Of a stretch of DNA of 64,000 nucleotides, positions 1 to 64,000 are shown piece by piece (the stretch's first letter is position 1; each line of letters starts with the position of its first letter). The position numbers and the translations under genes are program-made. Where the stretch lies: contig JAWLEH010000003.1 in the NCBI GenBank assembly GCA_041686215.1, positions 22,046 to 86,045 of the forward strand. Reading direction: 5' to 3'. The stretch is from Balneolaceae bacterium. Its GTDB lineage: Bacteria; Bacteroidota; Rhodothermia; Balneolales; Balneolaceae. The notes under the pieces are model-generated. The model did no database searches. It saw only the letters and a list, made by a program, of their open reading frames with translations, and had not been told where the DNA came from.

Positions 1-762
1 CTCTTTTCCGCTGAAAAACTGAATGTCGTCAACAATCAGTACATCTATATTTCGATAGAACATCGAAAATTCGCTGGCCCGGTTGTTTCGGATTGCCTGC
101 ACGAACTCGTTTGTAAACGTTTCGGAAGAAACATAGAGAACAGAAAACTGGTCGCCAAAGTCCTGCTTAATTTTATTGCCGATGCTCTGCACAAGATGAG
201 TTTTTCCAAGGCCTGTTGTGCCGTACACAAAAAGCGGATTGAAAGAGTTTTTGCCCGGATTTTCGGCAATGGCCATAGCGGCAGAGCGCGCCAGGCGGTT
301 GCAGTCGCCTTCAATGTAGCGCTCAAACACGTAGTTGTCGTTCAGATTGGAATCTATGTTGGTTTTACGGATTCCGGGTATAACGAACGGATTCTCTATC
401 TTGCCGGGGTGATAATCACTGTAAGTATTCATCTCCTGCGGCTTTGATGGAGGGGAGGGCCGCTGCGGTAGATTAACGGAGCGGTTGTCTTCAAAGCGAT
501 CGGCTTTCTCTACCAAAACGGAATATTCCAGTTTACCCTCATCTCCTAAAACCTTGGCGATGGTGGATCGGAGCATATTATAATAGTGCTCTTCGAGCCA
601 CTCATACCAGAACTGGCTGGGTACCTGGATCGTAAGCGTACCATCCTGAAGTTTAACGGGCTTAATAGGTTCAAACCATGACTTAAACTTTTGATAGCTG
701 ATGTTATCCTGGATAATTTCCAGGCACTCATTCCAGGCATTTTCTGCAGTTACCGTATCCAA
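1..762 (-). CDS. dnaA: chromosomal replication initiator DnaA, N-terminal 254 codons; the rest lies beyond the left window edge
   Basis: Not on the ORF track because it is open at the window edge. My translation of the minus strand gives NPLFVYGTTGLGKTHLVQSI (Walker A, nt 240-181) and FYRNIDVLIVDDIQFFSGKE (Walker B, nt 60-1). The N-terminus reads (TTG)DTVTAENAWNECLEIIQDNISYQKFKSWFEPIKP. An in-frame TAA lies at 813-811. The first plausible start is TTG at 762-760, preceded by GGAGG at 776-772. No in-frame ATG or GTG lies upstream. Confidence 0.85.
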   Translation of the reverse strand, partial: MDTVTAENAWNECLEIIQDNISYQKFKSWFEPIKPVKLQDGTLTIQVPSQFWYEWLEEHYYNMLRSTIAKVLGDEGKLEYSVLVEKADRFEDNRSVNLPQRPSPPSKPQEMNTYSDYHPGKIENPFVIPGIRKTNIDSNLNDNYVFERYIEGDCNRLARSAAMAIAENPGKNSFNPLFVYGTTGLGKTHLVQSIGNKIKQDFGDQFSVLYVSSETFTNEFVQAIRNNRASEFSMFYRNIDVLIVDDIQFFSGKE

Positions 763-810
763 GCGTTTTGGCCTCCAAAATCTAATATCTTTAGAAAAAA
801 TCTCTTTTAG

Positions 811-819
811 TTATCCACA
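811..819 (+). promoter_or_regulatory. perfect DnaA box TTATCCACA
   Basis: Exact 9-mer TTATCCACA read directly at 811-819, about 50 nt upstream of the dnaA start. Confidence 0.7.
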
Positions 820-909
820 CGACATTTTTTTGTTTCTCTTCGTGCGACGGAAAGAAAATCTAAATTTATTTACCTGAAATCAAACGAATAAATGGGTGCG
901 CCGGTAAAG

Positions 910-918
910 TTATCCACA
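910..918 (+). promoter_or_regulatory. perfect DnaA box TTATCCACA
   Basis: Exact 9-mer TTATCCACA at 910-918, same orientation as the other boxes. Confidence 0.7.
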
Positions 919-1061
919 ATAGTCTTAACAATGTAACGTAATGCTGCACAATAAAATGTGGGTTTTTACAAAAAACACCCACATTTCGCTTGACAGCACG
1001 TAACAATTCTCTAACAATGATTTTACACCAAAGGCATAAACCGAATCGGCAGTAAAAAAAC

Positions 1062-1081
1062 TTTTCCACAAGTTATCCACA
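1062..1081 (+). promoter_or_regulatory. adjacent pair of DnaA boxes: TTTTCCACA (one mismatch) and TTATCCACA (perfect)
   Basis: cTTTTCCACAagTTATCCACAtc read directly. The variant box is at 1062-1070 and the perfect box at 1073-1081, in the same orientation. Confidence 0.65.
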
Positions 1082-1154
1082 TCAGGAAAAACGCGCTGTT
1101 GCGCACTAACCGGGACGTGTATTCTTTAGGTGTAAATGCGCACTATGGGTACAA

Positions 1155-2027
1155 TTAGCTTGAAGGCACTGCGGTTAGAAACCTGGGATTTTTATCGAGG
1201 TCGTTGTAAAGTTTTGCGGAAGGGTAGGTATTCAGCGCAATATTGTGGATATCACCGGCAAGCCGGTCGTTCAACTCAAGGAATAGAGTAGAGGTGCATT
1301 GATGGGCATATTGTATAACCGACCGGTATACATCCAGCGGATTTTCGTGAAATAGTGCTTTCCCGGGTTCATATTCTGTTACCTGGGGTTCAAGGCCCGC
1401 CCGTTCTTTCGGGGCAATGTACGGAGGGTTTGAAACAATAATATCCCAGCCACCTTTTGGGCTGTCCAGAGATCCCGGGTTGAAGAGGTCTCCGTGAACA
1501 AACTGAACATCCAGCTGATTATGGTTTGCATTAGCTGATGCAACGGAGAGTGCCTTATCGGAAATATCGGTTCCGGTGCAGTGCCAGGCCGGCCGGAATT
1601 TTTTTACAGCAAGGGCAATACATCCGCTGCCTGTACCAATGTCCAAGAGGGAGAGAGGTTCATCTTCAGCGTGAGAGGTTTGGTCCAATAATAATTCAAC
1701 CAGCTGCTCCGTTTCGATCCGCGGAATAAGCACAGAAGGCTCAACCCGGATGTGGAGCCCCATAAAATTTGCAGATCCGGTTATATACTGAAGGGGCTCA
1801 TGGCCGGCCCGCCTTTTGATGAGTGGTCGCAGGGTATTAAGTTCAGCGGATGAAAGCGGCCGTTCGTACTGCAGGTACAGGTCAAGGCGCTTGCAGTTAA
1901 GTACATCGGCCAGCAGCCACTCTATACTGTGCCTTGGATCTGGAATCTTCTTCTCCTTGAAGAAGCCCGTAGTCCACTCCAGCATTCTAAGCACTGTCCA
2001 AAGTTCAGTGTCCTGTTTATCGGCCAT
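1155..2027 (-). CDS. prmC: peptide chain release factor N5-glutamine methyltransferase
   Basis: 290-aa ORF with the SAM-binding motif LLDIGTGSGCIA and the catalytic NPPY motif (IVSNPPYI) typical of HemK/PrmC. Confidence 0.85.
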   Translation of the reverse strand: MADKQDTELWTVLRMLEWTTGFFKEKKIPDPRHSIEWLLADVLNCKRLDLYLQYERPLSSAELNTLRPLIKRRAGHEPLQYITGSANFMGLHIRVEPSVLIPRIETEQLVELLLDQTSHAEDEPLSLLDIGTGSGCIALAVKKFRPAWHCTGTDISDKALSVASANANHNQLDVQFVHGDLFNPGSLDSPKGGWDIIVSNPPYIAPKERAGLEPQVTEYEPGKALFHENPLDVYRSVIQYAHQCTSTLFLELNDRLAGDIHNIALNTYPSAKLYNDLDKNPRFLTAVPSS

Positions 2028-2062
2028 AAAGTAGCTGGATAGAACCGCTGTTAGTTAAACGG

Positions 2063-2458
2063 CTATTCGTCTTCGTCTTCTGCAGGCTTGTCAACCTCTT
2101 CTTGCAGGGAAAGTCCAAAACGTTTTGAAAAGTCCATAATAAAGTTCACTACATCTGCTTCAATATTATGCTCTTCAGAAAGAGAGCTGCCGCGGAAGCC
2201 CATTCTTCCCCCCGCTTTTTTCAGCTCTACACGATTCTGTTTTGATGTGCATTCAATCACACATGTAAGTGTGATTGTTGCGTTAATTTGTTTTTCGTAC
2301 TGCTCGTAAACGGCTACGTGTACCTCGTCGTTATTGGCAGGAGAAGTATATTGATACAGATATTTTGGCTCAACATCTTCAAATAATTTGGGAGCCATGC
2401 GGCGCAGCGTGGTCTGCGGGCCGTAAACCAAATATTTAGTGACAGAATTCATAAACAA
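2063..2458 (-). CDS. hypothetical protein with acidic C-terminal tail
   Basis: 131-aa ORF with no motif I recognise. The tail is DKPAEDEDE. It sits in a plausible slot between prmC and an AT-rich promoter-like region. Confidence 0.4.
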   Translation of the reverse strand: MFMNSVTKYLVYGPQTTLRRMAPKLFEDVEPKYLYQYTSPANNDEVHVAVYEQYEKQINATITLTCVIECTSKQNRVELKKAGGRMGFRGSSLSEEHNIEADVVNFIMDFSKRFGLSLQEEVDKPAEDEDE

Positions 2459-2637
2459 AACCAGTTGATTTGCAAAAAAGTACGGCGAATTTTCTGCCTG
2501 AATAAAAGCCTAAATCAAACAATAATCAAATAGAGTGTGAAAAGTTTTTGTATAACATTTTTATATTATCCTTTATGAATGCAATGCTAAGGCGCTCAAA
2601 CACGTTGCAGAATAAAATCATAAGCCAATAAATCATC

Positions 2638-3465
2638 ATGTTCCCAAAACAGTTACATCTTCTCTTTGTATTCATTCTATTGCTGGTATTCGGGTACTCA
2701 CAAAATGCTTTCTCCCAGATAGAGGAGCCCGAATTACGTGTAGAAGAACGAACCAGTACACCGTTGCCTCAGCTCTACAGTTCCGGACTCACCTTCGATG
2801 TACTGTTTAACAACTTTGGTTTTGGGCTTGGCGGCCAATACCGTAAAGTGATTGCCGACCAGGCAGAGGGGTTTCTTAACCTTCGGGTTACGGGGTTGCG
2901 TGATGCATCTGAACAAACGTTTACGGATGTATTTTTTGGCCAGCAGGTAGTGCCGAATAAATACCAGCGAGCATTTGCGTTCCCGGCAATGCTGGGAGTT
3001 CGTAAACGATTATTTGCAAATCGTGTTCAGGAGAGCTACCGGTTTTTTGTTTCTGCTTCTGCCGGCGGTGTGGCAGCATTTTCGTACCCGTATTTTGACG
3101 ATCAAAACAACAACGGGTTTCGGGAACAGTTCAACAATTACTTTGAGCAGGTGAATGATGTTTTTACAGGATGGAGTGAAGGGGACTGGCACTTTGGTGG
3201 TGCCGGTGAACTTAAAATCGGTTTGGATTTCGGGCGCAACTTCAGCGGTGTGACTTCTGTTGAGTTTGGATACTACGCCTACTACTTCCCGGACGGTATA
3301 CAGATGATGATGCCAAAACAGCCCGATCTTCTCGAAAATGTGATGCCGGGCCAAAATCGTTTTCAAACGGATGACGACGGAAATCTTCTTCTGGAGCCCT
3401 TTTTTGATTCCCAGAAATTTTTTGGTACTCCGCAGCTTACGTTTACATTTGGTAAGCTCTGGTAA
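2638..3465 (+). CDS. hypothetical secreted protein, probable outer-membrane beta-barrel
   Basis: 275 aa with an N-terminal hydrophobic signal-like segment (LLFVFILLLVFGYSQNAFSQ). It is aromatic/Gly-rich with alternating patterns and has a C-terminal aromatic end ...LTFTFGKLW. Confidence 0.45.
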   Translation: MFPKQLHLLFVFILLLVFGYSQNAFSQIEEPELRVEERTSTPLPQLYSSGLTFDVLFNNFGFGLGGQYRKVIADQAEGFLNLRVTGLRDASEQTFTDVFFGQQVVPNKYQRAFAFPAMLGVRKRLFANRVQESYRFFVSASAGGVAAFSYPYFDDQNNNGFREQFNNYFEQVNDVFTGWSEGDWHFGGAGELKIGLDFGRNFSGVTSVEFGYYAYYFPDGIQMMMPKQPDLLENVMPGQNRFQTDDDGNLLLEPFFDSQKFFGTPQLTFTFGKLW

Positions 3466-3483
3466 TTGACGGCAATAAGGGCA

Positions 3484-4170
3484 TCAGATATCGAATCCAA
3501 GCGTGGGAAGCCATCCGGCGGGGTTCTCAAGTGAATCTAAAATGAGGTCGGGTTGATGCCTCCGGAGCTCATCATGACTGAACCCGCCTGTTGTAACTGC
3601 TACAGATTTTGCCCCGAAATGTTTAGCGCAGTGAATGTCGTTTGGCGTATCTCCTATCACAACATATCTGCCCGGCATTGGGGAATAACCGTATAAACTG
3701 CAATACTCTTCGTGTGCTCCGCCGGGCAGATGATTGCGATCGGCGGATATTTCACCAAAACCACCAAACTTAAAAATATTTTGCAGGCCTGCCGTTTCAA
3801 CTTTTTTCATTGCAACCTCCCTGAAATTTCCCGTACACAGCCCAACCGCAAAACCCGCTTCAACTGCTGCATGCACTGACCTGAGGGCCTCATCAAACAA
3901 GTCCATATGATTTCGCGTTAAGTGTTGAAGCATCACACCGGAATAAGCCTGCTTCAGCCGATCAAAAAGGTCATCTGAACCGGGAGAATGGTTAATCAAT
4001 TCCATGAAGATGCCCCGGTCTGTTCGTCCGGCAAAGGACCGGGTTGAATTCTCGGGGATCTGAAGCCCAAATTTTTGAAGCTGTTCTTCAATCAGGTCAA
4101 ACAGGAACTCGCGATGCACTTTCAGCAGGGTTCCGTCGATATCATATAACAAAATGGGTGATTCTTGCAT
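3484..4170 (-). CDS. HAD-superfamily hydrolase (phosphoglycolate phosphatase-like)
   Basis: 228 aa with HAD motif I LYDIDGTLL and motif IV GDTPNDIHCAKHFGAKSVAVTTG. Confidence 0.75.
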   Translation of the reverse strand: MQESPILLYDIDGTLLKVHREFLFDLIEEQLQKFGLQIPENSTRSFAGRTDRGIFMELINHSPGSDDLFDRLKQAYSGVMLQHLTRNHMDLFDEALRSVHAAVEAGFAVGLCTGNFREVAMKKVETAGLQNIFKFGGFGEISADRNHLPGGAHEEYCSLYGYSPMPGRYVVIGDTPNDIHCAKHFGAKSVAVTTGGFSHDELRRHQPDLILDSLENPAGWLPTLGFDI

Positions 4171-4224
4171 GGGCTTACCACTTTATAGAGATCAATATTA
4201 ACAGTACATTGCAGAAACAATTAA

Positions 4225-5535
<1,311 letters not shown>

Positions 5536-5567
5536 GTATTATTTTCCATCCAACGGCAGCCTAATCA

Positions 5568-5595
5568 AGCCCCGGCAATTGCCGGGGCTTTTTTC
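5568..5595 (+). terminator. rho-independent terminator after eno
   Basis: agccccggc-aatt-gccggggct forms a perfect 9-bp GC-rich stem, followed by ttttt. Confidence 0.8.
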
Positions 5596-5650
5596 GTTAA
5601 AGAAAATACCAACGATTCGTTGCGGGGGCTAAAATTGTTATCTTTCCGCA

Positions 5651-6781
5651 ATGCGTATTAACCGTCTGAAACTTCATAATTTTAGAAATCATACCGATTC
5701 GGAAATCACCTTTGCTCCTCACCTGAACCTGATAACAGGAAAGAACGGGGCAGGAAAAACCAATGTGATTGACGCAATTCACTACTTGTGCATGAGCCGT
5801 AGCTTTGTAGCTTCAAGCGACCAGTATGTAGCCAACTGGGATGAAAAATATTTTATGATTGAGGGAGATTTTGAAGGTGAGATCCGCCATTCCTTTAAGG
5901 TATCGTGCAGCTACTCCAGGGGAGACGGGAAGAAAATCTTTGTGAATGACAGCCCGCTCAAGCGCCTGTCTGACCTGATTGGGATGGTGCCGGTTGTGGT
6001 AATGAGTCCCGGAGATTTGAAACTGACTGCAGAAGGGCCTGCCGAAAGACGATCCTTTCTGGATAGTATGATCAGCCAGATTTCTACAAAATATCTCAGG
6101 GATTTGATGCAGTACAGGCATATTCGCAGGCAGCGCAATAAGTTGCTTCAGGAGTTCAGGGGCCCCCGGCAGATGCTTGAAACCTACCTTGAGCCATGGA
6201 GCCGGCAGCTGGTTGAAACCGGCGCGCGGCTGATCGCAAAACGGGCCGGCGTGTTGAAACAGTTTAAGCGTTACCTGGAGTATCAGTACAGAACCATCTC
6301 GGAACTAAAGCTGAAACCCGGGCTTACCTACCAAACCATAACTGATGAAACTGAAAGTACTGAGCAAATTAAGGAAGTATTCACCAATCTGATTCAGCAG
6401 AACCTGGAAAAAGAGATAGAGCGGGAGCAAACACTCTACGGCCCTCACCGGGATGAAGTAGTGTTTTACCTGGATGATATGGAGCTGCGAAATTTTGGGT
6501 CTCAGGGCCAACACCGGCTCTTCTCCATGGCGCTGAAAATGGGGCAGCTCTTTTATTACAGCGATGAGCTGGATGATCTGCCGATTATGCTTCTGGATGA
6601 TCTTTTTGGAAACCTGGACCAGCAAAAAGTGACAATTATTATGGAAACACTGACAAAACATTCCGGGCAAACGTTTATAACTTCTGCCGCGGAGAAACCT
6701 TTTTTAAAATCTCAGTTTAAAAACAGATCTTCCAACAGCTGGTATAAAGTAGAAGATGGCAACATTCACCTGAAATACTGA
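5651..6781 (+). CDS. recF: DNA replication and repair protein RecF
   Basis: 376 aa. The N-terminus is MRINRLKLHNFRNH, the Walker A motif is GKNGAGKTN, and the C-terminal region reads LLDDLFGNLD. Confidence 0.9.
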   Translation: MRINRLKLHNFRNHTDSEITFAPHLNLITGKNGAGKTNVIDAIHYLCMSRSFVASSDQYVANWDEKYFMIEGDFEGEIRHSFKVSCSYSRGDGKKIFVNDSPLKRLSDLIGMVPVVVMSPGDLKLTAEGPAERRSFLDSMISQISTKYLRDLMQYRHIRRQRNKLLQEFRGPRQMLETYLEPWSRQLVETGARLIAKRAGVLKQFKRYLEYQYRTISELKLKPGLTYQTITDETESTEQIKEVFTNLIQQNLEKEIEREQTLYGPHRDEVVFYLDDMELRNFGSQGQHRLFSMALKMGQLFYYSDELDDLPIMLLDDLFGNLDQQKVTIIMETLTKHSGQTFITSAAEKPFLKSQFKNRSSNSWYKVEDGNIHLKY

Positions 6782-6783
6782 TT

Positions 6784-7083
6784 ATGGCCTTTGGCAATAA
6801 ACCACAATCGATGGATAAGCTTCTGAAGGAATTTATGAAGCGCATTCCCCACCGCACCAAGCTGCAGCGGGGCATGGTGCTGCACGTATGGCCGGATATC
6901 GTGGGGGATAAAATTGCAGGAGTAAGTAAAAATCTTCACTTTGAAGGAAACCGGCTTGTTGTAGAGGTGAGCAACAGCGCGTGGAGGCACGAAATCCACA
7001 TGAACCGTTTTTCTATTGCAAAGCGTCTGAATGACAAAGTGGGCAGCAAAGTAGTGAAAGAAATCATCGTCAGAGCATCATGA
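6784..7083 (+). CDS. DUF721 (DciA-like) protein
   Basis: 99 aa, starting 3 nt after the recF stop. The pattern WPDIVGDKIAGVSKNLHFEGNRLVVEVSNSAWRHEI matches my recollection of the DUF721/DciA family, which commonly follows recF. Confidence 0.65.
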   Translation: MAFGNKPQSMDKLLKEFMKRIPHRTKLQRGMVLHVWPDIVGDKIAGVSKNLHFEGNRLVVEVSNSAWRHEIHMNRFSIAKRLNDKVGSKVVKEIIVRAS

Positions 7084-7102
7084 AAAACTGTATTTTATCA
7101 GA

Positions 7103-8104
7103 ATGAGCGTGTTTACAAATATACAAGAAAGAATCAGCCATTTCTTTTCCAGCCGGTGGGGGCTGGATGAAGACGATGACTCCAAAACCTTTTCCCGTCA
7201 TAAGGTGCTTGCGTTTACATTTGCGATGCTTTTTTCGATTGCGCTTTGGTTTATTGTGAACATGGGCCGCGATTATAATATGACCATGATGCTTCCCATA
7301 CAGGTAACCAACCTGCCGGATGACATTGCGCTGAGTTCCGAAGTTCCGGATAATGCAGCGGTTAGTGTGAGTGGTGAGGGCTGGAGCCTGTTTAATCTCT
7401 ACATTAACCCGCCGCAGATAACGCTGGACATTGAAGCGCAGCAGGTAAACATGTTCGAGCAGGTACGCCAGCAGGTTAGTTCAATGTCTGACGTGAGTGT
7501 GATGCAGGTTGATCCCATGTTTCTTGAGATTGAAACTGAGATGAGAACTTCGAAAACCGTTCCCGTCCGTTCACGTGTGAATATTATCACAGAAAACCAG
7601 TACGGCATACTGGGTTCCCCGGAAATTTCGCCGGATAGTATTTCTATTTCAGGACCTGCATCACGCGTGGAAGAGATAGATGAATGGGGAACGGACGAAT
7701 CCGAAATTGATGACGTTAATTCTGATGTTGAGATTACTCTCGATCTGGAGTCGCCCCCTCCCGGCATATCTGTAAGTCCGGCACAGGTAGCATTCCGGGC
7801 GGAAGTTGCTGAATTTACGGAAGCAGAAGTTCGTATTCCGGTGCGTACACGCGGTCTCCCGCCGGGCCGGGCTGTTTCGTTTTCGCCATCCTCAATTCTT
7901 GTGCGGTATAACGTGCCGCTTGATCAGTACAATGAGGTGCAAGAGATACGCCCCTTTGTTGCATACGTAGATTTCGAAAGGCTGGAGCAGGATACAACAG
8001 GTCTCATATCGCCACAACTGGAGCGGGTAACGGACGAATATGATGTGCGGCTGAGAAATTTTCAGCCCACCCGGGTTTCGTATTTTAACGTGCTGCCAGA
8101 TTAA
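7103..8104 (+). CDS. YbbR-like domain-containing protein
   Basis: 333 aa with one N-terminal TM segment (VLAFTFAMLFSIALWFIV). It then shows repeated V-P-V ... P-x-x-V-x-V/I-x-G-P modules such as TVPVRSRVNI...PDSISISGPASRVEEI. Assignment is by pattern only. Confidence 0.5.
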   Translation: MSVFTNIQERISHFFSSRWGLDEDDDSKTFSRHKVLAFTFAMLFSIALWFIVNMGRDYNMTMMLPIQVTNLPDDIALSSEVPDNAAVSVSGEGWSLFNLYINPPQITLDIEAQQVNMFEQVRQQVSSMSDVSVMQVDPMFLEIETEMRTSKTVPVRSRVNIITENQYGILGSPEISPDSISISGPASRVEEIDEWGTDESEIDDVNSDVEITLDLESPPPGISVSPAQVAFRAEVAEFTEAEVRIPVRTRGLPPGRAVSFSPSSILVRYNVPLDQYNEVQEIRPFVAYVDFERLEQDTTGLISPQLERVTDEYDVRLRNFQPTRVSYFNVLPD

Positions 8105-8207
8105 TGTAGAAATCAAAGGGGGCGTCACCTGCCGGTTACGGATTATTCCGTTTCCCGACAGTTCAGAATTGCCGCATCGCTTGATTAAAACTGCCGCCGC
8201 TCAGGTA

Positions 8208-9509
8208 TCAGGTAGCCTCTGCCATAGTCTTCTCAAACGGTTTGATCACATCTTCAATATCCCGTGTACCGTTGAAAAAGGAGAGGATTTTCAGAAGCAC
8301 TTCGTCTACTAAAATATCCGGGCAGGAGGCGCCGGATGTGAGAGCGATTTTAAGATCCGGTTTGTCGACCGGTAGCCAATCCCGGGTCTGGTTCATCTCC
8401 TTATCCCACTGGTTGAAATGGAGGATTTCACCGGGAGAATCAAATTCATTGGCATCCCGGATATGAAATGTGGGACAATGGTGCTCAAGTATTTCCACGA
8501 GGTGCATAGTATTTGAAGAATTGTAGCCGCCAACCACAATTGCAAGATCAGGCTCTGCATCGGCAAGCTGGTATGTGGCGGACTGATTCTCGTTGGTGGC
8601 GTAGCAGAGCGTATCTGATGTATCGGCAAAATGATTTTGAACCTCCTCTCTGCCGAATCGTTTTTCAGCAGCCTCTTTTAAAATGTTCATCACTTTCTGG
8701 GTTTCCGTAGCCAGCATGGTGGTTTGATTAATCACACCAAAAAACTCGAGATCTTCCAGCGGGTTGAATCCATCCGTGCTTTTATGGCCAAAATAGGTTT
8801 CAAAATCGTCCAGGGGCCGGTCTTCTGTCATAATCTCCGCGAGAATAGTTGCTTCCTCCGGGTTTAAAACTACTACCGCCGAGGAGTGATCCGCACTGTG
8901 TGAGAAGGTTGCCCGGGTTTCTTCATGGCGGTGTTTACCGTGAATCACCAGGCTGTATCCCTTTTTACCAAGCTGATTTCCCCGCTTCCAAACCTTTTCA
9001 ACAAACGGGCATGTGGTGTTATATTGGTAGGGGTCAATGCCGCGCTTCTGTAATTTTTCCTGAATTTCAAGTGTGGTGCCAAAGGCAGGTACAATCACAA
9101 TATCATCAGAACTGAGCGATTCAATTGAGATGCGCTCTGTGCCGTCCGTATCAAACAGAAACCGTACTCCCTTATCCAGCAGGTCTTCATTTACTGTGGG
9201 GTTGTGAATCATCTCACTCAGCAGGTAAATATTTTTACCGGGGTTCGATTCTACCGTGCGATAGGCAATATCAATAGCATTTTCCACGCCGTAACAAAAC
9301 CCGAAATGCCGCGGAATTAATACCGTCAGCGGACCAAAATCCAATTCGGTGGGGCTCAGCTCTTTTTTTCGCGGGTCCAAAACTTTGTTCGCCTCCTTCA
9401 CCTTTCGTATGATCGGTGAACGATACATTTTAGGGATGTCGAATGTTTTGCGTGCCATATAAAAATCGGTTGTAGCGACATTGTTCGGTTGAAATATACG
9501 ATCTTTCAT
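8208..9509 (-). CDS. ispH: 4-hydroxy-3-methylbut-2-enyl diphosphate reductase (long form)
   Basis: 433 aa containing FGFCYGVENAI, HGKHRHEETRATF, VINQTTM, DTLCYATNENQ and VVGGYNSSNTMHL. These parallel the conserved IspH/LytB blocks that carry the three Fe-S cysteines. Confidence 0.85.
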   Translation of the reverse strand: MKDRIFQPNNVATTDFYMARKTFDIPKMYRSPIIRKVKEANKVLDPRKKELSPTELDFGPLTVLIPRHFGFCYGVENAIDIAYRTVESNPGKNIYLLSEMIHNPTVNEDLLDKGVRFLFDTDGTERISIESLSSDDIVIVPAFGTTLEIQEKLQKRGIDPYQYNTTCPFVEKVWKRGNQLGKKGYSLVIHGKHRHEETRATFSHSADHSSAVVVLNPEEATILAEIMTEDRPLDDFETYFGHKSTDGFNPLEDLEFFGVINQTTMLATETQKVMNILKEAAEKRFGREEVQNHFADTSDTLCYATNENQSATYQLADAEPDLAIVVGGYNSSNTMHLVEILEHHCPTFHIRDANEFDSPGEILHFNQWDKEMNQTRDWLPVDKPDLKIALTSGASCPDILVDEVLLKILSFFNGTRDIEDVIKPFEKTMAEAT

Positions 9510-9536
9510 TTAAAACACCGCAGGCTGGTAAATGAT

Positions 9537-10274
9537 TCAGCGCTTCTTGCGGTTTAAAAATGCTTCAACCCGCTGCTGGTGTTCAGCGCTTTCCCAGAAC
9601 CGGGTGAATGGGTCTGTTTCCTGTTCAAAACCGGAAAAGGACGCGCTGGACTTTAGATATTCAATAAATGTACGATCGTTCATCGTCAGGCTTTCGGTGA
9701 TTTTTTTAAGCCCGGTTTGATACTCTGCAGGGGCAAGCACCTGGTTAACAAATCCGGATTTTAATGCTTCTTGAGCGGGCAATATTCGCTGCGTGGCAAG
9801 CCAGAAAAGGGCGGTTTTCCAGGGAACCAGTTGCCGGAGACTTGCAATGCCACCCCATCCGGGTGGCAGGTAAAATTTACCCTGGGTGAACCCGATATTT
9901 ACATCACTGCGGGCAATTCTAAAATCAAATGAAGCGGCAATTTCCCAGCCCCCGCCATAGGTATCACCGTTAATGGCGGCAAGCGTCCAGAACGGCAGGC
10001 CTCTTATGCGGTTTAGGATATGTAGCATTCGTTCGGTCATCTCCCGGGCTTCATCCGCACGTTTTATTTGATGAAATTCTCTCAGATCTCCGCCGGAGAT
10101 GAAGCTGCCTTCTGAGCCTGTGAGAATAAACAGGCGGGTTTTTGCATCGGATTCCAGGTCATCAAGAATTGCCTCTATCTGATCCATCCACTCAAAGTTT
10201 ACCGCATTTTTGGTTTCAGGATAGTGTATGGTTGCTGTCAGGTGGGTGCCGTTTCGTTCAGTGCGTATACTCAT
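9537..10274 (-). CDS. enoyl-CoA hydratase/isomerase (crotonase) family protein
   Basis: 245 aa with FISGGDLREF and AAINGDTYGGGWEIAASFDFRIA, the crotonase oxyanion-hole pattern. Confidence 0.75.
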   Translation of the reverse strand: MSIRTERNGTHLTATIHYPETKNAVNFEWMDQIEAILDDLESDAKTRLFILTGSEGSFISGGDLREFHQIKRADEAREMTERMLHILNRIRGLPFWTLAAINGDTYGGGWEIAASFDFRIARSDVNIGFTQGKFYLPPGWGGIASLRQLVPWKTALFWLATQRILPAQEALKSGFVNQVLAPAEYQTGLKKITESLTMNDRTFIEYLKSSASFSGFEQETDPFTRFWESAEHQQRVEAFLNRKKR

Positions 10275-10291
10275 AAGATGGTTGTTGTGTG

Positions 10292-10618
10292 TTAGCCGGC
10301 TACAGAATCTCGCAGCCAGTTAAGATAGTCGGCATTCCCTTCTTTAACGGATAGCGGGAGGGAAATCACGCAAGGCACATCGTAGCTGTGGTGAGACTTG
10401 ATAGATTGAGTAACTTTCGGCACCATCTCTTGTGTGGTTTTTACCAGGAGAACACACTCGTTATCAGATTGCACTTCGCCGTTCCACCAATAGAGTGACT
10501 CCATTCCGTCTATGATATTTACACAGGCACAGAGCTTGTTTTTCACTAAAACAGACCCAATATCACGTGCTTGCTGTTTGCTTGATGTTGTTACGTATAA
10601 GATTCTGAGATTTTCCAT
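10292..10618 (-). CDS. cutA: divalent-cation tolerance protein CutA
   Basis: 108 aa with LCACVNII, SLYWWNGEV, VLLVKTT and HSYDVPCVISLP, the typical CutA1 pattern. Confidence 0.85.
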   Translation of the reverse strand: MENLRILYVTTSSKQQARDIGSVLVKNKLCACVNIIDGMESLYWWNGEVQSDNECVLLVKTTQEMVPKVTQSIKSHHSYDVPCVISLPLSVKEGNADYLNWLRDSVAG

Positions 10619-10821
10619 CGTTTTATCCGTATATAATTTCTAATGGACACTTTTCGGGAACATTTGCCACCCTGCCAATCACGATTGCATAAAAAAATGT
10701 TGAAACCATCGTTGCCTGATCGAAGCGGGAAATAAAAGAACGCCGCTGGTTGAACTACGATGAAAATAACCGTAATTTGATAGGCTCTGATTCAAAAATT
10801 TAATCATATAATATACCGTAT

Positions 10822-10908
<87 letters not shown>

Positions 10909-10957
10909 TATTTTCCAATCCTATCGTAACTTACCAACTTAAATAAACAAAGAACAA

Positions 10958-12277
10958 GTGGAACTATCCGTTCAGGAAATCACCCCCGTAGATAAAGAGA
11001 TCACCATCAAAGCAGATCGAAGCGATCTCGAGCCTAAGTTTAATAAAGCCTACAAAAAATACAGGAAAGAGATACAGATGCCGGGCTTCCGTCCCGGAAA
11101 TGTGCCTGTTGGGCTCATTAAGAAACGGTTCGGCAAAGAGATTGAAATGGAGGAGATCAACAGCTACGTGCAGGAGGTGTATGAGAATGAGATTGTACCC
11201 GAGTATGAGCCGATAGGCGAAACCCAGATGAAAGATATGAGCTGGGAAAATGATGAGCTGGAAGTTACATTTAAGGTGGGTGCCAAACCTGAATTTGAAC
11301 TGGCTGATATTGAAAGCATCACTGTGGATATGATGGTGCATGATGTAACGGATGAAGAGGTTGAAGAAGAACTGGAGCGAACGCTGGAACGCCAGGGCAA
11401 CTGGACAGAACAGGAGGATGATTTTGAAATCACCACTGAGTGCCGTGTAACCGTTGATGCAGTGGCTCTTGGAGAAGACGGCGAACCACTGGAGGGTGAA
11501 AAAGATGAGGATCAAAAACTGGACCTGCGTGAAGAAGGCACAGGTGAGTTTGCTGAACATCTTGTAGGGCATAAGAAAGGAGATGTAGTATCGTTCTCTC
11601 TGGGTGAAGATGTTGATTACGACAATTTTCAGCTAACCATCAAGAATGTTGAATTGATGGATAAGGCCGAGCTGACGGATGAGTTTGCAAAAAAGGAAAG
11701 CAACGGAGAGGCAAAGAATATTGATGAGTTCAAGAGCTACATTAAAAGCCGAATGCAGGAATACTACGACCAGTCTGCAAAAGATATGTTCCGGCAGGAT
11801 GCAATGGAAGAGCTTGTGAAAGCACATGATTTTGAGATTCCGGATGTGATGGTTGGCCAACTACAGGACTCGTATGTGGAGTATGCCAAGCAGCAATCCG
11901 GCGGGCAGCTTCCTCCGAATTTTAATGAAGAGGAGTACAAGGAGAACATGAAAGATAATGCCGTCCGGGAAGGGAAATGGATGTTTATCAGTGAAAAACT
12001 ACAAGAAAAGTTTGATGATATTGAAATCAAGCCCGAAGATATTGATGAGTTTATTGGTATGGAGTCGGCCAAATACGGTATGCCGGTTGATCAGATGAAG
12101 AGCTACTATGCTCAGAATCCCAACCAGCTCGAGAGCCTGCGTACCAGCATCCGCGAAAATAAAGTTTTTGATAAACTGAATGATGCTGTTACTATAAATG
12201 AACTCTCAAAGGATGAATTTCGTAAGAAAAGAGAAGCTGAAAACGAGTCAGAAGAAGAAGAAAGTAGTGAATCGTAA
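10958..12277 (+). CDS. tig: trigger factor
   Basis: 439 aa with a GTG start. The N-terminus contains KKYRKEIQMPGFRPGNVPVGLIKKRFGKEI, the ribosome-binding GFRxGxxP signature. It lies immediately upstream of clpP-clpX. Confidence 0.9.
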   Translation: MELSVQEITPVDKEITIKADRSDLEPKFNKAYKKYRKEIQMPGFRPGNVPVGLIKKRFGKEIEMEEINSYVQEVYENEIVPEYEPIGETQMKDMSWENDELEVTFKVGAKPEFELADIESITVDMMVHDVTDEEVEEELERTLERQGNWTEQEDDFEITTECRVTVDAVALGEDGEPLEGEKDEDQKLDLREEGTGEFAEHLVGHKKGDVVSFSLGEDVDYDNFQLTIKNVELMDKAELTDEFAKKESNGEAKNIDEFKSYIKSRMQEYYDQSAKDMFRQDAMEELVKAHDFEIPDVMVGQLQDSYVEYAKQQSGGQLPPNFNEEEYKENMKDNAVREGKWMFISEKLQEKFDDIEIKPEDIDEFIGMESAKYGMPVDQMKSYYAQNPNQLESLRTSIRENKVFDKLNDAVTINELSKDEFRKKREAENESEEEESSES

Positions 12278-12295
12278 CGTTTAATTTAAAAGGCA

Positions 12296-12955
12296 ATGCC
12301 AACTGTGAAACAACCCTTGTTTGAACTCCCGAATATGAGCGAATTTTCTCAAATACAGAATAATCTTGTGCCGATGGTTGTGGAAACAACCAGCCGCGGC
12401 GAACGGGCATATGATATTTACTCCCGCCTGTTAAAAGACCGAATTGTAATTCTTGGTACGCCGGTGAACGACACCGTTGCGAGCTCAATTGTTGCTCAAA
12501 TGCTTTTTTTGGAATCTCAGGATCCTGAAAAAGATATTAATCTCTACATCAACAGCCCGGGTGGCGTTGTTTCAGCAGGGCTGGCAATTTATGATACTAT
12601 GCAGTACCTGAAATGCGATGTTGCCACAACTTGTGTTGGGATGGCGGCCTCTATGGGGGCGGTTCTTCTAACTGCAGGAACTAAAGGTAAACGTAATGTA
12701 CTGCCGCATGCACGTGTAATGATTCACCAGCCGCTGGGCGGCGTTCAGGGCCAGGCAAGCGATATTGAAATTGAAGCCCAGGAGATCCTGCGTATCAAAA
12801 AAGAACTAACCGGAATACTTGCAGATCATTCCGGACAGGAAGTTGACAGAGTGATGCAGGACTCCGACCGAAATAAGTGGATGTCGGCCCAGGAAGCTGT
12901 AGACTACGGCCTGGTTGATAACGTGATGAAGCGCGAGAAGAAGAACGGCAAATAA
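12296..12955 (+). CDS. clpP: ATP-dependent Clp protease proteolytic subunit
   Basis: Contains [36 protein letters not shown] (catalytic Ser) and MIHQPLGG (His). The true start may be the internal Met at 12335 ([13 protein letters not shown]). Confidence 0.95.
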
Positions 12956-12993
12956 ACAATAACTGATCAGGCTAACAGCAGAGTTTCTTTTTT

Positions 12994-14247
12994 ATGAGTA
13001 AGAAAAACGAAGGTGATAATGTAAACTGTTCATTTTGCGGGCGTTCAAGCCGCGAGGTGGATTCTATGGTAGCCGGTCCCGAGGTGTTTATTTGTAACCA
13101 TTGTGTGGAAGATGCATCCAGTATTATAGAAAGCGATCTCTCCTCCCTTTCCCGCCGCCGCGACCGCCAGTATAAACCGATGTTGAAGCCTGTTGAAATT
13201 AAGGCGAAACTCGACGAGTATGTAATCGGGCAGGAAGGTGCTAAAAAAGCTCTTTCCGTCGCCGTATATAATCACTATAAACGTATTTCCGGTTCACAAT
13301 CCCTGTCCGGTGACGATACCAAAATTGAAAAAAGTAACATCGCACTAATGGGACCCACTGGTGTGGGAAAAACCCTGCTTGCACGCACACTGGCCGAAGT
13401 AATTGATGTACCCTTTACAATTGCGGATGCAACGGTTTTAACGGAGGCAGGATACGTGGGGGAGGATGTAGAAAGCATTCTGAGCAACCTTCTGCAGGCA
13501 GCGGATTACGACGTAGACCGTGCACGGCGGGGAATAATATATATCGACGAAATTGATAAGGTTTCCCGCAAGAGCGACAACCCGTCCATAACCCGCGACG
13601 TATCAGGTGAAGGTGTACAGCAAGCACTTTTGAAAATACTAGAAGGTACAACAGCCAACATCCCTCCAAAAGGCGGAAGAAAACACCCCGAGCAAAGTTT
13701 TATCCAGTTAGACACTTCAGATATCCTTTTCATTTGCGGCGGTGCGTTTAGCGGGCTTGAGGAAGTTATCGCCCAGCGCCTGTCGGTCAGCTCAATGGGT
13801 TTTCAGTCGGAAGACCAGGTGAAGTTTGATAAAAACGATCCTCAGATTTTCACAAACGTGGAACCGGAAGATCTTCAGAAGTTTGGCTTGATTCCTGAGC
13901 TTATAGGACGAATTCCTATTATCTGCGGGCTTGAGCAGCTCTCTGATGAAGCCATGGTTGAAATCTTGTTAAAACCAAAAAATGCCATCACAAAGCAGTA
14001 TAAAAAGCTCTTTAAGATGGAAGATATAGAGCTCGAATTCGAGGAAGATGCACTGACTGCAATCGTTGATAAGGCCCGGGAGCGAAAAACCGGTGCCCGC
14101 GGTTTGCGCTCAATCCTTGAGGCTGCTATGCTCGACATCATGTTTACCGTGCCGTCCATGAAAAATGTGAAACGGTGTATCATTACACGGGAGACCATCG
14201 ACAAAAACGCTCCTCCGATTTACGAAAAGCAGAAGGCATCTGCCTGA
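12994..14247 (+). CDS. clpX: ATP-dependent Clp protease ATP-binding subunit ClpX
   Basis: 417 aa with the zinc ribbon CSFCGR...CNHC, Walker A GPTGVGKT, Walker [10 protein letters not shown] and [10 protein letters not shown]. Confidence 0.97.
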
Positions 14248-14462
14248 CAACCTCGGTTCGATTCAAATTTGGTTCATTTAGTCAGTATCAAGTCTTCTCA
14301 GGCAAGGAGTGAATCTGATTGTTGTTCGCAGTTTTTCCACAAATCAGGTGAACATCCTGCTTCCAGGGGGATACCATTGGGAAGGGGCTTTTGAAATCAT
14401 GATTTCAGAGTAAAACCCGGGTTGATACATTTCCTCTGTGCAATCGTTTATAAATTGTCGCA

Positions 14463-15734
14463 ATGCAGAATCTCTTACCGCTAAACTGGATCAAAATTGT
14501 GCTGGCAGCCCTTTTGGTACTGTTAGCCGCGGCTTCGTTTTTCTATAACAGAATACTGGTTGAAGAACTTCTGGAACACGAACGGGCCAGTGTTGAATTA
14601 TGGGCGAAAGCTCTTGAGTTCAATCTGGATCCTGTTCACGATGAGATAACGAACAACCTGTTAGAGTCGATTGATGTTCTCGAAAATATCGAAGAAGTGC
14701 CCGACAGCGTCATTCAGATGATTGAAGAGGTTGAAGCCACCAACCCCACGCTTCAGTTTGTATCAGACAACCTGCTGATAGATACCCGCTACTCGATTCC
14801 CACTATTGTAACCGATGAGACCGGGGCTATTTCTGCGAGCCGTTTTATTGACGGGGACGTGAGGCCGGAAATGGTGGAGGAGTTTGCCGAGGTAAACGAC
14901 CCAATTGTGATAACCACGAATGAGAGCGGAGAGGCTCTGCGAAATTTCATCTATTTTGGCGAGAGTCAGACGGTAAAATACCTGCGGTATTTTCCTTTTC
15001 TCCAGTTTGGGATTTTGGCGGTTCTTATCGGCATCGGCTACCTGACGTACCGGAGTATCAGCCGGTCGGAAAAATCGAACTTGTGGGTGGGCATGACCAA
15101 GGAGGCGGCCCACCAGCTGGGAACTCCGCTATCGAGCCTCTACGGGTGGATACAGCTGCTTAAAGAGAATAATAAAGAAGATGATGAGACCCTGTCTATC
15201 GTTTACGAGATTGAAAAGGATGTGGGCCGCATAAAAGGGATTACGGAGAGATTTAATAAAATTGGATCTGAACCGGAACTTAAAAGTGTACGGGTTGAAC
15301 CTATTGTGGACCAGGTGATTGATTATATGACCCGTCGCCTTCCCCAGCTTGGCAAGCATGTGGATGTTCGAAAATCAATTGAAACAAACAGCAAGCTTCG
15401 GCTAAACCCTGAACTGTTTCAGTGGGCAATCGAAAACCTGATTAAAAACTCGATGGATGCCATAAAAGAAACTTCCGGAGATGCGTTTATATCCGTTTCG
15501 GTTTTTGAAAGCGGAGAAAGTCTCTTAATTGATGTGGAAGATTCCGGGGCGGGAATTGATAGAAAATATGTGAATGAAATTTTTAAACCGGGCTACAGCA
15601 CTAAAAAGAGAGGCTGGGGACTTGGATTAAGCCTGACGCGGCGGATCATAGAAGATTACCACGACGGTAAGATTTTTGTACTGCATTCAGAGAAAGACAA
15701 AGGGACAACGATTCGAATATCACTGCCCCTCTGA
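14463..15734 (+). CDS. sensor histidine kinase
   Basis: 423 aa with two TM segments flanking a ~150-aa periplasmic region. The H-box is EAAHQLGTPLSSL, the N-box is NLIKNSMDA, and the G-boxes are DSGAGI and GWGLGLSL. Confidence 0.8.
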   Translation: MQNLLPLNWIKIVLAALLVLLAAASFFYNRILVEELLEHERASVELWAKALEFNLDPVHDEITNNLLESIDVLENIEEVPDSVIQMIEEVEATNPTLQFVSDNLLIDTRYSIPTIVTDETGAISASRFIDGDVRPEMVEEFAEVNDPIVITTNESGEALRNFIYFGESQTVKYLRYFPFLQFGILAVLIGIGYLTYRSISRSEKSNLWVGMTKEAAHQLGTPLSSLYGWIQLLKENNKEDDETLSIVYEIEKDVGRIKGITERFNKIGSEPELKSVRVEPIVDQVIDYMTRRLPQLGKHVDVRKSIETNSKLRLNPELFQWAIENLIKNSMDAIKETSGDAFISVSVFESGESLLIDVEDSGAGIDRKYVNEIFKPGYSTKKRGWGLGLSLTRRIIEDYHDGKIFVLHSEKDKGTTIRISLPL

Positions 15735-15762
15735 GATATAAAATTAAGTAAACAGGGGAGTT

Positions 15763-16341
15763 CTAATCTTCTTCGATATATCCGCGATCTTCAGCGTATT
15801 CGGTAAGCTGAGCTTTTAATAAATTTCGTCCACGGTGCAGGCGGGAACGAATGGTGCCGATAGGCACATCCAGCATATTTGCGATCTCTTCGTAGGTAAA
15901 GTCTTCAACGTCGCAAAGGAGAACCACTGTCCTGAAATCTTCCGGGATTTGATCCAGTGCCCGTGTGATATCATCATCAATGAGTTCACGATACATCGTA
16001 TCCTCCAGGTCGGATGTGTCGGTACGTTCTGCGCGAATAGTCTCGTAGAAGGTTGCTACTTCGTCGTAATCAACCTGCTGCGGTTTTTTTGATTTTCTGC
16101 GGTAGTTGTTAATGTAAGAGTTCTTGAGAATACGAAATAACCAGGCCTTGGCATTCGTACCTTTTTCGTAGCTGCTGAAAAAACGATATGCCTTAACAAT
16201 GGTATCCTGTACAAGATCTTCGGCGTCGTTAGGGTCTGATGTGAGCCGCAGACCAAAATTATAAAGTGCGTCCAGGTGAGGAATAATCTCCTCATTGAAG
16301 TCGGATTGTTTGCGAATTTCTTTTTTTGTTAGTTCTGCCAT
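15763..16341 (-). CDS. RNA polymerase sigma-70 family (ECF-type) sigma factor
   Basis: 192 aa. Region 2 is DAEDLVQDTIVKAYRFF and region 4 is the HTH YEEIANMLDVPIGTIRSRLHRGR. Confidence 0.8.
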   Translation of the reverse strand: MAELTKKEIRKQSDFNEEIIPHLDALYNFGLRLTSDPNDAEDLVQDTIVKAYRFFSSYEKGTNAKAWLFRILKNSYINNYRRKSKKPQQVDYDEVATFYETIRAERTDTSDLEDTMYRELIDDDITRALDQIPEDFRTVVLLCDVEDFTYEEIANMLDVPIGTIRSRLHRGRNLLKAQLTEYAEDRGYIEED

Positions 16342-16512
16342 CCCTTATGATCCCTCAACGTTTGCGAGGTTTAAAATTAAATCAAAAACCGGTGGTTAAA
16401 CCGGAATACTACCGCATTCAGTGATCTGAAAGTAGGTACATTGTTTACATGGGTCAAATTGATAGTATCAATACGATAAGTAGGTATTAACGAACAGTCA
16501 TTTTTTGTTTCG

Positions 16513-17238
16513 CTACATTTTAAACACAACTAAAACATCGTAAAGAGCATGAGTCCATGCCGCGCATCCGAATCCTCTTATAACATAAATAAGATTTAAT
16601 GTTAAGCCAAATATAAAACGGTATAAAAAGCTGTTTAACGACCATGCGTCAGCAAAAGCACCTACGTAGTGAACACCGCTAAATATAACTGCCGCAATGA
16701 TTGCCGAATAAACGTAGGCTACATTTTTATTATCAAAAAAACGTATGAGCAGAATAAATAGTACAGAAACAAGGATGACTCTGAAAAATAGTTCTTCATA
16801 GAGACCAGCCCCAAGGGAGAGGGCAAAAAGCTGTATTTTGGAAAGTGAGGCACTATTTTGCGATATATCCATCTGAAGTATCAGGTCGAGGAAATTGGTG
16901 ATCAGTGTGGAAAACACAATAGCGTAAACTGCAGATTCAAGTAGTAAATACAAAAAATAGCGGGGCTTGAGAGAGGGAAGACGGTCTCGCTGTCTGAAAA
17001 GTATGACGGCCCCGACAAGAAATGCAATTCCTAATGCAGCCGTGAGTGCATCAAGCCCGGCAAATGCAAACAACTGTTGAAACCAGATATCTACCGAAAT
17101 TCGAACAGGTTGTACAGTGCCGATATTTGAAATCCTGATGAGACTTTCGTAGAGCAAAAAAAGCGGCAGTGAAAAGAAGTAACTATAGGTGAGGCTGCGC
17201 GTTTGCGAAAAATATCTGCCAGACAATGAAGTTTTCAA
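16513..17238 (-). CDS. CPBP family intramembrane glutamic endopeptidase (CAAX protease-like)
   Basis: 241 aa, polytopic, with GLYEELFFRV (EExxxR motif) and FSGVHY (H motif). Confidence 0.7.
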   Translation of the reverse strand: MKTSLSGRYFSQTRSLTYSYFFSLPLFLLYESLIRISNIGTVQPVRISVDIWFQQLFAFAGLDALTAALGIAFLVGAVILFRQRDRLPSLKPRYFLYLLLESAVYAIVFSTLITNFLDLILQMDISQNSASLSKIQLFALSLGAGLYEELFFRVILVSVLFILLIRFFDNKNVAYVYSAIIAAVIFSGVHYVGAFADAWSLNSFLYRFIFGLTLNLIYVIRGFGCAAWTHALYDVLVVFKM

Positions 17239-17256
17239 ACCGCTGAAAATGATATG

Positions 17257-18435
17257 TTACTGATCCATGAACACACGGACCCTGGCCTGCTGAAGGCTCT
17301 CAAAACCGAGCATATCATAAGCCCTGTGGGAAAGTTTGATTCCCCCGCCGGATGTTCGATCGTTTATGCGTACATAAATACCACGCCTATTGCCGGGATT
17401 TTCGATAAATACAATATTACCCATTGGCATATTGGAGTGGCCTGCAGTTAGATAGTCCGGATTATAAAGCTCTCCGCTGGTTGTGGGTTCTGAACGGTTA
17501 TCACCGCTGTAGCGGGTAACCGGAACCTCTCCAAGATCTTCGAGGGCGGCGTCTTTTCTGAATGGATTCCGAAAATTACGGGATGGCGGCAGCAGGACTG
17601 TGATCCGCTGGCCGCTTGAGAGGGAAGTAACATCTAAATCGGGATTCAATGCAGCCAGCTCTTTTTCAGTCATCATAAATTTTTCAAGTAAATCGTCGAG
17701 GTCTTCTCCTGACTCTATCCGGTAGTTTACAAATTTCCCTTGAGGTGTGGATTCTTCCGCGCTTTCGGCAATAGAGGGCGCCGTTTGTACGTCGCGTACG
17801 GTCAGGCGTTGTCCAACCCGAATTTGATCGGATTGAAGGTTGTTGAGATCCCGCAGCTGATCTACACTCATATCATGTAAGCGGGCAATTCTGGTTAGAT
17901 TATCACCACTGCGAACCGTGTAGTAAGTTGTGCCCCTGCCTTCTTCGCGATCTCTAACGATAGACTCCCGCGGGGTTGCTTCATCATCAACCTGCTCTGG
18001 GATTTCTTCGGGCTGCGATTCATTCGGCTCGCTTTGATCTGTGAAAATAGTGAGTTCTTGTCCTGGGCTTAGTTGGTTCCCTTCGAGATTATTCCAGGAT
18101 TGAATTTCGGCTATTGTAACCCCGTATTGGCGGGATATTGCGAAAAGGGTTTCGCCTGCTTCAACAGTGTGTAGTACAGACTCATCATTTTGTGGCGGCC
18201 CAACAAGGATTTCCTGGCCGTTGCTTAAATTATCACTTTCGAGGTCGTTCCACCTGCGAAGATCCCCAACAGTAACATCGTACTGTCTCGATATACTGAA
18301 GAGCGTTTCACCGGGTTGTACTTCATGAGTTTCGCCTGCTGCCTGGGCGCGGAGATCTCCGGCAGATACAAACGATAGAAATAAAATTAAAGCCGCAAGG
18401 CCGCTAAGCCGAAGCATAAGTTTTACCATGTACAC
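17257..18435 (-). CDS. LysM-repeat protein with C-terminal RlpA-like double-psi beta-barrel domain
   Basis: 392 aa with a signal peptide. Three clear LysM units and one degenerate unit are present (HEVQPGETLFSISRQYDVTVGDLRRWN; HTVEAGETLFAISRQYGVTIAEIQSWN; YTVRSGDNLTRIARLHDMSVDQLRDLN; YRIESGEDLDDLLEKF...). The C-terminus GELYNPDYLTAGHSNMPMGNIVFIEN...YVRINDR resembles RlpA. Confidence 0.7.
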   Translation of the reverse strand: MYMVKLMLRLSGLAALILFLSFVSAGDLRAQAAGETHEVQPGETLFSISRQYDVTVGDLRRWNDLESDNLSNGQEILVGPPQNDESVLHTVEAGETLFAISRQYGVTIAEIQSWNNLEGNQLSPGQELTIFTDQSEPNESQPEEIPEQVDDEATPRESIVRDREEGRGTTYYTVRSGDNLTRIARLHDMSVDQLRDLNNLQSDQIRVGQRLTVRDVQTAPSIAESAEESTPQGKFVNYRIESGEDLDDLLEKFMMTEKELAALNPDLDVTSLSSGQRITVLLPPSRNFRNPFRKDAALEDLGEVPVTRYSGDNRSEPTTSGELYNPDYLTAGHSNMPMGNIVFIENPGNRRGIYVRINDRTSGGGIKLSHRAYDMLGFESLQQARVRVFMDQ

Positions 18436-18770
18436 TACTCCTCAATTTCAAACTGGAGCTGAATTAGAGCTTCAGAAAGTTCAGATTTTGTTCTGAGTTC
18501 GTTTTTCTTTTCTGCAAGAGTACGGCCCTTTTCAAACAGTGAACGGGCACGCTGATAATCGCCGCGCTGCTGACAGAGTTTGCCAAGATGATAATAAACG
18601 CCAAGGTACTCAGGATCTTGCTCAAGAACCGCCTCAAAAAGCATTTGCGCTTTTTTAACCTCTTCTGCCTTCAGTAGTTCCAGTGCAAGTGCAAATTTCG
18701 AAAACGTATCTTCCGGGTCTTTTTGAATGTTGCGTGCAAGCTGATTGATTTTATGCTGCTGGTCCGTCAT
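18435..18770 (-). CDS. tetratricopeptide-repeat protein
   Basis: 111 aa, all-helical, with TPR-like pairs (ALELLKAEEVKKAQMLFEAVLEQDPEYLGVYYHLGKLCQQRGDYQRARSLFEKG). Its start overlaps the aroC stop by 4 nt. Confidence 0.5.
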   Translation of the reverse strand: MTDQQHKINQLARNIQKDPEDTFSKFALALELLKAEEVKKAQMLFEAVLEQDPEYLGVYYHLGKLCQQRGDYQRARSLFEKGRTLAEKKNELRTKSELSEALIQLQFEIEE

Positions 18771-19951
18771 ATCTCATCTCTTTTTTGAAAGCGTTCGATA
18801 ATGGATTCCATCACATCTCCGCCAAAACGTTCCATGATAGCGTTTGCAAGTACTGGAGCAATCACGCTTTCTGCCACCACAACTGCGCGGGGCAGGGCGC
18901 ATACATCGGAGCGCTCATAACGGGTGTCTTCTTCTTGCTTTGATTCAATATCTGCAGTTTTAAGCGGTTTAATCATTGTGGGGATCGGTTTCATTACCCC
19001 GCGAATAATGACCGGCATGCCGGTTGTCATGCCGCCTTCAATTCCACCGGCACGATTAGTTCTTCGTTTAAACGCACCATCGTAAACAATTTCGTCATGT
19101 ACCTGGTGCCCCTGCCGGTGCCCCGCTTCAAACCCAAGCCCTATTTCCACGCCTTTCATGGCCTGGGTGGCAACAATTGCCTGGGCGATTTGACCGTCTA
19201 TTTTTCTGTCCCAGTGAACATAGCTTCCAAGGCCCGCGGGTAGTCCTGTGACAACAATTTCATAAATTCCGCCGAGAGATGTACCCTCTTTGCGACGGTG
19301 CTTAATCTCTTCCCGCATGTCCGTGCTGAGCTTGTCATCAAGGCAGCGAACGTCCGATTTGTCCGATGCTTTAAAAATCTCTTCTGCGCCATTTTCTATC
19401 AGGGGATCGGCAAGTTCACGCGCCTGTTCCCAGCTCTCATAGCCCACCGCCCCGATACGAATTACATGTCCGCCAATCTCAATCCCCAGCGTTTTGAGAA
19501 ACTTTCGCGCTATCGAACAGCAGGCTACTCGCATAGCGGTTTCACGGGCACTGGATCGTTCAATGACCGGCCGTATATCATCGAAATGATATTTTTGGGT
19601 TCCAACAAGATCAGCGTGCCCCGGGCGTGCAAGTGTAATACGCTCCACATTTCCGCGGTCTCCATCTTTAGCCATAACAACAGGCCAGTTGCTTTTGTCC
19701 TTTTCATAGGCGCGGTTTGGCATGGTCATGGCAACAGGCGCCCCGGTTGTTTTACCAAAACGTACTCCGGATTGTATTGTGGCCCTGTCTTTTTCAAACG
19801 CCATCCGCCCGCCTCGTCCGTAACCTTTCTGGCGGCGAACCAGGTGCTCTTCGATTTCATCTTCATGTATAGATAATCCGGCAGGCAATCCTTCAACAAT
19901 GCCGGTTAGGGATGGTCCGTGGGATTCGCCGGAAGTAAAATATCGAATCAT
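18767..19951 (-). CDS. aroC: chorismate synthase
   Basis: 394 aa. The N-terminus is MIRYFTSGESHGPSLTGIVEGLPAGL, and it also contains GRSSARETAMRVA and GGISNG-like GGIEGGMTTG. Confidence 0.95.
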   Translation of the reverse strand: MIRYFTSGESHGPSLTGIVEGLPAGLSIHEDEIEEHLVRRQKGYGRGGRMAFEKDRATIQSGVRFGKTTGAPVAMTMPNRAYEKDKSNWPVVMAKDGDRGNVERITLARPGHADLVGTQKYHFDDIRPVIERSSARETAMRVACCSIARKFLKTLGIEIGGHVIRIGAVGYESWEQARELADPLIENGAEEIFKASDKSDVRCLDDKLSTDMREEIKHRRKEGTSLGGIYEIVVTGLPAGLGSYVHWDRKIDGQIAQAIVATQAMKGVEIGLGFEAGHRQGHQVHDEIVYDGAFKRRTNRAGGIEGGMTTGMPVIIRGVMKPIPTMIKPLKTADIESKQEEDTRYERSDVCALPRAVVVAESVIAPVLANAIMERFGGDVMESIIERFQKRDEI

Positions 19952-20056
19952 AAAAAAGTCTCCTTAGGGTAACATCAGTGATAAAAATGAAAAAATTAAC
20001 TTGGTTCAGCCAAAGATAACGAAATACCAAGGGATGGTCACAGTATTGTTGTTAAC

Positions 20057-21034
20057 TTAGATGCTAAAAGCCACGCCAAGCTGCACAACACTTCCCATAT
20101 CGCTGAAACTTGTACGCGAAAAGTCCACATCAATATTATTCAGCTGCAGGCCAACACCAACACTTAAACCTGCCCCGTCGATCCTTTTACCGGTTTGGGT
20201 CTGGTCACCGAGCCAGCTATCATATCCCAGCCTTAGCTGCACCCTCTCGCCGAACAGAAGCTCAGCTCCGCCTACGAGATGGCGCGAAAGGTTCGACAGA
20301 AAGTCCGGCTCTTCAGTTTCTCCTGTTACCCGCTGATTCCAGGTATTTAGCCTTTGAAATGTAAGGTGCAGCCGAACAGGTATATATTGCAGCCGGTGAA
20401 CAACTCCTGCGGCAATGTTTAGGGGCAACGGTTCTGCTGAACCGTTGTAGGTACTTAATTGTGTGCCTGCATTTTGGAGGTAGGCCCCGATCGCCGTTTC
20501 ACTGCTCGCAAACTCGTAAAGCAATCCACCGGAAACAGAGATACCGGAAGATCGATAGCCGGCAATATTGGAGTGAATGCCTGTAACAGAAAGGCCGTAA
20601 CTAAGCTGGTTTTCAATCGGGGCGGCGTAGCCAAGTGTAATTGCGAGATCCCCGGAGCTGAGGCTGCCATCGGCGCGGCCGGTTTCATCATATCGTGTCA
20701 TACCGCCATATCCAAGGTAACGAAGAGATGCCGCAACTTTTCCGCCAATGACCGGAGTATCAGCTGCATAATTGGCTGTTCCAAAGCGGATATCACCAAT
20801 GTGATTTAGATACGACAGTTGAATGATTCCGGGGTCAGATGAATTAAGCAGTGCCGGATTTATGGAAAAAGCGGATGCGCCTGGAGAAAGAAGAGCCGCA
20901 TGAGATCCGCCGAGGCCTGCAGTTCGCGCATCGGGGCTAAGGGTAAGAAACCGGAAAACGGTATCTTGCTGTTGCCGGGCATGCAGTGCGGTAGCAATGA
21001 AAAATATGAGAGGAAAAATCAGAAGTTGCTTCAA
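20057..21034 (-). CDS. PorQ/PorV-like outer-membrane beta-barrel protein (T9SS-associated family)
   Basis: 325 aa with a signal peptide. The N-terminal block FRFLTLSPDARTAGLGGSHAALL...FSINPALL resembles the conserved PorQ/PorV motif as I recall it. The C-terminus is ...QLGVAFSI. Confidence 0.45.
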   Translation of the reverse strand: MKQLLIFPLIFFIATALHARQQQDTVFRFLTLSPDARTAGLGGSHAALLSPGASAFSINPALLNSSDPGIIQLSYLNHIGDIRFGTANYAADTPVIGGKVAASLRYLGYGGMTRYDETGRADGSLSSGDLAITLGYAAPIENQLSYGLSVTGIHSNIAGYRSSGISVSGGLLYEFASSETAIGAYLQNAGTQLSTYNGSAEPLPLNIAAGVVHRLQYIPVRLHLTFQRLNTWNQRVTGETEEPDFLSNLSRHLVGGAELLFGERVQLRLGYDSWLGDQTQTGKRIDGAGLSVGVGLQLNNIDVDFSRTSFSDMGSVVQLGVAFSI

Positions 21035-21146
21035 AACTGCTATAGAAAATGAACCACAATTGGACTAAATGTTTCGTAATATAACCAAATTCGAAATACC
21101 CGAAAGATAAAAGGGAAGAAAGCTCGAGGATTTTACAGTTTAAGCG

Positions 21147-21884
21147 ATGAATGCATTTCAGGAAATTGGAAAATACAGCTCACTACTGTATCAGGCCCTA
21201 AGATCATCAACAGAGCTAAGCACATACCGGAAAAACTTCTTCCACGAGATGGTGAAGATTGGCTACGATTCAGTGCCGATTATTGTGCTGACCGGCTTTT
21301 TTACCGGATCGGTTATGACCATACAGTCCGCCTATCAGCTCGATTCAGCTTTTATTCCGCTCTCAACGATTGGTGCCATCGTATCAGAATCAATACTGAT
21401 TGAACTTGCAGCCGTAATTTCCAGTCTTGTGCTGGCTGGAAAAGTGGGAGCGCGTGTGGCAACCGAATTGGGAACGATGCGCGTAACCGAACAAATTGAT
21501 GCGTTGGAGTCGATGGGGTTTAACTCGGTTTCATACCTTGTGGTTCCGCGTGTAATGGCCGGAATCCTGATGTTTCCCGTACTGTATATTGTTGCCTGTG
21601 TATTTGGAATCGGTGGCGGATTGCTGGCCGGGATATTTACCGGAACGGTACCGGTGTCCGATTTTTTGGAGGGTGCCCGCATGTATTTTACTCCTTATAC
21701 TCTCATTTTCGGATTTGTGAAAATGTTTGTATTTGGTTTTATCATAACATCTGTATCCTCCTACAAAGGCTATTTTGCTACAGGAGGTGCCGAAGGTGTG
21801 GGAACAAGTACAACGGATGCAACTGTGTTGAGCTGTATGATTGTACTGCTGGCCGATTTTGTGCTTGCAGCACTACTATTGTAA
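21147..21884 (+). CDS. mlaE: ABC transporter permease, MlaE family
   Basis: 245 aa, polytopic, with the conserved block GARVATELGTMRVTEQIDALESMG. Confidence 0.8.
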   Translation: MNAFQEIGKYSSLLYQALRSSTELSTYRKNFFHEMVKIGYDSVPIIVLTGFFTGSVMTIQSAYQLDSAFIPLSTIGAIVSESILIELAAVISSLVLAGKVGARVATELGTMRVTEQIDALESMGFNSVSYLVVPRVMAGILMFPVLYIVACVFGIGGGLLAGIFTGTVPVSDFLEGARMYFTPYTLIFGFVKMFVFGFIITSVSSYKGYFATGGAEGVGTSTTDATVLSCMIVLLADFVLAALLL

Positions 21885-21897
21885 AACCGACGAATGT

Positions 21898-22632
21898 ATG
21901 ATTGAAATAGAAAACCTGACAAAAAGCTTTGGTGACCTGCTTGTATGGAAAAATGTGAGCCTGACAATAAAGGATGGCGAGACTTTAGCAATTATTGGCC
22001 GGTCTGGTTGCGGGAAATCCGTTTTGATAAAACACATTAATGCGCTCCTTTATCCTGATTCAGGGACGGTTTGCATTAATGGGAAAAACATATTTGAACA
22101 GGATTATGTAACACAGCGGAAACTGCGCCAGAAGTTTGGCATACTGTTTCAGGGTTCAGCACTTTTTGATTCGATCAATACCTTTGAAAACATTGCTTTT
22201 CCACTCCGCTATTTTACAGATATGAGTGAAGAGCAGATTGAGGAAAAGGTGATGAATGCACTGTTAAAGGTGAATCTTGAAAATGTTCACGATAAAGAGA
22301 CTTCTGAACTGTCCGGTGGGATGAGAAAACGGGTTGGTCTGGCGCGGGCAATCATCCTGGAGCCGGAATATATAATGTATGACGAACCGACATCCGGGCT
22401 TGATCCACAAACAGCAGACGAGATAAATAGCTTGATTATTGAAATGGGTGAAGCTCTGGATATAACGTCCGTTGTTGTTACGCACGATATGCACAGCGTA
22501 TTAGAGGTGGCTGACCGGGTTGCTTTTCTGGATGATCAAAAGCTTAGCTGGCTGGGATCAGTAGAGGAAATGCGCTCGAGTGACCATGCGGCATTTCGGA
22601 GATTTGTAAAAGCAAGTGAATATCAAATATAA
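21898..22632 (+). CDS. mlaF: ABC transporter ATP-binding protein, MlaF-like
   Basis: Walker A is GRSGCGKS, the signature is LSGGMRKRVGLARA and Walker B is IMYDEPTSGLD. I moved the start from the track's 21841 to the in-frame ATG at 21898 (MIEIENLTKSF), which removes the overlap with mlaE. Confidence 0.85.
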   Translation: MIEIENLTKSFGDLLVWKNVSLTIKDGETLAIIGRSGCGKSVLIKHINALLYPDSGTVCINGKNIFEQDYVTQRKLRQKFGILFQGSALFDSINTFENIAFPLRYFTDMSEEQIEEKVMNALLKVNLENVHDKETSELSGGMRKRVGLARAIILEPEYIMYDEPTSGLDPQTADEINSLIIEMGEALDITSVVVTHDMHSVLEVADRVAFLDDQKLSWLGSVEEMRSSDHAAFRRFVKASEYQI

Positions 22633-22655
22633 TATAACAGAACAAAGGAGCATCA

Positions 22656-23585
22656 GTGAATATCAGTAGCGAAACAAAAGTAGGAATTACGGTATTACTG
22701 GCCGCCATCGCCGCGGTAATAGGGTTCCGTTTTATGTCGGATGTGCCAATACTCAGCCAGTCGCAAAAAATAGAAGCAACATTTCCGCGGGCTGATGGGC
22801 TTGCCTCGGGTAGCCAGGTATTTGTGCGGGGTGTGAAGGTGGGGTCTGTAAGCCGTGTGGAACTTACCAGCCTGGATAGCGTGAATGTAACGATGCGGTT
22901 AGATGTTGATCGTCCGCTGCCCAAAGGTTCTGTTGCGTACCTTACCTCGCTTGGAATTATTGAGGGGAAGTCTATTGTAATTGAGCTTGGGGACTCAGAA
23001 GAGGATCTGGAGTTTGGCGGTCGTATAGAAGGTGTATATGTAGAAAGTATGGTGGAAAGCCTGGGAAGTAAAGGTCAGGAGTTAAGTGACGATTTATCCA
23101 GCACGTTTACAGAGCTGAACTCATTTCTGGAGCAGCTGAACTCTACTCTTGATGATGACGCCAGAATGTCTCTCAATTCAACACTTCAAAATACATCGAG
23201 AGCGACGCAGCAGGTGGCAGATATGGTGGAGCAGAAAGAGGATGAAGTTAACTTAGCAATCAATTCGGGAAGCACAATGCTGGCCCGGCTTGATACGCTT
23301 ACACGGGATAACCGCCCCAGGGTGGACAGCCTGGTTGCCTCGCTGGAACGAAATATCAATGAGCTTGAGAAAATTCGTACCGAGCTTGAAGGTGCTTCTT
23401 CGGGACTGAACGACATTATCGAAAAAATAAACAGCGGACAGGGTACGGTTGGTAAAATGGTGAACGACCCCCAGATGTACGACAATATTGAAGAACTTAC
23501 CGACGAGTTAAACAAGCTGGTAAAAGGAATCAACGAAGATCCGGGTCGATATTTGAAACACATGAAACTGATTGAAATTTTTTAA
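22656..23585 (+). CDS. mlaD: MCE/MlaD family substrate-binding protein
   Basis: 309 aa with a GTG start and an N-terminal TM segment. The MCE core is GLASGSQVFVRGVKVGSVSRVEL, followed by a long helical tail. It follows mlaE-mlaF. Confidence 0.75.
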   Translation: MNISSETKVGITVLLAAIAAVIGFRFMSDVPILSQSQKIEATFPRADGLASGSQVFVRGVKVGSVSRVELTSLDSVNVTMRLDVDRPLPKGSVAYLTSLGIIEGKSIVIELGDSEEDLEFGGRIEGVYVESMVESLGSKGQELSDDLSSTFTELNSFLEQLNSTLDDDARMSLNSTLQNTSRATQQVADMVEQKEDEVNLAINSGSTMLARLDTLTRDNRPRVDSLVASLERNINELEKIRTELEGASSGLNDIIEKINSGQGTVGKMVNDPQMYDNIEELTDELNKLVKGINEDPGRYLKHMKLIEIF

Positions 23586-23778
23586 TCGACCGGTCAAATT
23601 TCAACGCGCGTCGTTCGTTGCTATTATTGCGATGTTATCGTAACTTTTCAGGCTCTGTGCTATTTTTTTGAAAGCATTTTGGGCCGTATCAATCGTTTTG
23701 TCGATACCCGCGCAAGTTGTGAAATGATGTTCAGAGAAGGATTTAAATTTTTAATTGATAATTAAGTTGTAGCAGAGG

Positions 23779-25557
23779 ATGGTTATGGGTGTAATGGAGA
23801 AAATGAGGAATAGTACCTCCTCAATTCTGTGGATACTGATTTTCTCGTTTGGGATTTTATGGGTGCTTGCCGATGTGGATTTTTTCGGTGGCGTTACCCA
23901 GGGACCTCAGAATATGGGATCTGTAAATGGAGATCCGATCAGTATTGAAGAGTACAATCAGCGGGTGAGTTACTATACTGAGCAGTTTAACGAGAACGAA
24001 GACGGCGAGTTAACTGCAGAAGTACGTGCATCCCTGGAGCAGCAGGCGTGGGATGATCTGGTTTCAGCAAAACTTGTTCAGCAAAAGATGGATGAACTTG
24101 GTTTTGCAGTAACCGATCGCGAGTTGATGGAAATGGTTACCGGAGATAATCCCGCACCATTTATCCGGCAGCAATTCCAGGATGAAGATGGCAGGATTGA
24201 CCGTGTGGCACTCCAGGCGGCAATTGATGCACCTGAAAACAGCGAAGTGTGGGTATCTGTTGAGCAACAGTTGAGAGACAACCGGCGCCAGCAAAAAATG
24301 AATAATTTCATAAGCGGCGGACTCAGAATCAGCAGCCTTGACATAAAAAACCATTACATTAAAAATAACTCCTTTGCAGATATTGAATTTGTGCGCTTTC
24401 CCTACTCGGATATCTCACAAGATGATATCAATGTTACTGAAGAGGAACTCAGAGAATACCTCGACGAAAATTCTGAACAATTTCAGCGGTCAGAAACATA
24501 CCGCTTCAATTATGTAAGCTGGGATATTACACCCACGGCTCAGGATACGGCAAATACTATCCAGGATGTTGAACAACTTCGCTCGCAATTTGCTGATGCA
24601 GAAAACGACTCTTTGTTTTTACAGCGCAACCTGTCAGATATACCTTACAGAGGTAGTTATGTAGAGCGCGATCAAGTGCGGGATGAATATGCACCGGTAC
24701 TTGATCTCGAAGAGGGTGAAGTTTCCGATGTAATTATGATTGATGATGATCCACATCTGCTTAAGAAAATTGATGAACGTGACGATGAAGTGCTCTTTGC
24801 GGTATTCTCATACCAGATTCGGGCAGACCCGGTGGCAACGATTGACAGGCTGGCTGAGAGTGCTCGCGACTTTGAGTTTTATGCAGAAGATGAAGGGTTT
24901 GATGAAGAGGCAGAACGCCGTGATCTTGAAGTCCGAACCGCCACAGCAACCGAAGGCAATTCATTTATTCCCGGCCTGGGACAGAGCCAGCAGGTGCTAA
25001 GTGCCCTGCAGAATATGAGAAGCGGTGATATATCAGAGCCTCTTGAGCTGGAAGACAATTTTGTTGTTATACAACTGGAAGAAACCATTCCGGAAGGTAC
25101 TCGCCCATTCTCTGAAGTGCGAAACCAAATTGAAAATATTGTTCGCAACAATAAGCGGAAGGCAACAGTCTTAGATAACGTTCGCCAGATAGCTGACGGA
25201 ACAAGCAGCCTTGAAGAGATCTCGGAAGCCTCTGAAAAAGAGGTGCAAAGTGCAGAAGGAATTCGAATGAGTTCCTCAAACATTCCGGGTGCCGGCAGAG
25301 AACCCGGTGTGATAGGGGCTGTTTTCTCGCTAAATGAAGGGGATATTTCTACCCCGCTTGAAGGAGAAAATGCAGTCTTTGTGATTCGGCTGGTAAACCA
25401 GGATATAGCTGATCCCGACCAAATTACTGACAGTGACCGCAGCCAGATCCGAAACCAGCTTGAACAGCAAAAAGTATCTACCTTTAACCAGGTATTTGTT
25501 GATCAGCTTCGGGAAAATGCATCTATTACAGATAACCGAAGCCGACTGCTAAGGTAA
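23779..25557 (+). CDS. periplasmic chaperone / peptidylprolyl isomerase, PpiD/SurA-like
   Basis: 592 aa with an N-terminal TM segment (SILWILIFSFGILWVLA) and a SurA-N-like region (VNGDPISIEEYNQRV). The size and layout match PpiD-type proteins. Confidence 0.6.
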   Translation: MVMGVMEKMRNSTSSILWILIFSFGILWVLADVDFFGGVTQGPQNMGSVNGDPISIEEYNQRVSYYTEQFNENEDGELTAEVRASLEQQAWDDLVSAKLVQQKMDELGFAVTDRELMEMVTGDNPAPFIRQQFQDEDGRIDRVALQAAIDAPENSEVWVSVEQQLRDNRRQQKMNNFISGGLRISSLDIKNHYIKNNSFADIEFVRFPYSDISQDDINVTEEELREYLDENSEQFQRSETYRFNYVSWDITPTAQDTANTIQDVEQLRSQFADAENDSLFLQRNLSDIPYRGSYVERDQVRDEYAPVLDLEEGEVSDVIMIDDDPHLLKKIDERDDEVLFAVFSYQIRADPVATIDRLAESARDFEFYAEDEGFDEEAERRDLEVRTATATEGNSFIPGLGQSQQVLSALQNMRSGDISEPLELEDNFVVIQLEETIPEGTRPFSEVRNQIENIVRNNKRKATVLDNVRQIADGTSSLEEISEASEKEVQSAEGIRMSSSNIPGAGREPGVIGAVFSLNEGDISTPLEGENAVFVIRLVNQDIADPDQITDSDRSQIRNQLEQQKVSTFNQVFVDQLRENASITDNRSRLLR

Positions 25558-25583
25558 TCGATGACATGAAAATGAAGAGCGAA

Positions 25584-25617
25584 AAGGGCAGAAGACTACT
25601 TCTTGCCCTTTTTTTGT
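25584..25617 (+). terminator. rho-independent terminator
   Basis: aagggcagaag-acta-cttcttgccctt forms a stem with one bulged t, followed by ttttttgtttt. Confidence 0.75.
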
Positions 25618-25687
25618 TTTAAGGTGGAAACGAATCTGTACAGCATTATTCCCGGCACCCGATACCCAGTAGCCGACTCCACTGAAA

Positions 25688-26827
25688 ATGACACGAACAA
25701 CCGGTGATATGCCTGACAAAGAAGATAAAATCTGGATGCAGCGGGCCCTCAGCCTTGCCGGCAAGGGCAGGGGCTATACGTCGCCCAACCCGCTGGTAGG
25801 CTGTGTAATTGTTTCAGACGCCGGTAATATTATCGGTGAAGGGTATCATAAAAAGTACGGGAAGGCCCATGCAGAGGTAAATGCGGTTAAATCGGTGAAA
25901 GATAACAGTACCCTGCGGGAGGCTACTGTATATGTTACGCTGGAGCCGTGCGCTCATCAGGGCAAAACACCGTCCTGTGCAAAGATGCTGGCAGGTTTGC
26001 CACTAAAGCGTGTGGTGATTGCAATGAAAGATCCCTTTGCCAATGTAAACGGGAAAGGAATTAAAATTTTAAAAAAGGCCGGTTTCAGAGTGGATGTGGG
26101 CCTTCTGGAGAAAGAAGCCAGGGAACTAAATGAAGCGTGGCTGCACTATGTTCAGTTTTCGAGACCGTTTGTAACGCTTAAAATTGCTCAAAGTGCAGAT
26201 GGCTATATTGCGGCTCCAAACGGTGATTCAAAGTGGATATCATCCAATGATTCGCGCACAGAGGTCCACCGGTGGCGCAGCCGGCAGGACGCCGTTCTTG
26301 TTGGCCGGAATACCGCCATGCACGATAATCCAAGTCTGACCGTGCGTATGGTGGAGGGACGACAGCCATGGCGTGTTGTGATCGACGGGCCGCTGGAGCT
26401 GCCTGCAAACCTGAACCTTTTTTCTGATCAGCATGAAGAAAAAACAATCGTAGTCACACATAATAAAACTAAAGCCGACGAGGTGGCCGACCCGATGCTG
26501 AAGATGCTGCAGAGTAATTATTTTAGAGGTAAAGTGATGGTTGTAGAGGAAGAAAGCGGCCATACTAATTTGGATCAAATGATGGAAAGTCTTGCTGGTG
26601 AAGGGATTACATCACTTTTAGTGGAGGGTGGCCGGGAGCTGTCTACTGCGCTGTTGCGCCAAAATCTGGTAGATCGCCTTCAGTTGTTTATCGCTCCAAA
26701 GCTTCTTGGCGGCGGAACAAAAAGTGTGCAGGGACTGGGAATGAACCGGATGGAAGATCTCGTTCCATTCAGGACATTTACGTGGTCGCGCGTTGGGCCG
26801 GACATGTTATTAACCGCAGATCTATAG
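25688..26827 (+). CDS. ribD: bifunctional riboflavin biosynthesis protein RibD (deaminase/reductase)
   Basis: 379 aa with the CMP/dCMP deaminase zinc motif HAEVNA...TLEPCAHQGKTPSC and a C-terminal reductase domain (KIAQSADGYIA, LLVEGG). Confidence 0.92.
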   Translation: MTRTTGDMPDKEDKIWMQRALSLAGKGRGYTSPNPLVGCVIVSDAGNIIGEGYHKKYGKAHAEVNAVKSVKDNSTLREATVYVTLEPCAHQGKTPSCAKMLAGLPLKRVVIAMKDPFANVNGKGIKILKKAGFRVDVGLLEKEARELNEAWLHYVQFSRPFVTLKIAQSADGYIAAPNGDSKWISSNDSRTEVHRWRSRQDAVLVGRNTAMHDNPSLTVRMVEGRQPWRVVIDGPLELPANLNLFSDQHEEKTIVVTHNKTKADEVADPMLKMLQSNYFRGKVMVVEEESGHTNLDQMMESLAGEGITSLLVEGGRELSTALLRQNLVDRLQLFIAPKLLGGGTKSVQGLGMNRMEDLVPFRTFTWSRVGPDMLLTADL

Positions 26828-26838
26828 AGCTGAATTAT

Positions 26839-27438
26839 ATGTTTACAGGAATTGTAGCCGAAGTTGGAAAAATAACCCATATCGAGAAATTGAAAGGAGG
26901 GAAACAGCTCTCTGTTGCATGTTCATTTGCGGGCGATACCCACGTAGACGAAAGTATTGCTGTAAATGGCGTTTGCCTTACCGTTGTATCTCTTGACAAG
27001 AAAGAATTTGTTGTGCAGTGTGTAGATGAAACACTCCGTAAAACATCTTTTAAAGATCTTGACATCGGGAGCCCGGTGAATCTTGAGCGATCACTCACGC
27101 TTGAAAAAGCTATTGAGGGGCACATTGTACAGGGACATGTGGATACTGTGGGTAAAATCCATTCTATTGAAAAAAATGATGCCGATATTTTAATTACGGT
27201 GGAGTTTGATGAGCAGTATGAAGATTATATTGTTGGGCGCGGCAGTATCTCAATTGACGGGATCAGCCTCACCGTAGCCAGAAATGATGCGAACCGGTTT
27301 ACCGTGGCTATTATCCCTTACACCTGGGAAAACACGAATTTGAAGGATAAAGAAGAAGGCGACCTTCTGAATCTTGAATTCGACATATTTGGAAAATATA
27401 TCGTCCAGTATCTTGAAAAGAGACAGGCGAACGGATAA
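26839..27438 (+). CDS. ribE: riboflavin synthase alpha chain
   Basis: Canonical N-terminus MFTGIVAEVGKI and an internal repeat GSISIDGISLTV. The start was moved from the track's 26782 to the in-frame ATG at 26839. Confidence 0.9.
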   Translation: MFTGIVAEVGKITHIEKLKGGKQLSVACSFAGDTHVDESIAVNGVCLTVVSLDKKEFVVQCVDETLRKTSFKDLDIGSPVNLERSLTLEKAIEGHIVQGHVDTVGKIHSIEKNDADILITVEFDEQYEDYIVGRGSISIDGISLTVARNDANRFTVAIIPYTWENTNLKDKEEGDLLNLEFDIFGKYIVQYLEKRQANG

Positions 27439-27445
27439 ACCTGAA

Positions 27446-30214
27446 TTACCGGGGCGGCCGGCGTCCCCCGGAGGAACTTCGCTCAAGATTATTAAGGCCC
27501 GGAAGTTTTTGAAATAAACTCTGTATCTGGCTGCTGTTTAATGATAAGCGGAAGGAGTAGTATTGAAAATCACCAAATGGATTGAACTGAAAAGAGAGGT
27601 TCCAGCAGATCATTTCGCGGTTCAGGCGAAATTGTGCAGGCGTTAGTTCTTTATCGATAAAATCGTATCCCAGCCGGGTGCTTACACTCCATTTGGGGGT
27701 GAGGTTAAATTGAATATTATTGGCGTTCAGGGTTGCCGTTTTGTTAGCATCCTGCCCAAATCGGTAGTTCCACCGATAGCTGAAATCGAGCCCGAGACTC
27801 CAGGTAGAGTTGATGGGCTGAACCGGCCTTTCGTTGAAAAACTGGTCAACCGGACTGAAAAAATGTTGGTTATAGGGGTCATAGGGTCCGTAGGGTGGCG
27901 TTTGAACACGGGGGCCCCGCTCACCTCCCCGGAAGCTTGTAGATGCGCTGAGACTGTAAGATAAAGGCTGTAAAAACTTATTGCCGTCGTTCCAGATGAA
28001 GGTGTTAATTTCCCGTCCGTTATCATCTCGTGCATACACAGAATAATTTGCGCTCGCAGAAATACGTATGCCCTCGAGAACACGCGAAGAGAACGATACG
28101 CTCACCTGGCTGAAATTCAGACTGTCTGCAGCAAAATTGTAGCTGCTGTTAGCAGACAGGTTGTCGATCAGGCGTAAGTTTGTACTCTGTACTTCGCCTG
28201 TTGAATCTCTTTTCACACGCTTGGTTTCCAGGTTATTCGACACGCCGAAAGAAATGGATTGCTGTTCACCGGATGGCGGACCGCCAAAAACTTCCCTGTC
28301 AAACCTGGAAAATTCCCGGGTATTGCCCAGTGTATCCGTCTGAACTTCTTCATAAAAGCCCCAGGCACCACTTGAAAAGTCGGGTCTGTAATTAAAGCTG
28401 ATGTTGGGCCTGACCGTATGGCGCAAGCCCTCGAAATTACCCACTGATAGTTGTGATATGCCGTAAAACGTAGTTGAAAAGGATAAGCTGGAGTTAAAGT
28501 CTCGCGCCGAGGCAAATCCAAGTTCTTTAATTTCATCCACCTGGTTCTCCTCCTCATTAAACTCACGCCGTGTTGTGGACGGGTACCAGTATTCGTTGTA
28601 GCTGATATTTGCACTAATATTTAAATACTGGCTGGGTATTAGCTGGCCGGCCCGGACTTGTGCCCGCTGTATAAATCCATACTGAATGTGCTGGTCGTCC
28701 CCGGTAGCTTCGCGGTATTTAGCCGGATCAAGCAGTGCTTCAAACCAGTTTACGCTGGCAGAATCACGGGCGGTGGGCCTGAAGTTATAGTTGCTTTTGA
28801 AGTTGTTGCTATAATTTACCGTAACTCGTTCATACCATTTTTGTTCAGTATTTCCGGGGCTGTCTCGTTCAAATGGTGCAAATTGCCGAACAGAAAAATT
28901 CATTTCCGGGCCGGAAAGCCGGGCTACATTGGTATTAAATTGTTGATTCAGGTTCGAGGTTAACGAGAAATTGTAATTCCCTTCGGGGTGGTTATAACGG
29001 TAAGAGATTCTCGAACTGCTGCTGGTTTGGGCCCGTTCGTCAATATCAAGCGAGTTACGCTGAAAGTAGTTGGAGGTATTCAGATTTATATTTGCAGATA
29101 GTTTGGCATACGGAGACAAGTCCTGATCGTGCGTAATACCAAGCCTTTTGCTAACGGTTTCAGAAAAGTTAAGGTCGGTGGGCTCCAGCCCCTGCTCGCG
29201 GGAATATCCTAAGGTGATACTTCCAGAATAGCTATCAGTTTTGCGATATTGCAGCCTTGAGTTGCTGAAAAAAGTTCCTGAGGTAAACAGGTCTACCGAT
29301 GTTTCTCCTACAAGATTGTCGTTAAAATATTGAAACCAGCCGAGGTTTTGAAGGCCCAATCCCCGCGATCCCGTATCCTGGAACAGGTATGTGGGTTCGA
29401 GCAGGCCTGACTGTTGCTGGTCAATGCCACCTGCAGGGATATAACCAAATGGAAATAAGATGGGGTAGGGAATATCCAGAATATAAAGGCGTGCATTGGT
29501 AAAAAAGATTTCATCTTCATCCACAACTTTCATTCGATCTGCCTTGATATAGTACGTCATATGGTCCGGCGGGCAGCTCGAATAGATACCATCTTCTACA
29601 AAAACTTCCGTTTTGGAGATGTTTTTTACGTTGGTGCCGATGAGGTTACCCTGGTCTACCTCGATCTCAGCAACCTCAAATTTCCCTTTTTCGGTTTCGT
29701 AATTGAATAAAATACGGGTGCTTTTCAGGTCTTTATCAGCCTGGCGCAGTACCGGGTAGGATAAAGTGTCTTCGGGGGTTTGGGTGCGTGCTTCCACCTG
29801 GTTCATATCCAGGTCAAGGTCTATGGCGCCGGCTTCGAGGGTACCGCTTTCGTGCTCTACAGAAGCCGAGCCGTAAAGAAATCCTTTTCGCTGATTCCTG
29901 AAATTAAAGACGAGGGAGTCACTGGCCTGGAAATTTACCACATCGCCGGTTGCCTGTTCTTGCTGACCTCCTTGCTGCATGGCCTGTTCTGCCCCTGCTC
30001 CCTGCGGTATTTGACTTGTGTCAAAATCACCCCCGGGAGGAGAGACTTCGACATCCTCGGCATCAGTTGTGTCGGATTGTGTTGTTTCGAGCGTGTCAGC
30101 ACCGCTGGTTTGAAGCGTGTCAGATGCTACTTGCGCATAAGAAATAGATGCCCCCGCACCCCAAAATAAAGCGATTACCAGCAAAAAAAATGTGAAAGGT
30201 ATGGGGTGCTGCAT
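27446..30214 (-). CDS. large outer-membrane protein, putative LPS-assembly protein LptD-like
   Basis: 922 aa with a signal peptide and an acidic/Thr-rich linker. An OstA-like N-terminal region follows (ASVEHESGTLEAGAIDLDLDMNQVEA), then about 650 aa rich in Y/F/N/S beta-strand patterns. Size and layout fit the Bacteroidota LptD family. I recognised no decisive motif. Confidence 0.5.
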   Translation of the reverse strand: MQHPIPFTFFLLVIALFWGAGASISYAQVASDTLQTSGADTLETTQSDTTDAEDVEVSPPGGDFDTSQIPQGAGAEQAMQQGGQQEQATGDVVNFQASDSLVFNFRNQRKGFLYGSASVEHESGTLEAGAIDLDLDMNQVEARTQTPEDTLSYPVLRQADKDLKSTRILFNYETEKGKFEVAEIEVDQGNLIGTNVKNISKTEVFVEDGIYSSCPPDHMTYYIKADRMKVVDEDEIFFTNARLYILDIPYPILFPFGYIPAGGIDQQQSGLLEPTYLFQDTGSRGLGLQNLGWFQYFNDNLVGETSVDLFTSGTFFSNSRLQYRKTDSYSGSITLGYSREQGLEPTDLNFSETVSKRLGITHDQDLSPYAKLSANINLNTSNYFQRNSLDIDERAQTSSSSRISYRYNHPEGNYNFSLTSNLNQQFNTNVARLSGPEMNFSVRQFAPFERDSPGNTEQKWYERVTVNYSNNFKSNYNFRPTARDSASVNWFEALLDPAKYREATGDDQHIQYGFIQRAQVRAGQLIPSQYLNISANISYNEYWYPSTTRREFNEEENQVDEIKELGFASARDFNSSLSFSTTFYGISQLSVGNFEGLRHTVRPNISFNYRPDFSSGAWGFYEEVQTDTLGNTREFSRFDREVFGGPPSGEQQSISFGVSNNLETKRVKRDSTGEVQSTNLRLIDNLSANSSYNFAADSLNFSQVSVSFSSRVLEGIRISASANYSVYARDDNGREINTFIWNDGNKFLQPLSYSLSASTSFRGGERGPRVQTPPYGPYDPYNQHFFSPVDQFFNERPVQPINSTWSLGLDFSYRWNYRFGQDANKTATLNANNIQFNLTPKWSVSTRLGYDFIDKELTPAQFRLNREMICWNLSFQFNPFGDFQYYSFRLSLNSSQIQSLFQKLPGLNNLERSSSGGRRPPR

Positions 30215-30227
30215 AAACGCAATGTGA

Positions 30228-31178
30228 TCAACTCAGTTCTTCAAACGCAAGACTTGCTGCTCCCAAAAGGGCTGCTTCGTTTCCCAGGTGCTCGTAAATA
30301 ATATCAAAGTTTTCGAGAAATGGGGGCATTAATAGCTTGGCAGCGGTTTGTTTTGCCGGTTTTAAAATCCAGTCGCCTGCCTTTGCAACGCCGCCACTCA
30401 CTACAATCTTGCGTATGTCTAAAATATGGACATAGTTTACAATGGCATATCCAAGCTTTTCACCGGTTTTTTGAAGAATATCAATGGCGAGTTCGTTGCC
30501 TTTATTGGCTGCACGGGTTAGATCTACAGGTTCAAGCAGCTCAAAATCTTTGTGGAACTCTTTGTAAAGAGGATTGTCGGGGTGCTGCTTTATCAGGTCG
30601 GCCGCATATCGGCTTAAGAACCGCTGACCCAGATAGGCTTCTATACCTCCGCGTGTATTACTGTTCGAGAGGGGCCCGTGGTAATCTATGATAACGTGGC
30701 CAAGTTCGGCGGCGGACCCGGTTGTTCCCCGATAGATTTTGTTTTTGTAGATAATACCGCCTCCCACGCCTGTGCCCAGGGTAATCATGATAAAACTGTC
30801 AATCTTTGAAGCCACGCCGAACCGGGCAGAGCCCAGTGCGGCCAGGTTAGCGTCGTTATCAATCACACAGGGCAAATTTAATCGTCGTTCTAACTCAGCT
30901 GATACATCTTCAACTTTCCACCCGGGAAGATTTGGCGGATTTTTTACTGTTCGCCGGTCGAGACCAACCATACCGGGCAGGCCCATCCCTATTCCCATAG
31001 GAGTAATATTGTTTTTGTCGGTAATTTCTTTTATCTGCTCAGCTATGGAATCAAAGATCTGATCTTTACCAAGTTCAGCCCGGGTGGGAATTGAGTTTGT
31101 ATCAATAAAGCCACTTTTTTGATCTACAAGGGCTATTTTTATATTTGTTCCACCTAAGTCTATACCAACAGAAACCAT
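30228..31178 (-). CDS. ROK family glucokinase
   Basis: 316 aa with GIDLGGTNIK (ATP-binding), LGTGVGGGII and ELGH. Confidence 0.8.
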   Translation of the reverse strand: MVSVGIDLGGTNIKIALVDQKSGFIDTNSIPTRAELGKDQIFDSIAEQIKEITDKNNITPMGIGMGLPGMVGLDRRTVKNPPNLPGWKVEDVSAELERRLNLPCVIDNDANLAALGSARFGVASKIDSFIMITLGTGVGGGIIYKNKIYRGTTGSAAELGHVIIDYHGPLSNSNTRGGIEAYLGQRFLSRYAADLIKQHPDNPLYKEFHKDFELLEPVDLTRAANKGNELAIDILQKTGEKLGYAIVNYVHILDIRKIVVSGGVAKAGDWILKPAKQTAAKLLMPPFLENFDIIYEHLGNEAALLGAASLAFEELS

Positions 31179-31246
31179 TAAGTTGAATTTAGTTATGAGA
31201 TTAGGGCGAAAATAAACAAAAAAGAAGAAACGATTGTCCCGGAATG

Positions 31247-31552
31247 TTAATCAGAGGGATTTATTTTATATACCGTTTCACCGGGTTTACGCATGCCATA
31301 CTCTTCTCTTGCAATTTTCTCAAGCAGATCAGGATTGTTTTCGAGAGTTTCAATTTTTTTCCGGAGTTCTTCAGACTCTTGCTCCAGTTCGCGTGTGCGT
31401 TCGATCAACTCATCTTTTTGGGATTCAAGCTGGTATCGGGTAGTAAGGCTGTACGTATCAAAAAAAAGAAACCACAAGGCAAAGATGCCAACGAGCAGGC
31501 CAATTAGGGCAGATTTTTTCCAGTAAAGCGGATTCAGGTGTTTGGTATTCAT
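31247..31552 (-). CDS. septum formation initiator (FtsB/DivIC family)
   Basis: 101 aa with one TM segment (ALIGLLVGIFALWFLFF) and a coiled coil (LESQKDELIERTRELEQESEELRKKIETLE). The C-terminal block IAREEYGMRKPGE is typical of this family. Confidence 0.6.
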   Translation of the reverse strand: MNTKHLNPLYWKKSALIGLLVGIFALWFLFFDTYSLTTRYQLESQKDELIERTRELEQESEELRKKIETLENNPDLLEKIAREEYGMRKPGETVYKINPSD

Positions 31553-31659
31553 CGAAACTACTTTTGTTAGACCTGAAATTAGTTTAAATAGAGAGTTTAA
31601 ACAAATGCGGAACAGGGAAAAGGGGAGGAGTAGATTTCTATCATTAGAATATATGATGC

Positions 31660-31698
31660 AAAAAAATAACCCCTACCGGGTATCAGCCGATAAGGGTT
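31660..31698 (-). terminator. rho-independent terminator downstream of tRNA-Lys
   Basis: On the minus strand, aacccttatcgg-ctgata-ccggtaggggtt forms a 12-bp stem with two G-U pairs, followed by attttttt. Confidence 0.7.
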
Positions 31699-31730
31699 AA
31701 TCAAGAGAGATTCATGAAATAAAACTTGTG

Positions 31731-31803
31731 TGAATCGGGAGGGGCTCGAACCCTCGACCCACGGCTTAAAAGGCCGTTGCTCTACCAGCTGAGCTACCGA
31801 TTC
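31731..31803 (-). tRNA. tRNA-Lys (anticodon TTT), CCA not encoded
   Basis: Folded by hand on the minus strand. The acceptor is gaatcgg/ccgattc, the D arm is gctc-agctggta-gagc, the anticodon arm is acggc-ctTTTaa-gccgt and the T arm is gaggg-ttcgagc-ccctc. The discriminator is A and the length is 73 nt. Confidence 0.92.
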
Positions 31804-31984
31804 GTCAAATCCTTCAAAGATCCCAAAGATAAGGAGATGACGAACTCAAAATCAAACAAGAGAACAAAATTTTTATTATTAAATTGAAAGTGCGTTCTGC
31901 ATTCTCGCTATCAGTTTAATACATTTACTGAACCGAATTTAAAACCGATACCATTCCATAACAAGTAAAAAAATATTAGAAATT

Positions 31985-32383
31985 ATGCCTACCGTTTTTA
32001 CAAAGATTGTACAGGGAGAAATCCCTTCTCACAAAGTGGCTGAAAATAATACACACATTGCCTTTCTGGATATCAACCCAATTGCAAAAGGTCATACGCT
32101 TGTTGTACCCAAAAAAGAAGTGGACTACCTGTTTGATTTATCCGACGAACTACTTTCCGAAACCATGATCTTTGCTAAAAAAGTGGCAGCAGGTATCGAT
32201 GACGCACTTAGTCCCATACGTACAGGCGTGATAGTTGAAGGGCTTGAAGTACCACACGCGCACATTCACCTTGTACCGATTTACTCCGAAGGTCAAACAG
32301 TTGCCCTTGGCCACTCGGTGAATGTAAGCAGTGATGAAATGAAACAAATTGCTGAATCCATTGCTAAAAAAATGCACCTATGA
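31985..32383 (+). CDS. HIT (histidine triad) family protein
   Basis: 132 aa with the N-terminus FTKIVQGEIPSHKV and the histidine triad VPHAHIHLVP. Confidence 0.85.
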   Translation: MPTVFTKIVQGEIPSHKVAENNTHIAFLDINPIAKGHTLVVPKKEVDYLFDLSDELLSETMIFAKKVAAGIDDALSPIRTGVIVEGLEVPHAHIHLVPIYSEGQTVALGHSVNVSSDEMKQIAESIAKKMHL

Positions 32384-32814
32384 ATATTTTAGTACTGAAC
32401 GGACCAAACCTTAATCTCCTGGGCGAGCGGGACAAGGGAACGTATGGCGTAAATACGCTTGCCGATATCGAACAAGGACTTCGGAAAACATTTTCTGCAT
32501 TCTCTTTTACATTTATCCAGAGTAATCACGAGGGTGAACTGATTGACGCTATTCACAATGCGAGAAAAGGCACAGCCGACGGATTGATAGCAAACTGGGG
32601 CGGATTTACGCATTCCTCCGTGGCCATCCGTGATGCACTGGAACTACTGAGCATTCCAAAGGTAGAGGTCCACATTTCCAATATTCACGGACGGGAACAG
32701 TTTCGCGAACGCTCGGTTACCGGTAAAATGGCAGATGGAATCATCACCGGATTTGGGGCGTATAGCTACCATCTGGGGGTTGAAGCTGTCAAACACCTGA
32801 GGCAGAGGGGATAA
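32380..32814 (+). CDS. aroQ: type II 3-dehydroquinate dehydratase
   Basis: 144 aa with ILVLNGPNLNLLGERDKGTYG, QSNHEGELID and HISNIHGRE. It overlaps the HIT gene by 4 nt. Confidence 0.92.
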   Translation: MNILVLNGPNLNLLGERDKGTYGVNTLADIEQGLRKTFSAFSFTFIQSNHEGELIDAIHNARKGTADGLIANWGGFTHSSVAIRDALELLSIPKVEVHISNIHGREQFRERSVTGKMADGIITGFGAYSYHLGVEAVKHLRQRG

Positions 32815-32817
32815 CGG

Positions 32818-34284
32818 GTGAATAAACTCCGCGAACTCTTTAACGATACGGTCATTTACGGGTTCAGTAGTGTATTGGCGCGGTTTATTAATTACTTACT
32901 GGTTCCGTTTCATACCGATGTTTTCAGCACAGCTCGTTACAGCATCGTGGGTTTGGTCTACGCAGCAATCACCTTTCTGAATGTAATTATACAGATGGGG
33001 ATGGAGTCGGCCTATCTGCGCTATGCGGAGGATCGGGCGGAAGCGTCCAATCTTTTCAAGACCATACAGCTTACTTTACTTGCTACATCTACATTTATTG
33101 TGGGGGTTCTGTGGCTGTCTATGCCATACACCCTTCCGCTGCTGAATCTGGGAGATGACACAACCGGCATTTTTGTGATGATGCTTGGAATTCTGTGGTT
33201 TGATACGCTATCTATTGTACCTATGGCGGAACTACGCCTCGTGCGCCGGTCTGTAACATTCGCTTCGCTCAAAACACTCCATGTTGTATTAAACGTAGGT
33301 CTCAATTTTTACCTGATACTCGGGCTTGGCTTTGGAATAGAAGCCGTTTTTGTAGCTAACCTGGTTGCATCAATTATTATGACCGTTCTCGTTTGGTTCA
33401 GCACAGCGGAACTCTGGAGGGGCAAGTGGAAGCGGGAATGGTTGGGTACCATCTTTGTTTTCGGGCTGCCGTTTATTCCTGCCGGTCTCGGGCACGCCAC
33501 AAATGAAATGCTTGACCGGTTTTTGCTCAATAATATGGATCCGGCCAACTCCCAACGGCTATATGGAGACGGGGTAATGCCCGAAGATGTTGTTGGGATT
33601 TACAACGCCTGCTATAAGCTGGCTGTTTTTATGTTGCTGATGGTGCAGATGTATCGCATGGCCTGGCAGCCGTTTTTTATGCGTCACTCAAAGGATGAAG
33701 ATTCTGCATCACTGTTCAGCAGGGCTTTTATCTTTTTTAATACTTTTGCTGCTGTTGCATATCTCATAGTTTCGCTCTTCCGTGAACAAATTGTAGCGAT
33801 TAACGTGCCTGTTCTGAACGCAACCATCATAAACAGCAGCTATTGGGAAGGGTTGGAGATTGTACCTCTTCTTTTGTGGGCATACTGGTTCCAGGGGTGG
33901 TACATCAATTTTTCATCCGGAATATTCATCAAGGAGAAAACAGCCGTTTTGTATAAAATAACGCTTCTGGGTGCAAGCATCACACTGGCGGTGAACCTTG
34001 TACTGATTCCGTTATATGGCATGATGGGGTCCGCGGCTGCAACTCTTGCCAGCTACGGGGTAATGGCATTTGTAATGGGTATATACAGCAAACGGGTAAT
34101 GCACGTAGAGTACCATCTGCCGGCCAGTTTTGGTTTGATGGTTCTATGTGCAGCTGTAGTGTACCTGGAACCGGAACTCAGCGCGGCAATGGGGACGGAC
34201 AGCTTAGTTCCTGCTCTTATTGCATGCACGGGCGGTTTAATAGCTACCGGCGGATATCTTTATTACTTCGGATTTAAAAAGTGA
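32818..34284 (+). CDS. polytopic membrane protein, oligosaccharide/polysaccharide flippase (Wzx/MOP superfamily)-like
   Basis: 488 aa with a GTG start and about 12-14 predicted TM helices. The N-terminal block YGFSSVLARFINYLLVPF is typical of the polysaccharide biosynthesis protein family. Confidence 0.55.
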   Translation: MNKLRELFNDTVIYGFSSVLARFINYLLVPFHTDVFSTARYSIVGLVYAAITFLNVIIQMGMESAYLRYAEDRAEASNLFKTIQLTLLATSTFIVGVLWLSMPYTLPLLNLGDDTTGIFVMMLGILWFDTLSIVPMAELRLVRRSVTFASLKTLHVVLNVGLNFYLILGLGFGIEAVFVANLVASIIMTVLVWFSTAELWRGKWKREWLGTIFVFGLPFIPAGLGHATNEMLDRFLLNNMDPANSQRLYGDGVMPEDVVGIYNACYKLAVFMLLMVQMYRMAWQPFFMRHSKDEDSASLFSRAFIFFNTFAAVAYLIVSLFREQIVAINVPVLNATIINSSYWEGLEIVPLLLWAYWFQGWYINFSSGIFIKEKTAVLYKITLLGASITLAVNLVLIPLYGMMGSAAATLASYGVMAFVMGIYSKRVMHVEYHLPASFGLMVLCAAVVYLEPELSAAMGTDSLVPALIACTGGLIATGGYLYYFGFKK

Positions 34285-34563
34285 AAGGTATACTGAATAA
34301 CAGGAATGTCGGGGAATCAGCCTAAAAGAGTAAATCTTCGTGCTCCGGCTGCGTGAAATCAACTTTTGGGTAACTTCCACAAACCCGAAATGGCTGTATG
34401 CTGATATGAAAAGAATAAATTACGCGTTAATCCCAATGGCGGTATTTGTCGATAAGGAAATAACGGGTGTTTAAAAATGAATGATTTTTAACAACTGAAT
34501 ACTTTTTAAAAATCATTTTTTTTTATACTCTTTAAAATCAACTCTCATAAAGCAGTTTCCGGC

Positions 34564-35340
34564 ATGATAAAAAAAATATCCATTCTACTCTTTACAGCTT
34601 TTTTGATGGCAATCCCGATTTTCACGGAGGCCCTGGCAAACGATCCTGAGGATTATGAAAAATATGAGCAGAGGCTGAATACCCTGAAACAGTTTTTTGC
34701 AGAAAATGAGATGCCGATTGATCTGTTACTGGAAGACACCAGGTTTGAAATCTATGAAGGTATCGGCGACCGGTTTAAAAACTCAGCAGAGCGAAAATCC
34801 CTTGATCTGGACCGCTATAAAGTTGTGCTTGGCTTTGACGCAAAGAAAGCGCAAATGGTCGATTTTATTGACGAAAATCGTGATCAGCTGGAGAAAGCTG
34901 AAAAAGAGTATGACATCCCAAAGTATGTGATTGCAGCCATAATTGGAATTGAATCAGACTTTGGACGGAATATCGGGAGCTATAATCCATTTAATGCATA
35001 TGTGTCTATGTATGCGGTTGATTACCGGGCTGATTTTGCCCAGGCTCAGTTAAAAGAGCTCATGGAATTTGTAACCCGGCACGGTATTGACGTTTTTGAG
35101 CTTAAGTCGAGCTATGCCGGAGCGATGACATTTGCACAGTTTATTCCCTATTCGCTCAACAAATGGTTCGTGGGGGATGACATCTTCGATATGAATAATA
35201 ACATTATGTCTGTTGCCAATTACCTCTCCTACTTTAAAGAGCGAACTGGCAGTGTAGACCGGGCCGTATTCCGATACAACCCCAGCGAACTCTATACAAG
35301 TGCCGTAATGGCCCTGGCGGAAGAAGGTCAAAAGATGTGA
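34564..35340 (+). CDS. lytic murein transglycosylase (MltB/SLT_2-like)
   Basis: 258 aa with a signal peptide. The catalytic-Glu block is YVIAAIIGIESDFGRN, and it also contains GAMTFAQFIPYS. Confidence 0.7.
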   Translation: MIKKISILLFTAFLMAIPIFTEALANDPEDYEKYEQRLNTLKQFFAENEMPIDLLLEDTRFEIYEGIGDRFKNSAERKSLDLDRYKVVLGFDAKKAQMVDFIDENRDQLEKAEKEYDIPKYVIAAIIGIESDFGRNIGSYNPFNAYVSMYAVDYRADFAQAQLKELMEFVTRHGIDVFELKSSYAGAMTFAQFIPYSLNKWFVGDDIFDMNNNIMSVANYLSYFKERTGSVDRAVFRYNPSELYTSAVMALAEEGQKM

Positions 35341-35351
35341 TGTAAAAAATT

Positions 35352-35376
35352 CCGGCTGATGTTTAATGTCAGCCGG
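35352..35376. terminator. bidirectional hairpin terminator between convergent genes
   Basis: ccggctga-tgtttaatg-tcagccgg forms an 8-bp stem. It is flanked by aaaaaatt on the left and tgatttattt on the right. Confidence 0.6.
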
Positions 35377-35398
35377 CTGATTTATTTACAGAACGCCC

Positions 35399-35848
35399 CT
35401 AACTCTCTTCCTTTTCCCTGACGATACGCATCTCTACTATTTTATCGTTTGGTTTGATCTGGTCAATCAGGTCTGCATTTTCTACCACTTTCCCAAATAC
35501 GGTGTGGTTGCCGTCGAGGTGAGCGGTATTTTTTCGGTTATGGCAGATAAAAAACTGAGAGCCCCCTGTGTCTTTTCCAGCATGCGCCATAGACAGTACA
35601 CCCCGTTCGTGATACTGTTTATCACCGTCTGTTTCACAATCAATAGTATAACCCGGCCCGCCGCTGCCGGTGCCATCGGGGCAGCCGCCCTGTACAACAA
35701 AATTTGGAATGACCCGGTGGAAAGTAAGGCCGTCATAAAAATTCCTTTCAATCAGTGAAATAAAATTTTGTACCGTTCCGGGCGCATCCTCATCGTACAG
35801 CTCCGCAACCATAGTACCCTGTGCAATCTCTATTTCCGCTTTTGTCAT
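35399..35848 (-). CDS. peptidylprolyl isomerase, cyclophilin type
   Basis: 149 aa with FHRVIPNFVVQGGCPDGTGSGGPGY, SMAHAGKDTGGSQFFI and HTVFGKV. Confidence 0.9.
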   Translation of the reverse strand: MTKAEIEIAQGTMVAELYDEDAPGTVQNFISLIERNFYDGLTFHRVIPNFVVQGGCPDGTGSGGPGYTIDCETDGDKQYHERGVLSMAHAGKDTGGSQFFICHNRKNTAHLDGNHTVFGKVVENADLIDQIKPNDKIVEMRIVREKEES

Positions 35849-36068
35849 AGTTTACTTGTTTAATTGGTTAAAGTGATGGGCGTAAATATAAAGGTTTCTG
35901 CAGAACCGATACGATTGAATTTGAATGGATCATGCCGTTTTGGAAAACAGGGTAACTTTAATAGAAATTGATCGTACAAATCGCTATTTACAGAAAAAGA
36001 CTGAACAAATTGTGTAACAGTTCGCAGCAAGTCGTAATGTGGATTGTGTTCACTACTATTCATTTGCT

Positions 36069-36566
36069 ATGGATGCCGATCTTATAACGTGGATTTTTTT
36101 GGGTGGTGGTGCACTGCTTATGCTTCTTGAACTGGTGTTGCCGGGGGGCGTGGCCTTTTTTCTTGGATTCAGCGGCCTGGCAGTTGGTGTATTGCGTTTG
36201 TTTGGCCTTATTGCCGGCCCCGGCCTTTCCGTGGCGGTATGGCTTATTTTATCTGTTGTTTTAACAATTGCTATCCGTCCGTTTATCAAAAAATATTTTA
36301 AACCGGAAAGCTACACCAAGTATGCTGATGAAGATTACGAGGCGATGGATCAAATTGTTGAGGTTGTGGAAGATGTTACAGATTTAGATAATTCCGGTAC
36401 AATCAGGTTTGATGGTACAATCTGGAGAGCCCGTTCTATTGACGGGACTATCAAAGCCGGGGAGAAAGTAAGAATTCGTTTTCGCGAAAACACCACGTGG
36501 ATAGTGGAAGCGGAGGGAGTTAAAGAACCATCAAACAAAAAACTGCGAAACCCAAATAAAAACTAA
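36069..36566 (+). CDS. NfeD family membrane protein
   Basis: The N-terminal half is hydrophobic (3 TM segments). The C-terminal OB-like region is GTIRFDGTIWRARSIDGTIKAGEKVRI. It sits directly upstream of an SPFH gene, the classic NfeD context. The start was moved from 36039 to the ATG at 36069. Confidence 0.7.
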   Translation: MDADLITWIFLGGGALLMLLELVLPGGVAFFLGFSGLAVGVLRLFGLIAGPGLSVAVWLILSVVLTIAIRPFIKKYFKPESYTKYADEDYEAMDQIVEVVEDVTDLDNSGTIRFDGTIWRARSIDGTIKAGEKVRIRFRENTTWIVEAEGVKEPSNKKLRNPNKN

Positions 36567-36567
36567 T

Positions 36568-37524
36568 ATGTGGACTGCACTACTCATTATATTCGTCATA
36601 CTGTTTATTATTGTAACGCGCCTCTTCATTATTGTAGAGATGAGGGAGGAGGTAATCCAGGAGCGGCTTGGGAAATATAAAAAGACGCTGAAACCCGGAT
36701 TCCATTTTATGATTCCGTTTATCGACCGGGCAGCTTACCGTCAGGAGATGCGCGAACAAGTAATAGATGTTCCCAGCCAAACGTGTATCACAAAAGATAA
36801 TATTGAGGTTGCGGTAGACGGGCTGGTTTACCTGAAAGTTATGGATTCCTACCGGGCCAGCTACGGTATATCAGACTATATTGCGGCGGCTGTAAACCTT
36901 GCACAAACCACCATGCGGAGTGAAATCGGGAAAATTACGCTGGATGACACCTTCTCTGAACGGGATAAGATGAATGAAAACATCGTAAAAGAGATAGATG
37001 AGGCTGCGGATCCGTGGGGAATAAAAGTACTGCGATATGAAATAAAAAATATCCGGCCCTCCAATGATATCGTGGATACCATGGAGAAGCAGATGGAGGC
37101 AGAACGCCAAAAACGCGCGGATATTACCAATTCCGAAGGCTATCGCGAGGCGCGAATCAATGAGTCGAAAGGGGAACAGCAGAGTCAGATCTTGATTTCG
37201 GAAGCGCAGCGCCAGCGCAGGATTAACGAGGCCAAAGGGCGGGCACAAGAGATTGAGCTGGTGGCAGTTGCCACGGCCAACGGTATTCGCAGAGTGGCCG
37301 AAGCTGTGGAGAAACCGGGAGGCGACCTGGCTGTAAAGACTAAGCTTATCGAGCAGTACATCGACCAGTTTGGCAAAATCGTAAAAAAAACAAACGTATC
37401 TGTGCTGCCTACTGAAACCGCCAATCTAAAAACTTTTTTTGAAGGAGTTGGCACACTGGAACGGCATACGCAGAATCGTTCATCCAAAACAGTAACTCAA
37501 AATTCAACAGGAGATAATGTATGA
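36568..37524 (+). CDS. SPFH/Band 7 (stomatin-like) protein, paralog 1
   Basis: 318 aa with an N-terminal TM segment. It contains ERLGKYKKTLKPGFHFMIPFIDR, TKDNIEVAVDGLVYLKV and the Ala/Glu-rich tail AERQKRADI...EA. Confidence 0.85.
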   Translation: MWTALLIIFVILFIIVTRLFIIVEMREEVIQERLGKYKKTLKPGFHFMIPFIDRAAYRQEMREQVIDVPSQTCITKDNIEVAVDGLVYLKVMDSYRASYGISDYIAAAVNLAQTTMRSEIGKITLDDTFSERDKMNENIVKEIDEAADPWGIKVLRYEIKNIRPSNDIVDTMEKQMEAERQKRADITNSEGYREARINESKGEQQSQILISEAQRQRRINEAKGRAQEIELVAVATANGIRRVAEAVEKPGGDLAVKTKLIEQYIDQFGKIVKKTNVSVLPTETANLKTFFEGVGTLERHTQNRSSKTVTQNSTGDNV

Positions 37525-38483
37525 ATAATGGATTAGAGGTCTTCAGCCAGGTTGTATTAGCGGTATTCGCAATCTATCTGACATTTAAATTTTTGCAGGC
37601 TCTCCGGCTGGTGCCCAACCAATACGCCCATATAGTTGAGCGTCTGGGAAACTACCATAAAACGCTGGGTCCCGGTTTTCACGCACTCATTCCTTTTATC
37701 GACCAGGTTGTATACAAACAGGACCTAAGGGAGGAGACAATTGAGGTGGAACCGCAGGAGTGTTTTACCAAAGATAACGTGAAGGTAGAGGTAGACGGAG
37801 TGCTCTACATCAGTGTGGTGGATCCTGTGAATGCAAGTTATGGGATTACAGACTATCGATATGCAGCTGTACAGCTTGCGCAGACGACTACACGCTCAGT
37901 TATTGGTCAGTTAGATCTGGATGAAACATTTGAAGAACGTGCTAAAATGAGTCATGAAGTGGTTCGGGTGCTTGGAGATGTTGAACGCCTTTGGGGAATC
38001 CGGGTTCACCGGTACGAGATCAAGAATATAGACACACCCCGGACGGTGCAAAAGGCCATGGAGCGGCAAATGACGGCCGAGCGGGAGAGGCGCGCTGTAA
38101 TCGCAAAATCGGAAGGTCTGAGGGACTCAAACGTAAACGATGCGCAGGGACGGCGAGCCGAAATCGTAAATATCTCGGAAGCAGAAATGCAGCGTCGTAT
38201 TAACGAAGCGGAAGGGTGGGCCCAGGAAATTGAGGCGATTGCGGAAGCAACCGCTGTGTCTATCGAGCAGGTAGCGGCCGCACTTTCGCAGCCCAAAGGA
38301 AAAGAGGCAATGGATTTACAACTTAAACAGAAGTATTTGACGGTGTTGGAGGGCCTTGGAAAAGATGAAAACCAAATCATTCTGCCCAAAGACCTTACCA
38401 ATTACGATGCGCTAATGGAAGGCCTGGCCCTCGATAAACCGGAGCGAATTCTTACAGATGAAAAGAAAAGTGGCCCGAAGTAA
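37521..38483 (+). CDS. SPFH/Band 7 (stomatin-like) protein, paralog 2
   Basis: 320 aa with blocks collinear to paralog 1 (ERLGNYHKTLGPGFHALIPFIDQ, TKDNVKVEVDGVLYISV, AERERRAVI). It overlaps paralog 1 by 4 nt (ATGA). Confidence 0.85.
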   Translation: MNNGLEVFSQVVLAVFAIYLTFKFLQALRLVPNQYAHIVERLGNYHKTLGPGFHALIPFIDQVVYKQDLREETIEVEPQECFTKDNVKVEVDGVLYISVVDPVNASYGITDYRYAAVQLAQTTTRSVIGQLDLDETFEERAKMSHEVVRVLGDVERLWGIRVHRYEIKNIDTPRTVQKAMERQMTAERERRAVIAKSEGLRDSNVNDAQGRRAEIVNISEAEMQRRINEAEGWAQEIEAIAEATAVSIEQVAAALSQPKGKEAMDLQLKQKYLTVLEGLGKDENQIILPKDLTNYDALMEGLALDKPERILTDEKKSGPK

Positions 38484-38519
38484 CCAGGCCATCCATTTCT
38501 CGCCGAAAATGTGTGTGAA

Positions 38520-39494
38520 TTACCAGTTAATTCCTACTCGTAAGAACGTTTGATTGGAGCGTTTTATAAGCGTGTCTTCATTGCCTGTAACAACATCGAG
38601 AAGCTGGAGGAACTCCTCGGCGGCTTCTTCTGTCCAGGACATCCAGCGCAGCGTTAATCCAACCGTTACACCGGTATTGTCTCCCAGAAGGCGTTCGAAC
38701 TTACCTTCAATATTCAGATCTGTTTGTTGTGTGAGCCGTATTCCGCTAAGCACAACATCATCACTAAATCCGTTTTGCTCTGCAATTGTACCTGAAAGAT
38801 CGCCAATACCGCCCACACTACGGGTTATATAGGCAAACCCAGTCAGGTTATCTCTGATAACAGGAATGCCGGTGGGTATTCTTACACTTACACCGCCTCC
38901 TGCACCGATTCCGGCATTTGCCAGGTGCAAGGCATCATCCTGCTCCGTAAGCTCCAGGTTCCTGTAGCCAACATTGAGGCGAATCGGGATATAAATGCTC
39001 ACCGGGAGCCTCAAAAAATTACTGAAGAGTGTTTTGTTACCGCCAAATGAAAGATCTGCCGCAAGACTTCGGATTTCTCCCTCACCCTCATGAGCATCAG
39101 CCGTGCCGTATGAGGCCATGAGGTACGCTTTCTTTCCGCTAATCATCGCGCCTGCGCTTTCCCCGGCGTAATAAAAACGGTTGCTTCCCTGGTCTGACTC
39201 TAACAGAAATTCATCATCAATGTATCCAACTGTAAGAGACGTGGTGTTTCGGGATGAAGATTCTTTATCATCCTGTATCTCTAATGTGTTGGAATATTCA
39301 GGAACTGAATTGACCAGGTTGCTTTTTAGCAGTGGCTGATCAAAAGAATACTCCTCAAGTTCAGAATCTTCGGTTTGTGATGTGGCTTGCTGCCCTGGCT
39401 GCAGGAATTGAGCCTGCCCCGAAGCTGTGAATATGAAGAGTATTGTAGTCATTACGCCCAAAAAGCGCATACTTCTATTTAGTTTTGTAGTCAT
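38520..39494 (-). CDS. hypothetical secreted protein, probable outer-membrane beta-barrel
   Basis: 324 aa with a signal peptide (FLGVMTTILFIFTASGQAQ). It is Gly/Ser/Thr-rich with alternating strand patterns and has a C-terminal aromatic end ...FLRVGINW. Confidence 0.4.
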   Translation of the reverse strand: MTTKLNRSMRFLGVMTTILFIFTASGQAQFLQPGQQATSQTEDSELEEYSFDQPLLKSNLVNSVPEYSNTLEIQDDKESSSRNTTSLTVGYIDDEFLLESDQGSNRFYYAGESAGAMISGKKAYLMASYGTADAHEGEGEIRSLAADLSFGGNKTLFSNFLRLPVSIYIPIRLNVGYRNLELTEQDDALHLANAGIGAGGGVSVRIPTGIPVIRDNLTGFAYITRSVGGIGDLSGTIAEQNGFSDDVVLSGIRLTQQTDLNIEGKFERLLGDNTGVTVGLTLRWMSWTEEAAEEFLQLLDVVTGNEDTLIKRSNQTFLRVGINW

Positions 39495-39773
39495 TTGATG
39501 TCTCCTTCTTTTTCTTTGTTAATATTAATCGCCCCAAAGCCAAGTATCGGTGTCCGGTTAGTTCGATTCAAATGTCATGTCATTCTTTTTTTAACTAAAC
39601 TGAGGAAAGGTTTTCTGCGATGATAAGACCAAATAAAATTAGCGGGCCTCTCTCCTCAACTTGCCTTAATCTCGAACTTCCCGATGCCGTTGAGGAAAAT
39701 AGGAAGGGAAATTCAAACTTTACAAAAGAATAAACTATTTTAATGTTCAATTTTTGAAAACGTTCAAGTTGAA

Positions 39774-41234
39774 ATGCCAAAACAGGAAAGAATTAATATG
39801 AGGCGCAGCTTTCTGCTGTTACTATGTGGTTTGATAGCGTGGTGGGGCTGCAGCGGTTCGGCGCAGCAGCAAAAGCCGGAACCGGATGTGAACCCCGTAG
39901 AGGAGCTTGTTGGCGAGCGCGGGGAGGTTTTTGATTATGAGGAATGGTCACGTGAGAAAGGGAATGGATATACTACTCATATTCTGCAGATGACCTCTCA
40001 GGAATGGTTGGACAGCAGCCGGGCGACGCCTGTAGTATGGACACACTGGATGACCGTAATTGTACCCGATGAAGTTGATTCGGAGGTATCTCTGCTATGG
40101 ATCGGGGGCGGATCAGACAGTGAGGAGCCGGCCGGCGGAGAAAATCGTATGCTTATAGAAGCTGCCCTGCAAACTAATACGATTACCGCTGAAGTCTCAA
40201 GAGTGCCTTTTCAGCCCATTAGTTTTTCGGCGGACACATCCGATCAGAGAAGTTCTGATGCTCTGATTGCCTACGGGTGGCGGCAGTTCCTGGAATCGGG
40301 AGCTGCAGACGATTCGGCGGAATGGCTTGCCCGTGTACCGATGACCAAAGCCGTCATGCGGGCTATGGATACCCTCACGGAATTTTCAGATACGGTGGCT
40401 GAAACTACGAGCAGGAAGTTTGTGGTAGGGGGAGCATCAAAACGGGGATGGACCGCCTGGCTTACGGCTGCATTTGATGATCGCGTAGCAGGTGTTATAC
40501 CGGTTGTGATTGATTTGCTAAACGTTGTGCCTTCATTTGAACATCACTGGCGATCGCTGGGGGAGTGGAGCCCGGCGGTAAGTGATTATGAAAACGAGGA
40601 GATTATGCGATGGCTTTACTCTGCCGAATTTCGGCGGATGATGGAGTTGGTTGACCCATACAGTTACCTCGGGAATCTTGCAGATATTCCGAAATATGTG
40701 ATAAATGCAGGAAATGATGAGTTTTTTGTACCAGACTCATGGCAGTTTTACTGGGATGATGTGCCCGGTGAAAAATACCTTCGAACGATTCCAAATACCG
40801 GCCATGATGTGAGTGGAACAGACGGTTATGAAACCCTAATATCCTTTTACGATGCTGTATTGAGCAACCGGCAGTTGCCTTTGTTTGAATGGGAGGTTGA
40901 CGCAACGGAGGGAATCATCCGGTTTGAAACCGAATCAGAAAACCCGCCTGAAGAAATAAATATTTGGAGTGCTTCTAATTCGGACGGACGCGATTTCCGT
41001 CTGAACGTAGTGTACCAGGCCTGGGACTCCCAACCGGTGGAATTGAGGAGTGATGGGACATATGAAATTAATATACCTGCACCAAGCCGGGGATACACGG
41101 CTCATTTTGTGGAGGCTGTTTATGCGCATGGATCACTGCGGTTCAAACAAACAACGGGTCCCATGATTCTGCCCGACACCTATCCGCATGAACCATTTTC
41201 ACCCGGCCAGCCGCTGGGCAAACCGGTTGATTAG
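39774..41234 (+). CDS. PhoPQ-activated pathogenicity-related (PqaA-type) alpha/beta-hydrolase-like protein
   Basis: 486 aa. The block GGASKRGWTAWLTAAFDDRVAGVIPVVIDLLN...FEHHWRSLGEWS matches my recollection of the PhoPQ_related family. The likely true start is the Met at 39798, giving a lipoprotein-like signal (LLLCGLIAWWGCSG). Confidence 0.55.
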   Translation: MPKQERINMRRSFLLLLCGLIAWWGCSGSAQQQKPEPDVNPVEELVGERGEVFDYEEWSREKGNGYTTHILQMTSQEWLDSSRATPVVWTHWMTVIVPDEVDSEVSLLWIGGGSDSEEPAGGENRMLIEAALQTNTITAEVSRVPFQPISFSADTSDQRSSDALIAYGWRQFLESGAADDSAEWLARVPMTKAVMRAMDTLTEFSDTVAETTSRKFVVGGASKRGWTAWLTAAFDDRVAGVIPVVIDLLNVVPSFEHHWRSLGEWSPAVSDYENEEIMRWLYSAEFRRMMELVDPYSYLGNLADIPKYVINAGNDEFFVPDSWQFYWDDVPGEKYLRTIPNTGHDVSGTDGYETLISFYDAVLSNRQLPLFEWEVDATEGIIRFETESENPPEEINIWSASNSDGRDFRLNVVYQAWDSQPVELRSDGTYEINIPAPSRGYTAHFVEAVYAHGSLRFKQTTGPMILPDTYPHEPFSPGQPLGKPVD

Positions 41235-41312
41235 TTACAGTTCGGGTATTTAAATATATTGGGAAGATGCTTTGCGTAACGATAAATTAAATCGCAAATA
41301 AAATCAGAAGGT

Positions 41313-41732
41313 TTGAAGTCATACGATTTTAGCTATACAATGGACGTTCGGGACTATGAACTGGATACCCAGGGAGTTGTGAACAACTCAGTGTATCAAA
41401 ACTACCTGGAGCACGCCCGCCATCAGTTTCTAAAAGAGATGGGCATTAATTTCAACGGGCTTCACGCAAATGGGGTAGACGCCGTGGTTCATAAGATAGA
41501 ACTGGAATATAAACGGCCGCTCATGGGGGATGATTCGTTCATTGTACGAAGTAAAATTCGTCAAAAAGGTAACGTGCGCTATATTTTCGATCAGGATATC
41601 TACCGTTTGCCAGATGAGGAGCTGATGCTTAAGGGCGTGGTTACAACGGTGTTTATGAACGATGGCCGCCCGATTCGGCCGCCGGAAGAAGTAATGAAAG
41701 CACTCGAATCATTTCGCAAAAAACCTGATTGA
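41313..41732 (+). CDS. acyl-CoA thioesterase, 4HBT/YbgC family
   Basis: 139 aa with a TTG start. The hotdog-fold N-terminal block is VRDYELDTQGVVNNSVYQNYLEHARHQFL. Confidence 0.75.
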   Translation: MKSYDFSYTMDVRDYELDTQGVVNNSVYQNYLEHARHQFLKEMGINFNGLHANGVDAVVHKIELEYKRPLMGDDSFIVRSKIRQKGNVRYIFDQDIYRLPDEELMLKGVVTTVFMNDGRPIRPPEEVMKALESFRKKPD

Positions 41733-42244
41733 CAGAGAAGGAGTCAAACGGGAAAACTCCAATCCCAACTAAATTTTCCGCGATGAAATTCCTGATGCCG
41801 TTACTTTCCCTTTTTTTTATTGTTTCCTGTTCCATGAGTCAGACTGAGGGAGAGTCAGATGAGGCAGTGAAAGCCGAATTGGAACAGCTGCTGGATGATT
41901 TTTTGCAGGGTGCATCCGTTAACGACGCGGAGATGCACGATCGCTTTTGGGCCAATGAACTTATTTACACGTCCTCAGCCGGTGAGAGGATCACGAAGGA
42001 TGATATAATGTCGGGTTTTGAACCGGATACGTCAGTATCTGACATGCCGGGCATGCAGTACGGCTATGAGGATCTTCAGATTATGGTGTTTGATGATGCG
42101 GCCATTGTTGCGTTTCAGCTTGTCGGTACCGGGGCTTCGGGAGACAGCCCGGACGTGATGAGGTATTATAACACAGGGACATTCATTAACAGAAATAACC
42201 AGTGGCAGGCTGTCGCATGGCATGCGACGAGGATTCCCGAATAG
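41729..42244 (+). CDS. NTF2-like (SnoaL/DUF4440-type) lipoprotein
   Basis: The probable true start is at 41783 (MKFLMPLLSLFFIVSCS, lipobox). The body (FLQGASVNDAEMHDRFWANELIYTSSAGERITKDDI...W.AVAWHATRI) looks like the DUF4440/NTF2 fold. Confidence 0.5.
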   Translation: MTEKESNGKTPIPTKFSAMKFLMPLLSLFFIVSCSMSQTEGESDEAVKAELEQLLDDFLQGASVNDAEMHDRFWANELIYTSSAGERITKDDIMSGFEPDTSVSDMPGMQYGYEDLQIMVFDDAAIVAFQLVGTGASGDSPDVMRYYNTGTFINRNNQWQAVAWHATRIPE

Positions 42245-42248
42245 CTTC

Positions 42249-42316
42249 AAAACCTGTCAGGTCTGAAAAGTGGAATAATTATTTTAAAATCAATTTTTGT
42301 AAGATCTGACAGGTTT
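42249..42316. repeat. long-arm inverted repeat between convergent genes (possible bidirectional terminator)
   Basis: aaaacctgtcaggtct (42249-42264) pairs with agatctgacaggttt (42302-42316). The 15-nt arms have one mismatch and enclose a ~37-nt AT-rich loop. Confidence 0.5.
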
Positions 42317-42343
42317 CTTCAATGCCTACTTACCGACTAAAAC

Positions 42344-42982
42344 TTAAATATCGAGATCAATTTTTGCTGTTTCATACGTTTCCATACACAAAGGAACCGA
42401 CAGTGCTGCGAGATAGCAAGCTGCGCCGACGAGCGCCAAAGCGATGCCAATGGTACTATCATAGTGTAGCAAATCCCAGGACGTGAGCAGGTTGCCCCAG
42501 TCATGAGCGGAATCCCCCAGCCCTCCGATTAACGGTAGCTGTCGTCCACCTGCATCTGATGCATAAAATCCCACGCTCAGCCACGCTGATCCCACGAGAT
42601 AAAACCCAAGCTGAGAGCCCTTTATAAACTTATTCAAAAGCAAATATCCCAGGATGATAACAGGCAAAAGAACTTCATAAAATGACCCGCCAAGTATAGT
42701 GAGAGTTCGGTTGCCAAAAAATCCCATGAAGGTATGACCGGCCTCGTGTACAATCAGCAGAAAGTTTCGAACCAGGAGATTCTCAATATTGATTGGAAAG
42801 GGAAAATCGTAATTGTAGCTGAAGAAAATGTTGTAGCGAAGCGTCCAGTACGCCTGGTGGAGTTTGTATATCACAAACGGCAATAGCAAAACAGAGAGCC
42901 ACCATCGCCTGAGCAAAGCGAGGTAATCTAAGTTCTTTACCCATTTAAAAAGGGCAGAGGGTGAGTTTGCCGGATGATACAA
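42344..42982 (-). CDS. hypothetical polytopic membrane protein with HExxH motif
   Basis: 212 aa with about 5 TM segments and HEAGH within LLIVHEAGHTFMGFFG. It may be a membrane zinc metallopeptidase; the family is unassigned. Confidence 0.4.
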   Translation of the reverse strand: MYHPANSPSALFKWVKNLDYLALLRRWWLSVLLLPFVIYKLHQAYWTLRYNIFFSYNYDFPFPINIENLLVRNFLLIVHEAGHTFMGFFGNRTLTILGGSFYEVLLPVIILGYLLLNKFIKGSQLGFYLVGSAWLSVGFYASDAGGRQLPLIGGLGDSAHDWGNLLTSWDLLHYDSTIGIALALVGAACYLAALSVPLCMETYETAKIDLDI

Positions 42983-43087
42983 GATCTAAGTAGTTGAGTT
43001 TTCTGATTCAATCATCAGTTATTCAACTCATCGGGTGAAGGGGGGGACGACTTAAATGCTGGGTAAAAATGATTTTAGCGGGAAAGA

Positions 43088-43453
43088 TTACTCAACCGGC
43101 TCCAAATCCTCCAGCTGCTCTTCGGTAAACATTTTTGATTTTATTAAGAACCGTACCCCCATCGGGATTTCAATCGAGAAGCTGGAGCCGCGGCCTTCTT
43201 TTACGTCGAGGGTAAGCTGCATATACTGCCAGTACTTGAACTGGTCTTTTGCCATATAAAACGGCGCGCCATAAACCTCTCCAAGCTTTACGTCGCTCTT
43301 GCCCACCCGGAACTGCCCCGCTTTGTAGCACATCGGGGACGAGCCGTCGCAGCATCCGCCGCTCTGGTGAAACATCAGCTCACCATGCTTTTCACGCAGC
43401 TGGTCCATAATCTCCTTTGCTTCATCGGTGATAAGTACTCTTTTTACTGGCAT
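43088..43453 (-). CDS. DUF779 domain-containing protein
   Basis: 121 aa. The block MFHQSGGCCDGSSPMCY and the C-terminal ...SFSIE match my recollection of DUF779, a family habitually linked to aldehyde dehydrogenase genes. Confidence 0.7.
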   Translation of the reverse strand: MPVKRVLITDEAKEIMDQLREKHGELMFHQSGGCCDGSSPMCYKAGQFRVGKSDVKLGEVYGAPFYMAKDQFKYWQYMQLTLDVKEGRGSSFSIEIPMGVRFLIKSKMFTEEQLEDLEPVE

Positions 43454-43646
43454 GATGGTGTGATTTTATGATAAAAAGTTAAAACCGGGGCTGCCCAAAA
43501 AAACGCCCATACTGAATCCGGTTCAGAAACTTCTACTGCTTTTAAAGGCAGGTGGACTCCGAGCCGGATGTGGCATAACGAAAAGGTCATATTCAGTTTT
43601 CAGAGAACCTTTTTGTCAGCCCCGGTCAGGATTACGTGACTGAAAA

Positions 43647-44675
43647 TCAGGCAATATTAAGGACCATTCGTCCCTCTATTTTATTTGCCCTCATATCGTC
43701 CAGTGCGCTATTCACGTCGTCCAAATCCAGCGCGGTAACGTTGGATTTAACTTTGCCCTCAGCAGCAAAATCGATCGATTCCTGCAGGTCTTTACGGGTA
43801 CCCACAATGGATCCGCGGATGGTAATGCGGTTCAGTACTGCATTGAAAATATCCAGGTCAAAACTGCCGGGCGGCAGTCCGTTCATGGCCAGGGTTCCTT
43901 TCCGGCGAAGCGTGCTGAGTGCCTGGCTGAAAGCCTGGGGGGCCACCGCCGTTACGAGGGCTCCGTGCATTCCCCCGGTTTCTTTCTTCAAATATTCACC
44001 CGGGTCCTCTTCCATTGCGTTAACTGTTAAGTCAGCGCCGAGGTTTTTTGCCAGCTCAAGTTTATCGTCCGCTATATCGATTGCAGCAACGTGCATTCCC
44101 ATCGCTTTGGCATATTGAACGGCAAGGTGGCCGAGGCCGCCAATACCTGAAATTGCAACCCATTCACCGGGCTTGGTCTCCGTCTCTTTCAAGCCTTTGT
44201 AAACGGTGACGCCCGCGCAAAGGATTGGCGCCATCTCCGTGAAGTTGGCGCTGGACGGCAGGTGGCCCACGTACTGGGGGTCAGCGATCACGTACTCCGC
44301 ATAACCGCCATCTACGCTGTAACCGGCATTTTCCTGCTGCTCACAAAGAGTTTCCCAGCCGGTTATACAGTGATCGCAAGTGCCGCAGGCTGAATAGAGC
44401 CACGGAACACCAACAGCATCCCCCTCTTTCACGTTTTTCACATTTTTTCCGGCTGCGGCCACATATCCCACACCCTCGTGGCCGGGAATCAGGGGAAGTT
44501 TGGGTTTCACGGGCCAGTCGCCGTCGATTGCGTGCAGGTCGGTATGACATACACCGCTTGATTTTACTTTTACAAGTATCTCATTCTCGCCGGGTTCTCT
44601 TACCGGCATCTCTTCCATTTTAAGTGGGTCGCCGAAGTTATGAGCCACGGCGGCTTTCATTGTTTTCGGTAACAT
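43647..44675 (-). CDS. zinc-dependent alcohol dehydrogenase (AdhP-like)
   Basis: 342 aa with GVCHTDLHAIDGDW and GHEGVGYV (catalytic Zn). The structural-Zn cysteines are CGTCDHCITGWETLC and the NAD fold is GIGGLGHLAVQYA. Confidence 0.9.
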   Translation of the reverse strand: MLPKTMKAAVAHNFGDPLKMEEMPVREPGENEILVKVKSSGVCHTDLHAIDGDWPVKPKLPLIPGHEGVGYVAAAGKNVKNVKEGDAVGVPWLYSACGTCDHCITGWETLCEQQENAGYSVDGGYAEYVIADPQYVGHLPSSANFTEMAPILCAGVTVYKGLKETETKPGEWVAISGIGGLGHLAVQYAKAMGMHVAAIDIADDKLELAKNLGADLTVNAMEEDPGEYLKKETGGMHGALVTAVAPQAFSQALSTLRRKGTLAMNGLPPGSFDLDIFNAVLNRITIRGSIVGTRKDLQESIDFAAEGKVKSNVTALDLDDVNSALDDMRANKIEGRMVLNIA

Positions 44676-44767
44676 GACAGTTTTGTTTTTGTGAACGATT
44701 AATAATGAGTGCCCGGTCCTGCAGAGCAGGCCGGGATTATCAGATCAGACGTTTGATTTGCGGACTC

Positions 44768-46282
44768 TTAGAAAAAGCCCATCGCTTTCTTGTCGTAGGA
44801 GATCAGCATGTTTTTGGTCTGCTGATAGTGGCTGAGCATCATCTTATGATTCTCACGGCCAAAGCCTGACTTCTTGTATCCGCCGAAGGCTGCATGAGCG
44901 GGATAGGTGTGATAGCAGTTCACCCACACGCGGCCCGCTTTGATGGCACGCGGCACCTGGTAGAGTTCATGGGCATCACGGGTCCATACGCCGGCGCCGA
45001 GGCCGTAGAGCGTGTCATTGGCGATGGAAATGGCATCATCCACATCTTTGAAGGTGGTTAGCGATGTTACCGGCCCGAAAATCTCCTCCTGGAAAACGCG
45101 CATAGAGTTGTCGCCGCCAAATATGGTAGGCTGGATGTAGTAGCCGCTGGAGGTGCCGTTGCTGCCCACTTCAGCCTTGCCGCCGCCAACCAGTACTTTG
45201 GCACCTTCTTCCCGGCCTACCTCAAAATAATTGAGGATCTTCTCATACTGATCGTTTGATGCCTGGGCGCCTACCATGGTTTCATCATCCAGGGGGTGCC
45301 CCATTTTGATCGCTTTCACGCGTTCGATCACCCGCTCTGTGAATTCATCGGCGATCGACTCCTGTACAAGAATTCTGGATGGGCACGTGCAAACCTCACC
45401 CTGGTTCAGAGCAAACAAGGCGGCGCCTTCCAGCACTTTGTCGAAGTATTCGTCGTCTGCGTCCATCACGCTTTCGAAAAAGACATTGGGACTTTTGCCA
45501 CCCAGTTCCAGCGTTACGGGAATGATGTTTTCGGATGCATATTGCATAATCAGACGGCCGGTGGTGGTTTCGCCGGTGAAGGCAATCTTTGCGATCCGTT
45601 CGTTGGTGGCCAGCGGCTGACCGGCTTCCGGACCAAAACCGTTTACAACATTCAGGACCCCGTCTGGAATCACATCACCAACCAGCTCCAGCATCACCAT
45701 AATGCTTGCGGGTGTCTGCTCGGCCGGTTTCACAACCGTACAGTTACCTGCAGCCAGTGCGGGGGCAATTTTCCATGCAGCCATCAGCATTGGAAAGTTC
45801 CAGGGGATAATCTGGCCCACAACACCGAGCGGCTCCGGCAGGTTGATGGATACCGTATGTGCATCGTGTTCAGAAATACCACCTTCCTGTGTGCGAATAG
45901 CGGCAGCAAAATACCGGTAGTGATCTACCACCAGCGGGAGGTCGGCATTCATGGTTTCACGGATCGGCTTTCCGTTGTCGATCGTTTCAACACGTGCCAG
46001 GTACTCCAGGTTTTCTTCAATAATATCAGCCATTTTATTCAGAACCGAGGCCCGTTCAGCAGCTGATGATCTGTTCCATTCTTTTGCGGCTTCATGAGCG
46101 GCATCGAGGGCCATCTCAATATCTTTTTCGTTAGACCGCGCACATTTTGTAAAAGGCTTGCCGTCTACCGGTGAAATATCATCGAAATATTCGCCATCAA
46201 CCGGGGCTACAAACTTGCCACCGATATAGTTGTCATACTTTTCTTTAAAATCCGGACGTTCATGTAACATATTGATCTCCAT
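44768..46282 (-). CDS. NAD-dependent aldehyde dehydrogenase
   Basis: 504 aa with [21 protein letters not shown] (catalytic Glu), [11 protein letters not shown] (catalytic Cys) and EEIFGPV. Confidence 0.92.
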
Positions 46283-46433
46283 TAGTTAACTGAGTAATGA
46301 TAGCCTCAGTATGACTAAAAAAGCGCTTTCATTCTTGGCGGTATCTATCAAAAAGTATCGCGATCGTCTCAATTTGGTTTATACCGGTTGTTTATCTATA
46401 ATTCTTTAACTCACTTGGAAAGCGCTTTTCCGA

Positions 46434-47369
46434 ATGAAAAATTATTCTGCTATGATTAACCAGTCTTTAGTTCGCGAATATAAAAATCCGCCTCAACAGC
46501 TTGTGGAGAACCGGACCAGCTATGCGGGAAGAGATGCGGTTTTTTCGGTTTACGATACCTACCAGGAAGCGCAAATGGTGGAGCTGAAATCAGACAGCCC
46601 GATGTATTGCGGAATGATATCAGGAAAGAAGGTTATCCACTCAGGAGAAGAAACACCCTTCGAGTTTGTGCCAAAGGAATCTCTTGTTCTGCCCCCGGAT
46701 ACCACCATTTATATAGATTTTCCGGATGCCCGGATGAATGAACCCACCAAATGCATTACGGTAGAGTTGCCGCTGTCGAGGATTGATGAGATCGTAGCCC
46801 GGATGAACGACCAGCTGCCGCGGACTAAAACATCGGGTGAATGGGAATACGACGCTTCCGCTTCTGTACATTTTTCCAATACCGAATCTGTCGACCTGTT
46901 GATTCGAAAGCTTTTTCACATTTTCACTGAGGAACACGACCAAAAAGATCTGCTTGTGGAGATGAATACCTCGGAACTGATTGTTCATATGCTGCAGACA
47001 GAGTCGCGAAACCTTCTGCTGAAAAATTACCGGAAGCACGTAACCAGGAGCGGACTCGCGGCGGCGGTTGAATATATAAGCAAGAATCTCGACCGGTCGA
47101 TCTCAATAAAAAAGCTGGCCGATATTGCCTGTATGAGTAAAGCTTCCTTTTATCGCTACTTTAACAATGAGTTTGGGATGAGCCCGGTAGAGTATATCAA
47201 CCAGGAGAGAGTGAAAAAAGCGTGCAGACTGCTTCGCAATGAAAACCTGAACGTTACAGAGGTTAGTTTCAAACTTGGGTATTCCAGTTTGAGCCATTTT
47301 ATCAAACTGTTTAAAGAGCATACCGGTACCACGCCGAAGCAGTACCAGTTAAAAAAAGTGAGTGCCTGA
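46434..47369 (+). CDS. AraC family transcriptional regulator
   Basis: 311 aa. The C-terminal dual HTH reads ISIKKLADIACMSKASFYRYFNNEFGMSPVEYINQERVKKACRLL...VTEVSFKLGYSSLSHFIKLFKEHTGTTPKQY. It is divergent from the aldehyde DH operon. Confidence 0.85.
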   Translation: MKNYSAMINQSLVREYKNPPQQLVENRTSYAGRDAVFSVYDTYQEAQMVELKSDSPMYCGMISGKKVIHSGEETPFEFVPKESLVLPPDTTIYIDFPDARMNEPTKCITVELPLSRIDEIVARMNDQLPRTKTSGEWEYDASASVHFSNTESVDLLIRKLFHIFTEEHDQKDLLVEMNTSELIVHMLQTESRNLLLKNYRKHVTRSGLAAAVEYISKNLDRSISIKKLADIACMSKASFYRYFNNEFGMSPVEYINQERVKKACRLLRNENLNVTEVSFKLGYSSLSHFIKLFKEHTGTTPKQYQLKKVSA

Positions 47370-47955
47370 TTTTATCATTTGCCTTTCCATATTTAGCGAC
47401 ATCAGTTTGAGCATCCATTTCTTCAAAACAGGACAACATTTCCTCTCGTATCGAAGATTCGCTGTATCATTTTGAGACATTCCGGATCTATCCAGGCCGT
47501 TAAAAATCTATAACCGACTGGTACAGGAGTCATCATAAACTGGCTTCTAATGTTTTTAATCTGTTGTTATTCAATAGGTTACAGTTGTTGCAAATCATTT
47601 AAGATCCTTTCTATAAAAAAACGCTAATTATGAACAAAGTTGAGATGTTCATTTATTCAATGGCGTAAGGAGTTGAGAGTTTCACTTTTTGTTTATAAGA
47701 AATGAATAATTAACTCTTATACACTTTCACTTAGTGAATAATGTACGCGGAGTACAAAAGCGTAAAGCAACGCTGCGGAACCTCATCAGAAATGATGGGG
47801 GGTGACCACCACAACGATGCCTTGCCTGACGGATAAATATTCAAATTGTCCAGGCAAATCTAACGCGCTTTTCAGGCTCCCCTAATAATAATTGCGACTA
47901 AACTATAATACGGTCGCTGCTACACAAGAAACTGAAATTATAGGAGTGAGCAAGG

Positions 47956-47985
47956 CCCGGCACAGATTGAGTGCCGGGTACTTTT
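47956..47985 (+). terminator. terminator-like hairpin 40 nt upstream of the first curlin gene (possible attenuator)
   Basis: cccggcac-agattga-gtgccggg forms a perfect 8-bp GC-rich stem, followed by tactttt. It lies inside a 655-bp ORF-free leader. Confidence 0.45.
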
Positions 47986-48024
47986 AAAGACGAAATTGAG
48001 AGAAATCTCTGAATAAAAAGCGCA

Positions 48025-48768
48025 ATGAAATTAACACTGTCAATATTTGTACTGAGTCTTAGCATCGCCTTCGGGGCGATTGCTCAGGGCAATGAGGCCA
48101 TGATCGAGCAGCTGGGCAGCAGCCACGGTGCGATTATTGGGCAGGTGGGCTTGCAGAACAGCGCAACGTCCTTTCAAGGGGGAGAAAATAACAGCTTTAC
48201 ACTACATCAGGTTGGTTCTCATGAGACAACAATTGAGCAGGCCGGCGCAGATAACACCGCTACAGTACAGCAGTGGGCAGGTGTTCAAAACAGCGAGCCG
48301 GGTGTATCTGCTGCATTTCTGGAACAGACAGGAACAGGAAATGAAATTTCAATAAGCCAGTATGGTGAGCATGTCACAGATATTGAGCAGTCAGGCAGTC
48401 AAAACTCTATTGATTTGACACAAGCGCAAAGTAATTCTACAGTTTCCTCTCTCGGAGAGGAATATGGCAGCGGCGCTTTTGCACTGTTGATGCAGCATGG
48501 TTTCAGCAACGACATCGTGCTGGCGCAAAACGGATCCCACTACGCTGAGATTACTCAGAACGGGAGCCAAAACACAGCGAACGTGATGCAGGACGGACTT
48601 GATCTGAGCCATCTGGCCAGGATTGAGCAGGACGGATCGGGTAACGACGCCACAATTGAGCAGTATGGCAGTCAGAGTTCAGCCGTCATCCGGCAGCACG
48701 GAAACGGGCATTCAGCCCACATACAACAGGCTGGCTATGGAAATCAAACCACAGTCATCCAAAACTAA
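48025..48768 (+). CDS. secreted curlin-repeat protein (CsgA/CsgB family), paralog 1
   Basis: 247 aa with the signal peptide MKLTLSIFVLSLSIAFGAIA/QG. About 18 units of x-x-Q-x-G-x-x-N-x-A/S-x follow, ending ARIEQDGSGNDATIEQYGSQSSAVIRQHGNGHSAHIQQAGYGNQTTVIQN. The mature protein has no Cys and is Q/N/G/S-rich. Confidence 0.8.
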   Translation: MKLTLSIFVLSLSIAFGAIAQGNEAMIEQLGSSHGAIIGQVGLQNSATSFQGGENNSFTLHQVGSHETTIEQAGADNTATVQQWAGVQNSEPGVSAAFLEQTGTGNEISISQYGEHVTDIEQSGSQNSIDLTQAQSNSTVSSLGEEYGSGAFALLMQHGFSNDIVLAQNGSHYAEITQNGSQNTANVMQDGLDLSHLARIEQDGSGNDATIEQYGSQSSAVIRQHGNGHSAHIQQAGYGNQTTVIQN

Positions 48769-48842
48769 CACAGAACAATTCTGAGAGAGGAGTTGACGCT
48801 CAGATGTCTAATAAATCAATGCAAATAAATCAAAACAGACCT

Positions 48843-48919
48843 ATGAAAACACTACTTACACTTACTACAGCACTCCTTTTTACGACAGGAGCAGCATTTG
48901 CACAAAGCAATGATGCAAC
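48843..48919 (+). repeat. 77-nt exact direct repeat, copy 1 (signal-peptide region of curlin paralog 2)
   Basis: atgaaaacactacttacacttactacagcactcctttttacgacaggagcagcatttgcacaaagcaatgatgcaac is identical to 49972-50048. Confidence 0.95.
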
Positions 48920-49682
48920 GGTGGACCAGGTTGGAAATCAAAATGAAGTTACCATTACACAGGTGTATCAGGCCGGCGGCTCCGGTGATGACAACGAGGC
49001 ATTTGCTACACAGACAGGTGACAATAACGCTGCAACAGGACTGAACCAACGCGGGGCCGGAAACTGGTATGAAATCGTGCAAACTGGCGACAATAACCTT
49101 GTAGACCGCTACCCGAACCAGGGTTCCACCCAGGGCGGCAGCTATGATGGCTATATCTCTATTACGCAGCTCAATGATGATAATAAGGTGTGGGATGCAG
49201 ACCAGGCGGGCTCCGAAAACAGCTTAACGGTTACACAGAGAGGCGGAGACATTGTTAATGTTGAAGCCCAGATAAGTCCGGAAGGCGGAGTCGGGAATAC
49301 GATCGTCATTGATCAGTTCGGCGGTGGAAATGCAGTTGGTGAATTTAGTTCCAACGGCTCCGGTGCGTACCAGGAAGGCGAAGAAAACTCCATGGACATT
49401 ACACAGGAAGGCGGGGCGAAAGCCGGCATAGCCTCAGTATATGTAAGCGGTGCTACCGAAAAGTTCTTCCGAAGCACTGTTGAGGGCGGCCAGGGACTTA
49501 TTCAGCTTGGGGATGATAACATGTTGAATATTGATCAGGATGGCGCAAGCACCGTCGGTTTCGTGATTCAGAAAGGAGACATGAACGAAGCGAGCGTATA
49601 CCAGACTGGTGATTATCATACAGCCACTGTCAGCCAGGCAGGAAACAGCAACGAGGCTGCAATTACCCAGAGCGAAATCTGA
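48843..49682 (+). CDS. secreted curlin-repeat protein, paralog 2
   Basis: The signal peptide is MKTLLTLTTALLFTTGAAFA/QSNDAT. Repeats include VDQVGNQNEVTITQ, ATQTGDNNAATGLNQRGAGNWYEIVQTGDNN, VTQRGGD, IDQFGGGNAV, IDQDGAS and VSQAGNSNEAAITQ. The start was moved from 48804 to 48843 because the first 77 nt from 48843 are identical to the start of paralog 3. Confidence 0.8.
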   Translation: MKTLLTLTTALLFTTGAAFAQSNDATVDQVGNQNEVTITQVYQAGGSGDDNEAFATQTGDNNAATGLNQRGAGNWYEIVQTGDNNLVDRYPNQGSTQGGSYDGYISITQLNDDNKVWDADQAGSENSLTVTQRGGDIVNVEAQISPEGGVGNTIVIDQFGGGNAVGEFSSNGSGAYQEGEENSMDITQEGGAKAGIASVYVSGATEKFFRSTVEGGQGLIQLGDDNMLNIDQDGASTVGFVIQKGDMNEASVYQTGDYHTATVSQAGNSNEAAITQSEI

Positions 49683-49971
49683 TAATCCATTTCATCTGGT
49701 CCCCGGTGGGTTCCCTTGAAGTTACCCGGCGAGCACAGATGACAGGAGATTTCAGGGAGACACAAACGGAGAGAATCAATAGGAGCGTGAGTTGACCTCT
49801 GTACAATAAATATGCTTACCAAAAGAAAACTGCTTTAGAGCATAGATGACAATTACAGCGACCATTACCCAGAACTAATTTTGTTCTGAGTGTACATTTG
49901 CAACCCCGTGAGGCTTGACCGCCTTGCGGGGGATTCGCTGATTTTAAACAACTATTAAAATTAATAAGGAA

Positions 49972-50048
49972 ATGAAAACACTACTTACACTTACTACAGC
50001 ACTCCTTTTTACGACAGGAGCAGCATTTGCACAAAGCAATGATGCAAC
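49972..50048 (+). repeat. 77-nt exact direct repeat, copy 2 (signal-peptide region of curlin paralog 3)
   Basis: Base-for-base identical to 48843-48919. The sequences diverge immediately afterwards (g gtg gac versus t ctt agc). Confidence 0.95.
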
Positions 50049-50898
50049 TCTTAGCCAGGATGGCGATGATAACGAAGCCAATATCGAACAGGTTGGTGGT
50101 GATAACAGCGCAGAACTGAACCAGGGATTTGATAATAATGGCCATTTTCAGGGACAAAGCAACGCCTTTGGGGAAATTATCCAGGATGGGGATAAGAATT
50201 CTGCTGAGCTGAACCAGCGAGCCTGGGGTGCGGACGGTAACGAACACTCCATCGATCAGTCTGGCTATATGAACTCCGCGGATGTGGATATCTACAACGG
50301 CAATAATTTTGGTTTCCTGCTTCAGAATGGAACTGAAAACAGTGCCCGTATGGTACAGTCAGGAAGAGACAATGAGTCCCTGATTGTCCAGGAAGGTAAT
50401 GAAAACTATGCTCAAAGCAGGACAACCGGCGGTTCCGGAAACCAGACGGCTATCGTGCAGGGTGTGCCTGGAGGAGAAATGCCGCCAGAAGACGGAATCC
50501 CCTCAAATGACGGCCCGCAGCTCCAGGGTTCAGAAGTAGGTCCGCTCGTGCCATTTTCTGCGGATAATGCAGCAACACTAAAAATAGAAGGAAGCGATAA
50601 CCTGGCCGGCATTCTGCAGGTAGGTTTCAGCAACAGCGCGGGATCAAACCCACAGTGGAGCGGCGATCTTGGAATTGATGTGGTCGGCGACGGAAACATG
50701 TCCGGCATTGCTCAGATTGGCGAAATGAACGAAGCTAACATATCTGTGATGGGGAATGCAAACATGGCCGGTATTCTGCAGTTAGGTGCTGAAAACACCG
50801 CTTCTATCATGCAGGATGGATCCGGAAACAGTGCAGTGATTCTACAATCAGACGGCATGGGCGGAGGATTACCCGGCGGAGTGCCCGTTGTAGAATAA
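49972..50898 (+). CDS. secreted curlin-repeat protein, paralog 3 (bipartite, Pro/Gly-rich linker)
   Basis: 308 aa. The N-terminal half carries IEQVGGDNSAELNQ, IIQDGDKNSAELNQ, IDQSGYMNSA, LLQNGTENSARMVQSGRDNESLIVQEGNEN and AIVQ. A linker GVPGGEMPPEDGIPSNDGPQLQGSEVGPLVPF follows. The C-terminal half has a different unit (NLAGILQVGFSNSA, NMSGIAQIGEMNEA, NMAGILQLGAENTASIMQDGSGNSAVILQS) and the tail GMGGGLPGGVPVVE. Confidence 0.75.
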   Translation: MKTLLTLTTALLFTTGAAFAQSNDATLSQDGDDNEANIEQVGGDNSAELNQGFDNNGHFQGQSNAFGEIIQDGDKNSAELNQRAWGADGNEHSIDQSGYMNSADVDIYNGNNFGFLLQNGTENSARMVQSGRDNESLIVQEGNENYAQSRTTGGSGNQTAIVQGVPGGEMPPEDGIPSNDGPQLQGSEVGPLVPFSADNAATLKIEGSDNLAGILQVGFSNSAGSNPQWSGDLGIDVVGDGNMSGIAQIGEMNEANISVMGNANMAGILQLGAENTASIMQDGSGNSAVILQSDGMGGGLPGGVPVVE

Positions 50899-50913
50899 AA
50901 TAGAGAAACAGAA

Positions 50914-50965
50914 ACAGATGTAATCTGCCCGCGGTATAAAAACAGGCTGCGGGCCATCTGTTTTC
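50914..50965 (+). terminator. rho-independent terminator after curlin paralog 3
   Basis: Nested stem: acagatg (50914-50920) pairs with catctgt (50955-50961), and gcccgc (50927-50932) pairs with gcgggc (50949-50954). It is followed by tttt. Confidence 0.65.
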
Positions 50966-51008
50966 ATAACGATACAGGGATATTTATACCAGAAAAAACA
51001 GGAGACCT

Positions 51009-51830
51009 ATGATAAATCGACTGCTACATCTTTTAATACTATTGTTTGTGGGTACGGCTATTGCCACTGCACAACAGCATGACGCTGAAATTCTTCAGCT
51101 TGGCGGCGATAATAACTTCGCTGAAATCGGCCAGATGGGAGAGCTTAATTCAGCATTCATCAGCCAGGAAGCCAGTAACGATATCGCCACTATTGAACAA
51201 GCCGGTGAAAATAATCAGGCCACAGTGAAACAGGGCTTTCACCCGGAAGCGAACGGGTTCAGAACCGATGCTGAAATCATTCAAAATGGAAACCATAATG
51301 AAGCCACCATCACACAAACCGGCCGGCACGATGTCTCCGGATTTATCCATCAAACAGGCAACAACAATGTTGCACTTGTTGAGCAAGATAAAGCCGACGA
51401 TTTCAATAACGCCCGGGTAGAAGTGATTCAGACCGGAGGTGAACAAAACCTGGTGCAACAGCAGCAGGAAGACCGGGATGGAGTTTTCGGGCAGGTTCAC
51501 CAGGACGGTTCGTTTAACTTTGTGGGCCAGACACAAACCATCGGTGGCGGAGGAAACGGTCAGTTTTCTCACGTGGTAAGTAACCAGGAAGGTGACAATA
51601 ACCACGCAGAAGTGAGCCAGCACGGAGAGCTTGGCAGTGGTGAAACTCATCAATACGGGAACTATAACCAAGCATTTCTGACTCAGGAAGGAGACGAAAA
51701 CACCGGGTACATTTACCAGCATGGAATGCATAACATGGCCGCTGTCAGCCAAATAGGGAACAATAACAGCGGGTCTGTTACTCAGAATGGCGACAACAAT
51801 ACGGCCACAATTTTACAGGAAGTTAATTGA
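51009..51830 (+). CDS. secreted curlin-repeat protein, paralog 4
   Basis: 273 aa with the signal peptide MINRLLHLLILLFVGTAIATA/QQ. Repeats include ILQLGGDNNFAEIGQMGELNSAFISQ, IEQAGENNQATVKQ, IIQNGNHNEATITQTGRHD, IHQTGNNNVALVEQ, VIQTGGEQN, VSQHGELG, THQYGNYNQAFLTQEGDENTGYIYQHGMHNMAAVSQIGNNNSGSVTQNGDNNTATILQ. Confidence 0.8.
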   Translation: MINRLLHLLILLFVGTAIATAQQHDAEILQLGGDNNFAEIGQMGELNSAFISQEASNDIATIEQAGENNQATVKQGFHPEANGFRTDAEIIQNGNHNEATITQTGRHDVSGFIHQTGNNNVALVEQDKADDFNNARVEVIQTGGEQNLVQQQQEDRDGVFGQVHQDGSFNFVGQTQTIGGGGNGQFSHVVSNQEGDNNHAEVSQHGELGSGETHQYGNYNQAFLTQEGDENTGYIYQHGMHNMAAVSQIGNNNSGSVTQNGDNNTATILQEVN

Positions 51831-51863
51831 GACAAGACGTTAGGTAGGTTAGATATAAGTTAG

Positions 51864-51898
51864 ATCCGGGAGCTGTGATGGTTCCCGGATTTCTTTTT
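51864..51898 (+). terminator. rho-independent terminator after curlin paralog 4
   Basis: atccggga-gctgtgatggt-tcccggat forms a perfect 8-bp stem, followed by ttcttttt. Confidence 0.75.
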
Positions 51899-51923
51899 CA
51901 ATTTTTTAACAAACGGAGAGAAA

Positions 51924-52343
51924 ATGCGAGTGCTAAACTTTTTGATACCACTTTTATTGGGAGTTGCATCAGCAGCAGAAAGCCGTCAGGCAGAGACAAT
52001 GAGCGACCGCCACGGTAATGTAAAGGTGTTCCAGGGGATTGATGCGAATGTTGATGATTCCGTAAAACAGGCTGGTGAGGATAACAGGATTTTCCTATAC
52101 AGAGCAATACCTTCCGGCGGGTATGCGGATAGCATTGATATAAAACAAGATGGAAAAGAGAACAAAATTCTTTCATTTATCTCAGGAGAACAACCGTTTC
52201 ATCAACTGCTGAAACAGAGGGGTGATGAAAATTCTGTTCTGATTCTTCAATCATCAAAACACGACAGCACGGCACAAGACCCAAAAGGAATATCTGTGCA
52301 TCAGAAAGGAAATGGAAATCGTGTAACGATCACCCGGAATTAG
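51924..52343 (+). CDS. short, divergent curlin-like repeat protein, paralog 5 (candidate minor/nucleator subunit)
   Basis: 139 aa with the signal peptide MRVLNFLIPLLLGVASA/AE. It has four charged variants of the motif: VKQAGEDNRIFLY, IKQDGKENKILSF, LKQRGDENSVLILQ and VHQKGNGNRVTITRN. Confidence 0.5.
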   Translation: MRVLNFLIPLLLGVASAAESRQAETMSDRHGNVKVFQGIDANVDDSVKQAGEDNRIFLYRAIPSGGYADSIDIKQDGKENKILSFISGEQPFHQLLKQRGDENSVLILQSSKHDSTAQDPKGISVHQKGNGNRVTITRN

Positions 52344-52369
52344 GCAGAAGCTGACAGCGTAAACCAACA

Positions 52370-52735
52370 ATGAAAACCCACGAATTTCATATAGCCCTAT
52401 TAATGATTACGCTGGTTGCCGCCAGTGTGATCTCATACAATTATTTGAATTCAGGGAATACTCCGGGTGAAGGCAGTACATTTACTTACGAGTGCGATAT
52501 TTCAGCAAAAAAGGTTGAAGATGTATCGCCCATACATATCGAACCCCCACAGGTGTCCCGATTCTTAAAAGAAAGGGAGAAGTCTTGTGAAAAAGTGACT
52601 CGGAACATCAGGGAAAAGCTGTATATGTGTTCAGAACGTTATCGCTCATCTGATTCGGCATTACAACTATTTAAGCACGGATTTATGGGCCGAGTTCAGA
52701 ATGATAGGGAAGTATCTGCGCCCAAAAATGAATAA
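52370..52735 (+). CDS. hypothetical single-pass membrane protein in the curlin gene cluster
   Basis: 121 aa with an N-terminal TM/signal-anchor (IALLMITLVAASVISY), three Cys and a basic C-terminal half. I recognise no family. Confidence 0.35.
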   Translation: MKTHEFHIALLMITLVAASVISYNYLNSGNTPGEGSTFTYECDISAKKVEDVSPIHIEPPQVSRFLKEREKSCEKVTRNIREKLYMCSERYRSSDSALQLFKHGFMGRVQNDREVSAPKNE

Positions 52736-53359
52736 ACTAACGAAAGTAATAGCATTGAAACGGGCTTTCTCAGGGACAATTTCCAGGTTTTCAGAACGGT
52801 GAATTGTAACTCGCGGACTTTCTCTAAATCATCTCAATAAGCTGAGCTTTACTGAATAAGGAAACCAACGGAGTTGATTCAGGTATGGTAAACAGCTGTA
52901 GCGGGAAAACGGTAACACCTTGTTTCTGAATTAGATGGAATCGATTTAGCTCATCATTTCTAAATAAATTTATCCATTACTCTGATCGTATTTGAACACA
53001 GGCTATCTGTCAGGTTAATAGATTTTGGGAGACGATATTCACACAAGTTCTTTATTGAGTATTCAGAAATGTACAGTAAAAAGAGACTTACAGGAAAAGC
53101 TCTGAAATTTTCAGTAAAAAATGAGAGATTAAACTGCCGGATAAAATAACACCTGTAATATTTGGCCCATATAGCTTTCACAGATAATGCATTACTGATC
53201 TGTAAAAAAATCGGCCGTTTTTTTGATTAATAAAAAAGAGAAAAAGTCGATAAGCAAATAGAAGCCTTCAAATGCCGGGCTCAAAAAAATACGCAACTGT
53301 AGATTACCCGTTTTGGTATACCGGCATGGATAGATCATAAATCATCATCAAATGTACTT

Positions 53360-54013
53360 ATGAAGTCACGATATTTACTTATTATGACCGCTCTTTTAGC
53401 AGCGGCTGTACTCATCACCTCTTGCGCCAAGGATACCATAGAAGCAGAAACGTTTGGAAGTATTGGGGGAATTGTATTGGACGGAGAGACGGACGAGGGA
53501 ATTGTTTCTGCAAATATTACAACAACACCGGCAACCAACGCCATTTTATCTGAGAACGGCGGCCAGTTTACGCTGGAAGAAGTGCCAACGGGTAACTACA
53601 CGATTTCAGCCCGCAAAAACGGGTATAAAAACAGCTCTGTGAGTGTTGCGGTAAGAGAAGGAAAAACAGCCTCGGCATTTGTTGTGATGCAGCCGGATGA
53701 TGAAGAGCCAGACTCAACTGTAACAATGGACGAATTTGAAGCCTCTATCACCTCATGGTTTAATGATGCGGAGGGTGACAGCTCATTTGCGGATGTGAAT
53801 TACCGGGTGTCGAACAACAGTGATTCCGGGAATATCAGCGAGTATGAGGTCTATTTTGAAGTTGAAACAAATAGCGGTACCACGTTCTTTTTTGATGTGG
53901 CCGGTGAAGATCTGCGGGCTGGACAGAGCCGTAACGGGAATTTACGTGGATATATTCGGGATAATGAAGCCACAGACGTCATTATTTCCGATATATGGAT
54001 TTCTGAAAACTAA
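53360..54013 (+). CDS. lipoprotein with carboxypeptidase-regulatory-like (CarboxypepD_reg) domain, first gene of the csgEFG-type operon
   Basis: 217 aa with the lipobox LLAAAVLITSC. The block GSIGGIVLDGETDEGIVSANITTTPA...GGQFTLEEVPTGNYTISARKNGYKNSSVSVAVREGKTA is the classic CarboxypepD_reg pattern. It ends 24 nt before the CsgE-like gene. Confidence 0.6.
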   Translation: MKSRYLLIMTALLAAAVLITSCAKDTIEAETFGSIGGIVLDGETDEGIVSANITTTPATNAILSENGGQFTLEEVPTGNYTISARKNGYKNSSVSVAVREGKTASAFVVMQPDDEEPDSTVTMDEFEASITSWFNDAEGDSSFADVNYRVSNNSDSGNISEYEVYFEVETNSGTTFFFDVAGEDLRAGQSRNGNLRGYIRDNEATDVIISDIWISEN

Positions 54014-54037
54014 CCTGTACTGACCCTAATCTGCTGA

Positions 54038-54868
54038 ATGAAATGTCTATTCAACATAGTATGTGCATTTTTTCTTGTAAGCCTTTTCGGTGGAGTTGCC
54101 GTTGCGCAAGACAGTACACTCACGCAGGAGTATCCCGCTGAAATCTACATTCAGCAGTCTGATGGAGATGGAATCCTGTTCGTAAATGTTGAGCCGGACC
54201 TGGATGAAGTGTTGATTCTTAGAGAAAATAATTTTCGCCAGATTCAGCTCCGTTTTCCCGACCAGCAAAATTCGGATATGGTCAGTGAAGAAATTCAGTG
54301 GGAGGTGGCGGATGAAGAAAATGTAACCGGTGAAATTATTGAGCGTTCTGATTCTTCTGGAGGTCAGATGGAGAACCGTCTGGCTGAAATGTTAAGCGAG
54401 GCGCTACGCCGCAGCCCTGCTGATGTGTCTGAAAATAGAGATGTCCAGGCGGTGGTTGAAGATCCGGATGAGGAACAGCTTGATGAGTTTCGTGAAGCGT
54501 TCCAGGCAGTGCTTGATGAGGATAACAGTACAGAAGAAGAACCGGATCAACCCGACCCCGCCGGCTTGTTTGAAGATATTGATGGTATGGTGTTGGATGA
54601 AACAAGATCGAAAGTGGGTCGTGATTTTTACAGCGCCTTTTTCTCGGCCTGGGAAAAGCCGGATGATACCAGGAATTACATTATCCGAATTGTTGAACGA
54701 CCGGGCCCAAGCATGGCGAGTGTTGTTTCTGTTGATGTGAATTATGAAAAAATATTTGAAATGCGGCTCCATCCCGGTGATCAGCGGATCAAACAGGCCG
54801 GCGACTACGCTGTGGATGAAGTGATCTCGTACCTTGAAGAAAGAAAAGCGAACCCGTTAACTTATTAA
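54038..54868 (+). CDS. csgE: curli assembly protein CsgE-like, with ~150-aa acidic N-terminal extension
   Basis: 276 aa with a signal peptide. The C-terminal ~95 aa (GMVLDETRSKVGRDFYSAFFSAWEKPDDTRNYIIRIVERPGPSMASVVSVDVNYEKIF) is collinear with E. coli CsgE as I recall it ([55 protein letters not shown]). Confidence 0.8.
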   Translation: MKCLFNIVCAFFLVSLFGGVAVAQDSTLTQEYPAEIYIQQSDGDGILFVNVEPDLDEVLILRENNFRQIQLRFPDQQNSDMVSEEIQWEVADEENVTGEIIERSDSSGGQMENRLAEMLSEALRRSPADVSENRDVQAVVEDPDEEQLDEFREAFQAVLDEDNSTEEEPDQPDPAGLFEDIDGMVLDETRSKVGRDFYSAFFSAWEKPDDTRNYIIRIVERPGPSMASVVSVDVNYEKIFEMRLHPGDQRIKQAGDYAVDEVISYLEERKANPLTY

Positions 54869-54878
54869 TTCTGATGAT

Positions 54879-55304
54879 ATGAAACGTATCTACCTTATTG
54901 TATTGAGCAGCCTTTTTGTTGTACTGTCTTTTTCGGCGGAAAATGCAGCGGCCCAGGAAATGGTATACTCACCAAAAAATCCTGCCTTCGGAGGAAATCC
55001 CGGTAATTACAGCTGGCTTTTAAATAGTGCTGACACTCAAAATCTCTTTGAGGAATCACGGCAATCCGGGTTTCAGCGCGACCCTCTTGCCGATTTCGAA
55101 AATTCACTTCAGCGACAGGTGCTTTCGCAGCTGACGCGCGACCTGGTACGGCGTGAGTTTGGCGAAGGGGATGAGATCGAAGAGTCTCGGTTTGAGTTTG
55201 GCGAATTTAATATTGAGGTGGTACCGGGAAGCGACGGTGTGAGAATCCAGATATTTAATGTGCTTACCGGCGATGAAACCAGTGTAACGATTCCAAACTT
55301 TTAG
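54879..55304 (+). CDS. csgF: curli production assembly/transport component CsgF
   Basis: 141 aa with a signal peptide. The mature N-terminus MVYSPKNPAFGGNPGNYSWLLNSADTQN parallels E. coli [27 protein letters not shown] (from memory). Confidence 0.85.
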   Translation: MKRIYLIVLSSLFVVLSFSAENAAAQEMVYSPKNPAFGGNPGNYSWLLNSADTQNLFEESRQSGFQRDPLADFENSLQRQVLSQLTRDLVRREFGEGDEIEESRFEFGEFNIEVVPGSDGVRIQIFNVLTGDETSVTIPNF

Positions 55305-55307
55305 ATT

Positions 55308-56687
55308 ATGATACGTACTCCGCAGATTCTTTTATTCAGCCTGATCGCCGCGTTTGTTCTGAACGGTTGCTCGGGTACCATGAAACCGATGCATACCGAA
55401 CGGGCAACGTTTGGAACCGTCAGCGAGGTATATCCGCAGCTGAAAGAACTTCCTGAACCAGAAGAAAAAATTGTAGCTGCAGTCTACCGGTTTCGCGATC
55501 AAACCGGGCAGTATAAGCCGTCGGACCGTGTGGCGAGCTGGTCAACCGCGGTAACACAGGGGGCTACATCCATCCTGATGAAGTCAATGGAAGAATCGGG
55601 CTGGTTTGTGCCGATTGAACGGGAAAGTATATCAAACCTGCTGAATGAACGGCAGATTATCCAGAATATTCGCCAGCAGCATTCTGGTCCGCAGGGCCCG
55701 CAACAGCTTCCACCCCTTCTTTTTGCAGGTGTGATGCTGGAAGGCGGTATTGTAGGCTACGATACGAACGTGATTACCGGCGGAGTTGGAGCGCGTTACC
55801 TGGGTTCAGGCGGGTCCGGGCAATACCGAAAAGACCAGGTTACTATTTACCTGCGGGCAGTTTCCACACAAAGCGGACGTGTTCTGAAAACTGTACATAC
55901 TACGAAGTCGATCATTTCGCAACAGCTTGAAAGCGGAGTTTTTCGGTTTATTGATACAAACCGGCTGCTTGAAGCCGAAGCCGGATATACCTACAATGAA
56001 CCCCCGGTGATGGCTGTAACCGAAGCCATTGACGAAGCCGTGAAACAGTTGATTTTGGAGGGAGTTGAAGAGGACATTTGGTCGCCGCAAAACCCGGACG
56101 AAATCCTGGCATATCGCGAACGGTTTAATTTCAAGAAACAGAAAGAGGAACAGCTTCAGCGGGATTATTTTGGCCTGATTGAGCAGGAAGATCTTCGGGG
56201 CGGCTGGTCGGTTTCTGCAAATGGCTTGATGGGATCAGTCATCGGAAATTATAATAACCCGGATATGAACCCCGGAGTTGGGCTGCAGTTCGAAAAAGGC
56301 CTCACAAGATATTTTTCGATGAAGCTTGGCGGTCAGAGGACCCAAATCAGCGCCCCGGACGCCTTTTCAAGCCCGGTAAATGCGGCTGATCTATTGCTAA
56401 ACGTGTATGCAGCTCCCGGCCATGTATTTTCGCCTTACTTCTCTGCAGGAGGCGGTGCGTTTATCTACGATCAAAACCATCCGGATCTGGAAGATCAGGT
56501 TCTCCCGTTCATGGGAGTTGAAGCCGGTATTGATTACCGTTTCAATAAACAGTTTGGTGCTCGCATCAGCTCAACCTATCGATACCTGCTAACTGACGGC
56601 CTGGATGGTATTTCTATGGGGAAATATAATGATCAGCACTGGGGTGTGAACCTGGGAGTTACGTATCAGCCTGCGTTTTTGAGGTGA
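55308..56687 (+). CDS. csgG: curli secretion channel lipoprotein CsgG, fused to an extra C-terminal beta-barrel-like domain
   Basis: 459 aa with the lipobox FVLNGCSG. Residues ~50-265 are collinear with E. coli CsgG: VYRFRDQTGQYKP, STAVTQGATSILMKSMEESGWFVPIERE, NLLNERQII, MLEGGIVGYDTNVITGGVGARYLG, SGVFRFID, GYTYNEP. E. coli CsgG is about 277 aa, so roughly 185 extra C-terminal residues remain. Confidence 0.9.
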   Translation: MIRTPQILLFSLIAAFVLNGCSGTMKPMHTERATFGTVSEVYPQLKELPEPEEKIVAAVYRFRDQTGQYKPSDRVASWSTAVTQGATSILMKSMEESGWFVPIERESISNLLNERQIIQNIRQQHSGPQGPQQLPPLLFAGVMLEGGIVGYDTNVITGGVGARYLGSGGSGQYRKDQVTIYLRAVSTQSGRVLKTVHTTKSIISQQLESGVFRFIDTNRLLEAEAGYTYNEPPVMAVTEAIDEAVKQLILEGVEEDIWSPQNPDEILAYRERFNFKKQKEEQLQRDYFGLIEQEDLRGGWSVSANGLMGSVIGNYNNPDMNPGVGLQFEKGLTRYFSMKLGGQRTQISAPDAFSSPVNAADLLLNVYAAPGHVFSPYFSAGGGAFIYDQNHPDLEDQVLPFMGVEAGIDYRFNKQFGARISSTYRYLLTDGLDGISMGKYNDQHWGVNLGVTYQPAFLR

Positions 56688-56751
56688 TGAATACATATCC
56701 CTTTAAGAGTTGAAGTTGAGCACATTTTCTGTGCGTGAACCGGCGAGGGGG

Positions 56752-57450
56752 TTACCGGTCGAAGTACTGATTTAATTGTGTCGCCATCTCTTCTTTTTTA
56801 CCGGAAAGATCCTGCACAACCGTTCCTTTTTCAAGAAGCACGATCCGGCTGCAAATATCCGTGACGTGAACAAGATCGTGACTGGAAATTAAAAAAGTGG
56901 TTTCCTGGTTTTTATTTTCCGTGGTGATAAGCTTTTTCAAGCGGTTCTGAGAAGTAGGGTCGAGATTTTCAAACGGTTCATCCAGAATGATCAGGTCCGG
57001 TTCACTGAGGAATGCAGCTGCTATACCGGTTTTTTTGCGATTTCCCTTCGACAGGCTTCGGATATACTTTTTTTTAAATCTGATCTCGTCATTGAATAGC
57101 GGGTCAAATTGCCTGAGCCTGTCTTCAGCAGCTTTTGGGGATACCTGGTAGACTTCCCGGAGCATATCAAAGTATTCATCCGGAGTGAGAAAGGGCAGCA
57201 ACATGTGTTCGTCGAGGTAGGAGCCGACTTGTGTTTTCCAGTCCTCGGTTTGATGAACGGCCCGGCCGAAAAGGGTAACGGTTCCGGATGTGGAGCGGAT
57301 CAAATCGAGAATGAGTCGGAAAAGGGTCGTTTTGCCGGCCCCGTTATTTCCTACAAGCCCGAAGCACTCCCCTTTGCTGATCTCAAGTGCCGGTATGTTC
57401 AGTACCGTCTCTCCGTAATATCTTTTCACCAAATTTTGAATAGAAATCAT
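56752..57450 (-). CDS. ABC transporter ATP-binding protein
   Basis: 232 aa with Walker A GNNGAGKTT, signature LSKGNRKKTGIAAA and Walker B LIILDEPFENLD. Its start overlaps the upstream gene's stop (ATGA at 57450-57447). Confidence 0.85.
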   Translation of the reverse strand: MISIQNLVKRYYGETVLNIPALEISKGECFGLVGNNGAGKTTLFRLILDLIRSTSGTVTLFGRAVHQTEDWKTQVGSYLDEHMLLPFLTPDEYFDMLREVYQVSPKAAEDRLRQFDPLFNDEIRFKKKYIRSLSKGNRKKTGIAAAFLSEPDLIILDEPFENLDPTSQNRLKKLITTENKNQETTFLISSHDLVHVTDICSRIVLLEKGTVVQDLSGKKEEMATQLNQYFDR

Positions 57451-58952
57451 GAACTGCTTCTGAAGGTATGTGAAATTTTATGTCTGCTCTTGCTGAGCAT
57501 ACGTACTGTTACACCGGAAAGTTGTTTGTGAAAAAGAAGCCCGAGAATACCGAATAGACCTACAGCAGCAAGCCCGGCTGAGGCGTTGAAAATTAAAGCA
57601 AATGGCATATAAACGAAATACGGGACGATGAAAATGGGCACAGCCATAATGAACTGGGCCACACCCACACCTTCGTAGTTAAACATGGCGCTTTTGTTGA
57701 TGTCCATAGGCTTAGGTTGCCAAAGTGCCATCAGGCTGATGATGTGAATACCTATGCCCAGGTTATAGAGAACGGCAGCTGTGTGAACAGCAAGTATATG
57801 CCAGCCGAAATATACATAAGGCAGAGCCAGCAGGTATGATATGACTCCGGATGCTCCCAGGATAAGCATCTTGCCACCAATGAGATCGCTCAGCCCGTTT
57901 TTTTGCACCATAAAGTGGTCAAAAAAAGAGGTGTTCCAGCTGAGAAAAAACTGGGCGTATTGAATCATGAAAAAACCGGTGACAAAGATTCCGGCAAAGA
58001 GGTAGGTGTGCGAAATGTTGACTGAATTACTGTCTAGCTCTGGCATGTAAAAAATCAGGCCGTACAGTAGTCCAAAAAGGGAAAAGTAGAGGTAGCTACG
58101 ACTCTTCTTGTGCCGCAGAATCAGCTTTAACTCAGTGTCGGCAACACGCCCGGCATTGCCAAAAGCATAAAACAGGTTTGGAAAGGCTGAACTGCTTTCT
58201 TTTTTGGTTGTGATTTTCTCTTCATCTAAGTAAGCCCGGCGAACGTTGAACCTGTGGAGGCTGATGTACGAGATAATACAAATAATGGCTGCCAGTAAGG
58301 GTGATGCAGGAAAATGAAGAGGCAGTGAAAAAAACGGGGCAAACCAGGCGCCAGGACTAAAGATGCCAAGGTAAAGGGTGACGAATGGTGAGGCCCATAT
58401 CATAAGCGCCAAAAATGCTACAGGTAACGGAACCGTTACATTTCTCAGCACCAAAACGAACCAGTGGACCAGGTTGCTGATCAGGAGAATAGTAACCAGC
58501 CAGCCAGTTGCAGCCAAAGTCCCGAATGCGGGCGACATTTCCATGATTGTTACCGGCAGAAATAGAATGAGCGGAACCAGTGTGAACGGAGTGAGGAGTG
58601 ACCGGACAAGCAGAAAGTGAATGATTCCCTTGCGGCTGACGGGAAGATGGAGAAACAGGGAAAGGTTAAACTGCGGTTTTTTCTGGAAGGCAAACCGTAC
58701 GGCAAACTCAATCAAAAAATAAAAAATGAGCACTTGATTGAGGAAAGAAGGTACATTGTTGATCTCCAGAACGTTTACCAGGATCGGGCTCAGAAATACC
58801 CCGATGGCAACCAGGTAGGTCAGTAACAGGAGCACCAAAAGTAAAACCAACAGACCGCTCAGCATACTTCGCCCGAGGGAAAAGGAGCGGGAAAGCTCAA
58901 GTGCCCAAAGGCGTATAAATTGGGGTGCCATTCGCAGGCCTGATTTAAGCAT
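57447..58952 (-). CDS. large polytopic membrane protein, putative permease partner of the ABC ATPase
   Basis: 501 aa with about 12 hydrophobic segments and no motif I recognise. It is translationally coupled to the ATPase gene. Confidence 0.5.
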   Translation of the reverse strand: MLKSGLRMAPQFIRLWALELSRSFSLGRSMLSGLLVLLLVLLLLTYLVAIGVFLSPILVNVLEINNVPSFLNQVLIFYFLIEFAVRFAFQKKPQFNLSLFLHLPVSRKGIIHFLLVRSLLTPFTLVPLILFLPVTIMEMSPAFGTLAATGWLVTILLISNLVHWFVLVLRNVTVPLPVAFLALMIWASPFVTLYLGIFSPGAWFAPFFSLPLHFPASPLLAAIICIISYISLHRFNVRRAYLDEEKITTKKESSSAFPNLFYAFGNAGRVADTELKLILRHKKSRSYLYFSLFGLLYGLIFYMPELDSNSVNISHTYLFAGIFVTGFFMIQYAQFFLSWNTSFFDHFMVQKNGLSDLIGGKMLILGASGVISYLLALPYVYFGWHILAVHTAAVLYNLGIGIHIISLMALWQPKPMDINKSAMFNYEGVGVAQFIMAVPIFIVPYFVYMPFALIFNASAGLAAVGLFGILGLLFHKQLSGVTVRMLSKSRHKISHTFRSSS

Positions 58953-59713
58953 AAGTAATGGTACACGTTGGTTGAAAAATATTCAACCTTGTTCCAGGTA
59001 ATTAGAAAAAGGGGGATTATATATAAGATCCTGTCGGTCTGGGACAACATAAAAATCATCCCGGCCGGCATATGAACAGGGCGCATCAAACCTTGCAAAG
59101 TCAGGTTTGGCAAGACAACTGAAGTACCATATGGACCTGAATGCTATCTTGCAGGAATGCGGCGTACAATTTTGAAATACCATGTTGCTATAAGAAGTAA
59201 TAGTAATAATATCACCCTTAATAATATGTTGTACAGTACATTAAAATATTTTATCTATAAATATTCTATTTATAGAATAAAGTTACTAAATATATTCTTA
59301 GCAACAGTTTACTTAGATTTATTGGAAAATGACCTGACAGGCTCCAAAAGATAATTACGGGGCGTTTGTAACCTCCATTTTAAAACTGATTTTGACATTT
59401 ATTTAATTCGAACTAAAGCTACAAGGTTTAGTTTTAAGCCATTTAAAAATTGTAATAAATATTTTCAAGTGCCATCCCCGGAAGGTCCACCGAGTGCGAT
59501 TTAAATGTCTGTCCGGACTACGGTGGCGCAGACCTTTGGAAAAAAGTAAGGACTTGCCCCGGCAAGTAAGCAAGTAGAAGCAACGTAGAATAATGGTTCA
59601 GCCGAATAGAATGATATGAATCAGTGGAAGAATGGGGATACCGGATTCGAAATCACGGAAGAACACCCTATCTTTACGGCAGAGAAATCAACGCAAAAAA
59701 ACAGGACTGAAAT

Positions 59714-60340
59714 TTGGCAGAACGTAAACCGACGGCCGAACAACTTCTCGAAGGAGAAGAGTATAAAAAACTGAAAGAACTGCATCATGATGAAATGGTG
59801 CCATTTCTGCTTGAAAATCTGAAAAATCGCAACCCTGTTAACGGGGTTTTTAAACATGGCACCATGTTGTTAATCGCCCTTGTTCTGTATGTGTGGATTG
59901 GAAGATGGGACACGACTTCCTTTTTCATCGGCCTGGGAGCAGGGATACTCTTTACATTTACCGTTGGAGTCATTATTCATGAAGTTCTGCACCTGATTGT
60001 TTATAAAATCTTGGGGGCAAAGAAAACAAGGTTAAAAGCGCTGTGGGATCAGGGAGCTGTTGCAGCTGTAGCTGACCGTTTTGTAGTATCAGAAAAGGAA
60101 TTTTATTTCCTGGCTTTTACACCGTTTGTAGTGTTGACAACGGCAGGAATAATAGCGCTGTTCAATACCTACGGCTGGGTTTTTTATGGGGTCTCAATAT
60201 TTTTAGTCGTACACGCTACAGCGTGTATTGGTGATTTTTCACTCGCAGGATTTATCTATGAAAACCGAAATCAATCCATTCTTACGTTTGATAATACTGA
60301 GGAAGACAAAAGCTACTTCTTCATAAAGAAAGAGTTATAG
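59714..60340 (+). CDS. membrane protein with HExxH motif (DUF3267-like putative zincin peptidase)
   Basis: 208 aa with a TTG start directly after an in-frame TGA at 59708-59710. HEVLH sits at the end of a TM helix (FTVGVIIHEVLHLIVYK), and three further TM segments follow. Confidence 0.4.
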   Translation: MAERKPTAEQLLEGEEYKKLKELHHDEMVPFLLENLKNRNPVNGVFKHGTMLLIALVLYVWIGRWDTTSFFIGLGAGILFTFTVGVIIHEVLHLIVYKILGAKKTRLKALWDQGAVAAVADRFVVSEKEFYFLAFTPFVVLTTAGIIALFNTYGWVFYGVSIFLVVHATACIGDFSLAGFIYENRNQSILTFDNTEEDKSYFFIKKEL

Positions 60341-60356
60341 TGTGCAGAAGTAATCG

Positions 60357-60845
60357 TTACATCGCCGGAATTTGGCCCCTTATTTCCCCAAGCCGATAAC
60401 GGTCGGATGCAATGTTGATGTAAAGAAGGCCCTTTGAGATGGCATCTCTTTGTGATTCGGTAAGTTTGAATTGATTTTCATCGCTTTCAAAAGTTCCGGA
60501 TTGGAGATCGTCCCCGGAAATTGAATTTAATTTGAATAACCTGTGCCCGTTTTTTCCGGGTGCACCGTATTGGATGTAGGCGGAGCGGTAAGCATTACTC
60601 AGGTCATGGAATTCGCCACTAACCGTTAATGAATCCCCGCGGAGCTCAACTAAAAGGAACCCCATGCCGGCGGTTCTTACAGGCGGGGTTTGATGGAAAC
60701 CTGCCAGGTTTACCTCTGCACTTCTTTGGGCATATAATGCCGGTATTTGGACCAGGAACATAGACAGAAGTAAAAGTCCGGTTCGTTTTTTCATTTTTCC
60801 CTCCGTTTCTTGTTCTAACGTGTCAGCGGACAGTTTAGCGTTCAC
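60357..60845 (-). CDS. CHRD domain-containing secreted protein
   Basis: The C-terminal LYINIASDRYRLGEIRGQI and the central YIQYGAPGKNGHRLF fit the CHRD pattern (HIH.G..G.nG.v ... GElRGQi). The probable true start is the Met at 60794 (MKKRTGLLLLSMFLV). Confidence 0.55.
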   Translation of the reverse strand: MNAKLSADTLEQETEGKMKKRTGLLLLSMFLVQIPALYAQRSAEVNLAGFHQTPPVRTAGMGFLLVELRGDSLTVSGEFHDLSNAYRSAYIQYGAPGKNGHRLFKLNSISGDDLQSGTFESDENQFKLTESQRDAISKGLLYINIASDRYRLGEIRGQIPAM

Positions 60846-60861
60846 AGATGTGTGAAAGAAA

Positions 60862-62235
60862 TCAGGAGAAACCGAAGACTACCATTCCAACCATGCAGAG
60901 TGCGGCAAGGCCAAGAAATTTCAGAAGCAGCGGCCAGCAAAAACGGAACCAGCGGTCGAACGGAACACCCGCCATTCCCAAAATGCCCATCAGGACGGCA
61001 TTGGTGGGTATAATCATGTTTGCAAAACCATCGCCAAAAATAAAGGCCTGGACGGCAATTTGCCTTGAAATACCCAGGATGTCACTCAGCGGAGCCATCA
61101 GGGGCATGGTTACAAATGCCTGGCCGCTGCCCGAGGGTACAAACAAGTTCAGAATAGTTTGCATGAGCATCATGCCCACACTTGCCAGTTCGGGCCCTAC
61201 AGAGCCAAGCGGCACGGAGAGTGCGTGAACAATTGTATGCAGGATTTGTCCGTCTTCCATGATGAGCGCTATGCCTCGCGCAATTCCCACCAGCAGGGCA
61301 GTTTCTACCAGGTCCCGCGCTCCGGATACAAATTCCCGGGCTGTTTCACTTGGTCCGATCCGGCCGATGAGGGCCGTTACCACACCCAGGATGAGAAAAG
61401 CGGCTCCGAGTTCGGTGAGGTACCATCCCCATCGTGCAATTCCCCATACCGAAATCCCAAGAGCCAATATAAAACTGATTAATATCACAACATGGCCCAT
61501 GGTCATGGAGGGATAGTTGCCCTTTGTTTCTCCATTATCCGGCATTTCAATACCCTCAAGCAGACTCTCAGAAGGGTTTCGGCGCACTTTTTTTGAATAA
61601 GACCAGATATGATGAGTTCCGATCAGCAAAAAGGGAACGAGAAGTCCCATACGCACCTGCCACCCTGAGTAGGTTGGCAGGCCGGCAACTCCCTGGGCCA
61701 CAACAACCGTGTATTGATTGAAGGCGGCAGCACCATAACCAACCCCATATCCTACCACAATTATTCCAACGGCAGTCATGGTATCGAGATTCATATTGCG
61801 GCAAAGTGCGGCCAGAATCAGCACAAAGGGGATGTATTCAGCTGATGCGCCCATTGCACTGGAGGTGAGGGCAAATACTGCGGTCGTAACAAAAATCAGG
61901 GTTCCGGGTTTGCCATCGAGCCGTTGCAGTAATCGGCCAAGAAGGGCATCAATCGTGCCGGTTTTTCGGATTACAGCCAGCACACCCCCGATGATAAAGA
62001 GGAAGAAAATAATGCCTTGCGAGTCAGCAAAGGCTCGTGGTATGGCTGTAAATAGTGTCAGCGGATTTAAAAAACGTCCGTCTTCTGCAACCTCGTAGGT
62101 TCCGGGTAAGACTACTTCGGTTCCGTTCACTACTTCCGAATCGAACGATCCCTGCGGAATAATCCAGGTTAGAGCCAGTGCTGATGCCATCAGGAAAAAC
62201 AGCAGGGTAAGCGTGTGGGGCATCCTAAATTTCAT
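60862..62235 (-). CDS. YfcC-family (DcuC-like) membrane carrier
   Basis: 457 aa, polytopic. The N-terminus MKFRMPHTLTLLFFLMASALALTWIIPQGSF resembles the YfcC-family start. Confidence 0.65.
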   Translation of the reverse strand: MKFRMPHTLTLLFFLMASALALTWIIPQGSFDSEVVNGTEVVLPGTYEVAEDGRFLNPLTLFTAIPRAFADSQGIIFFLFIIGGVLAVIRKTGTIDALLGRLLQRLDGKPGTLIFVTTAVFALTSSAMGASAEYIPFVLILAALCRNMNLDTMTAVGIIVVGYGVGYGAAAFNQYTVVVAQGVAGLPTYSGWQVRMGLLVPFLLIGTHHIWSYSKKVRRNPSESLLEGIEMPDNGETKGNYPSMTMGHVVILISFILALGISVWGIARWGWYLTELGAAFLILGVVTALIGRIGPSETAREFVSGARDLVETALLVGIARGIALIMEDGQILHTIVHALSVPLGSVGPELASVGMMLMQTILNLFVPSGSGQAFVTMPLMAPLSDILGISRQIAVQAFIFGDGFANMIIPTNAVLMGILGMAGVPFDRWFRFCWPLLLKFLGLAALCMVGMVVFGFS

Positions 62236-62313
62236 ATCGTACTGTCTGTAAGGTGATTTTTCAAATAGGCCTAAAATAGGGCCGTGTTCCTATTGAACCA
62301 AATGCCTTAAAAT

Positions 62314-63681
62314 TTACCCGCCAACCAGGCTTAATAAGAAATAGGCGCTCAACCCGAGGTAAATGGATACACCTGTAATGTCTGTGACAGTCGTGAGAAC
62401 GGGGCCGGTCATCAGGGCGGGGTCGCCTCCCCAGCGTTTGATTAAAAACGGAAGTGTTCCGCCGACAATGCCCGCCACAAACACATTAATGGCAAGTGCT
62501 GTACCGGCTACCAACCCGAGCATAAGGTTGGCCTGTACAAGGTAGGCAATCAGGGCAAAGAGCAGCCCCAGCAGAGTGCCATTTACCAGCCCCACCAAAA
62601 TTTCTTTCTTTGCGGCCCGCCAGTATTCACTCAGGCGAACTTCACCCAGGGCGATGCTGCGAATAGAAACAGACAGTGCCTGGATACCTACATTGCCGCC
62701 CATATCCGTGATCATTGGGAGAAAAATGGCCAGCGCAGCAACAGCTTGTATTGTTTCTTCAAATGAGGCGATGACCGCTACGGCACCAAGGTTTAGAAGT
62801 ACGTTGCCGGCCATCCATGGCAGCCGCTTTTTCACCGAACCCATAGGAGGAGTATAGAACGATTCATCCGCCGAGGCCGCTCCCATATGCATAAACATAT
62901 CGGCCATGTTTTCAGATAAAATTTCAATCGCATCGTCTAAAAGCAGAACGCCAACAATGGTGTCGTTATCGTTCAGTACGGGGAGCATCTGGAACCGGCG
63001 ATTGCGTAAAAGCTGTGCTGCTTCTGTTGCATCATCGTCGGTGTGAACGGCAACCACATCGGGCGACATGAGCGTGTCAATCAATGTTTTAGGATTGGTG
63101 CGGATGAGGTCTTTCATGGATACTACACCCTCCGGTTTGCCATTACTGTTTACTACAAACACATATGCCTTGTTTTCAATCTGTACGGGCGCATCTTTAA
63201 TGGCAATGAGTGTATCTTTGATGGTAGAGCCCTTTTTTACTGCAGTGAAATGAGAGTTCATCACAGCCCCCACAGTGCCCGGCTTATAACGCATCAGATC
63301 GCGGATCATAGTCTCCAGTGCCGGATTGATGAGGCTAAACAGTTCGGATGCCTCATCTTGCTCCATCAGCTGCATGATATCTGCCGCATGGTCAATAGGT
63401 ATATCATCAAGAAGAGAAGCACCTGTCTTAGGATTCATCTGTTCAAGAATCTCTACGGACATTTCCGGGGGAAAGTGTGCGAGGATCTGACCGGCCTGTT
63501 TTTGATCCGCTTTTTCAAGAAATGGAATAATTAACTCATAGTCGCTGTTTGTGAGGATCTGTGCGATCCGCCCGGCAGAGATATTTTGTGCGGAAAGAAC
63601 CGCGTTATCAAGATCTACCTGGTTTAAATAAGCTTCAAACTCTTCCCGATAGGATTTCAGGATTTCGGGTTCAAGTATCAT
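62314..63681 (-). CDS. mgtE: magnesium transporter MgtE
   Basis: 455 aa with the N-terminal MgtE_N helical region and a CBS pair (VMNSHFTAVKKGSTIKD..., LMSPDVVAVHTDDDATEAAQLLRNRRFQMLPVL). The C-terminal TM domain has FLPMITDMGGNVGIQ and TDITG. Confidence 0.9.
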   Translation of the reverse strand: MILEPEILKSYREEFEAYLNQVDLDNAVLSAQNISAGRIAQILTNSDYELIIPFLEKADQKQAGQILAHFPPEMSVEILEQMNPKTGASLLDDIPIDHAADIMQLMEQDEASELFSLINPALETMIRDLMRYKPGTVGAVMNSHFTAVKKGSTIKDTLIAIKDAPVQIENKAYVFVVNSNGKPEGVVSMKDLIRTNPKTLIDTLMSPDVVAVHTDDDATEAAQLLRNRRFQMLPVLNDNDTIVGVLLLDDAIEILSENMADMFMHMGAASADESFYTPPMGSVKKRLPWMAGNVLLNLGAVAVIASFEETIQAVAALAIFLPMITDMGGNVGIQALSVSIRSIALGEVRLSEYWRAAKKEILVGLVNGTLLGLLFALIAYLVQANLMLGLVAGTALAINVFVAGIVGGTLPFLIKRWGGDPALMTGPVLTTVTDITGVSIYLGLSAYFLLSLVGG

Positions 63682-63719
63682 TGCCGTTACTCAAAGTGTT
63701 GATTGATAATAGCATCTGC

Positions 63720-63838
63720 CCACTCCGAAAAATCATGCGTTTTATAAATTAGCGGCGCGAGCTTAAATAATGCAGGCTTATTTGTTTCGAACTCATCCCT
63801 GTCCCCTCTTTAAAAAATCAGAGAGGGGTATGAGGTCT
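63720..63838. repeat. tandem repeat unit, copy 1 (~119 nt, period 131 nt)
   Basis: ccactccgaaaaatcatgcgtt...agcttaaataatg...tatttgtttcgaactca...cccctct-ttaaaaaatc-agagggg-tatgaggtct, aligned by eye to 63851-63968. Confidence 0.85.
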
Positions 63839-63850
63839 ACATTATTGAGT

Positions 63851-63968
63851 CCACTCCGAAAAGTCATGCGTTCTGAAAATCAGCGGCACAAGCTTAAATA
63901 ATTTAGGTTTATTTGTTTCGAACTCACCCCACCCCCTCTCTAAAGATTTAGAGAGGGGTATGCGGTCT
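63851..63968. repeat. tandem repeat unit, copy 2
   Basis: ccactccgaaaagtcatgcgtt...agcttaaataatt...tatttgtttcgaactca...ccctctct-aaagattt-agagaggg-gtatgcggtct. It is most-positions identical to copy 1, with scattered substitutions and small indels. Confidence 0.85.
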
Positions 63969-64000
63969 TAATTATTTAAGCTTGTTATAAACATTAGATC

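Follow-up and report, generated by a model that had tools for sequence, protein, structure and literature searches.

Does this locus of a Balneolaceae bacterium encode a curli-type amyloid system, and if so, which of its features set it apart from the curli systems already described? The window analysed here is a stretch of 64,000 nucleotides, and a sequence-only reading of it had proposed a multi-paralog curli-type secretion system with a modified CsgE/F/G machine. Because profile, sequence and synteny evidence agree, this reading is supported. We are highly confident that this salt-loving, Rhodohalobacter-like bacterium of the Balneolaceae has here a complete functional-amyloid locus of the curli type (type VIII secretion), one that represents a secretion subtype with three marks: an eight-stranded barrel fused to CsgG, an N-terminal extension of CsgE and a two-domain lipoprotein encoded after the last curlin gene. 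The locus was found identical in three independent assemblies.

All ten entries for it in the ORF list of the window lie on the plus strand, at the positions given by the sequence-only reading, in the order curlins, small transmembrane (TM) ORF, spacer and lipoprotein-csgE-csgF-csgG (Table 1). The intergenic gaps of the secretion operon were confirmed as 24, 10 and 3 nt, and the spacer, previously put at about 0.6 kb, measures 624 nt. It contains no ORF and no Rfam match, and a search for a promoter consensus within it gave nothing convincing; presumably it holds the promoter of the lipoprotein-csgEFG unit. The terminator-like hairpin just 3′ of paralog 4, which was the top site of the scan, has a 14-pair stem followed by a T-run, with an RNA fold of −24.8 kcal/mol (z = −2.46). 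The neighbouring AraC-family gene is divergent from an aldehyde dehydrogenase gene. This divergent pair adjoins the curli locus in the window and in the related loci L007 and L086, its orientation with respect to the curlin genes differs among them, and the regulator is an unlikely candidate for control of curli.

Table 1. Features of the curli-type locus and its neighbourhood (positions within the window).
Feature	Position	Strand	Basis
Curlin paralog 1	48025..48768	+	Pfam Curlin_rpt
Curlin paralog 2	48843..49682 (ORF opens at 48804)	+	Curlin_rpt; start from public annotation
Curlin paralog 3	49972..50898	+	Curlin_rpt
Curlin paralog 4	51009..51830	+	Curlin_rpt; PDB 8C50 match
Terminator-like hairpin and T-run	51862..51892	+	Hairpin scan, RNA fold
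Short divergent curlin-like protein 5	51924..52343	+	Weak Curlin_rpt
Small TM ORF	52370..52735	+	N-terminal TM helix
Non-coding spacer, 624 nt	52736..53359	.	ORF-free
Accessory lipoprotein	53360..54013	+	Lipobox, CarboxypepD_reg
CsgE homolog	54038..54868	+	PF10627
CsgF homolog	54879..55304	+	PF10614
CsgG-barrel fusion	55308..56687	+	PF03783; AF2
AraC-family regulator, neighbour	46434..47369	+	AraC_N, HTH_AraC domains

The Pfam profiles proposed as a check matched throughout, with Curlin_rpt in all five paralogs and CsgE, CsgF and CsgG well over their cut-offs. For paralogs 1 to 5 the Curlin_rpt scores are 99.3, 96.7, 93.3, 108.2 and 30.9 bits (cut-off 20.7), and the Q/E-x-G-x-x-N motif occurs 9, 11, 11, 12 and 4 times, mostly at a spacing of 11 or 22 residues. 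Four paralogs thus score 93–108 bits, and the short fifth is a much weaker curlin than these. As had been noted, all five are free of cysteine and rich in Q, N, G, S and T; these residues account for 47–50% of the sequence in four paralogs and for 34.5% in the other. Four of the five are acidic, those with about 9–12 motifs having a pI of 4.0–4.4.

Paralog 1 (247 aa, with a Sec signal peptide and a mature pI of 4.35) contains seven Curlin_rpt stretches; it matches the NCBIfam models of CsgB (3e-29) and CsgA (1.5e-19), both under the equivalog cut-off, and has an ortholog in Rhodohalobacter sp. 8-1 at 390 bits. Paralog 2 is 279 aa long from its probable start, as in the public annotation. With orthologs in Rhodohalobacter sp. 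8-1 (493 bits) and in two Fodinibius species (292 and 269 bits), it is the curlin kept across genera. The first 77 nt of paralog 3 (308 aa) are the same as those of paralog 2, and these two proteins especially have irregular central segments. The repeats are most regular in paralog 4 (273 aa, 12 QxGxxN motifs), residues 33–267 of which match CsgA R15.5 of Pontibacter korlensis (8C50) over 235 residues with E = 2.3e-26. This best solved-structure match is a Bacteroidota curlin whose fibre was solved by cryoEM (Sleutel et al. 2023), an acidic multi-repeat protein forming β-solenoid fibrils in vitro. It differs from the acidic curlins of the window in its 15.5 repeats and pI of 2.98, and the Pontibacter system was studied at the level of the subunit, not of the secretion machine.

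Curlin 5 has 139 aa, 16 of them lysine or arginine, and its pI of 6.5 is close to neutral. None of its Curlin_rpt stretches is significant singly, and its resemblance to curlins is weak, with a BLASTP value of 7.6e-7 against paralog 4. A sequence search of the PDB returned no match to it; no ortholog was found in strain 8-1, the closest cultured relative, and none that is clear outside the source organism. It is possibly a minor or nucleator-type subunit. No CsgB-like nucleator could be recognised among the curlins of the window by NCBIfam models or ortholog comparison.

The window CsgE homolog (276 aa) matches PF10627 at residues 181–273 only (75.6 bits, 4.2e-21), and the preceding 180 aa form an acidic extension that is recognisable in Rhodohalobacter relatives only. 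Among 38 CsgE homologs of the clade, 12 carry a LysM domain in place of this extension and four a DUF4168. The CsgF homolog (141 aa; PF10614, 132.4 bits, 1.5e-38) keeps the N-terminal CsgG-binding motif NPAFGGNPGNYSWLLNSA. Searches of PDB chains confirmed the matches to the E. coli proteins that had been made by eye, with E = 4e-7 for CsgE (2NA4), 6e-7 for CsgF of the CsgFG complexes 6L7A and 6SI7, and 4e-64 for CsgG over residues 9–265, the CsgG lipobox and the CsgF plug motif included. No Csg protein of the window reached the NCBIfam equivalog cut-off of an E. coli model (CsgA, B, E, F or G); they are family members rather than equivalogs.

The CsgG homolog consists of a lipoprotein channel (residues 1–265; PF03783 at 48–261, 220 bits, 2.7e-65), a long helix (263–285) and an OmpA/NspA-like β-barrel (about 300–453). 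Its identity with E. coli CsgG in structural alignments is 30–40%, and the constriction motif reads A-S-W-S instead of A-S-N-F. In the AF2 monomer model the C-terminal domain has eight antiparallel strands with pLDDT 74–93, whereas the CsgG domain proper is poorly modelled, its transmembrane-hairpin regions falling under a pLDDT of 50. The best Foldseek matches of the barrel are NspA (TMt 0.80), the N-domain of OprF (0.73) and OmpA (0.62–0.68), with weak profile matches to OMP_b-brl (7e-4) and PorG (3e-5). It shares its eight strands with the OmpA N-domain, NspA, OmpX/Ail, OmpW and PorG of the type IX system, at 12–19% sequence identity; these known barrels, however, stand alone or precede an OmpA_C domain. 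The barrel family is nearly exclusive to CsgG fusions, with 84 clusters among 1.84 billion representatives.

The accessory lipoprotein (217 aa; AF2 pLDDT 85.9) has its lipobox cysteine at position 22, invariant in 21 homologs. A transthyretin-like CarboxypepD_reg β-sandwich (residues 32–110; Pfam 8.8e-12) is followed by a second β-sandwich (126–214). Foldseek places the first domain close to the TTL domains of carboxypeptidase D (TMt 0.85–0.87) and, weakly, to the 5-hydroxyisourate hydrolase 3QVA (E = 1e-3, TMt 0.55), from a transthyretin-related enzyme family that includes E. coli YedX.

A comparison across genomes, which the sequence-only reading had called for, recovered the gene set in 79 related loci, which belong to Balneolales, Rhodothermales, Bacteroidota and one Gemmatimonadota MAG, including Salinibacteraceae, Rubricoccaceae, Lewinellaceae and Marinifilum. 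The CsgG-barrel fusion is kept in 75 of the 79, a high frequency that is partly by construction, as the loci were retrieved with peptide patterns from the fusion clade. In the 32 loci flanked on either side by 8 kb or more, CsgE and CsgF are always present, the fusion is found in 31 and the lipoprotein gene in 29, always directly after the last curlin gene; each locus has 1–6 curlins. The order of the window is that of a minority, most relatives having csgEFG followed by curlins and lipoprotein. Rhodohalobacter sp. SW132 has a split system, with the lipoprotein gene beside the curlin genes and apart from csgEFG.

Which of these features are new? The locus shares with the curli of E. coli and Salmonella the CsgG channel, the N-terminal plug motif of CsgF, the core domain of CsgE and Sec-exported, Cys-free, Q/N/G-rich subunits with curlin repeats. 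It differs in that all its genes share a strand and the structural genes come first (csgBAC-csgDEFG in E. coli), that it has five curlins of 139–308 aa where those systems have two of about 150 aa, CsgA and CsgB, that CsgC and CsgD are absent, and that three things are added: the CsgG barrel, the 180-aa CsgE extension and the lipoprotein. The number of paralogs, the single-strand order and the absence of csgC and csgD had all been taken as unusual, but none of them is: genera with as many as six csgA/B homologs, variable operons including single-strand ones, and Bacteroidetes curli lacking csgC and csgD have been reported (Dueholm 2012, PMC3521004), and a genome can hold as many as 30 copies of CsgA (Sleutel et al. 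2023). Salinibacter ruber M8 carries CsgE, CsgF, CsgG and three CsgA/B (Dueholm 2012, Table S1), and its cluster and that of Spirosoma share with the window the CsgA/B + CsgEFG composition, several csgA/B and the lack of csgC and csgD. That composition is among the five most abundant (2025 GTDB survey). CsgG is stated not to vary in size with the CsgA homologs (Dueholm 2012). Both surveys scored Csg families only, and we found in them no mention of the barrel, the CarboxypepD_reg lipoprotein or LysM-CsgE, nor any description of these in the literature searched.

What, then, would the added parts do? The lipoprotein and the barrel may be structural parts of an outer-membrane machine rather than chaperones, serving in anchoring, BAM-assisted insertion or surface attachment of the fibre, the fibre being tethered through them in place of, or in addition to, the CsgF-CsgB link. 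We hold this tentatively, as a reading with somewhat less than an even chance. The covalent fusion of the barrel and its near exclusiveness to CsgG argue for it, as do the linker helix of about 23 residues in the AF2 model, barrel termini that would be periplasmic like the C-terminus of E. coli CsgG, the invariant surface motifs of the lipoprotein (e.g. YEVYF) and the missing CsgB-like nucleator. The argument is purely architectural, however; a likeness of the two-domain lipoprotein model to pilins and to the biofilm scaffold protein RbmA, which would also speak for it, is weak (poor TM-scores of 0.15–0.3 over both domains together), and with its plug motif fully conserved, CsgF probably still works by the canonical route. 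Alternatively, the lipoprotein could be a counterpart of CsgC/CsgH, a membrane-tethered transthyretin-like inhibitor of periplasmic curlin polymerisation, in which case the system would not be truly inhibitor-less. The place of its gene recalls csgC after csgA in csgBAC and the CsgH gene, which always adjoins csgA/B (PMC3521004), and YedX, a transthyretin-related protein, is reported to be structurally similar to CsgC and CsgH and to inhibit CsgA amyloid assembly in vitro (PMC12925577). We nevertheless consider an inhibitor unlikely. CsgC and CsgH structures are absent from the top 50 Foldseek matches, Pfam and NCBIfam give no sequence similarity to either family, and CarboxypepD_reg is a very common generic β-sandwich with many roles. 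The protein is also lipid-anchored, whereas CsgC and CsgH are soluble, and the acidic residue after its lipobox cysteine (C-A-K-D) could signal surface exposure instead. Acidic residues at this place can act as a surface-export signal in Bacteroidetes lipoproteins.

A different view would be that the locus is silent or decaying, with curlin 5, the TM ORF and the spacer being what is left of a TM-anchored curlin gene that has degraded. The TM ORF (121 aa, an N-terminal TM helix, no Pfam or NCBIfam match) would fit this, being conserved among Rhodohalobacter genomes only over its first 35–50 or so residues, at lengths of 109–148 aa (148 in L006, 109 in L007). A protein of 337 aa in strain SW132 (L086) begins with this N-terminus and ends in curlin repeats (Curlin_rpt 40.7 bits). 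The missing ortholog of curlin 5 in strain 8-1 points the same way, as do the non-coding spacers after the TM ORF in the window, L006 and L007 (about 0.45 and 1.3 kb in the latter two). However, none of the ten ORFs is disrupted, clear orthologs with invariant residues kept exist for the four large curlins and the lipoprotein-CsgEFG unit, tblastx of the spacer found no residual curlin-like similarity, and loss of one small gene would not disable the whole system. We regard decay as quite improbable. The TM ORF belongs to a genus-level family that lies upstream of the lipoprotein gene.

The analysis demonstrates to which families the parts belong, how their domains are arranged and that their synteny is conserved; that the system secretes curlins and builds fibres, and what the added parts do, we infer. 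By homology with E. coli, the five Cys-free curlins would enter the periplasm through Sec, and CsgE would pass them on to CsgG, the lipoprotein channel. CsgF would plug the CsgG barrel with its N-terminus while its remainder reaches the cell surface, and the exported curlins would stack outside the cell into β-solenoid amyloid fibres. Each CsgG protomer brings its own covalently attached eight-stranded outer-membrane barrel, and CsgE an N-terminal extension that is a peptidoglycan-binding LysM in many relatives and an acidic region in the window. The added lipoprotein and the additional domains of CsgE and CsgG, already recognised as unusual, are real, but they are not specific to this genome; recurring across the 79 related loci, they are a conserved clade-level trait. 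The noteworthy part of the locus is thus the CsgG barrel with its partner lipoprotein and the CsgE extension, the other oddities being already known outside E. coli.

The curli locus of the window consists of ten consecutive ORFs on the + strand, which lie where the sequence-only reading had placed them and are separated by the gaps it had counted. Its assignment to curli was borne out by the Pfam profiles it had proposed as a check: Curlin_rpt was found in all five curlin paralogs (99.3, 96.7, 93.3, 108.2 and 30.9 bits for paralogs 1–5, with a cut-off of 20.7 bits), and CsgE, CsgF and CsgG were all matched. The NCBIfam models of E. coli CsgA, CsgB, CsgE, CsgF and CsgG were matched as well, all below their equivalog cut-offs. 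The curli reading is supported by family membership, architecture and synteny. No further curlin gene was found elsewhere within the 64-kb window. The start of paralog 2 is probably 48843, since the protein then begins with the same signal peptide as paralog 3 and has the start used in the public annotation.

Features of the curli locus, of the fused barrel and of the small TM ORF family
Feature	Position	Strand	Remarks
Curlin paralog 1	48025–48768	+	ORF list
Curlin paralog 2	48804–49682, probable start 48843	+	279 aa in public annotation
Curlin paralog 3	49972–50898	+	ORF list
Curlin paralog 4	51009–51830	+	ORF list
Terminator-like hairpin	51862–51892		Between curlins 4 and 5; 14 bp, G+C-rich, with T-run; strongest terminator-like site of the locus
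Curlin paralog 5	51924–52343	+	ORF list
Small TM ORF	52370–52735	+	ORF list; 121 aa, N-terminal TM helix; 624-nt gap after
Lipoprotein	53360–54013	+	Gap to csgE 24 nt
CsgE	54038–54868	+	Gap to csgF 10 nt
CsgF	54879–55304	+	Gap to csgG 3 nt
CsgG	55308–56687	+	Last of four tightly packed genes
Predicted barrel strands of CsgG (AlphaFold2)	Residues 300–312, 320–331, 336–347, 355–367, 374–387, 398–411, 416–427, 443–453
Small TM ORF family	Window 52370–52735; L006 7131–7577; L007 6364–6693; L086 6298–7311		L numbers denote related loci fetched from other genomes

The locus had also been called unusual, on account of its five structural paralogs, its single coding strand, the lack of CsgD and CsgC/CsgH, and an extra lipoprotein with extra domains on CsgE and CsgG. 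Most of this claim is not supported, because the first three features are the published norm outside Enterobacteriaceae. Curli systems are present in Bacteroidetes, where csgC and csgD are absent from all genera except for a csgD homolog in Spirosoma, up to six csgA/B homologs occur in some genera, gene order varies widely (single operons included) and the size of CsgG does not vary with that of CsgA; Salinibacter ruber M8 has CsgE, CsgF and CsgG together with three CsgA/B proteins (Dueholm et al. 2012, PMC3521004). Genomes with as many as 30 CsgA copies are on record (Sleutel et al. 2023), and CsgA/B+CsgEFG is among the five most abundant compositions in a 2025 survey of GTDB v226. Multiple curlins on a single strand with neither csgC nor csgD have thus been known since 2012, and the locus as such leaves this picture unchanged. 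The fourth feature is different. No description of a CsgG–barrel fusion, a dedicated CarboxypepD_reg lipoprotein or a LysM-CsgE in curli loci was found in the literature searched, itself incomplete, and the same search gave no experimental report on curli fibres of Balneolaceae. The locus belongs to a variant of the curli machine that is conserved in the FCB group, and the extra parts of this variant appear to be undescribed.

The N-terminal half of the channel protein matches E. coli CsgG. PF03783 covers residues 48–261 with 220 bits (cut-off 20.8), residues 9–265 align with residues 4–259 of E. coli CsgG at E = 4e-64, lipobox included, and Foldseek matches this half to the CsgG structures 4UV2 and 4UV3. 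The lipobox cysteine, Cys21, is invariant in the clade. The NCBIfam equivalog score, 221.8, is below the cut-off of 505. An HfaB-type holdfast protein was considered and rejected, given 34.9 bits for HfaB against 221.8 bits for CsgG and given the csgE and csgF genes that flank the gene. In the constriction-loop segment (residues 70–82), P-S-D-R-V-A-S-W-S-T-A-V of the window CsgG stands against P-Y-P-A-S-N-F-S-T-A-V of E. coli. The Asn-Phe pair forms the constriction of E. coli CsgG, and in the window protein Ser-Trp takes its place. Across 14 members of the clade S77 and S79 do not vary, and W78 hardly does. Judged by this alignment, the Ser-Trp loop implies a pore constriction with a chemistry different from that of E. 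coli.

The C-terminal half is where the protein departs from its relatives of known structure. An AlphaFold2 model built with a 14-sequence alignment is poor over the CsgG domain, which is no surprise when one protomer of a nonameric pore is modelled alone, and confident over residues ~300–453 (pLDDT 74–93), where eight strands are preceded by a helix at residues 263–285. Foldseek matched this half to NspA (TMt 0.80), OprF-N (0.73) and OmpA (0.62–0.68), and to OmpX, Ail and OmpW too. The C-terminal domain is accordingly modelled as eight antiparallel transmembrane strands with both termini predicted to be periplasmic. Profile matches to the same region are weak, both for OMP_b-brl in Pfam (7e-4, 20.2 bits, below the curated cut-off of 28.7) and for PorG in NCBIfam; many CsgG homologs of the clade carry a precomputed match to PF13505. 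When the C-terminal 198 residues were compared with 1.84 billion representatives, just 84 clusters were matched at E ≤ 1e-3, and the full-length barrel clusters are mostly proteins of 450–480 aa matched at ~280–460, that is, CsgG fusions. Since the matches are few and mostly of this kind, the barrel constitutes a small family dedicated to CsgG. A barrel segment of ~29 residues (query residues 88–116) also recurs in two very long proteins, in 15 separate stretches of P0198 (5241 aa) and in 9 of P0225 (5636 aa); both are probably unrelated repeat proteins.

CsgF is matched by PF10614 with 132.4 bits. Its motif NPAFGGNPGNYSWLLNSA aligns with an 18-residue segment of CsgF in 6L7A, and it retains the N-terminal motif that is located inside the CsgG barrel in CsgFG structures. 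In CsgE, PF10627 (75.6 bits) is confined to residues 181–273; the protein matches PDB 2NA4 at E = 4e-7, with the alignment to E. coli CsgE beginning at residue 180. The first 180 residues are acidic, lie outside the CsgE family and match no other Pfam family. A hidden LysM was sought in this extension and rejected, as no Pfam match appeared even at E up to 5. The extension is recognisable solely in two further genomes of Rhodohalobacter, where identity is 32%. Among the clade homologs of CsgE (L004–L084), PF10627 is present in all 38, an N-terminal LysM in 12 and DUF4168 in four, and the length ranges from ~150 to 511 aa. The extension of the window CsgE is a third, unclassified type beside LysM and DUF4168.

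The lipoprotein matches CarboxypepD_reg (Pfam), and its homologs bear the public names 'DUF2012' or 'carboxypeptidase regulatory-like'. Lipobox Cys22 is invariant in 21 homologs (consensus S-C-A/S-K-D/E), in which two regions are conserved as well, with YEVYF as an invariant motif. In the AlphaFold2 model (pLDDT 85.9), two beta-sandwiches occupy residues 32–110 and 126–214. The first resembles the transthyretin-like domain of carboxypeptidase D (Foldseek TMt 0.85–0.87, rmsd 1.5–1.6) and, more weakly, 5-hydroxyisourate hydrolase. This fold raises the question of whether the lipoprotein could stand in for CsgC or CsgH. The transthyretin-related protein YedX reportedly resembles both inhibitors and inhibits CsgA assembly in vitro (PMC12925577), and the lipoprotein gene is placed after the curlin genes like csgC; the likeness to YedX and the gene position together make a CsgC/CsgH-like role a testable hypothesis. 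However, neither CsgC nor CsgH is among the top 50 Foldseek matches of the lipoprotein model, and we consider such a role unlikely. It is at least as likely that the lipoprotein is a structural or anchoring part of the outer-membrane machine.

All five curlins are free of Cys and have N-terminal segments that, judged by eye, are signal-peptide-like. Paralogs 1–5 contain 9, 11, 11, 12 and 4 Q/E-x-G-x-x-N motifs, respectively, mostly at 11- or 22-residue spacing, and the mature forms of the four large ones have a pI of 4.0–4.4. For paralog 4, the best solved relative is the CsgA R15.5 fibre of Pontibacter korlensis, a solenoid determined by cryoEM (8C50, E = 2.3e-26), with homology extending over 235 residues. 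This Bacteroidota curlin is acidic and polymerises in vitro. Paralog 5 is small (139 aa) and relatively basic (pI 6.5), has 34.5% Q+N+G+S+T, is marginally similar to the other curlins (best BLASTP 7.6e-7) and has no match in the PDB. The CsgA and CsgB models of NCBIfam are matched by all five paralogs with similar sub-threshold scores, and no nucleator equivalent to CsgB can be named among them; paralog 2 or 5 might have a special role. CsgA and CsgB are distinguishable solely in Gammaproteobacteria (Dueholm et al. 2012, PMC3521004). The ortholog of paralog 2 in Rhodohalobacter sp. 8-1 scores 493 bits; in Fodinibius its orthologs still reach 292 and 269 bits (compare loci L004, L006 and L027), with the other paralogs reaching just 20–60 bits there. 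Being far better conserved across genera, paralog 2 may be specialised. The middle of this protein is irregular, with few repeats.

The first 77 nt of paralogs 2 (48843–48919) and 3 (49972–50048) are identical and encode the signal peptide MKTLLTLTTALLFTTGAAFAQSNDAT. Beyond them the two genes are divergent (35% protein identity overall) and the upstream DNA is unrelated, a pattern that suggests a recent 5′ gene conversion or partial duplication. Antisense ORFs of up to 200 aa, such as 51150–51752 on the − strand, run inside the curlin genes with no family match, and look like by-products of repeat composition rather than genes.

The terminator-like hairpin after paralog 4 suggests at least three transcription units; the predicted ones are curlins 1–4 as far as the hairpin, curlin 5 together with the small TM ORF, and lipoprotein-csgEFG. 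A weaker G+C-rich hairpin is seen by eye at ~49905–49945, 5′ of curlin 3, where the scan gives a 5-pair site only (49926–49938). No promoter could be assigned at the locus: the sigma-70 scan returned 12 sites against 14.4 expected, and neither the Bacteroidetes-type motif TAnnTTTG (39 sites against 49 expected) nor TTTG-N-TAnnTTTG (3 against 2.3) had a usefully placed occurrence. Rfam families gave no match in 46000–57500 at E up to 1. The absence of regulator and inhibitor noted from sequence was upheld, with no Pfam or NCBIfam match to a CsgD LuxR-type regulator or to a CsgC or CsgH inhibitor among the ten ORFs. Unlike the enterobacterial regulon with its csgD and csgC, the locus lacks both, and the neighbouring regulator is of AraC type, paired with an aldehyde dehydrogenase gene. 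This AraC gene was rejected as the leading candidate for a curli regulator, since its divergent pairing with the dehydrogenase gene is conserved and genomes differ in how it is oriented to the curlin genes.

The MAG GCA_964554955.1 and two Logan assemblies contain a CsgG identical to the window CsgG, in an unchanged gene order; identity is 85% to CsgG of Rhodohalobacter sp. 8-1 and 74% to CsgG of strain SW132, which identifies the organism as a Rhodohalobacter-like member of Balneolaceae (phylum Balneolota, FCB group). The comparison across related genomes that had been called for shows that the gene set recurs in 79 related loci, found by scanning a single genome from each species. The loci are spread over Balneolales (Rhodohalobacter, Gracilimonas, Fodinibius, Aliifodinibius, Cyclonatronaceae), Rhodothermales (Salinibacteraceae, Rubricoccaceae, Rubrivirga, Longibacter), Bacteroidota (Lewinellaceae, Marinifilum) and one Gemmatimonadota MAG. 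ORFs were called in all loci and searched with the window proteins, and counts were made on the 32 loci in which csgG is flanked by 8 kb or more on each side. CsgE and CsgF are present in all 32, and a long CsgG in 31, a frequency that is partly by construction because the loci were retrieved with peptide patterns of the fusion clade. A lipoprotein homolog of ~205–275 aa is found in 29, with a 506–513-aa relative in two more. Curlin genes number one to six per locus, with at least four in 13 of the 32.

Gene order is usually csgE-csgF-csgG, then curlins, then lipoprotein; in Fodinibius, csgE-csgF is followed by four curlins, csgG, one curlin and the lipoprotein. The order of the window, with curlins ahead of lipoprotein-csgEFG, is common to its closest relatives and a few others (L006–L008, L020, L046, L051, L056, L058). 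In all arrangements the lipoprotein gene lies directly 3′ of the last curlin gene or of the small TM ORF. The system of SW132 (contig QUOK01000001.1) is split, with csgEFG alone at one site (L085) and a LysM-bearing csgE, seven curlins and the lipoprotein at a second, ~180 kb off (L086); the latter lies beside the AraC/aldehyde dehydrogenase pair known from the window, with curlin array and AraC convergent.

The small TM ORF and its relatives form a family at the level of Rhodohalobacter, and the part they share is limited to the TM segment at the N-terminus (M-x-x-H-E-F/Y-H/Q-I-...). The ORF stands upstream of the lipoprotein gene, with a non-coding gap between, in the window and in L006 and L007. 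The L086 member is a 337-aa protein that begins with this N-terminus and closes with curlin repeats (Curlin_rpt 40.7 bits); a further curlin gene stands between it and the lipoprotein gene. The small TM ORF is either an accessory protein that is anchored in the membrane and evolves quickly, or a TM-anchored curlin that has decayed. The spacer 52736–53359 was considered as a decayed curlin gene and rejected, as tblastx and blastn against relatives gave no curlin-like remnant. In an uncultured Rhodohalobacter MAG (L007, 5113–7963), the interval between the AraC gene and lipoprotein-csgEFG holds the small TM ORF alone and no curlin gene, which indicates that the curlin array acts as a variable cassette within the genus.

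By homology, the curlins would be exported by Sec, CsgE would gate entry to the CsgG channel, CsgF would be seated in the channel and at the surface, and the subunits would polymerise outside the cell into beta-solenoid fibres. Secretion, fibre formation and a division of labour among the five paralogs are what we infer for this locus. A bolder proposal, possible rather than probable in our judgement, is that the machine of Balneolales, Rhodothermales and Bacteroidota is a structurally distinct subtype of type VIII secretion system (T8SS). The CsgG nonamer would be ringed by nine covalent 8-stranded barrels, the CsgE cap would be tethered through its N-terminal extension to peptidoglycan or another partner, and the transthyretin-like tandem beta-sandwich lipoprotein would be a fifth core component, in the anti-amyloid role of CsgC/CsgH or in the role of CsgB in surface anchoring and nucleation. 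The mixed fibres that would then arise from several acidic curlins secreted together would be adapted to high salt.

Curli serve as the reference for controlled amyloid secretion, and CsgG is in commercial use as a nanopore. To our knowledge, mechanistic work to date has dealt exclusively with the enterobacterial machine. The variant supplies new CsgG scaffolds, with Ser-Trp instead of Asn-Phe at the constriction, and provides a candidate for the amyloid inhibitor or nucleator that is 'missing' from the many lineages with neither CsgC/CsgH nor a recognisable CsgB. Its modified channel and its conserved fifth component are concrete and open to testing, and cultured carriers exist, such as Rhodohalobacter sp. 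8-1, Fodinibius roseus DSM 21986 and Rubrivirga sp. IMCC43871. From a widespread natural variant that carries such extra parts (a fused peripheral barrel, an extended and often LysM-bearing CsgE, and a dedicated lipoprotein) one would learn which T8SS features can be dispensed with and which can be replaced.

What the first reader, a model, noticed from the sequence alone, without database searches (positions are those of the whole stretch)
56130..56687. CsgG fused to an extra ~185-residue C-terminal domain that looks like a small outer-membrane beta-barrel
Seen: collinearity with E. coli CsgG (about 277 aa) ends near residue 265-275 (EGVEEDIWSPQNPDE). The ORF then continues in frame for about 185 residues. 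A short charged helix-like linker (RERFNFKKQKEEQLQRDYFGLIEQEDLRG) comes first. It is followed by alternating hydrophobic/aromatic-Gly strands typical of 8-stranded OMP barrels: GWSVSANGLMGSVIGNY, GVGLQFEKGLTRYFSMKLGGQ, ADLLLNVYAAPGHVFSPYFSAGGGAFIY, PFMGVEAGIDYRFNKQFGARISSTYRY and HWGVNLGVTYQPAF. Established: CsgG is a lipoprotein whose nonamer forms a 36-stranded channel from four strands per protomer. No C-terminal barrel is part of the characterised protein. Inference: nine extra barrels or anchor domains around the channel would be a novel secretin-like architecture. Alternatively the domain could anchor fibres or substitute for a missing partner.
Basis: partly seen in the sequence, partly recalled or inferred. 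Interest (0 to 1): 0.65.

Follow-up and report, generated by a model that had tools for sequence, protein, structure and literature searches.

The report
CsgG curli channel fused to barrel
The curli-secretion channel protein CsgG of this Rhodohalobacter-like bacterium really does carry an extra small outer-membrane barrel at its C-terminus, and this fused form turns out to be the usual, still unstudied version of the protein across Bacteroidota and related phyla.

Summary
ORF 55308..56687 (+) encodes 459 aa. It has a lipoprotein signal (Cys21) and a CsgG domain (Pfam, residues 48-261, E 3e-65; 4e-64 to E. coli CsgG). A charged helix follows (263-285), then an eight-stranded beta-barrel (300-453).

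AlphaFold2 models the barrel with pLDDT 92. Foldseek matches it to OmpA-TM, NspA, OmpW, OprF-N, Ail and OmpX. Sequence profiles give only sub-threshold hits, to OMP_b-brl and to the type IX secretion protein PorG.

It is not a frameshift. In all 78 related loci with enough DNA, both domains lie in one ORF directly after csgE-csgF. These loci span Balneolales, Rhodothermales, Ignavibacteria, several Bacteroidia orders, Calditrichia and Gemmatimonadales. The barrel is under purifying selection (dN/dS about 0.09).

So this is the standard FCB-group form of the type VIII secretion channel, not a peculiarity of this genome. I found no paper describing it.

Most likely each CsgG protomer is tied to an integral outer-membrane barrel that anchors or helps assemble the nonameric channel. 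This parallels PorG, which is disulfide-bonded to the lipoprotein PorK. That role is inferred, not shown. The "secretin-like" and "missing partner" readings are not supported.

The parts
55308..56687 (+). Whole csgG-barrel gene: 459 codons plus stop. It starts 4 nt after the csgF stop.
   Evidence: ORF list. 100% identical protein P0001 and 85% identical Rhodohalobacter sp. 8-1 homologue.
55308..55370 (+). Signal peptide and lipobox (residues 1-21, ...VLNG-C21).
   Evidence: Cys21 is invariant in 55 homologues. It aligns with the E. coli CsgG lipobox region. It is the only Cys in the protein.
55449..56090 (+). CsgG domain (residues 48-261), the channel-forming part.
   Evidence: Pfam PF03783: 220 bits, E 2.7e-65. 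Foldseek to CsgG 4uv2, E 1.5e-17. Mean column conservation 0.75.
56094..56204 (+). Linker. A charged helix (residues 263-285) is followed by an extended segment (286-299) with the conserved DYFG motif and R297.
   Evidence: AlphaFold2 helix 263-285. G289 is conserved in 89% and R297 in 94% of 79 sequences; the rest is variable (mean 0.37).
56205..56666 (+). Eight-stranded beta-barrel (residues 300-453), predicted to be outer-membrane-embedded.
   Evidence: AF2 domain model: pLDDT 91.7, pTM 0.80. Foldseek hits: OmpA-TM, NspA (TM-score 0.80), OmpW, OprF-N, Ail, OmpX, PagL. PF13505 24 bits, below the 28.7 cut-off. PorG profile E 2e-6. Alternating hydrophobic and polar strand faces. dN/dS 0.09.
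56589..56633 (+). Loop between strands 7 and 8 (residues 428-442, LTDGLDGISMGKYND). It is the most conserved element of the barrel and is predicted to be extracellular (L4).
   Evidence: D430 94%, D433 100%, G434 89%, G438 96%, D442 100% and W445 94% conserved in 79 sequences. The motif is also present in the free-standing paralogue P0178.
54879..55304 (+). csgF (141 aa).
   Evidence: Pfam PF10614, E 1.5e-38. Found directly upstream of the fused gene in most related loci.
54038..54868 (+). csgE (276 aa). The CsgE domain lies at residues 181-273, after an acidic N-terminal extension of about 180 aa.
   Evidence: Pfam PF10627, E 4.2e-21. The homologous ORFs (stop-to-stop) range from 101 to 694 aa; some are cut by a contig end.
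53360..54013 (+). Lipoprotein with a CarboxypepD_reg domain (217 aa). First gene of the apparent csgE-F-G operon.
   Evidence: Pfam PF13620 and PF13715. A homologue (E<1e-10) is present in 62 of 80 related loci, often adjacent.
48025..52343 (+). Five curlin-repeat (CsgA/B-like) genes: 48025-48768, 48804-49682, 49972-50898, 51009-51830 and 51924-52343.
   Evidence: Pfam Curlin_rpt, E 1e-28 to 2.5e-7.

Best explanation
The gene encodes the FCB-group form of the type VIII (curli) secretion channel. It is a CsgG lipoprotein whose periplasmic C-terminal helix continues through a helical spacer of about 35 residues into an integral eight-stranded outer-membrane barrel. That barrel belongs to the OmpA-TM/OmpX/NspA structural class and is distantly related to PorG.

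Proposed working (inferred):
1. The protein is exported and lipidated at Cys21.
2. The C-terminal barrel is inserted into the outer membrane like any small OMP, presumably by BAM.
3. Each CsgG protomer is thereby held covalently at the inner face of the outer membrane.
4. Nine protomers then form the usual 36-stranded channel with CsgF and CsgE.
5. The nine small barrels sit around the channel as built-in anchors that help targeting, assembly or stability.

The logic matches type IX secretion and gliding in the same phyla, where the lipoprotein ring subunit PorK/GldK is tied to an eight-stranded barrel (PorG) by a disulfide bond. Here the tie is a peptide bond.

Shown: domain identities, barrel fold prediction, conservation of the fusion, selection, and the curli gene context. 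Inferred: membrane insertion, topology, BAM dependence, nonamer geometry and the anchoring role.
For: - CsgG domain and lipobox.
- Barrel: eight strands at pLDDT 85-98. The top 20 Foldseek hits to the domain model are all eight-stranded outer-membrane barrels except one Legionella porin, including NspA at TM-score 0.80.
- Seven of eight strands alternate a hydrophobic face with a polar or Gly face across the family, and many homologues end in an aromatic residue.
- PF13505 is detected in 37 of 73 members and the PorG profile in 57 of 73, all below the curated cut-offs.
- The fusion is one ORF in 78 of 78 complete loci from many FCB lineages, with csgE and csgF upstream in 75 of 80.
- The one apparent split gene (L082) is a frameshift inside the CsgG domain, not a natural split.
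- dN/dS is 0.09.
- Topology: E. coli CsgG is described with its C-terminal region facing the periplasm (PMC12822426). This fits an OMP barrel whose N-terminus is periplasmic.
- PorG precedent: an eight-stranded outer-membrane barrel, disulfide-bonded to lipoprotein PorK/GldK and essential for T9SS (PMC12365241; PMC12635249; PMC4980022).
- Geometry: estimated C-alpha radii are about 32 A for a 36-stranded barrel and about 8 A for an 8-stranded one. This leaves room for nine satellites around the channel.
Against: - Nothing here shows membrane insertion, oligomeric arrangement or function.
- The full-length monomer model is only moderate (pLDDT 70.8, pTM 0.51). It says nothing reliable about contacts between the barrel and the CsgG domain.
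- E. coli CsgG is cited in a reference title as assembling without BamA or TamA (Dunstan et al. 2015, seen). An extra anchor is therefore not obviously needed.
- The best-conserved element is a predicted extracellular loop, not the periplasmic face. A pure anchor role does not explain that.
- The window protein itself is below the Pfam gathering score for OMP_b-brl (24.2 vs 28.7 bits).
Confidence: 0.6

Rival explanations
1. Surface platform. The barrels matter mainly through their conserved extracellular loops (L1 G313-x-Y315; L4 D430-x-x-D433-G434...G438...D442-x-x-W445). These would ring the channel exit and bind CsgF's surface domain, the nucleator curlin, the fibre, LPS or a cation such as calcium. 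Fibre nucleation would then be held at the pore.
For: L4 is the most conserved part of the barrel across phyla and has a fixed length, whereas L3 varies by up to about 20 residues. The locus encodes five different curlins, so anchoring and nucleation may be more complex than in E. coli.
Against: The same L1 and L4 motifs occur in the free-standing paralogue P0178, which sits between glutamine synthetase and purM-like genes, far from any curli gene. The match to the PorG profile covers residues 372-442, which include L4. The motif therefore looks like a feature of the barrel family rather than a curli-specific site. The loop's orientation is inferred, not shown.
Confidence: 0.2
2. The C-terminal domain is a soluble periplasmic beta-barrel or a plug that regulates the periplasmic vestibule of CsgG. 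It would not be a membrane protein.
For: The window sequence is below the Pfam threshold for OMP_b-brl. The charged linker would allow the domain to reach below the channel.
Against: The outward-facing strand positions are hydrophobic across the family. All significant structural neighbours are integral outer-membrane barrels. Many members have aromatic-rich C-terminal ends. CsgE, the known periplasmic gate, is present.
Confidence: 0.07
3. Artefact: a sequencing or assembly frameshift, or a missed stop codon, has joined csgG to a separate OMP gene.
For: Metagenomic contigs do contain frameshifted copies, for example L082.
Against: 78 of 78 complete loci from independent isolates and MAGs of different phyla keep one frame. 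No natural csgG-plus-separate-barrel arrangement was found. The linker is translated and conserved (DYFG, R297). The barrel is under purifying selection.
Confidence: 0.01

Closest known systems
E. coli / Salmonella CsgG (type VIII secretion channel; PDB 4uv3, 3x2r, 6si7)
   Same: Lipobox Cys and a CsgG domain collinear over 257 residues (E 4e-64). The fold matches (Foldseek E 1e-17). csgE and csgF partners and curlin substrates are encoded alongside.
   Different: E. coli CsgG ends about 9 residues after the last aligned position. This protein adds a helix of about 23 residues and an eight-stranded barrel of about 155 residues. At two of the E. coli pore-constriction positions the aligned residues differ (ASNFST becomes ASWST, KPY becomes KPS, with the role of those positions taken from my own knowledge). 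It scores 222 bits against the NCBIfam equivalog cut-off of 505.
PorG (PG0189 / Fjoh_1692) with PorK/GldK of the type IX secretion and gliding machinery
   Same: Both are small eight-stranded outer-membrane barrels of FCB-group bacteria, covalently tied to an outer-membrane lipoprotein that forms a ring-shaped secretion assembly. The PorG profile weakly recognises the barrel here (E 2e-6) and 57 of 73 family members. The best case is 82 bits for a two-barrel homologue. PorG biology is taken from PMC4980022, PMC12365241 and PMC12635249.
   Different: PorG is a separate protein linked through a Cys in its periplasmic C-tail. Here the link is a peptide bond at the barrel's N-terminus and the barrel has no Cys. 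All scores are far below the PorG cut-off of 130. The context is curli, not T9SS.
Eight-stranded OMPs: OmpA transmembrane domain, NspA, OmpX, Ail, OmpW, OprF N-domain
   Same: Same predicted fold and size: TM-score 0.80 to NspA, 0.76 to OmpA 1qjp and 0.73 to OprF-N. The only sequence-level PDB hit for the barrel is OprF-N (E 0.004).
   Different: Sequence identity is 12-19%. In OmpA and OprF the barrel is N-terminal and carries a periplasmic peptidoglycan-binding domain. Here the barrel is C-terminal and carries a channel-forming lipoprotein domain.
Outer-membrane proteins with several barrels in one chain (PMC8346858)
   Same: One polypeptide contributes to more than one outer-membrane barrel. 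A homologue, P0143 (662 aa), even has CsgG plus two tandem copies of the small barrel.
   Different: Those proteins are tandem complete barrels. Here one of the two barrels is formed only on nonamerisation, from four strands per chain. That paper does not mention CsgG (0 occurrences).

Membership tests
CsgG family (Pfam PF03783; type VIII secretion channel) | CsgG domain above the Pfam gathering score | tested here: met
   220 bits against a cut-off of 20.8, residues 48-261.
CsgG family (Pfam PF03783; type VIII secretion channel) | N-terminal lipoprotein signal with lipobox Cys | tested here: met
   VLNG-C21. The Cys is invariant in 55 homologues and aligned with the E. coli lipobox region.
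CsgG family (Pfam PF03783; type VIII secretion channel) | Fold of solved CsgG | tested here: met
   Foldseek to 4uv2 at E 1.5e-17, and to 6l7a, 4uv3 and 6si7 at E 1e-9 to 1e-11. Model confidence in this half is only moderate.
CsgG family (Pfam PF03783; type VIII secretion channel) | Encoded with csgE, csgF and curlin-repeat substrates | tested here: met
   csgE, csgF and five Curlin_rpt genes lie upstream on the same strand.
CsgG family (Pfam PF03783; type VIII secretion channel) | Nonameric 36-stranded channel that secretes curlin | not testable with these tools
   No multimer prediction or experiment was available.
Enterobacterial CsgG equivalog (NCBIfam NF011731) | Score at or above the curated cut-off of 505 | tested here: not met
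   221.8 bits. It is a family member but not an equivalog.
Eight-stranded outer-membrane barrel (Pfam OMP_b-brl PF13505 / OmpA-TM-like) | Profile match above the gathering score | tested here: inconclusive
   The window protein scores 24.2 bits against 28.7 (E 4e-5). 37 of 73 family members match at E<=1e-3, the best at 2e-9. PF13505 is precomputed for many homologues.
Eight-stranded outer-membrane barrel (Pfam OMP_b-brl PF13505 / OmpA-TM-like) | Eight antiparallel strands closing a barrel that resembles solved OMPs | tested here: met
   AF2 pLDDT 91.7 and pTM 0.80, with eight strands. Foldseek hits to NspA, OmpA, OmpW, OprF-N, Ail, OmpX and PagL at E 2e-8 to 4e-4.
Eight-stranded outer-membrane barrel (Pfam OMP_b-brl PF13505 / OmpA-TM-like) | Lipid-facing hydrophobic stripe and aromatic C-terminal signal | tested here: met
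   Alternating faces in 7 of 8 strands, using family means. Many homologues end in F, Y or W; the window ends ...TYQPAFLR.
Eight-stranded outer-membrane barrel (Pfam OMP_b-brl PF13505 / OmpA-TM-like) | Actual insertion in the outer membrane | not testable with these tools
   Needs fractionation, heat-modifiability assays or a structure.
T9SS PorG (NCBIfam NF052316) | Score at or above the curated cut-off of 130 | tested here: not met
   27.6 bits for the window domain. The best in the family is 81.8 bits, from a two-barrel protein. 57 of 73 members match weakly.
T9SS PorG (NCBIfam NF052316) | Conserved Cys in the periplasmic C-tail for a disulfide to PorK/GldK | tested here: not met
   There is no Cys after residue 21. 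73 of 79 family members have none in the linker plus barrel. The feature is as defined in PMC12365241 and PMC12635249.
   No secretin family appears among the Pfam or NCBIfam hits at E<=1.

The most novel reading that the evidence does not exclude
FCB-group bacteria may follow a general design rule: ring-forming outer-membrane lipoproteins of secretion machines are covalently coupled to PorG-type eight-stranded barrels. The coupling is a disulfide in type IX secretion and gliding, and a gene fusion in type VIII secretion. In that reading, one CsgG polypeptide contributes to two different outer-membrane barrels made by two routes: an oligomeric 36-stranded channel and a BAM-inserted monomeric barrel. 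Nine satellites would surround the curli pore, and their conserved surface loops would form part of the fibre-nucleation platform. This would be a T8SS architecture not represented by any solved structure.
Probability: 0.3. Interest if true: 0.7.

Novelty: new variant of a known kind. Interest (0 to 1): 0.55.

Why it matters
All structural and mechanistic knowledge of curli secretion comes from the enterobacterial 277-aa CsgG. CsgG is also, from my own knowledge, the protein behind commercial nanopore sequencing pores.

Curli operons are widespread in Bacteroidota (PMC12822426). Every related FCB-group locus examined here uses a channel subunit with an added integral membrane barrel.

If the barrels ring the pore, several things change:
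- how the channel is targeted and assembled, probably with BAM involvement
- what the cell-surface face of the machine looks like
- how fibres may be anchored

It would also link two FCB-group secretion systems (T8SS and T9SS) through a shared PorG-like module. The question is directly testable by truncation, complementation and cryo-EM.

Tried and rejected
- Word-indexed protein searches with the C-terminal domain alone (1 hit) and with a 27-sequence barrel alignment (11 hits) were almost empty because of index limits. They added only frameshifted or truncated copies.
- An apparent natural split, csgG (251 aa) plus a separate 174-aa barrel gene on L082, proved to be a frameshift inside the CsgG domain. 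The second frame reads MLEAETGFTYNEP... and continues into the barrel. I rejected it as evidence for separable genes.
- A PDB sequence search with the family profile found no PorG chain. Only OprF-N matched, at E 0.004.
- The promoter and terminator consensus scan of 52300-57000 gave no more sites than shuffled sequence for promoters, and no terminator after the gene. It was uninformative.
- The 'Hyphobacterium' (alphaproteobacterial) label of L074 would have extended the fusion beyond the FCB group. The locus has 37% GC, and its protein is closest to loci labelled Bacteroidetes, Ignavibacteriaceae and Bacteroidales. I treated the label as doubtful.
- Seven literature searches, and reading of the main curli phylogeny paper (PMC3521004) and of OMP family surveys (PMC4827864, PMC9581022), found no description of the fusion. 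PMC3521004 states that CsgG size is unaffected by CsgA size.
- I considered and rejected the 'missing partner' idea, because CsgE and CsgF are present, and the 'secretin-like' idea, because no secretin domains are found.
Full report

The window has one ORF at 55308..56687 on the + strand, encoding 459 aa. Position 56130 is the first base of codon 275, so the finding covers residues 275-459.

Pfam places a CsgG domain at residues 48-261 (220 bits, E 2.7e-65). It also gives a sub-threshold OMP_b-brl match at residues 314-451: 20-24 bits against a gathering score of 28.7.

Against solved structures, the protein aligns with E. coli CsgG over query 9-265, matching chain residues 4-259 of 277 (E 4e-64). 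A family profile carries the alignment to position 274, matching chain residue 268.

The DNA at 56100-56140 shows no obvious frameshift site.

**2. What is the tail?**

AlphaFold2 on the full protein with 55 homologues gave a moderate model overall (pLDDT 70.8). In the C-terminal part it predicted a helix at 263-285 and eight strands at pLDDT about 85-95.

A second run on residues 260-459 with 73 sequences gave pLDDT 91.7 and pTM 0.80, with the same eight strands.

Foldseek against the PDB matched:
- the N-terminal half to CsgG (4uv2, E 1.5e-17)
- the C-terminal domain to the classic eight-stranded outer-membrane barrels: OmpA transmembrane domain, NspA (TM-score 0.80), OmpW, OprF N-domain, Ail, OmpX and PagL

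Across 79 family members, seven of the eight strands alternate a hydrophobic face with a polar or glycine face. Many homologues end in an aromatic residue, as OMP insertion signals do.

NCBIfam adds a weak but recurrent similarity to the type IX secretion protein PorG. The window domain scores E 2e-6, and 57 of 73 family members match at E<=1e-3. A two-barrel homologue scores 82 bits. All are below the cut-off of 130.

**3. Is the fusion genuine and how widespread is it?**

The closest proteins are 450-483 aa full-length homologues from Rhodohalobacter (85% and 74% identity), Gracilimonas, Fodinibius and other Balneolaceae. The window therefore comes from a Rhodohalobacter-like organism.

A scan of one genome per species returned 289 relatives, and the best 80 loci were kept. 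The match covers query residues about 8-453 in:
- Balneolales
- Rhodothermales and Salinibacteraceae
- Ignavibacteria and Melioribacteraceae
- Bacteroidales, Prolixibacteraceae, Carboxylicivirga and Sunxiuqinia
- Saprospiraceae and Sphingobacteriia
- Pontibacter and Belliella
- Calditrichia
- a Gemmatimonadales MAG with 71% GC

My own ORF analysis found both domains in one stop-free frame (450-539 codons) in 78 of 80 loci. The other two are cut by contig ends. csgE and csgF are both present in 75 of 80.

dN/dS against the nearest relative is 0.09 for the barrel and 0.02 for the CsgG domain; dS is near saturation, so these are approximate.

An exhaustive phmmer search of the tail against 1.84 billion cluster representatives found only 85 relatives. 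Nearly all are fusions of 450-480 aa or fragments of them. Two exceptions stand out:
- P0143 is CsgG followed by two tandem barrels.
- P0178 is a free-standing barrel with its own signal peptide in a Bacteroidota genome, flanked by glutamine-synthetase and purM-like genes rather than curli genes.

The one apparent split gene (L082) is a frameshift within the CsgG domain.

**4. Context**

The locus is a complete curli system on one strand:
- an AraC-type regulator (46434-47369)
- five curlin-repeat proteins (48025-52343)
- an unannotated 121-aa ORF
- a CarboxypepD_reg lipoprotein (53360-54013)
- CsgE with a long acidic N-terminal extension (54038-54868)
- CsgF (54879-55304)
- the fused CsgG, which starts 4 nt after the csgF stop

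Downstream genes are convergent: an ABC ATPase and a DUF5687 membrane protein. No partner of the canonical E. coli outer-membrane apparatus is missing.

**5. Anatomy of the added part**

The linker is poorly conserved (mean 0.37), except for a DYFG motif and R297 just before strand 1.

In the barrel, the positions conserved in at least 80% of 79 sequences are G313, Y315, P370, P376, G381, G383, P400, G407, Y410, G417, Y426, D430, D433, G434, G438, D442, W445 and G450.

E. coli CsgG is described with its C-terminal region facing the periplasm (PMC12822426). With the barrel N-terminus periplasmic, the odd loops are extracellular. The conserved D-x-x-D-G...G...D-x-x-W block is then loop 4 (428-442), and the conserved P370/P376 lie in periplasmic turn 2. 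This topology is an inference.

The same motifs occur in the free-standing paralogue, so they appear to belong to the barrel family rather than to curli biology specifically.

**6. How it most likely works**

Shown:
- It is a bona fide CsgG lipoprotein domain.
- It is covalently joined to a domain that has every computable hallmark of a small integral outer-membrane barrel.
- The fusion is conserved under selection across several phylum-level lineages and always sits in curli loci.

Inferred:
- The barrel is inserted like other OMPs, presumably by BAM.
- The spacer (a 23-residue helix plus 14 extended residues) lets the barrel sit beside the channel.
- Nine copies can fit around a 36-stranded barrel. 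Estimated C-alpha radii are about 32 A and about 8 A.
- The barrels serve as built-in anchors or assembly aids.

The best precedent comes from the same phyla. PorG is an eight-stranded barrel disulfide-bonded to the ring lipoprotein PorK/GldK and essential for type IX secretion (PMC4980022; PMC12365241; PMC12635249). Here a PorG-like barrel is joined to a ring-forming lipoprotein by a peptide bond.

The main rival is that the conserved surface loops are the functional part, acting as a fibre or nucleator platform or binding a cation or LPS. I rate this lower because the motifs persist outside curli loci. A soluble-domain reading and an artefact reading are poorly supported.

**7. Comparison with what is known, and novelty**

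The protein is a member of the CsgG family. It passes the domain, lipobox, fold and context tests, but it is not an equivalog of enterobacterial CsgG by NCBI's cut-off.

The tail belongs structurally to the eight-stranded OMP class. It is not a PorG family member: the score is far below the cut-off, there is no tail Cys, and there is no T9SS context. It is not secretin-like.

Databases already display the architecture: PF13505+PF03783 is precomputed for many homologues, and one carries the UniRef name 'Outer membrane beta-barrel protein'.

I found no paper that describes it. The main curli phylogeny paper treats CsgG size as constant (PMC3521004). A transporter-family survey lists the CsgG family at 283+/-48 aa (PMC4827864). 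The OMPdb paper lists only PF03783 for CsgG.

I therefore class it as a new, uncharacterised variant of a known kind, general to the FCB group rather than special to this window.

**8. Verdict**

The core of the interpretation (a fused outer-membrane barrel) is supported. Its uniqueness, the 'secretin-like' label and the 'missing partner' idea are not.

Interest is moderate to good (0.55). It is a clean, testable structural question about a well-studied secretion system, with an unexpected link to PorG, but function remains inferred.

Noticed in passing
window 53360-54013 (+); also L082 3290-3931, L083 6082-6438: A lipoprotein with a CarboxypepD_reg domain heads the csgE-F-G operon here. A homologue (E<1e-10) is present in 62 of 80 related curli loci, often directly next to the fused csgG. 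In many Bacteroidia and Ignavibacteria loci the homologous ORF is about 500 aa. It may be an unrecognised accessory component of FCB-group curli systems.
   Followed up: partly
window 54038-54868 (+): CsgE has an acidic N-terminal extension of about 180 residues before the CsgE domain (residues 181-273). Homologous ORFs (stop-to-stop) in related loci range from 101 to 694 aa, with the CsgE domain always at the C-terminal end.
   Followed up: no
window 48025-52343 (+) and 46434-47369 (+): Five different curlin-repeat proteins lie in a row (139-308 aa). An AraC-family regulator is encoded upstream. No CsgC, CsgD or CsgH homologue was seen among the ORFs scanned between 46434 and 56687.
   Followed up: partly
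window 52370-52735 (+): A 121-aa ORF lies between the last curlin gene and the lipoprotein gene. It has no Pfam match.
   Followed up: no
P0143 (662 aa): A CsgG homologue carries two tandem copies of the small barrel after the CsgG domain. It gives the strongest PorG-profile score, 81.8 bits over two stretches.
   Followed up: partly
L081 8001-8705 (P0178, GCA_048265395.1): A free-standing paralogue of the barrel has its own signal peptide and the same L1 and L4 motifs. It sits between glutamine-synthetase and purM-like genes in a Bacteroidota genome. It has no Pfam hit on record and no NCBIfam match.
   Followed up: partly
L074 (CAYGPM010000003.1, labelled 'uncultured Hyphobacterium sp.'): The locus has 37% GC. 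Its fused CsgG is closest to proteins from loci labelled Bacteroidetes, Ignavibacteriaceae and Bacteroidales. The alphaproteobacterial label of this 495-kb contig looks wrong.
   Followed up: partly
L027 and L033 (same contig JAXHMA010000004.1); also L072/L076, L010/L011, L014/L055, L007/L067: Several genomes or MAGs carry two csgE-F-G(barrel) loci. In one Balneolaceae MAG the two lie about 11 kb apart in opposite orientation.
   Followed up: no
P0128 (5241 aa) and P0154 (5636 aa): Two giant proteins match residues 82-110 of the 192-aa tail query (about residues 349-377 of the protein) in 9-15 separate short stretches. This suggests a repeated motif resembling the strand 4 - turn - strand 5 region. 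It remains unexplained.
   Followed up: no
L082 about 2535-2545: A frameshift inside the CsgG domain of a metagenomic contig makes gene callers report a 251-aa 'CsgG' and a 174-aa barrel-only protein. Short barrel-only database entries of this kind are artefacts.
   Followed up: yes
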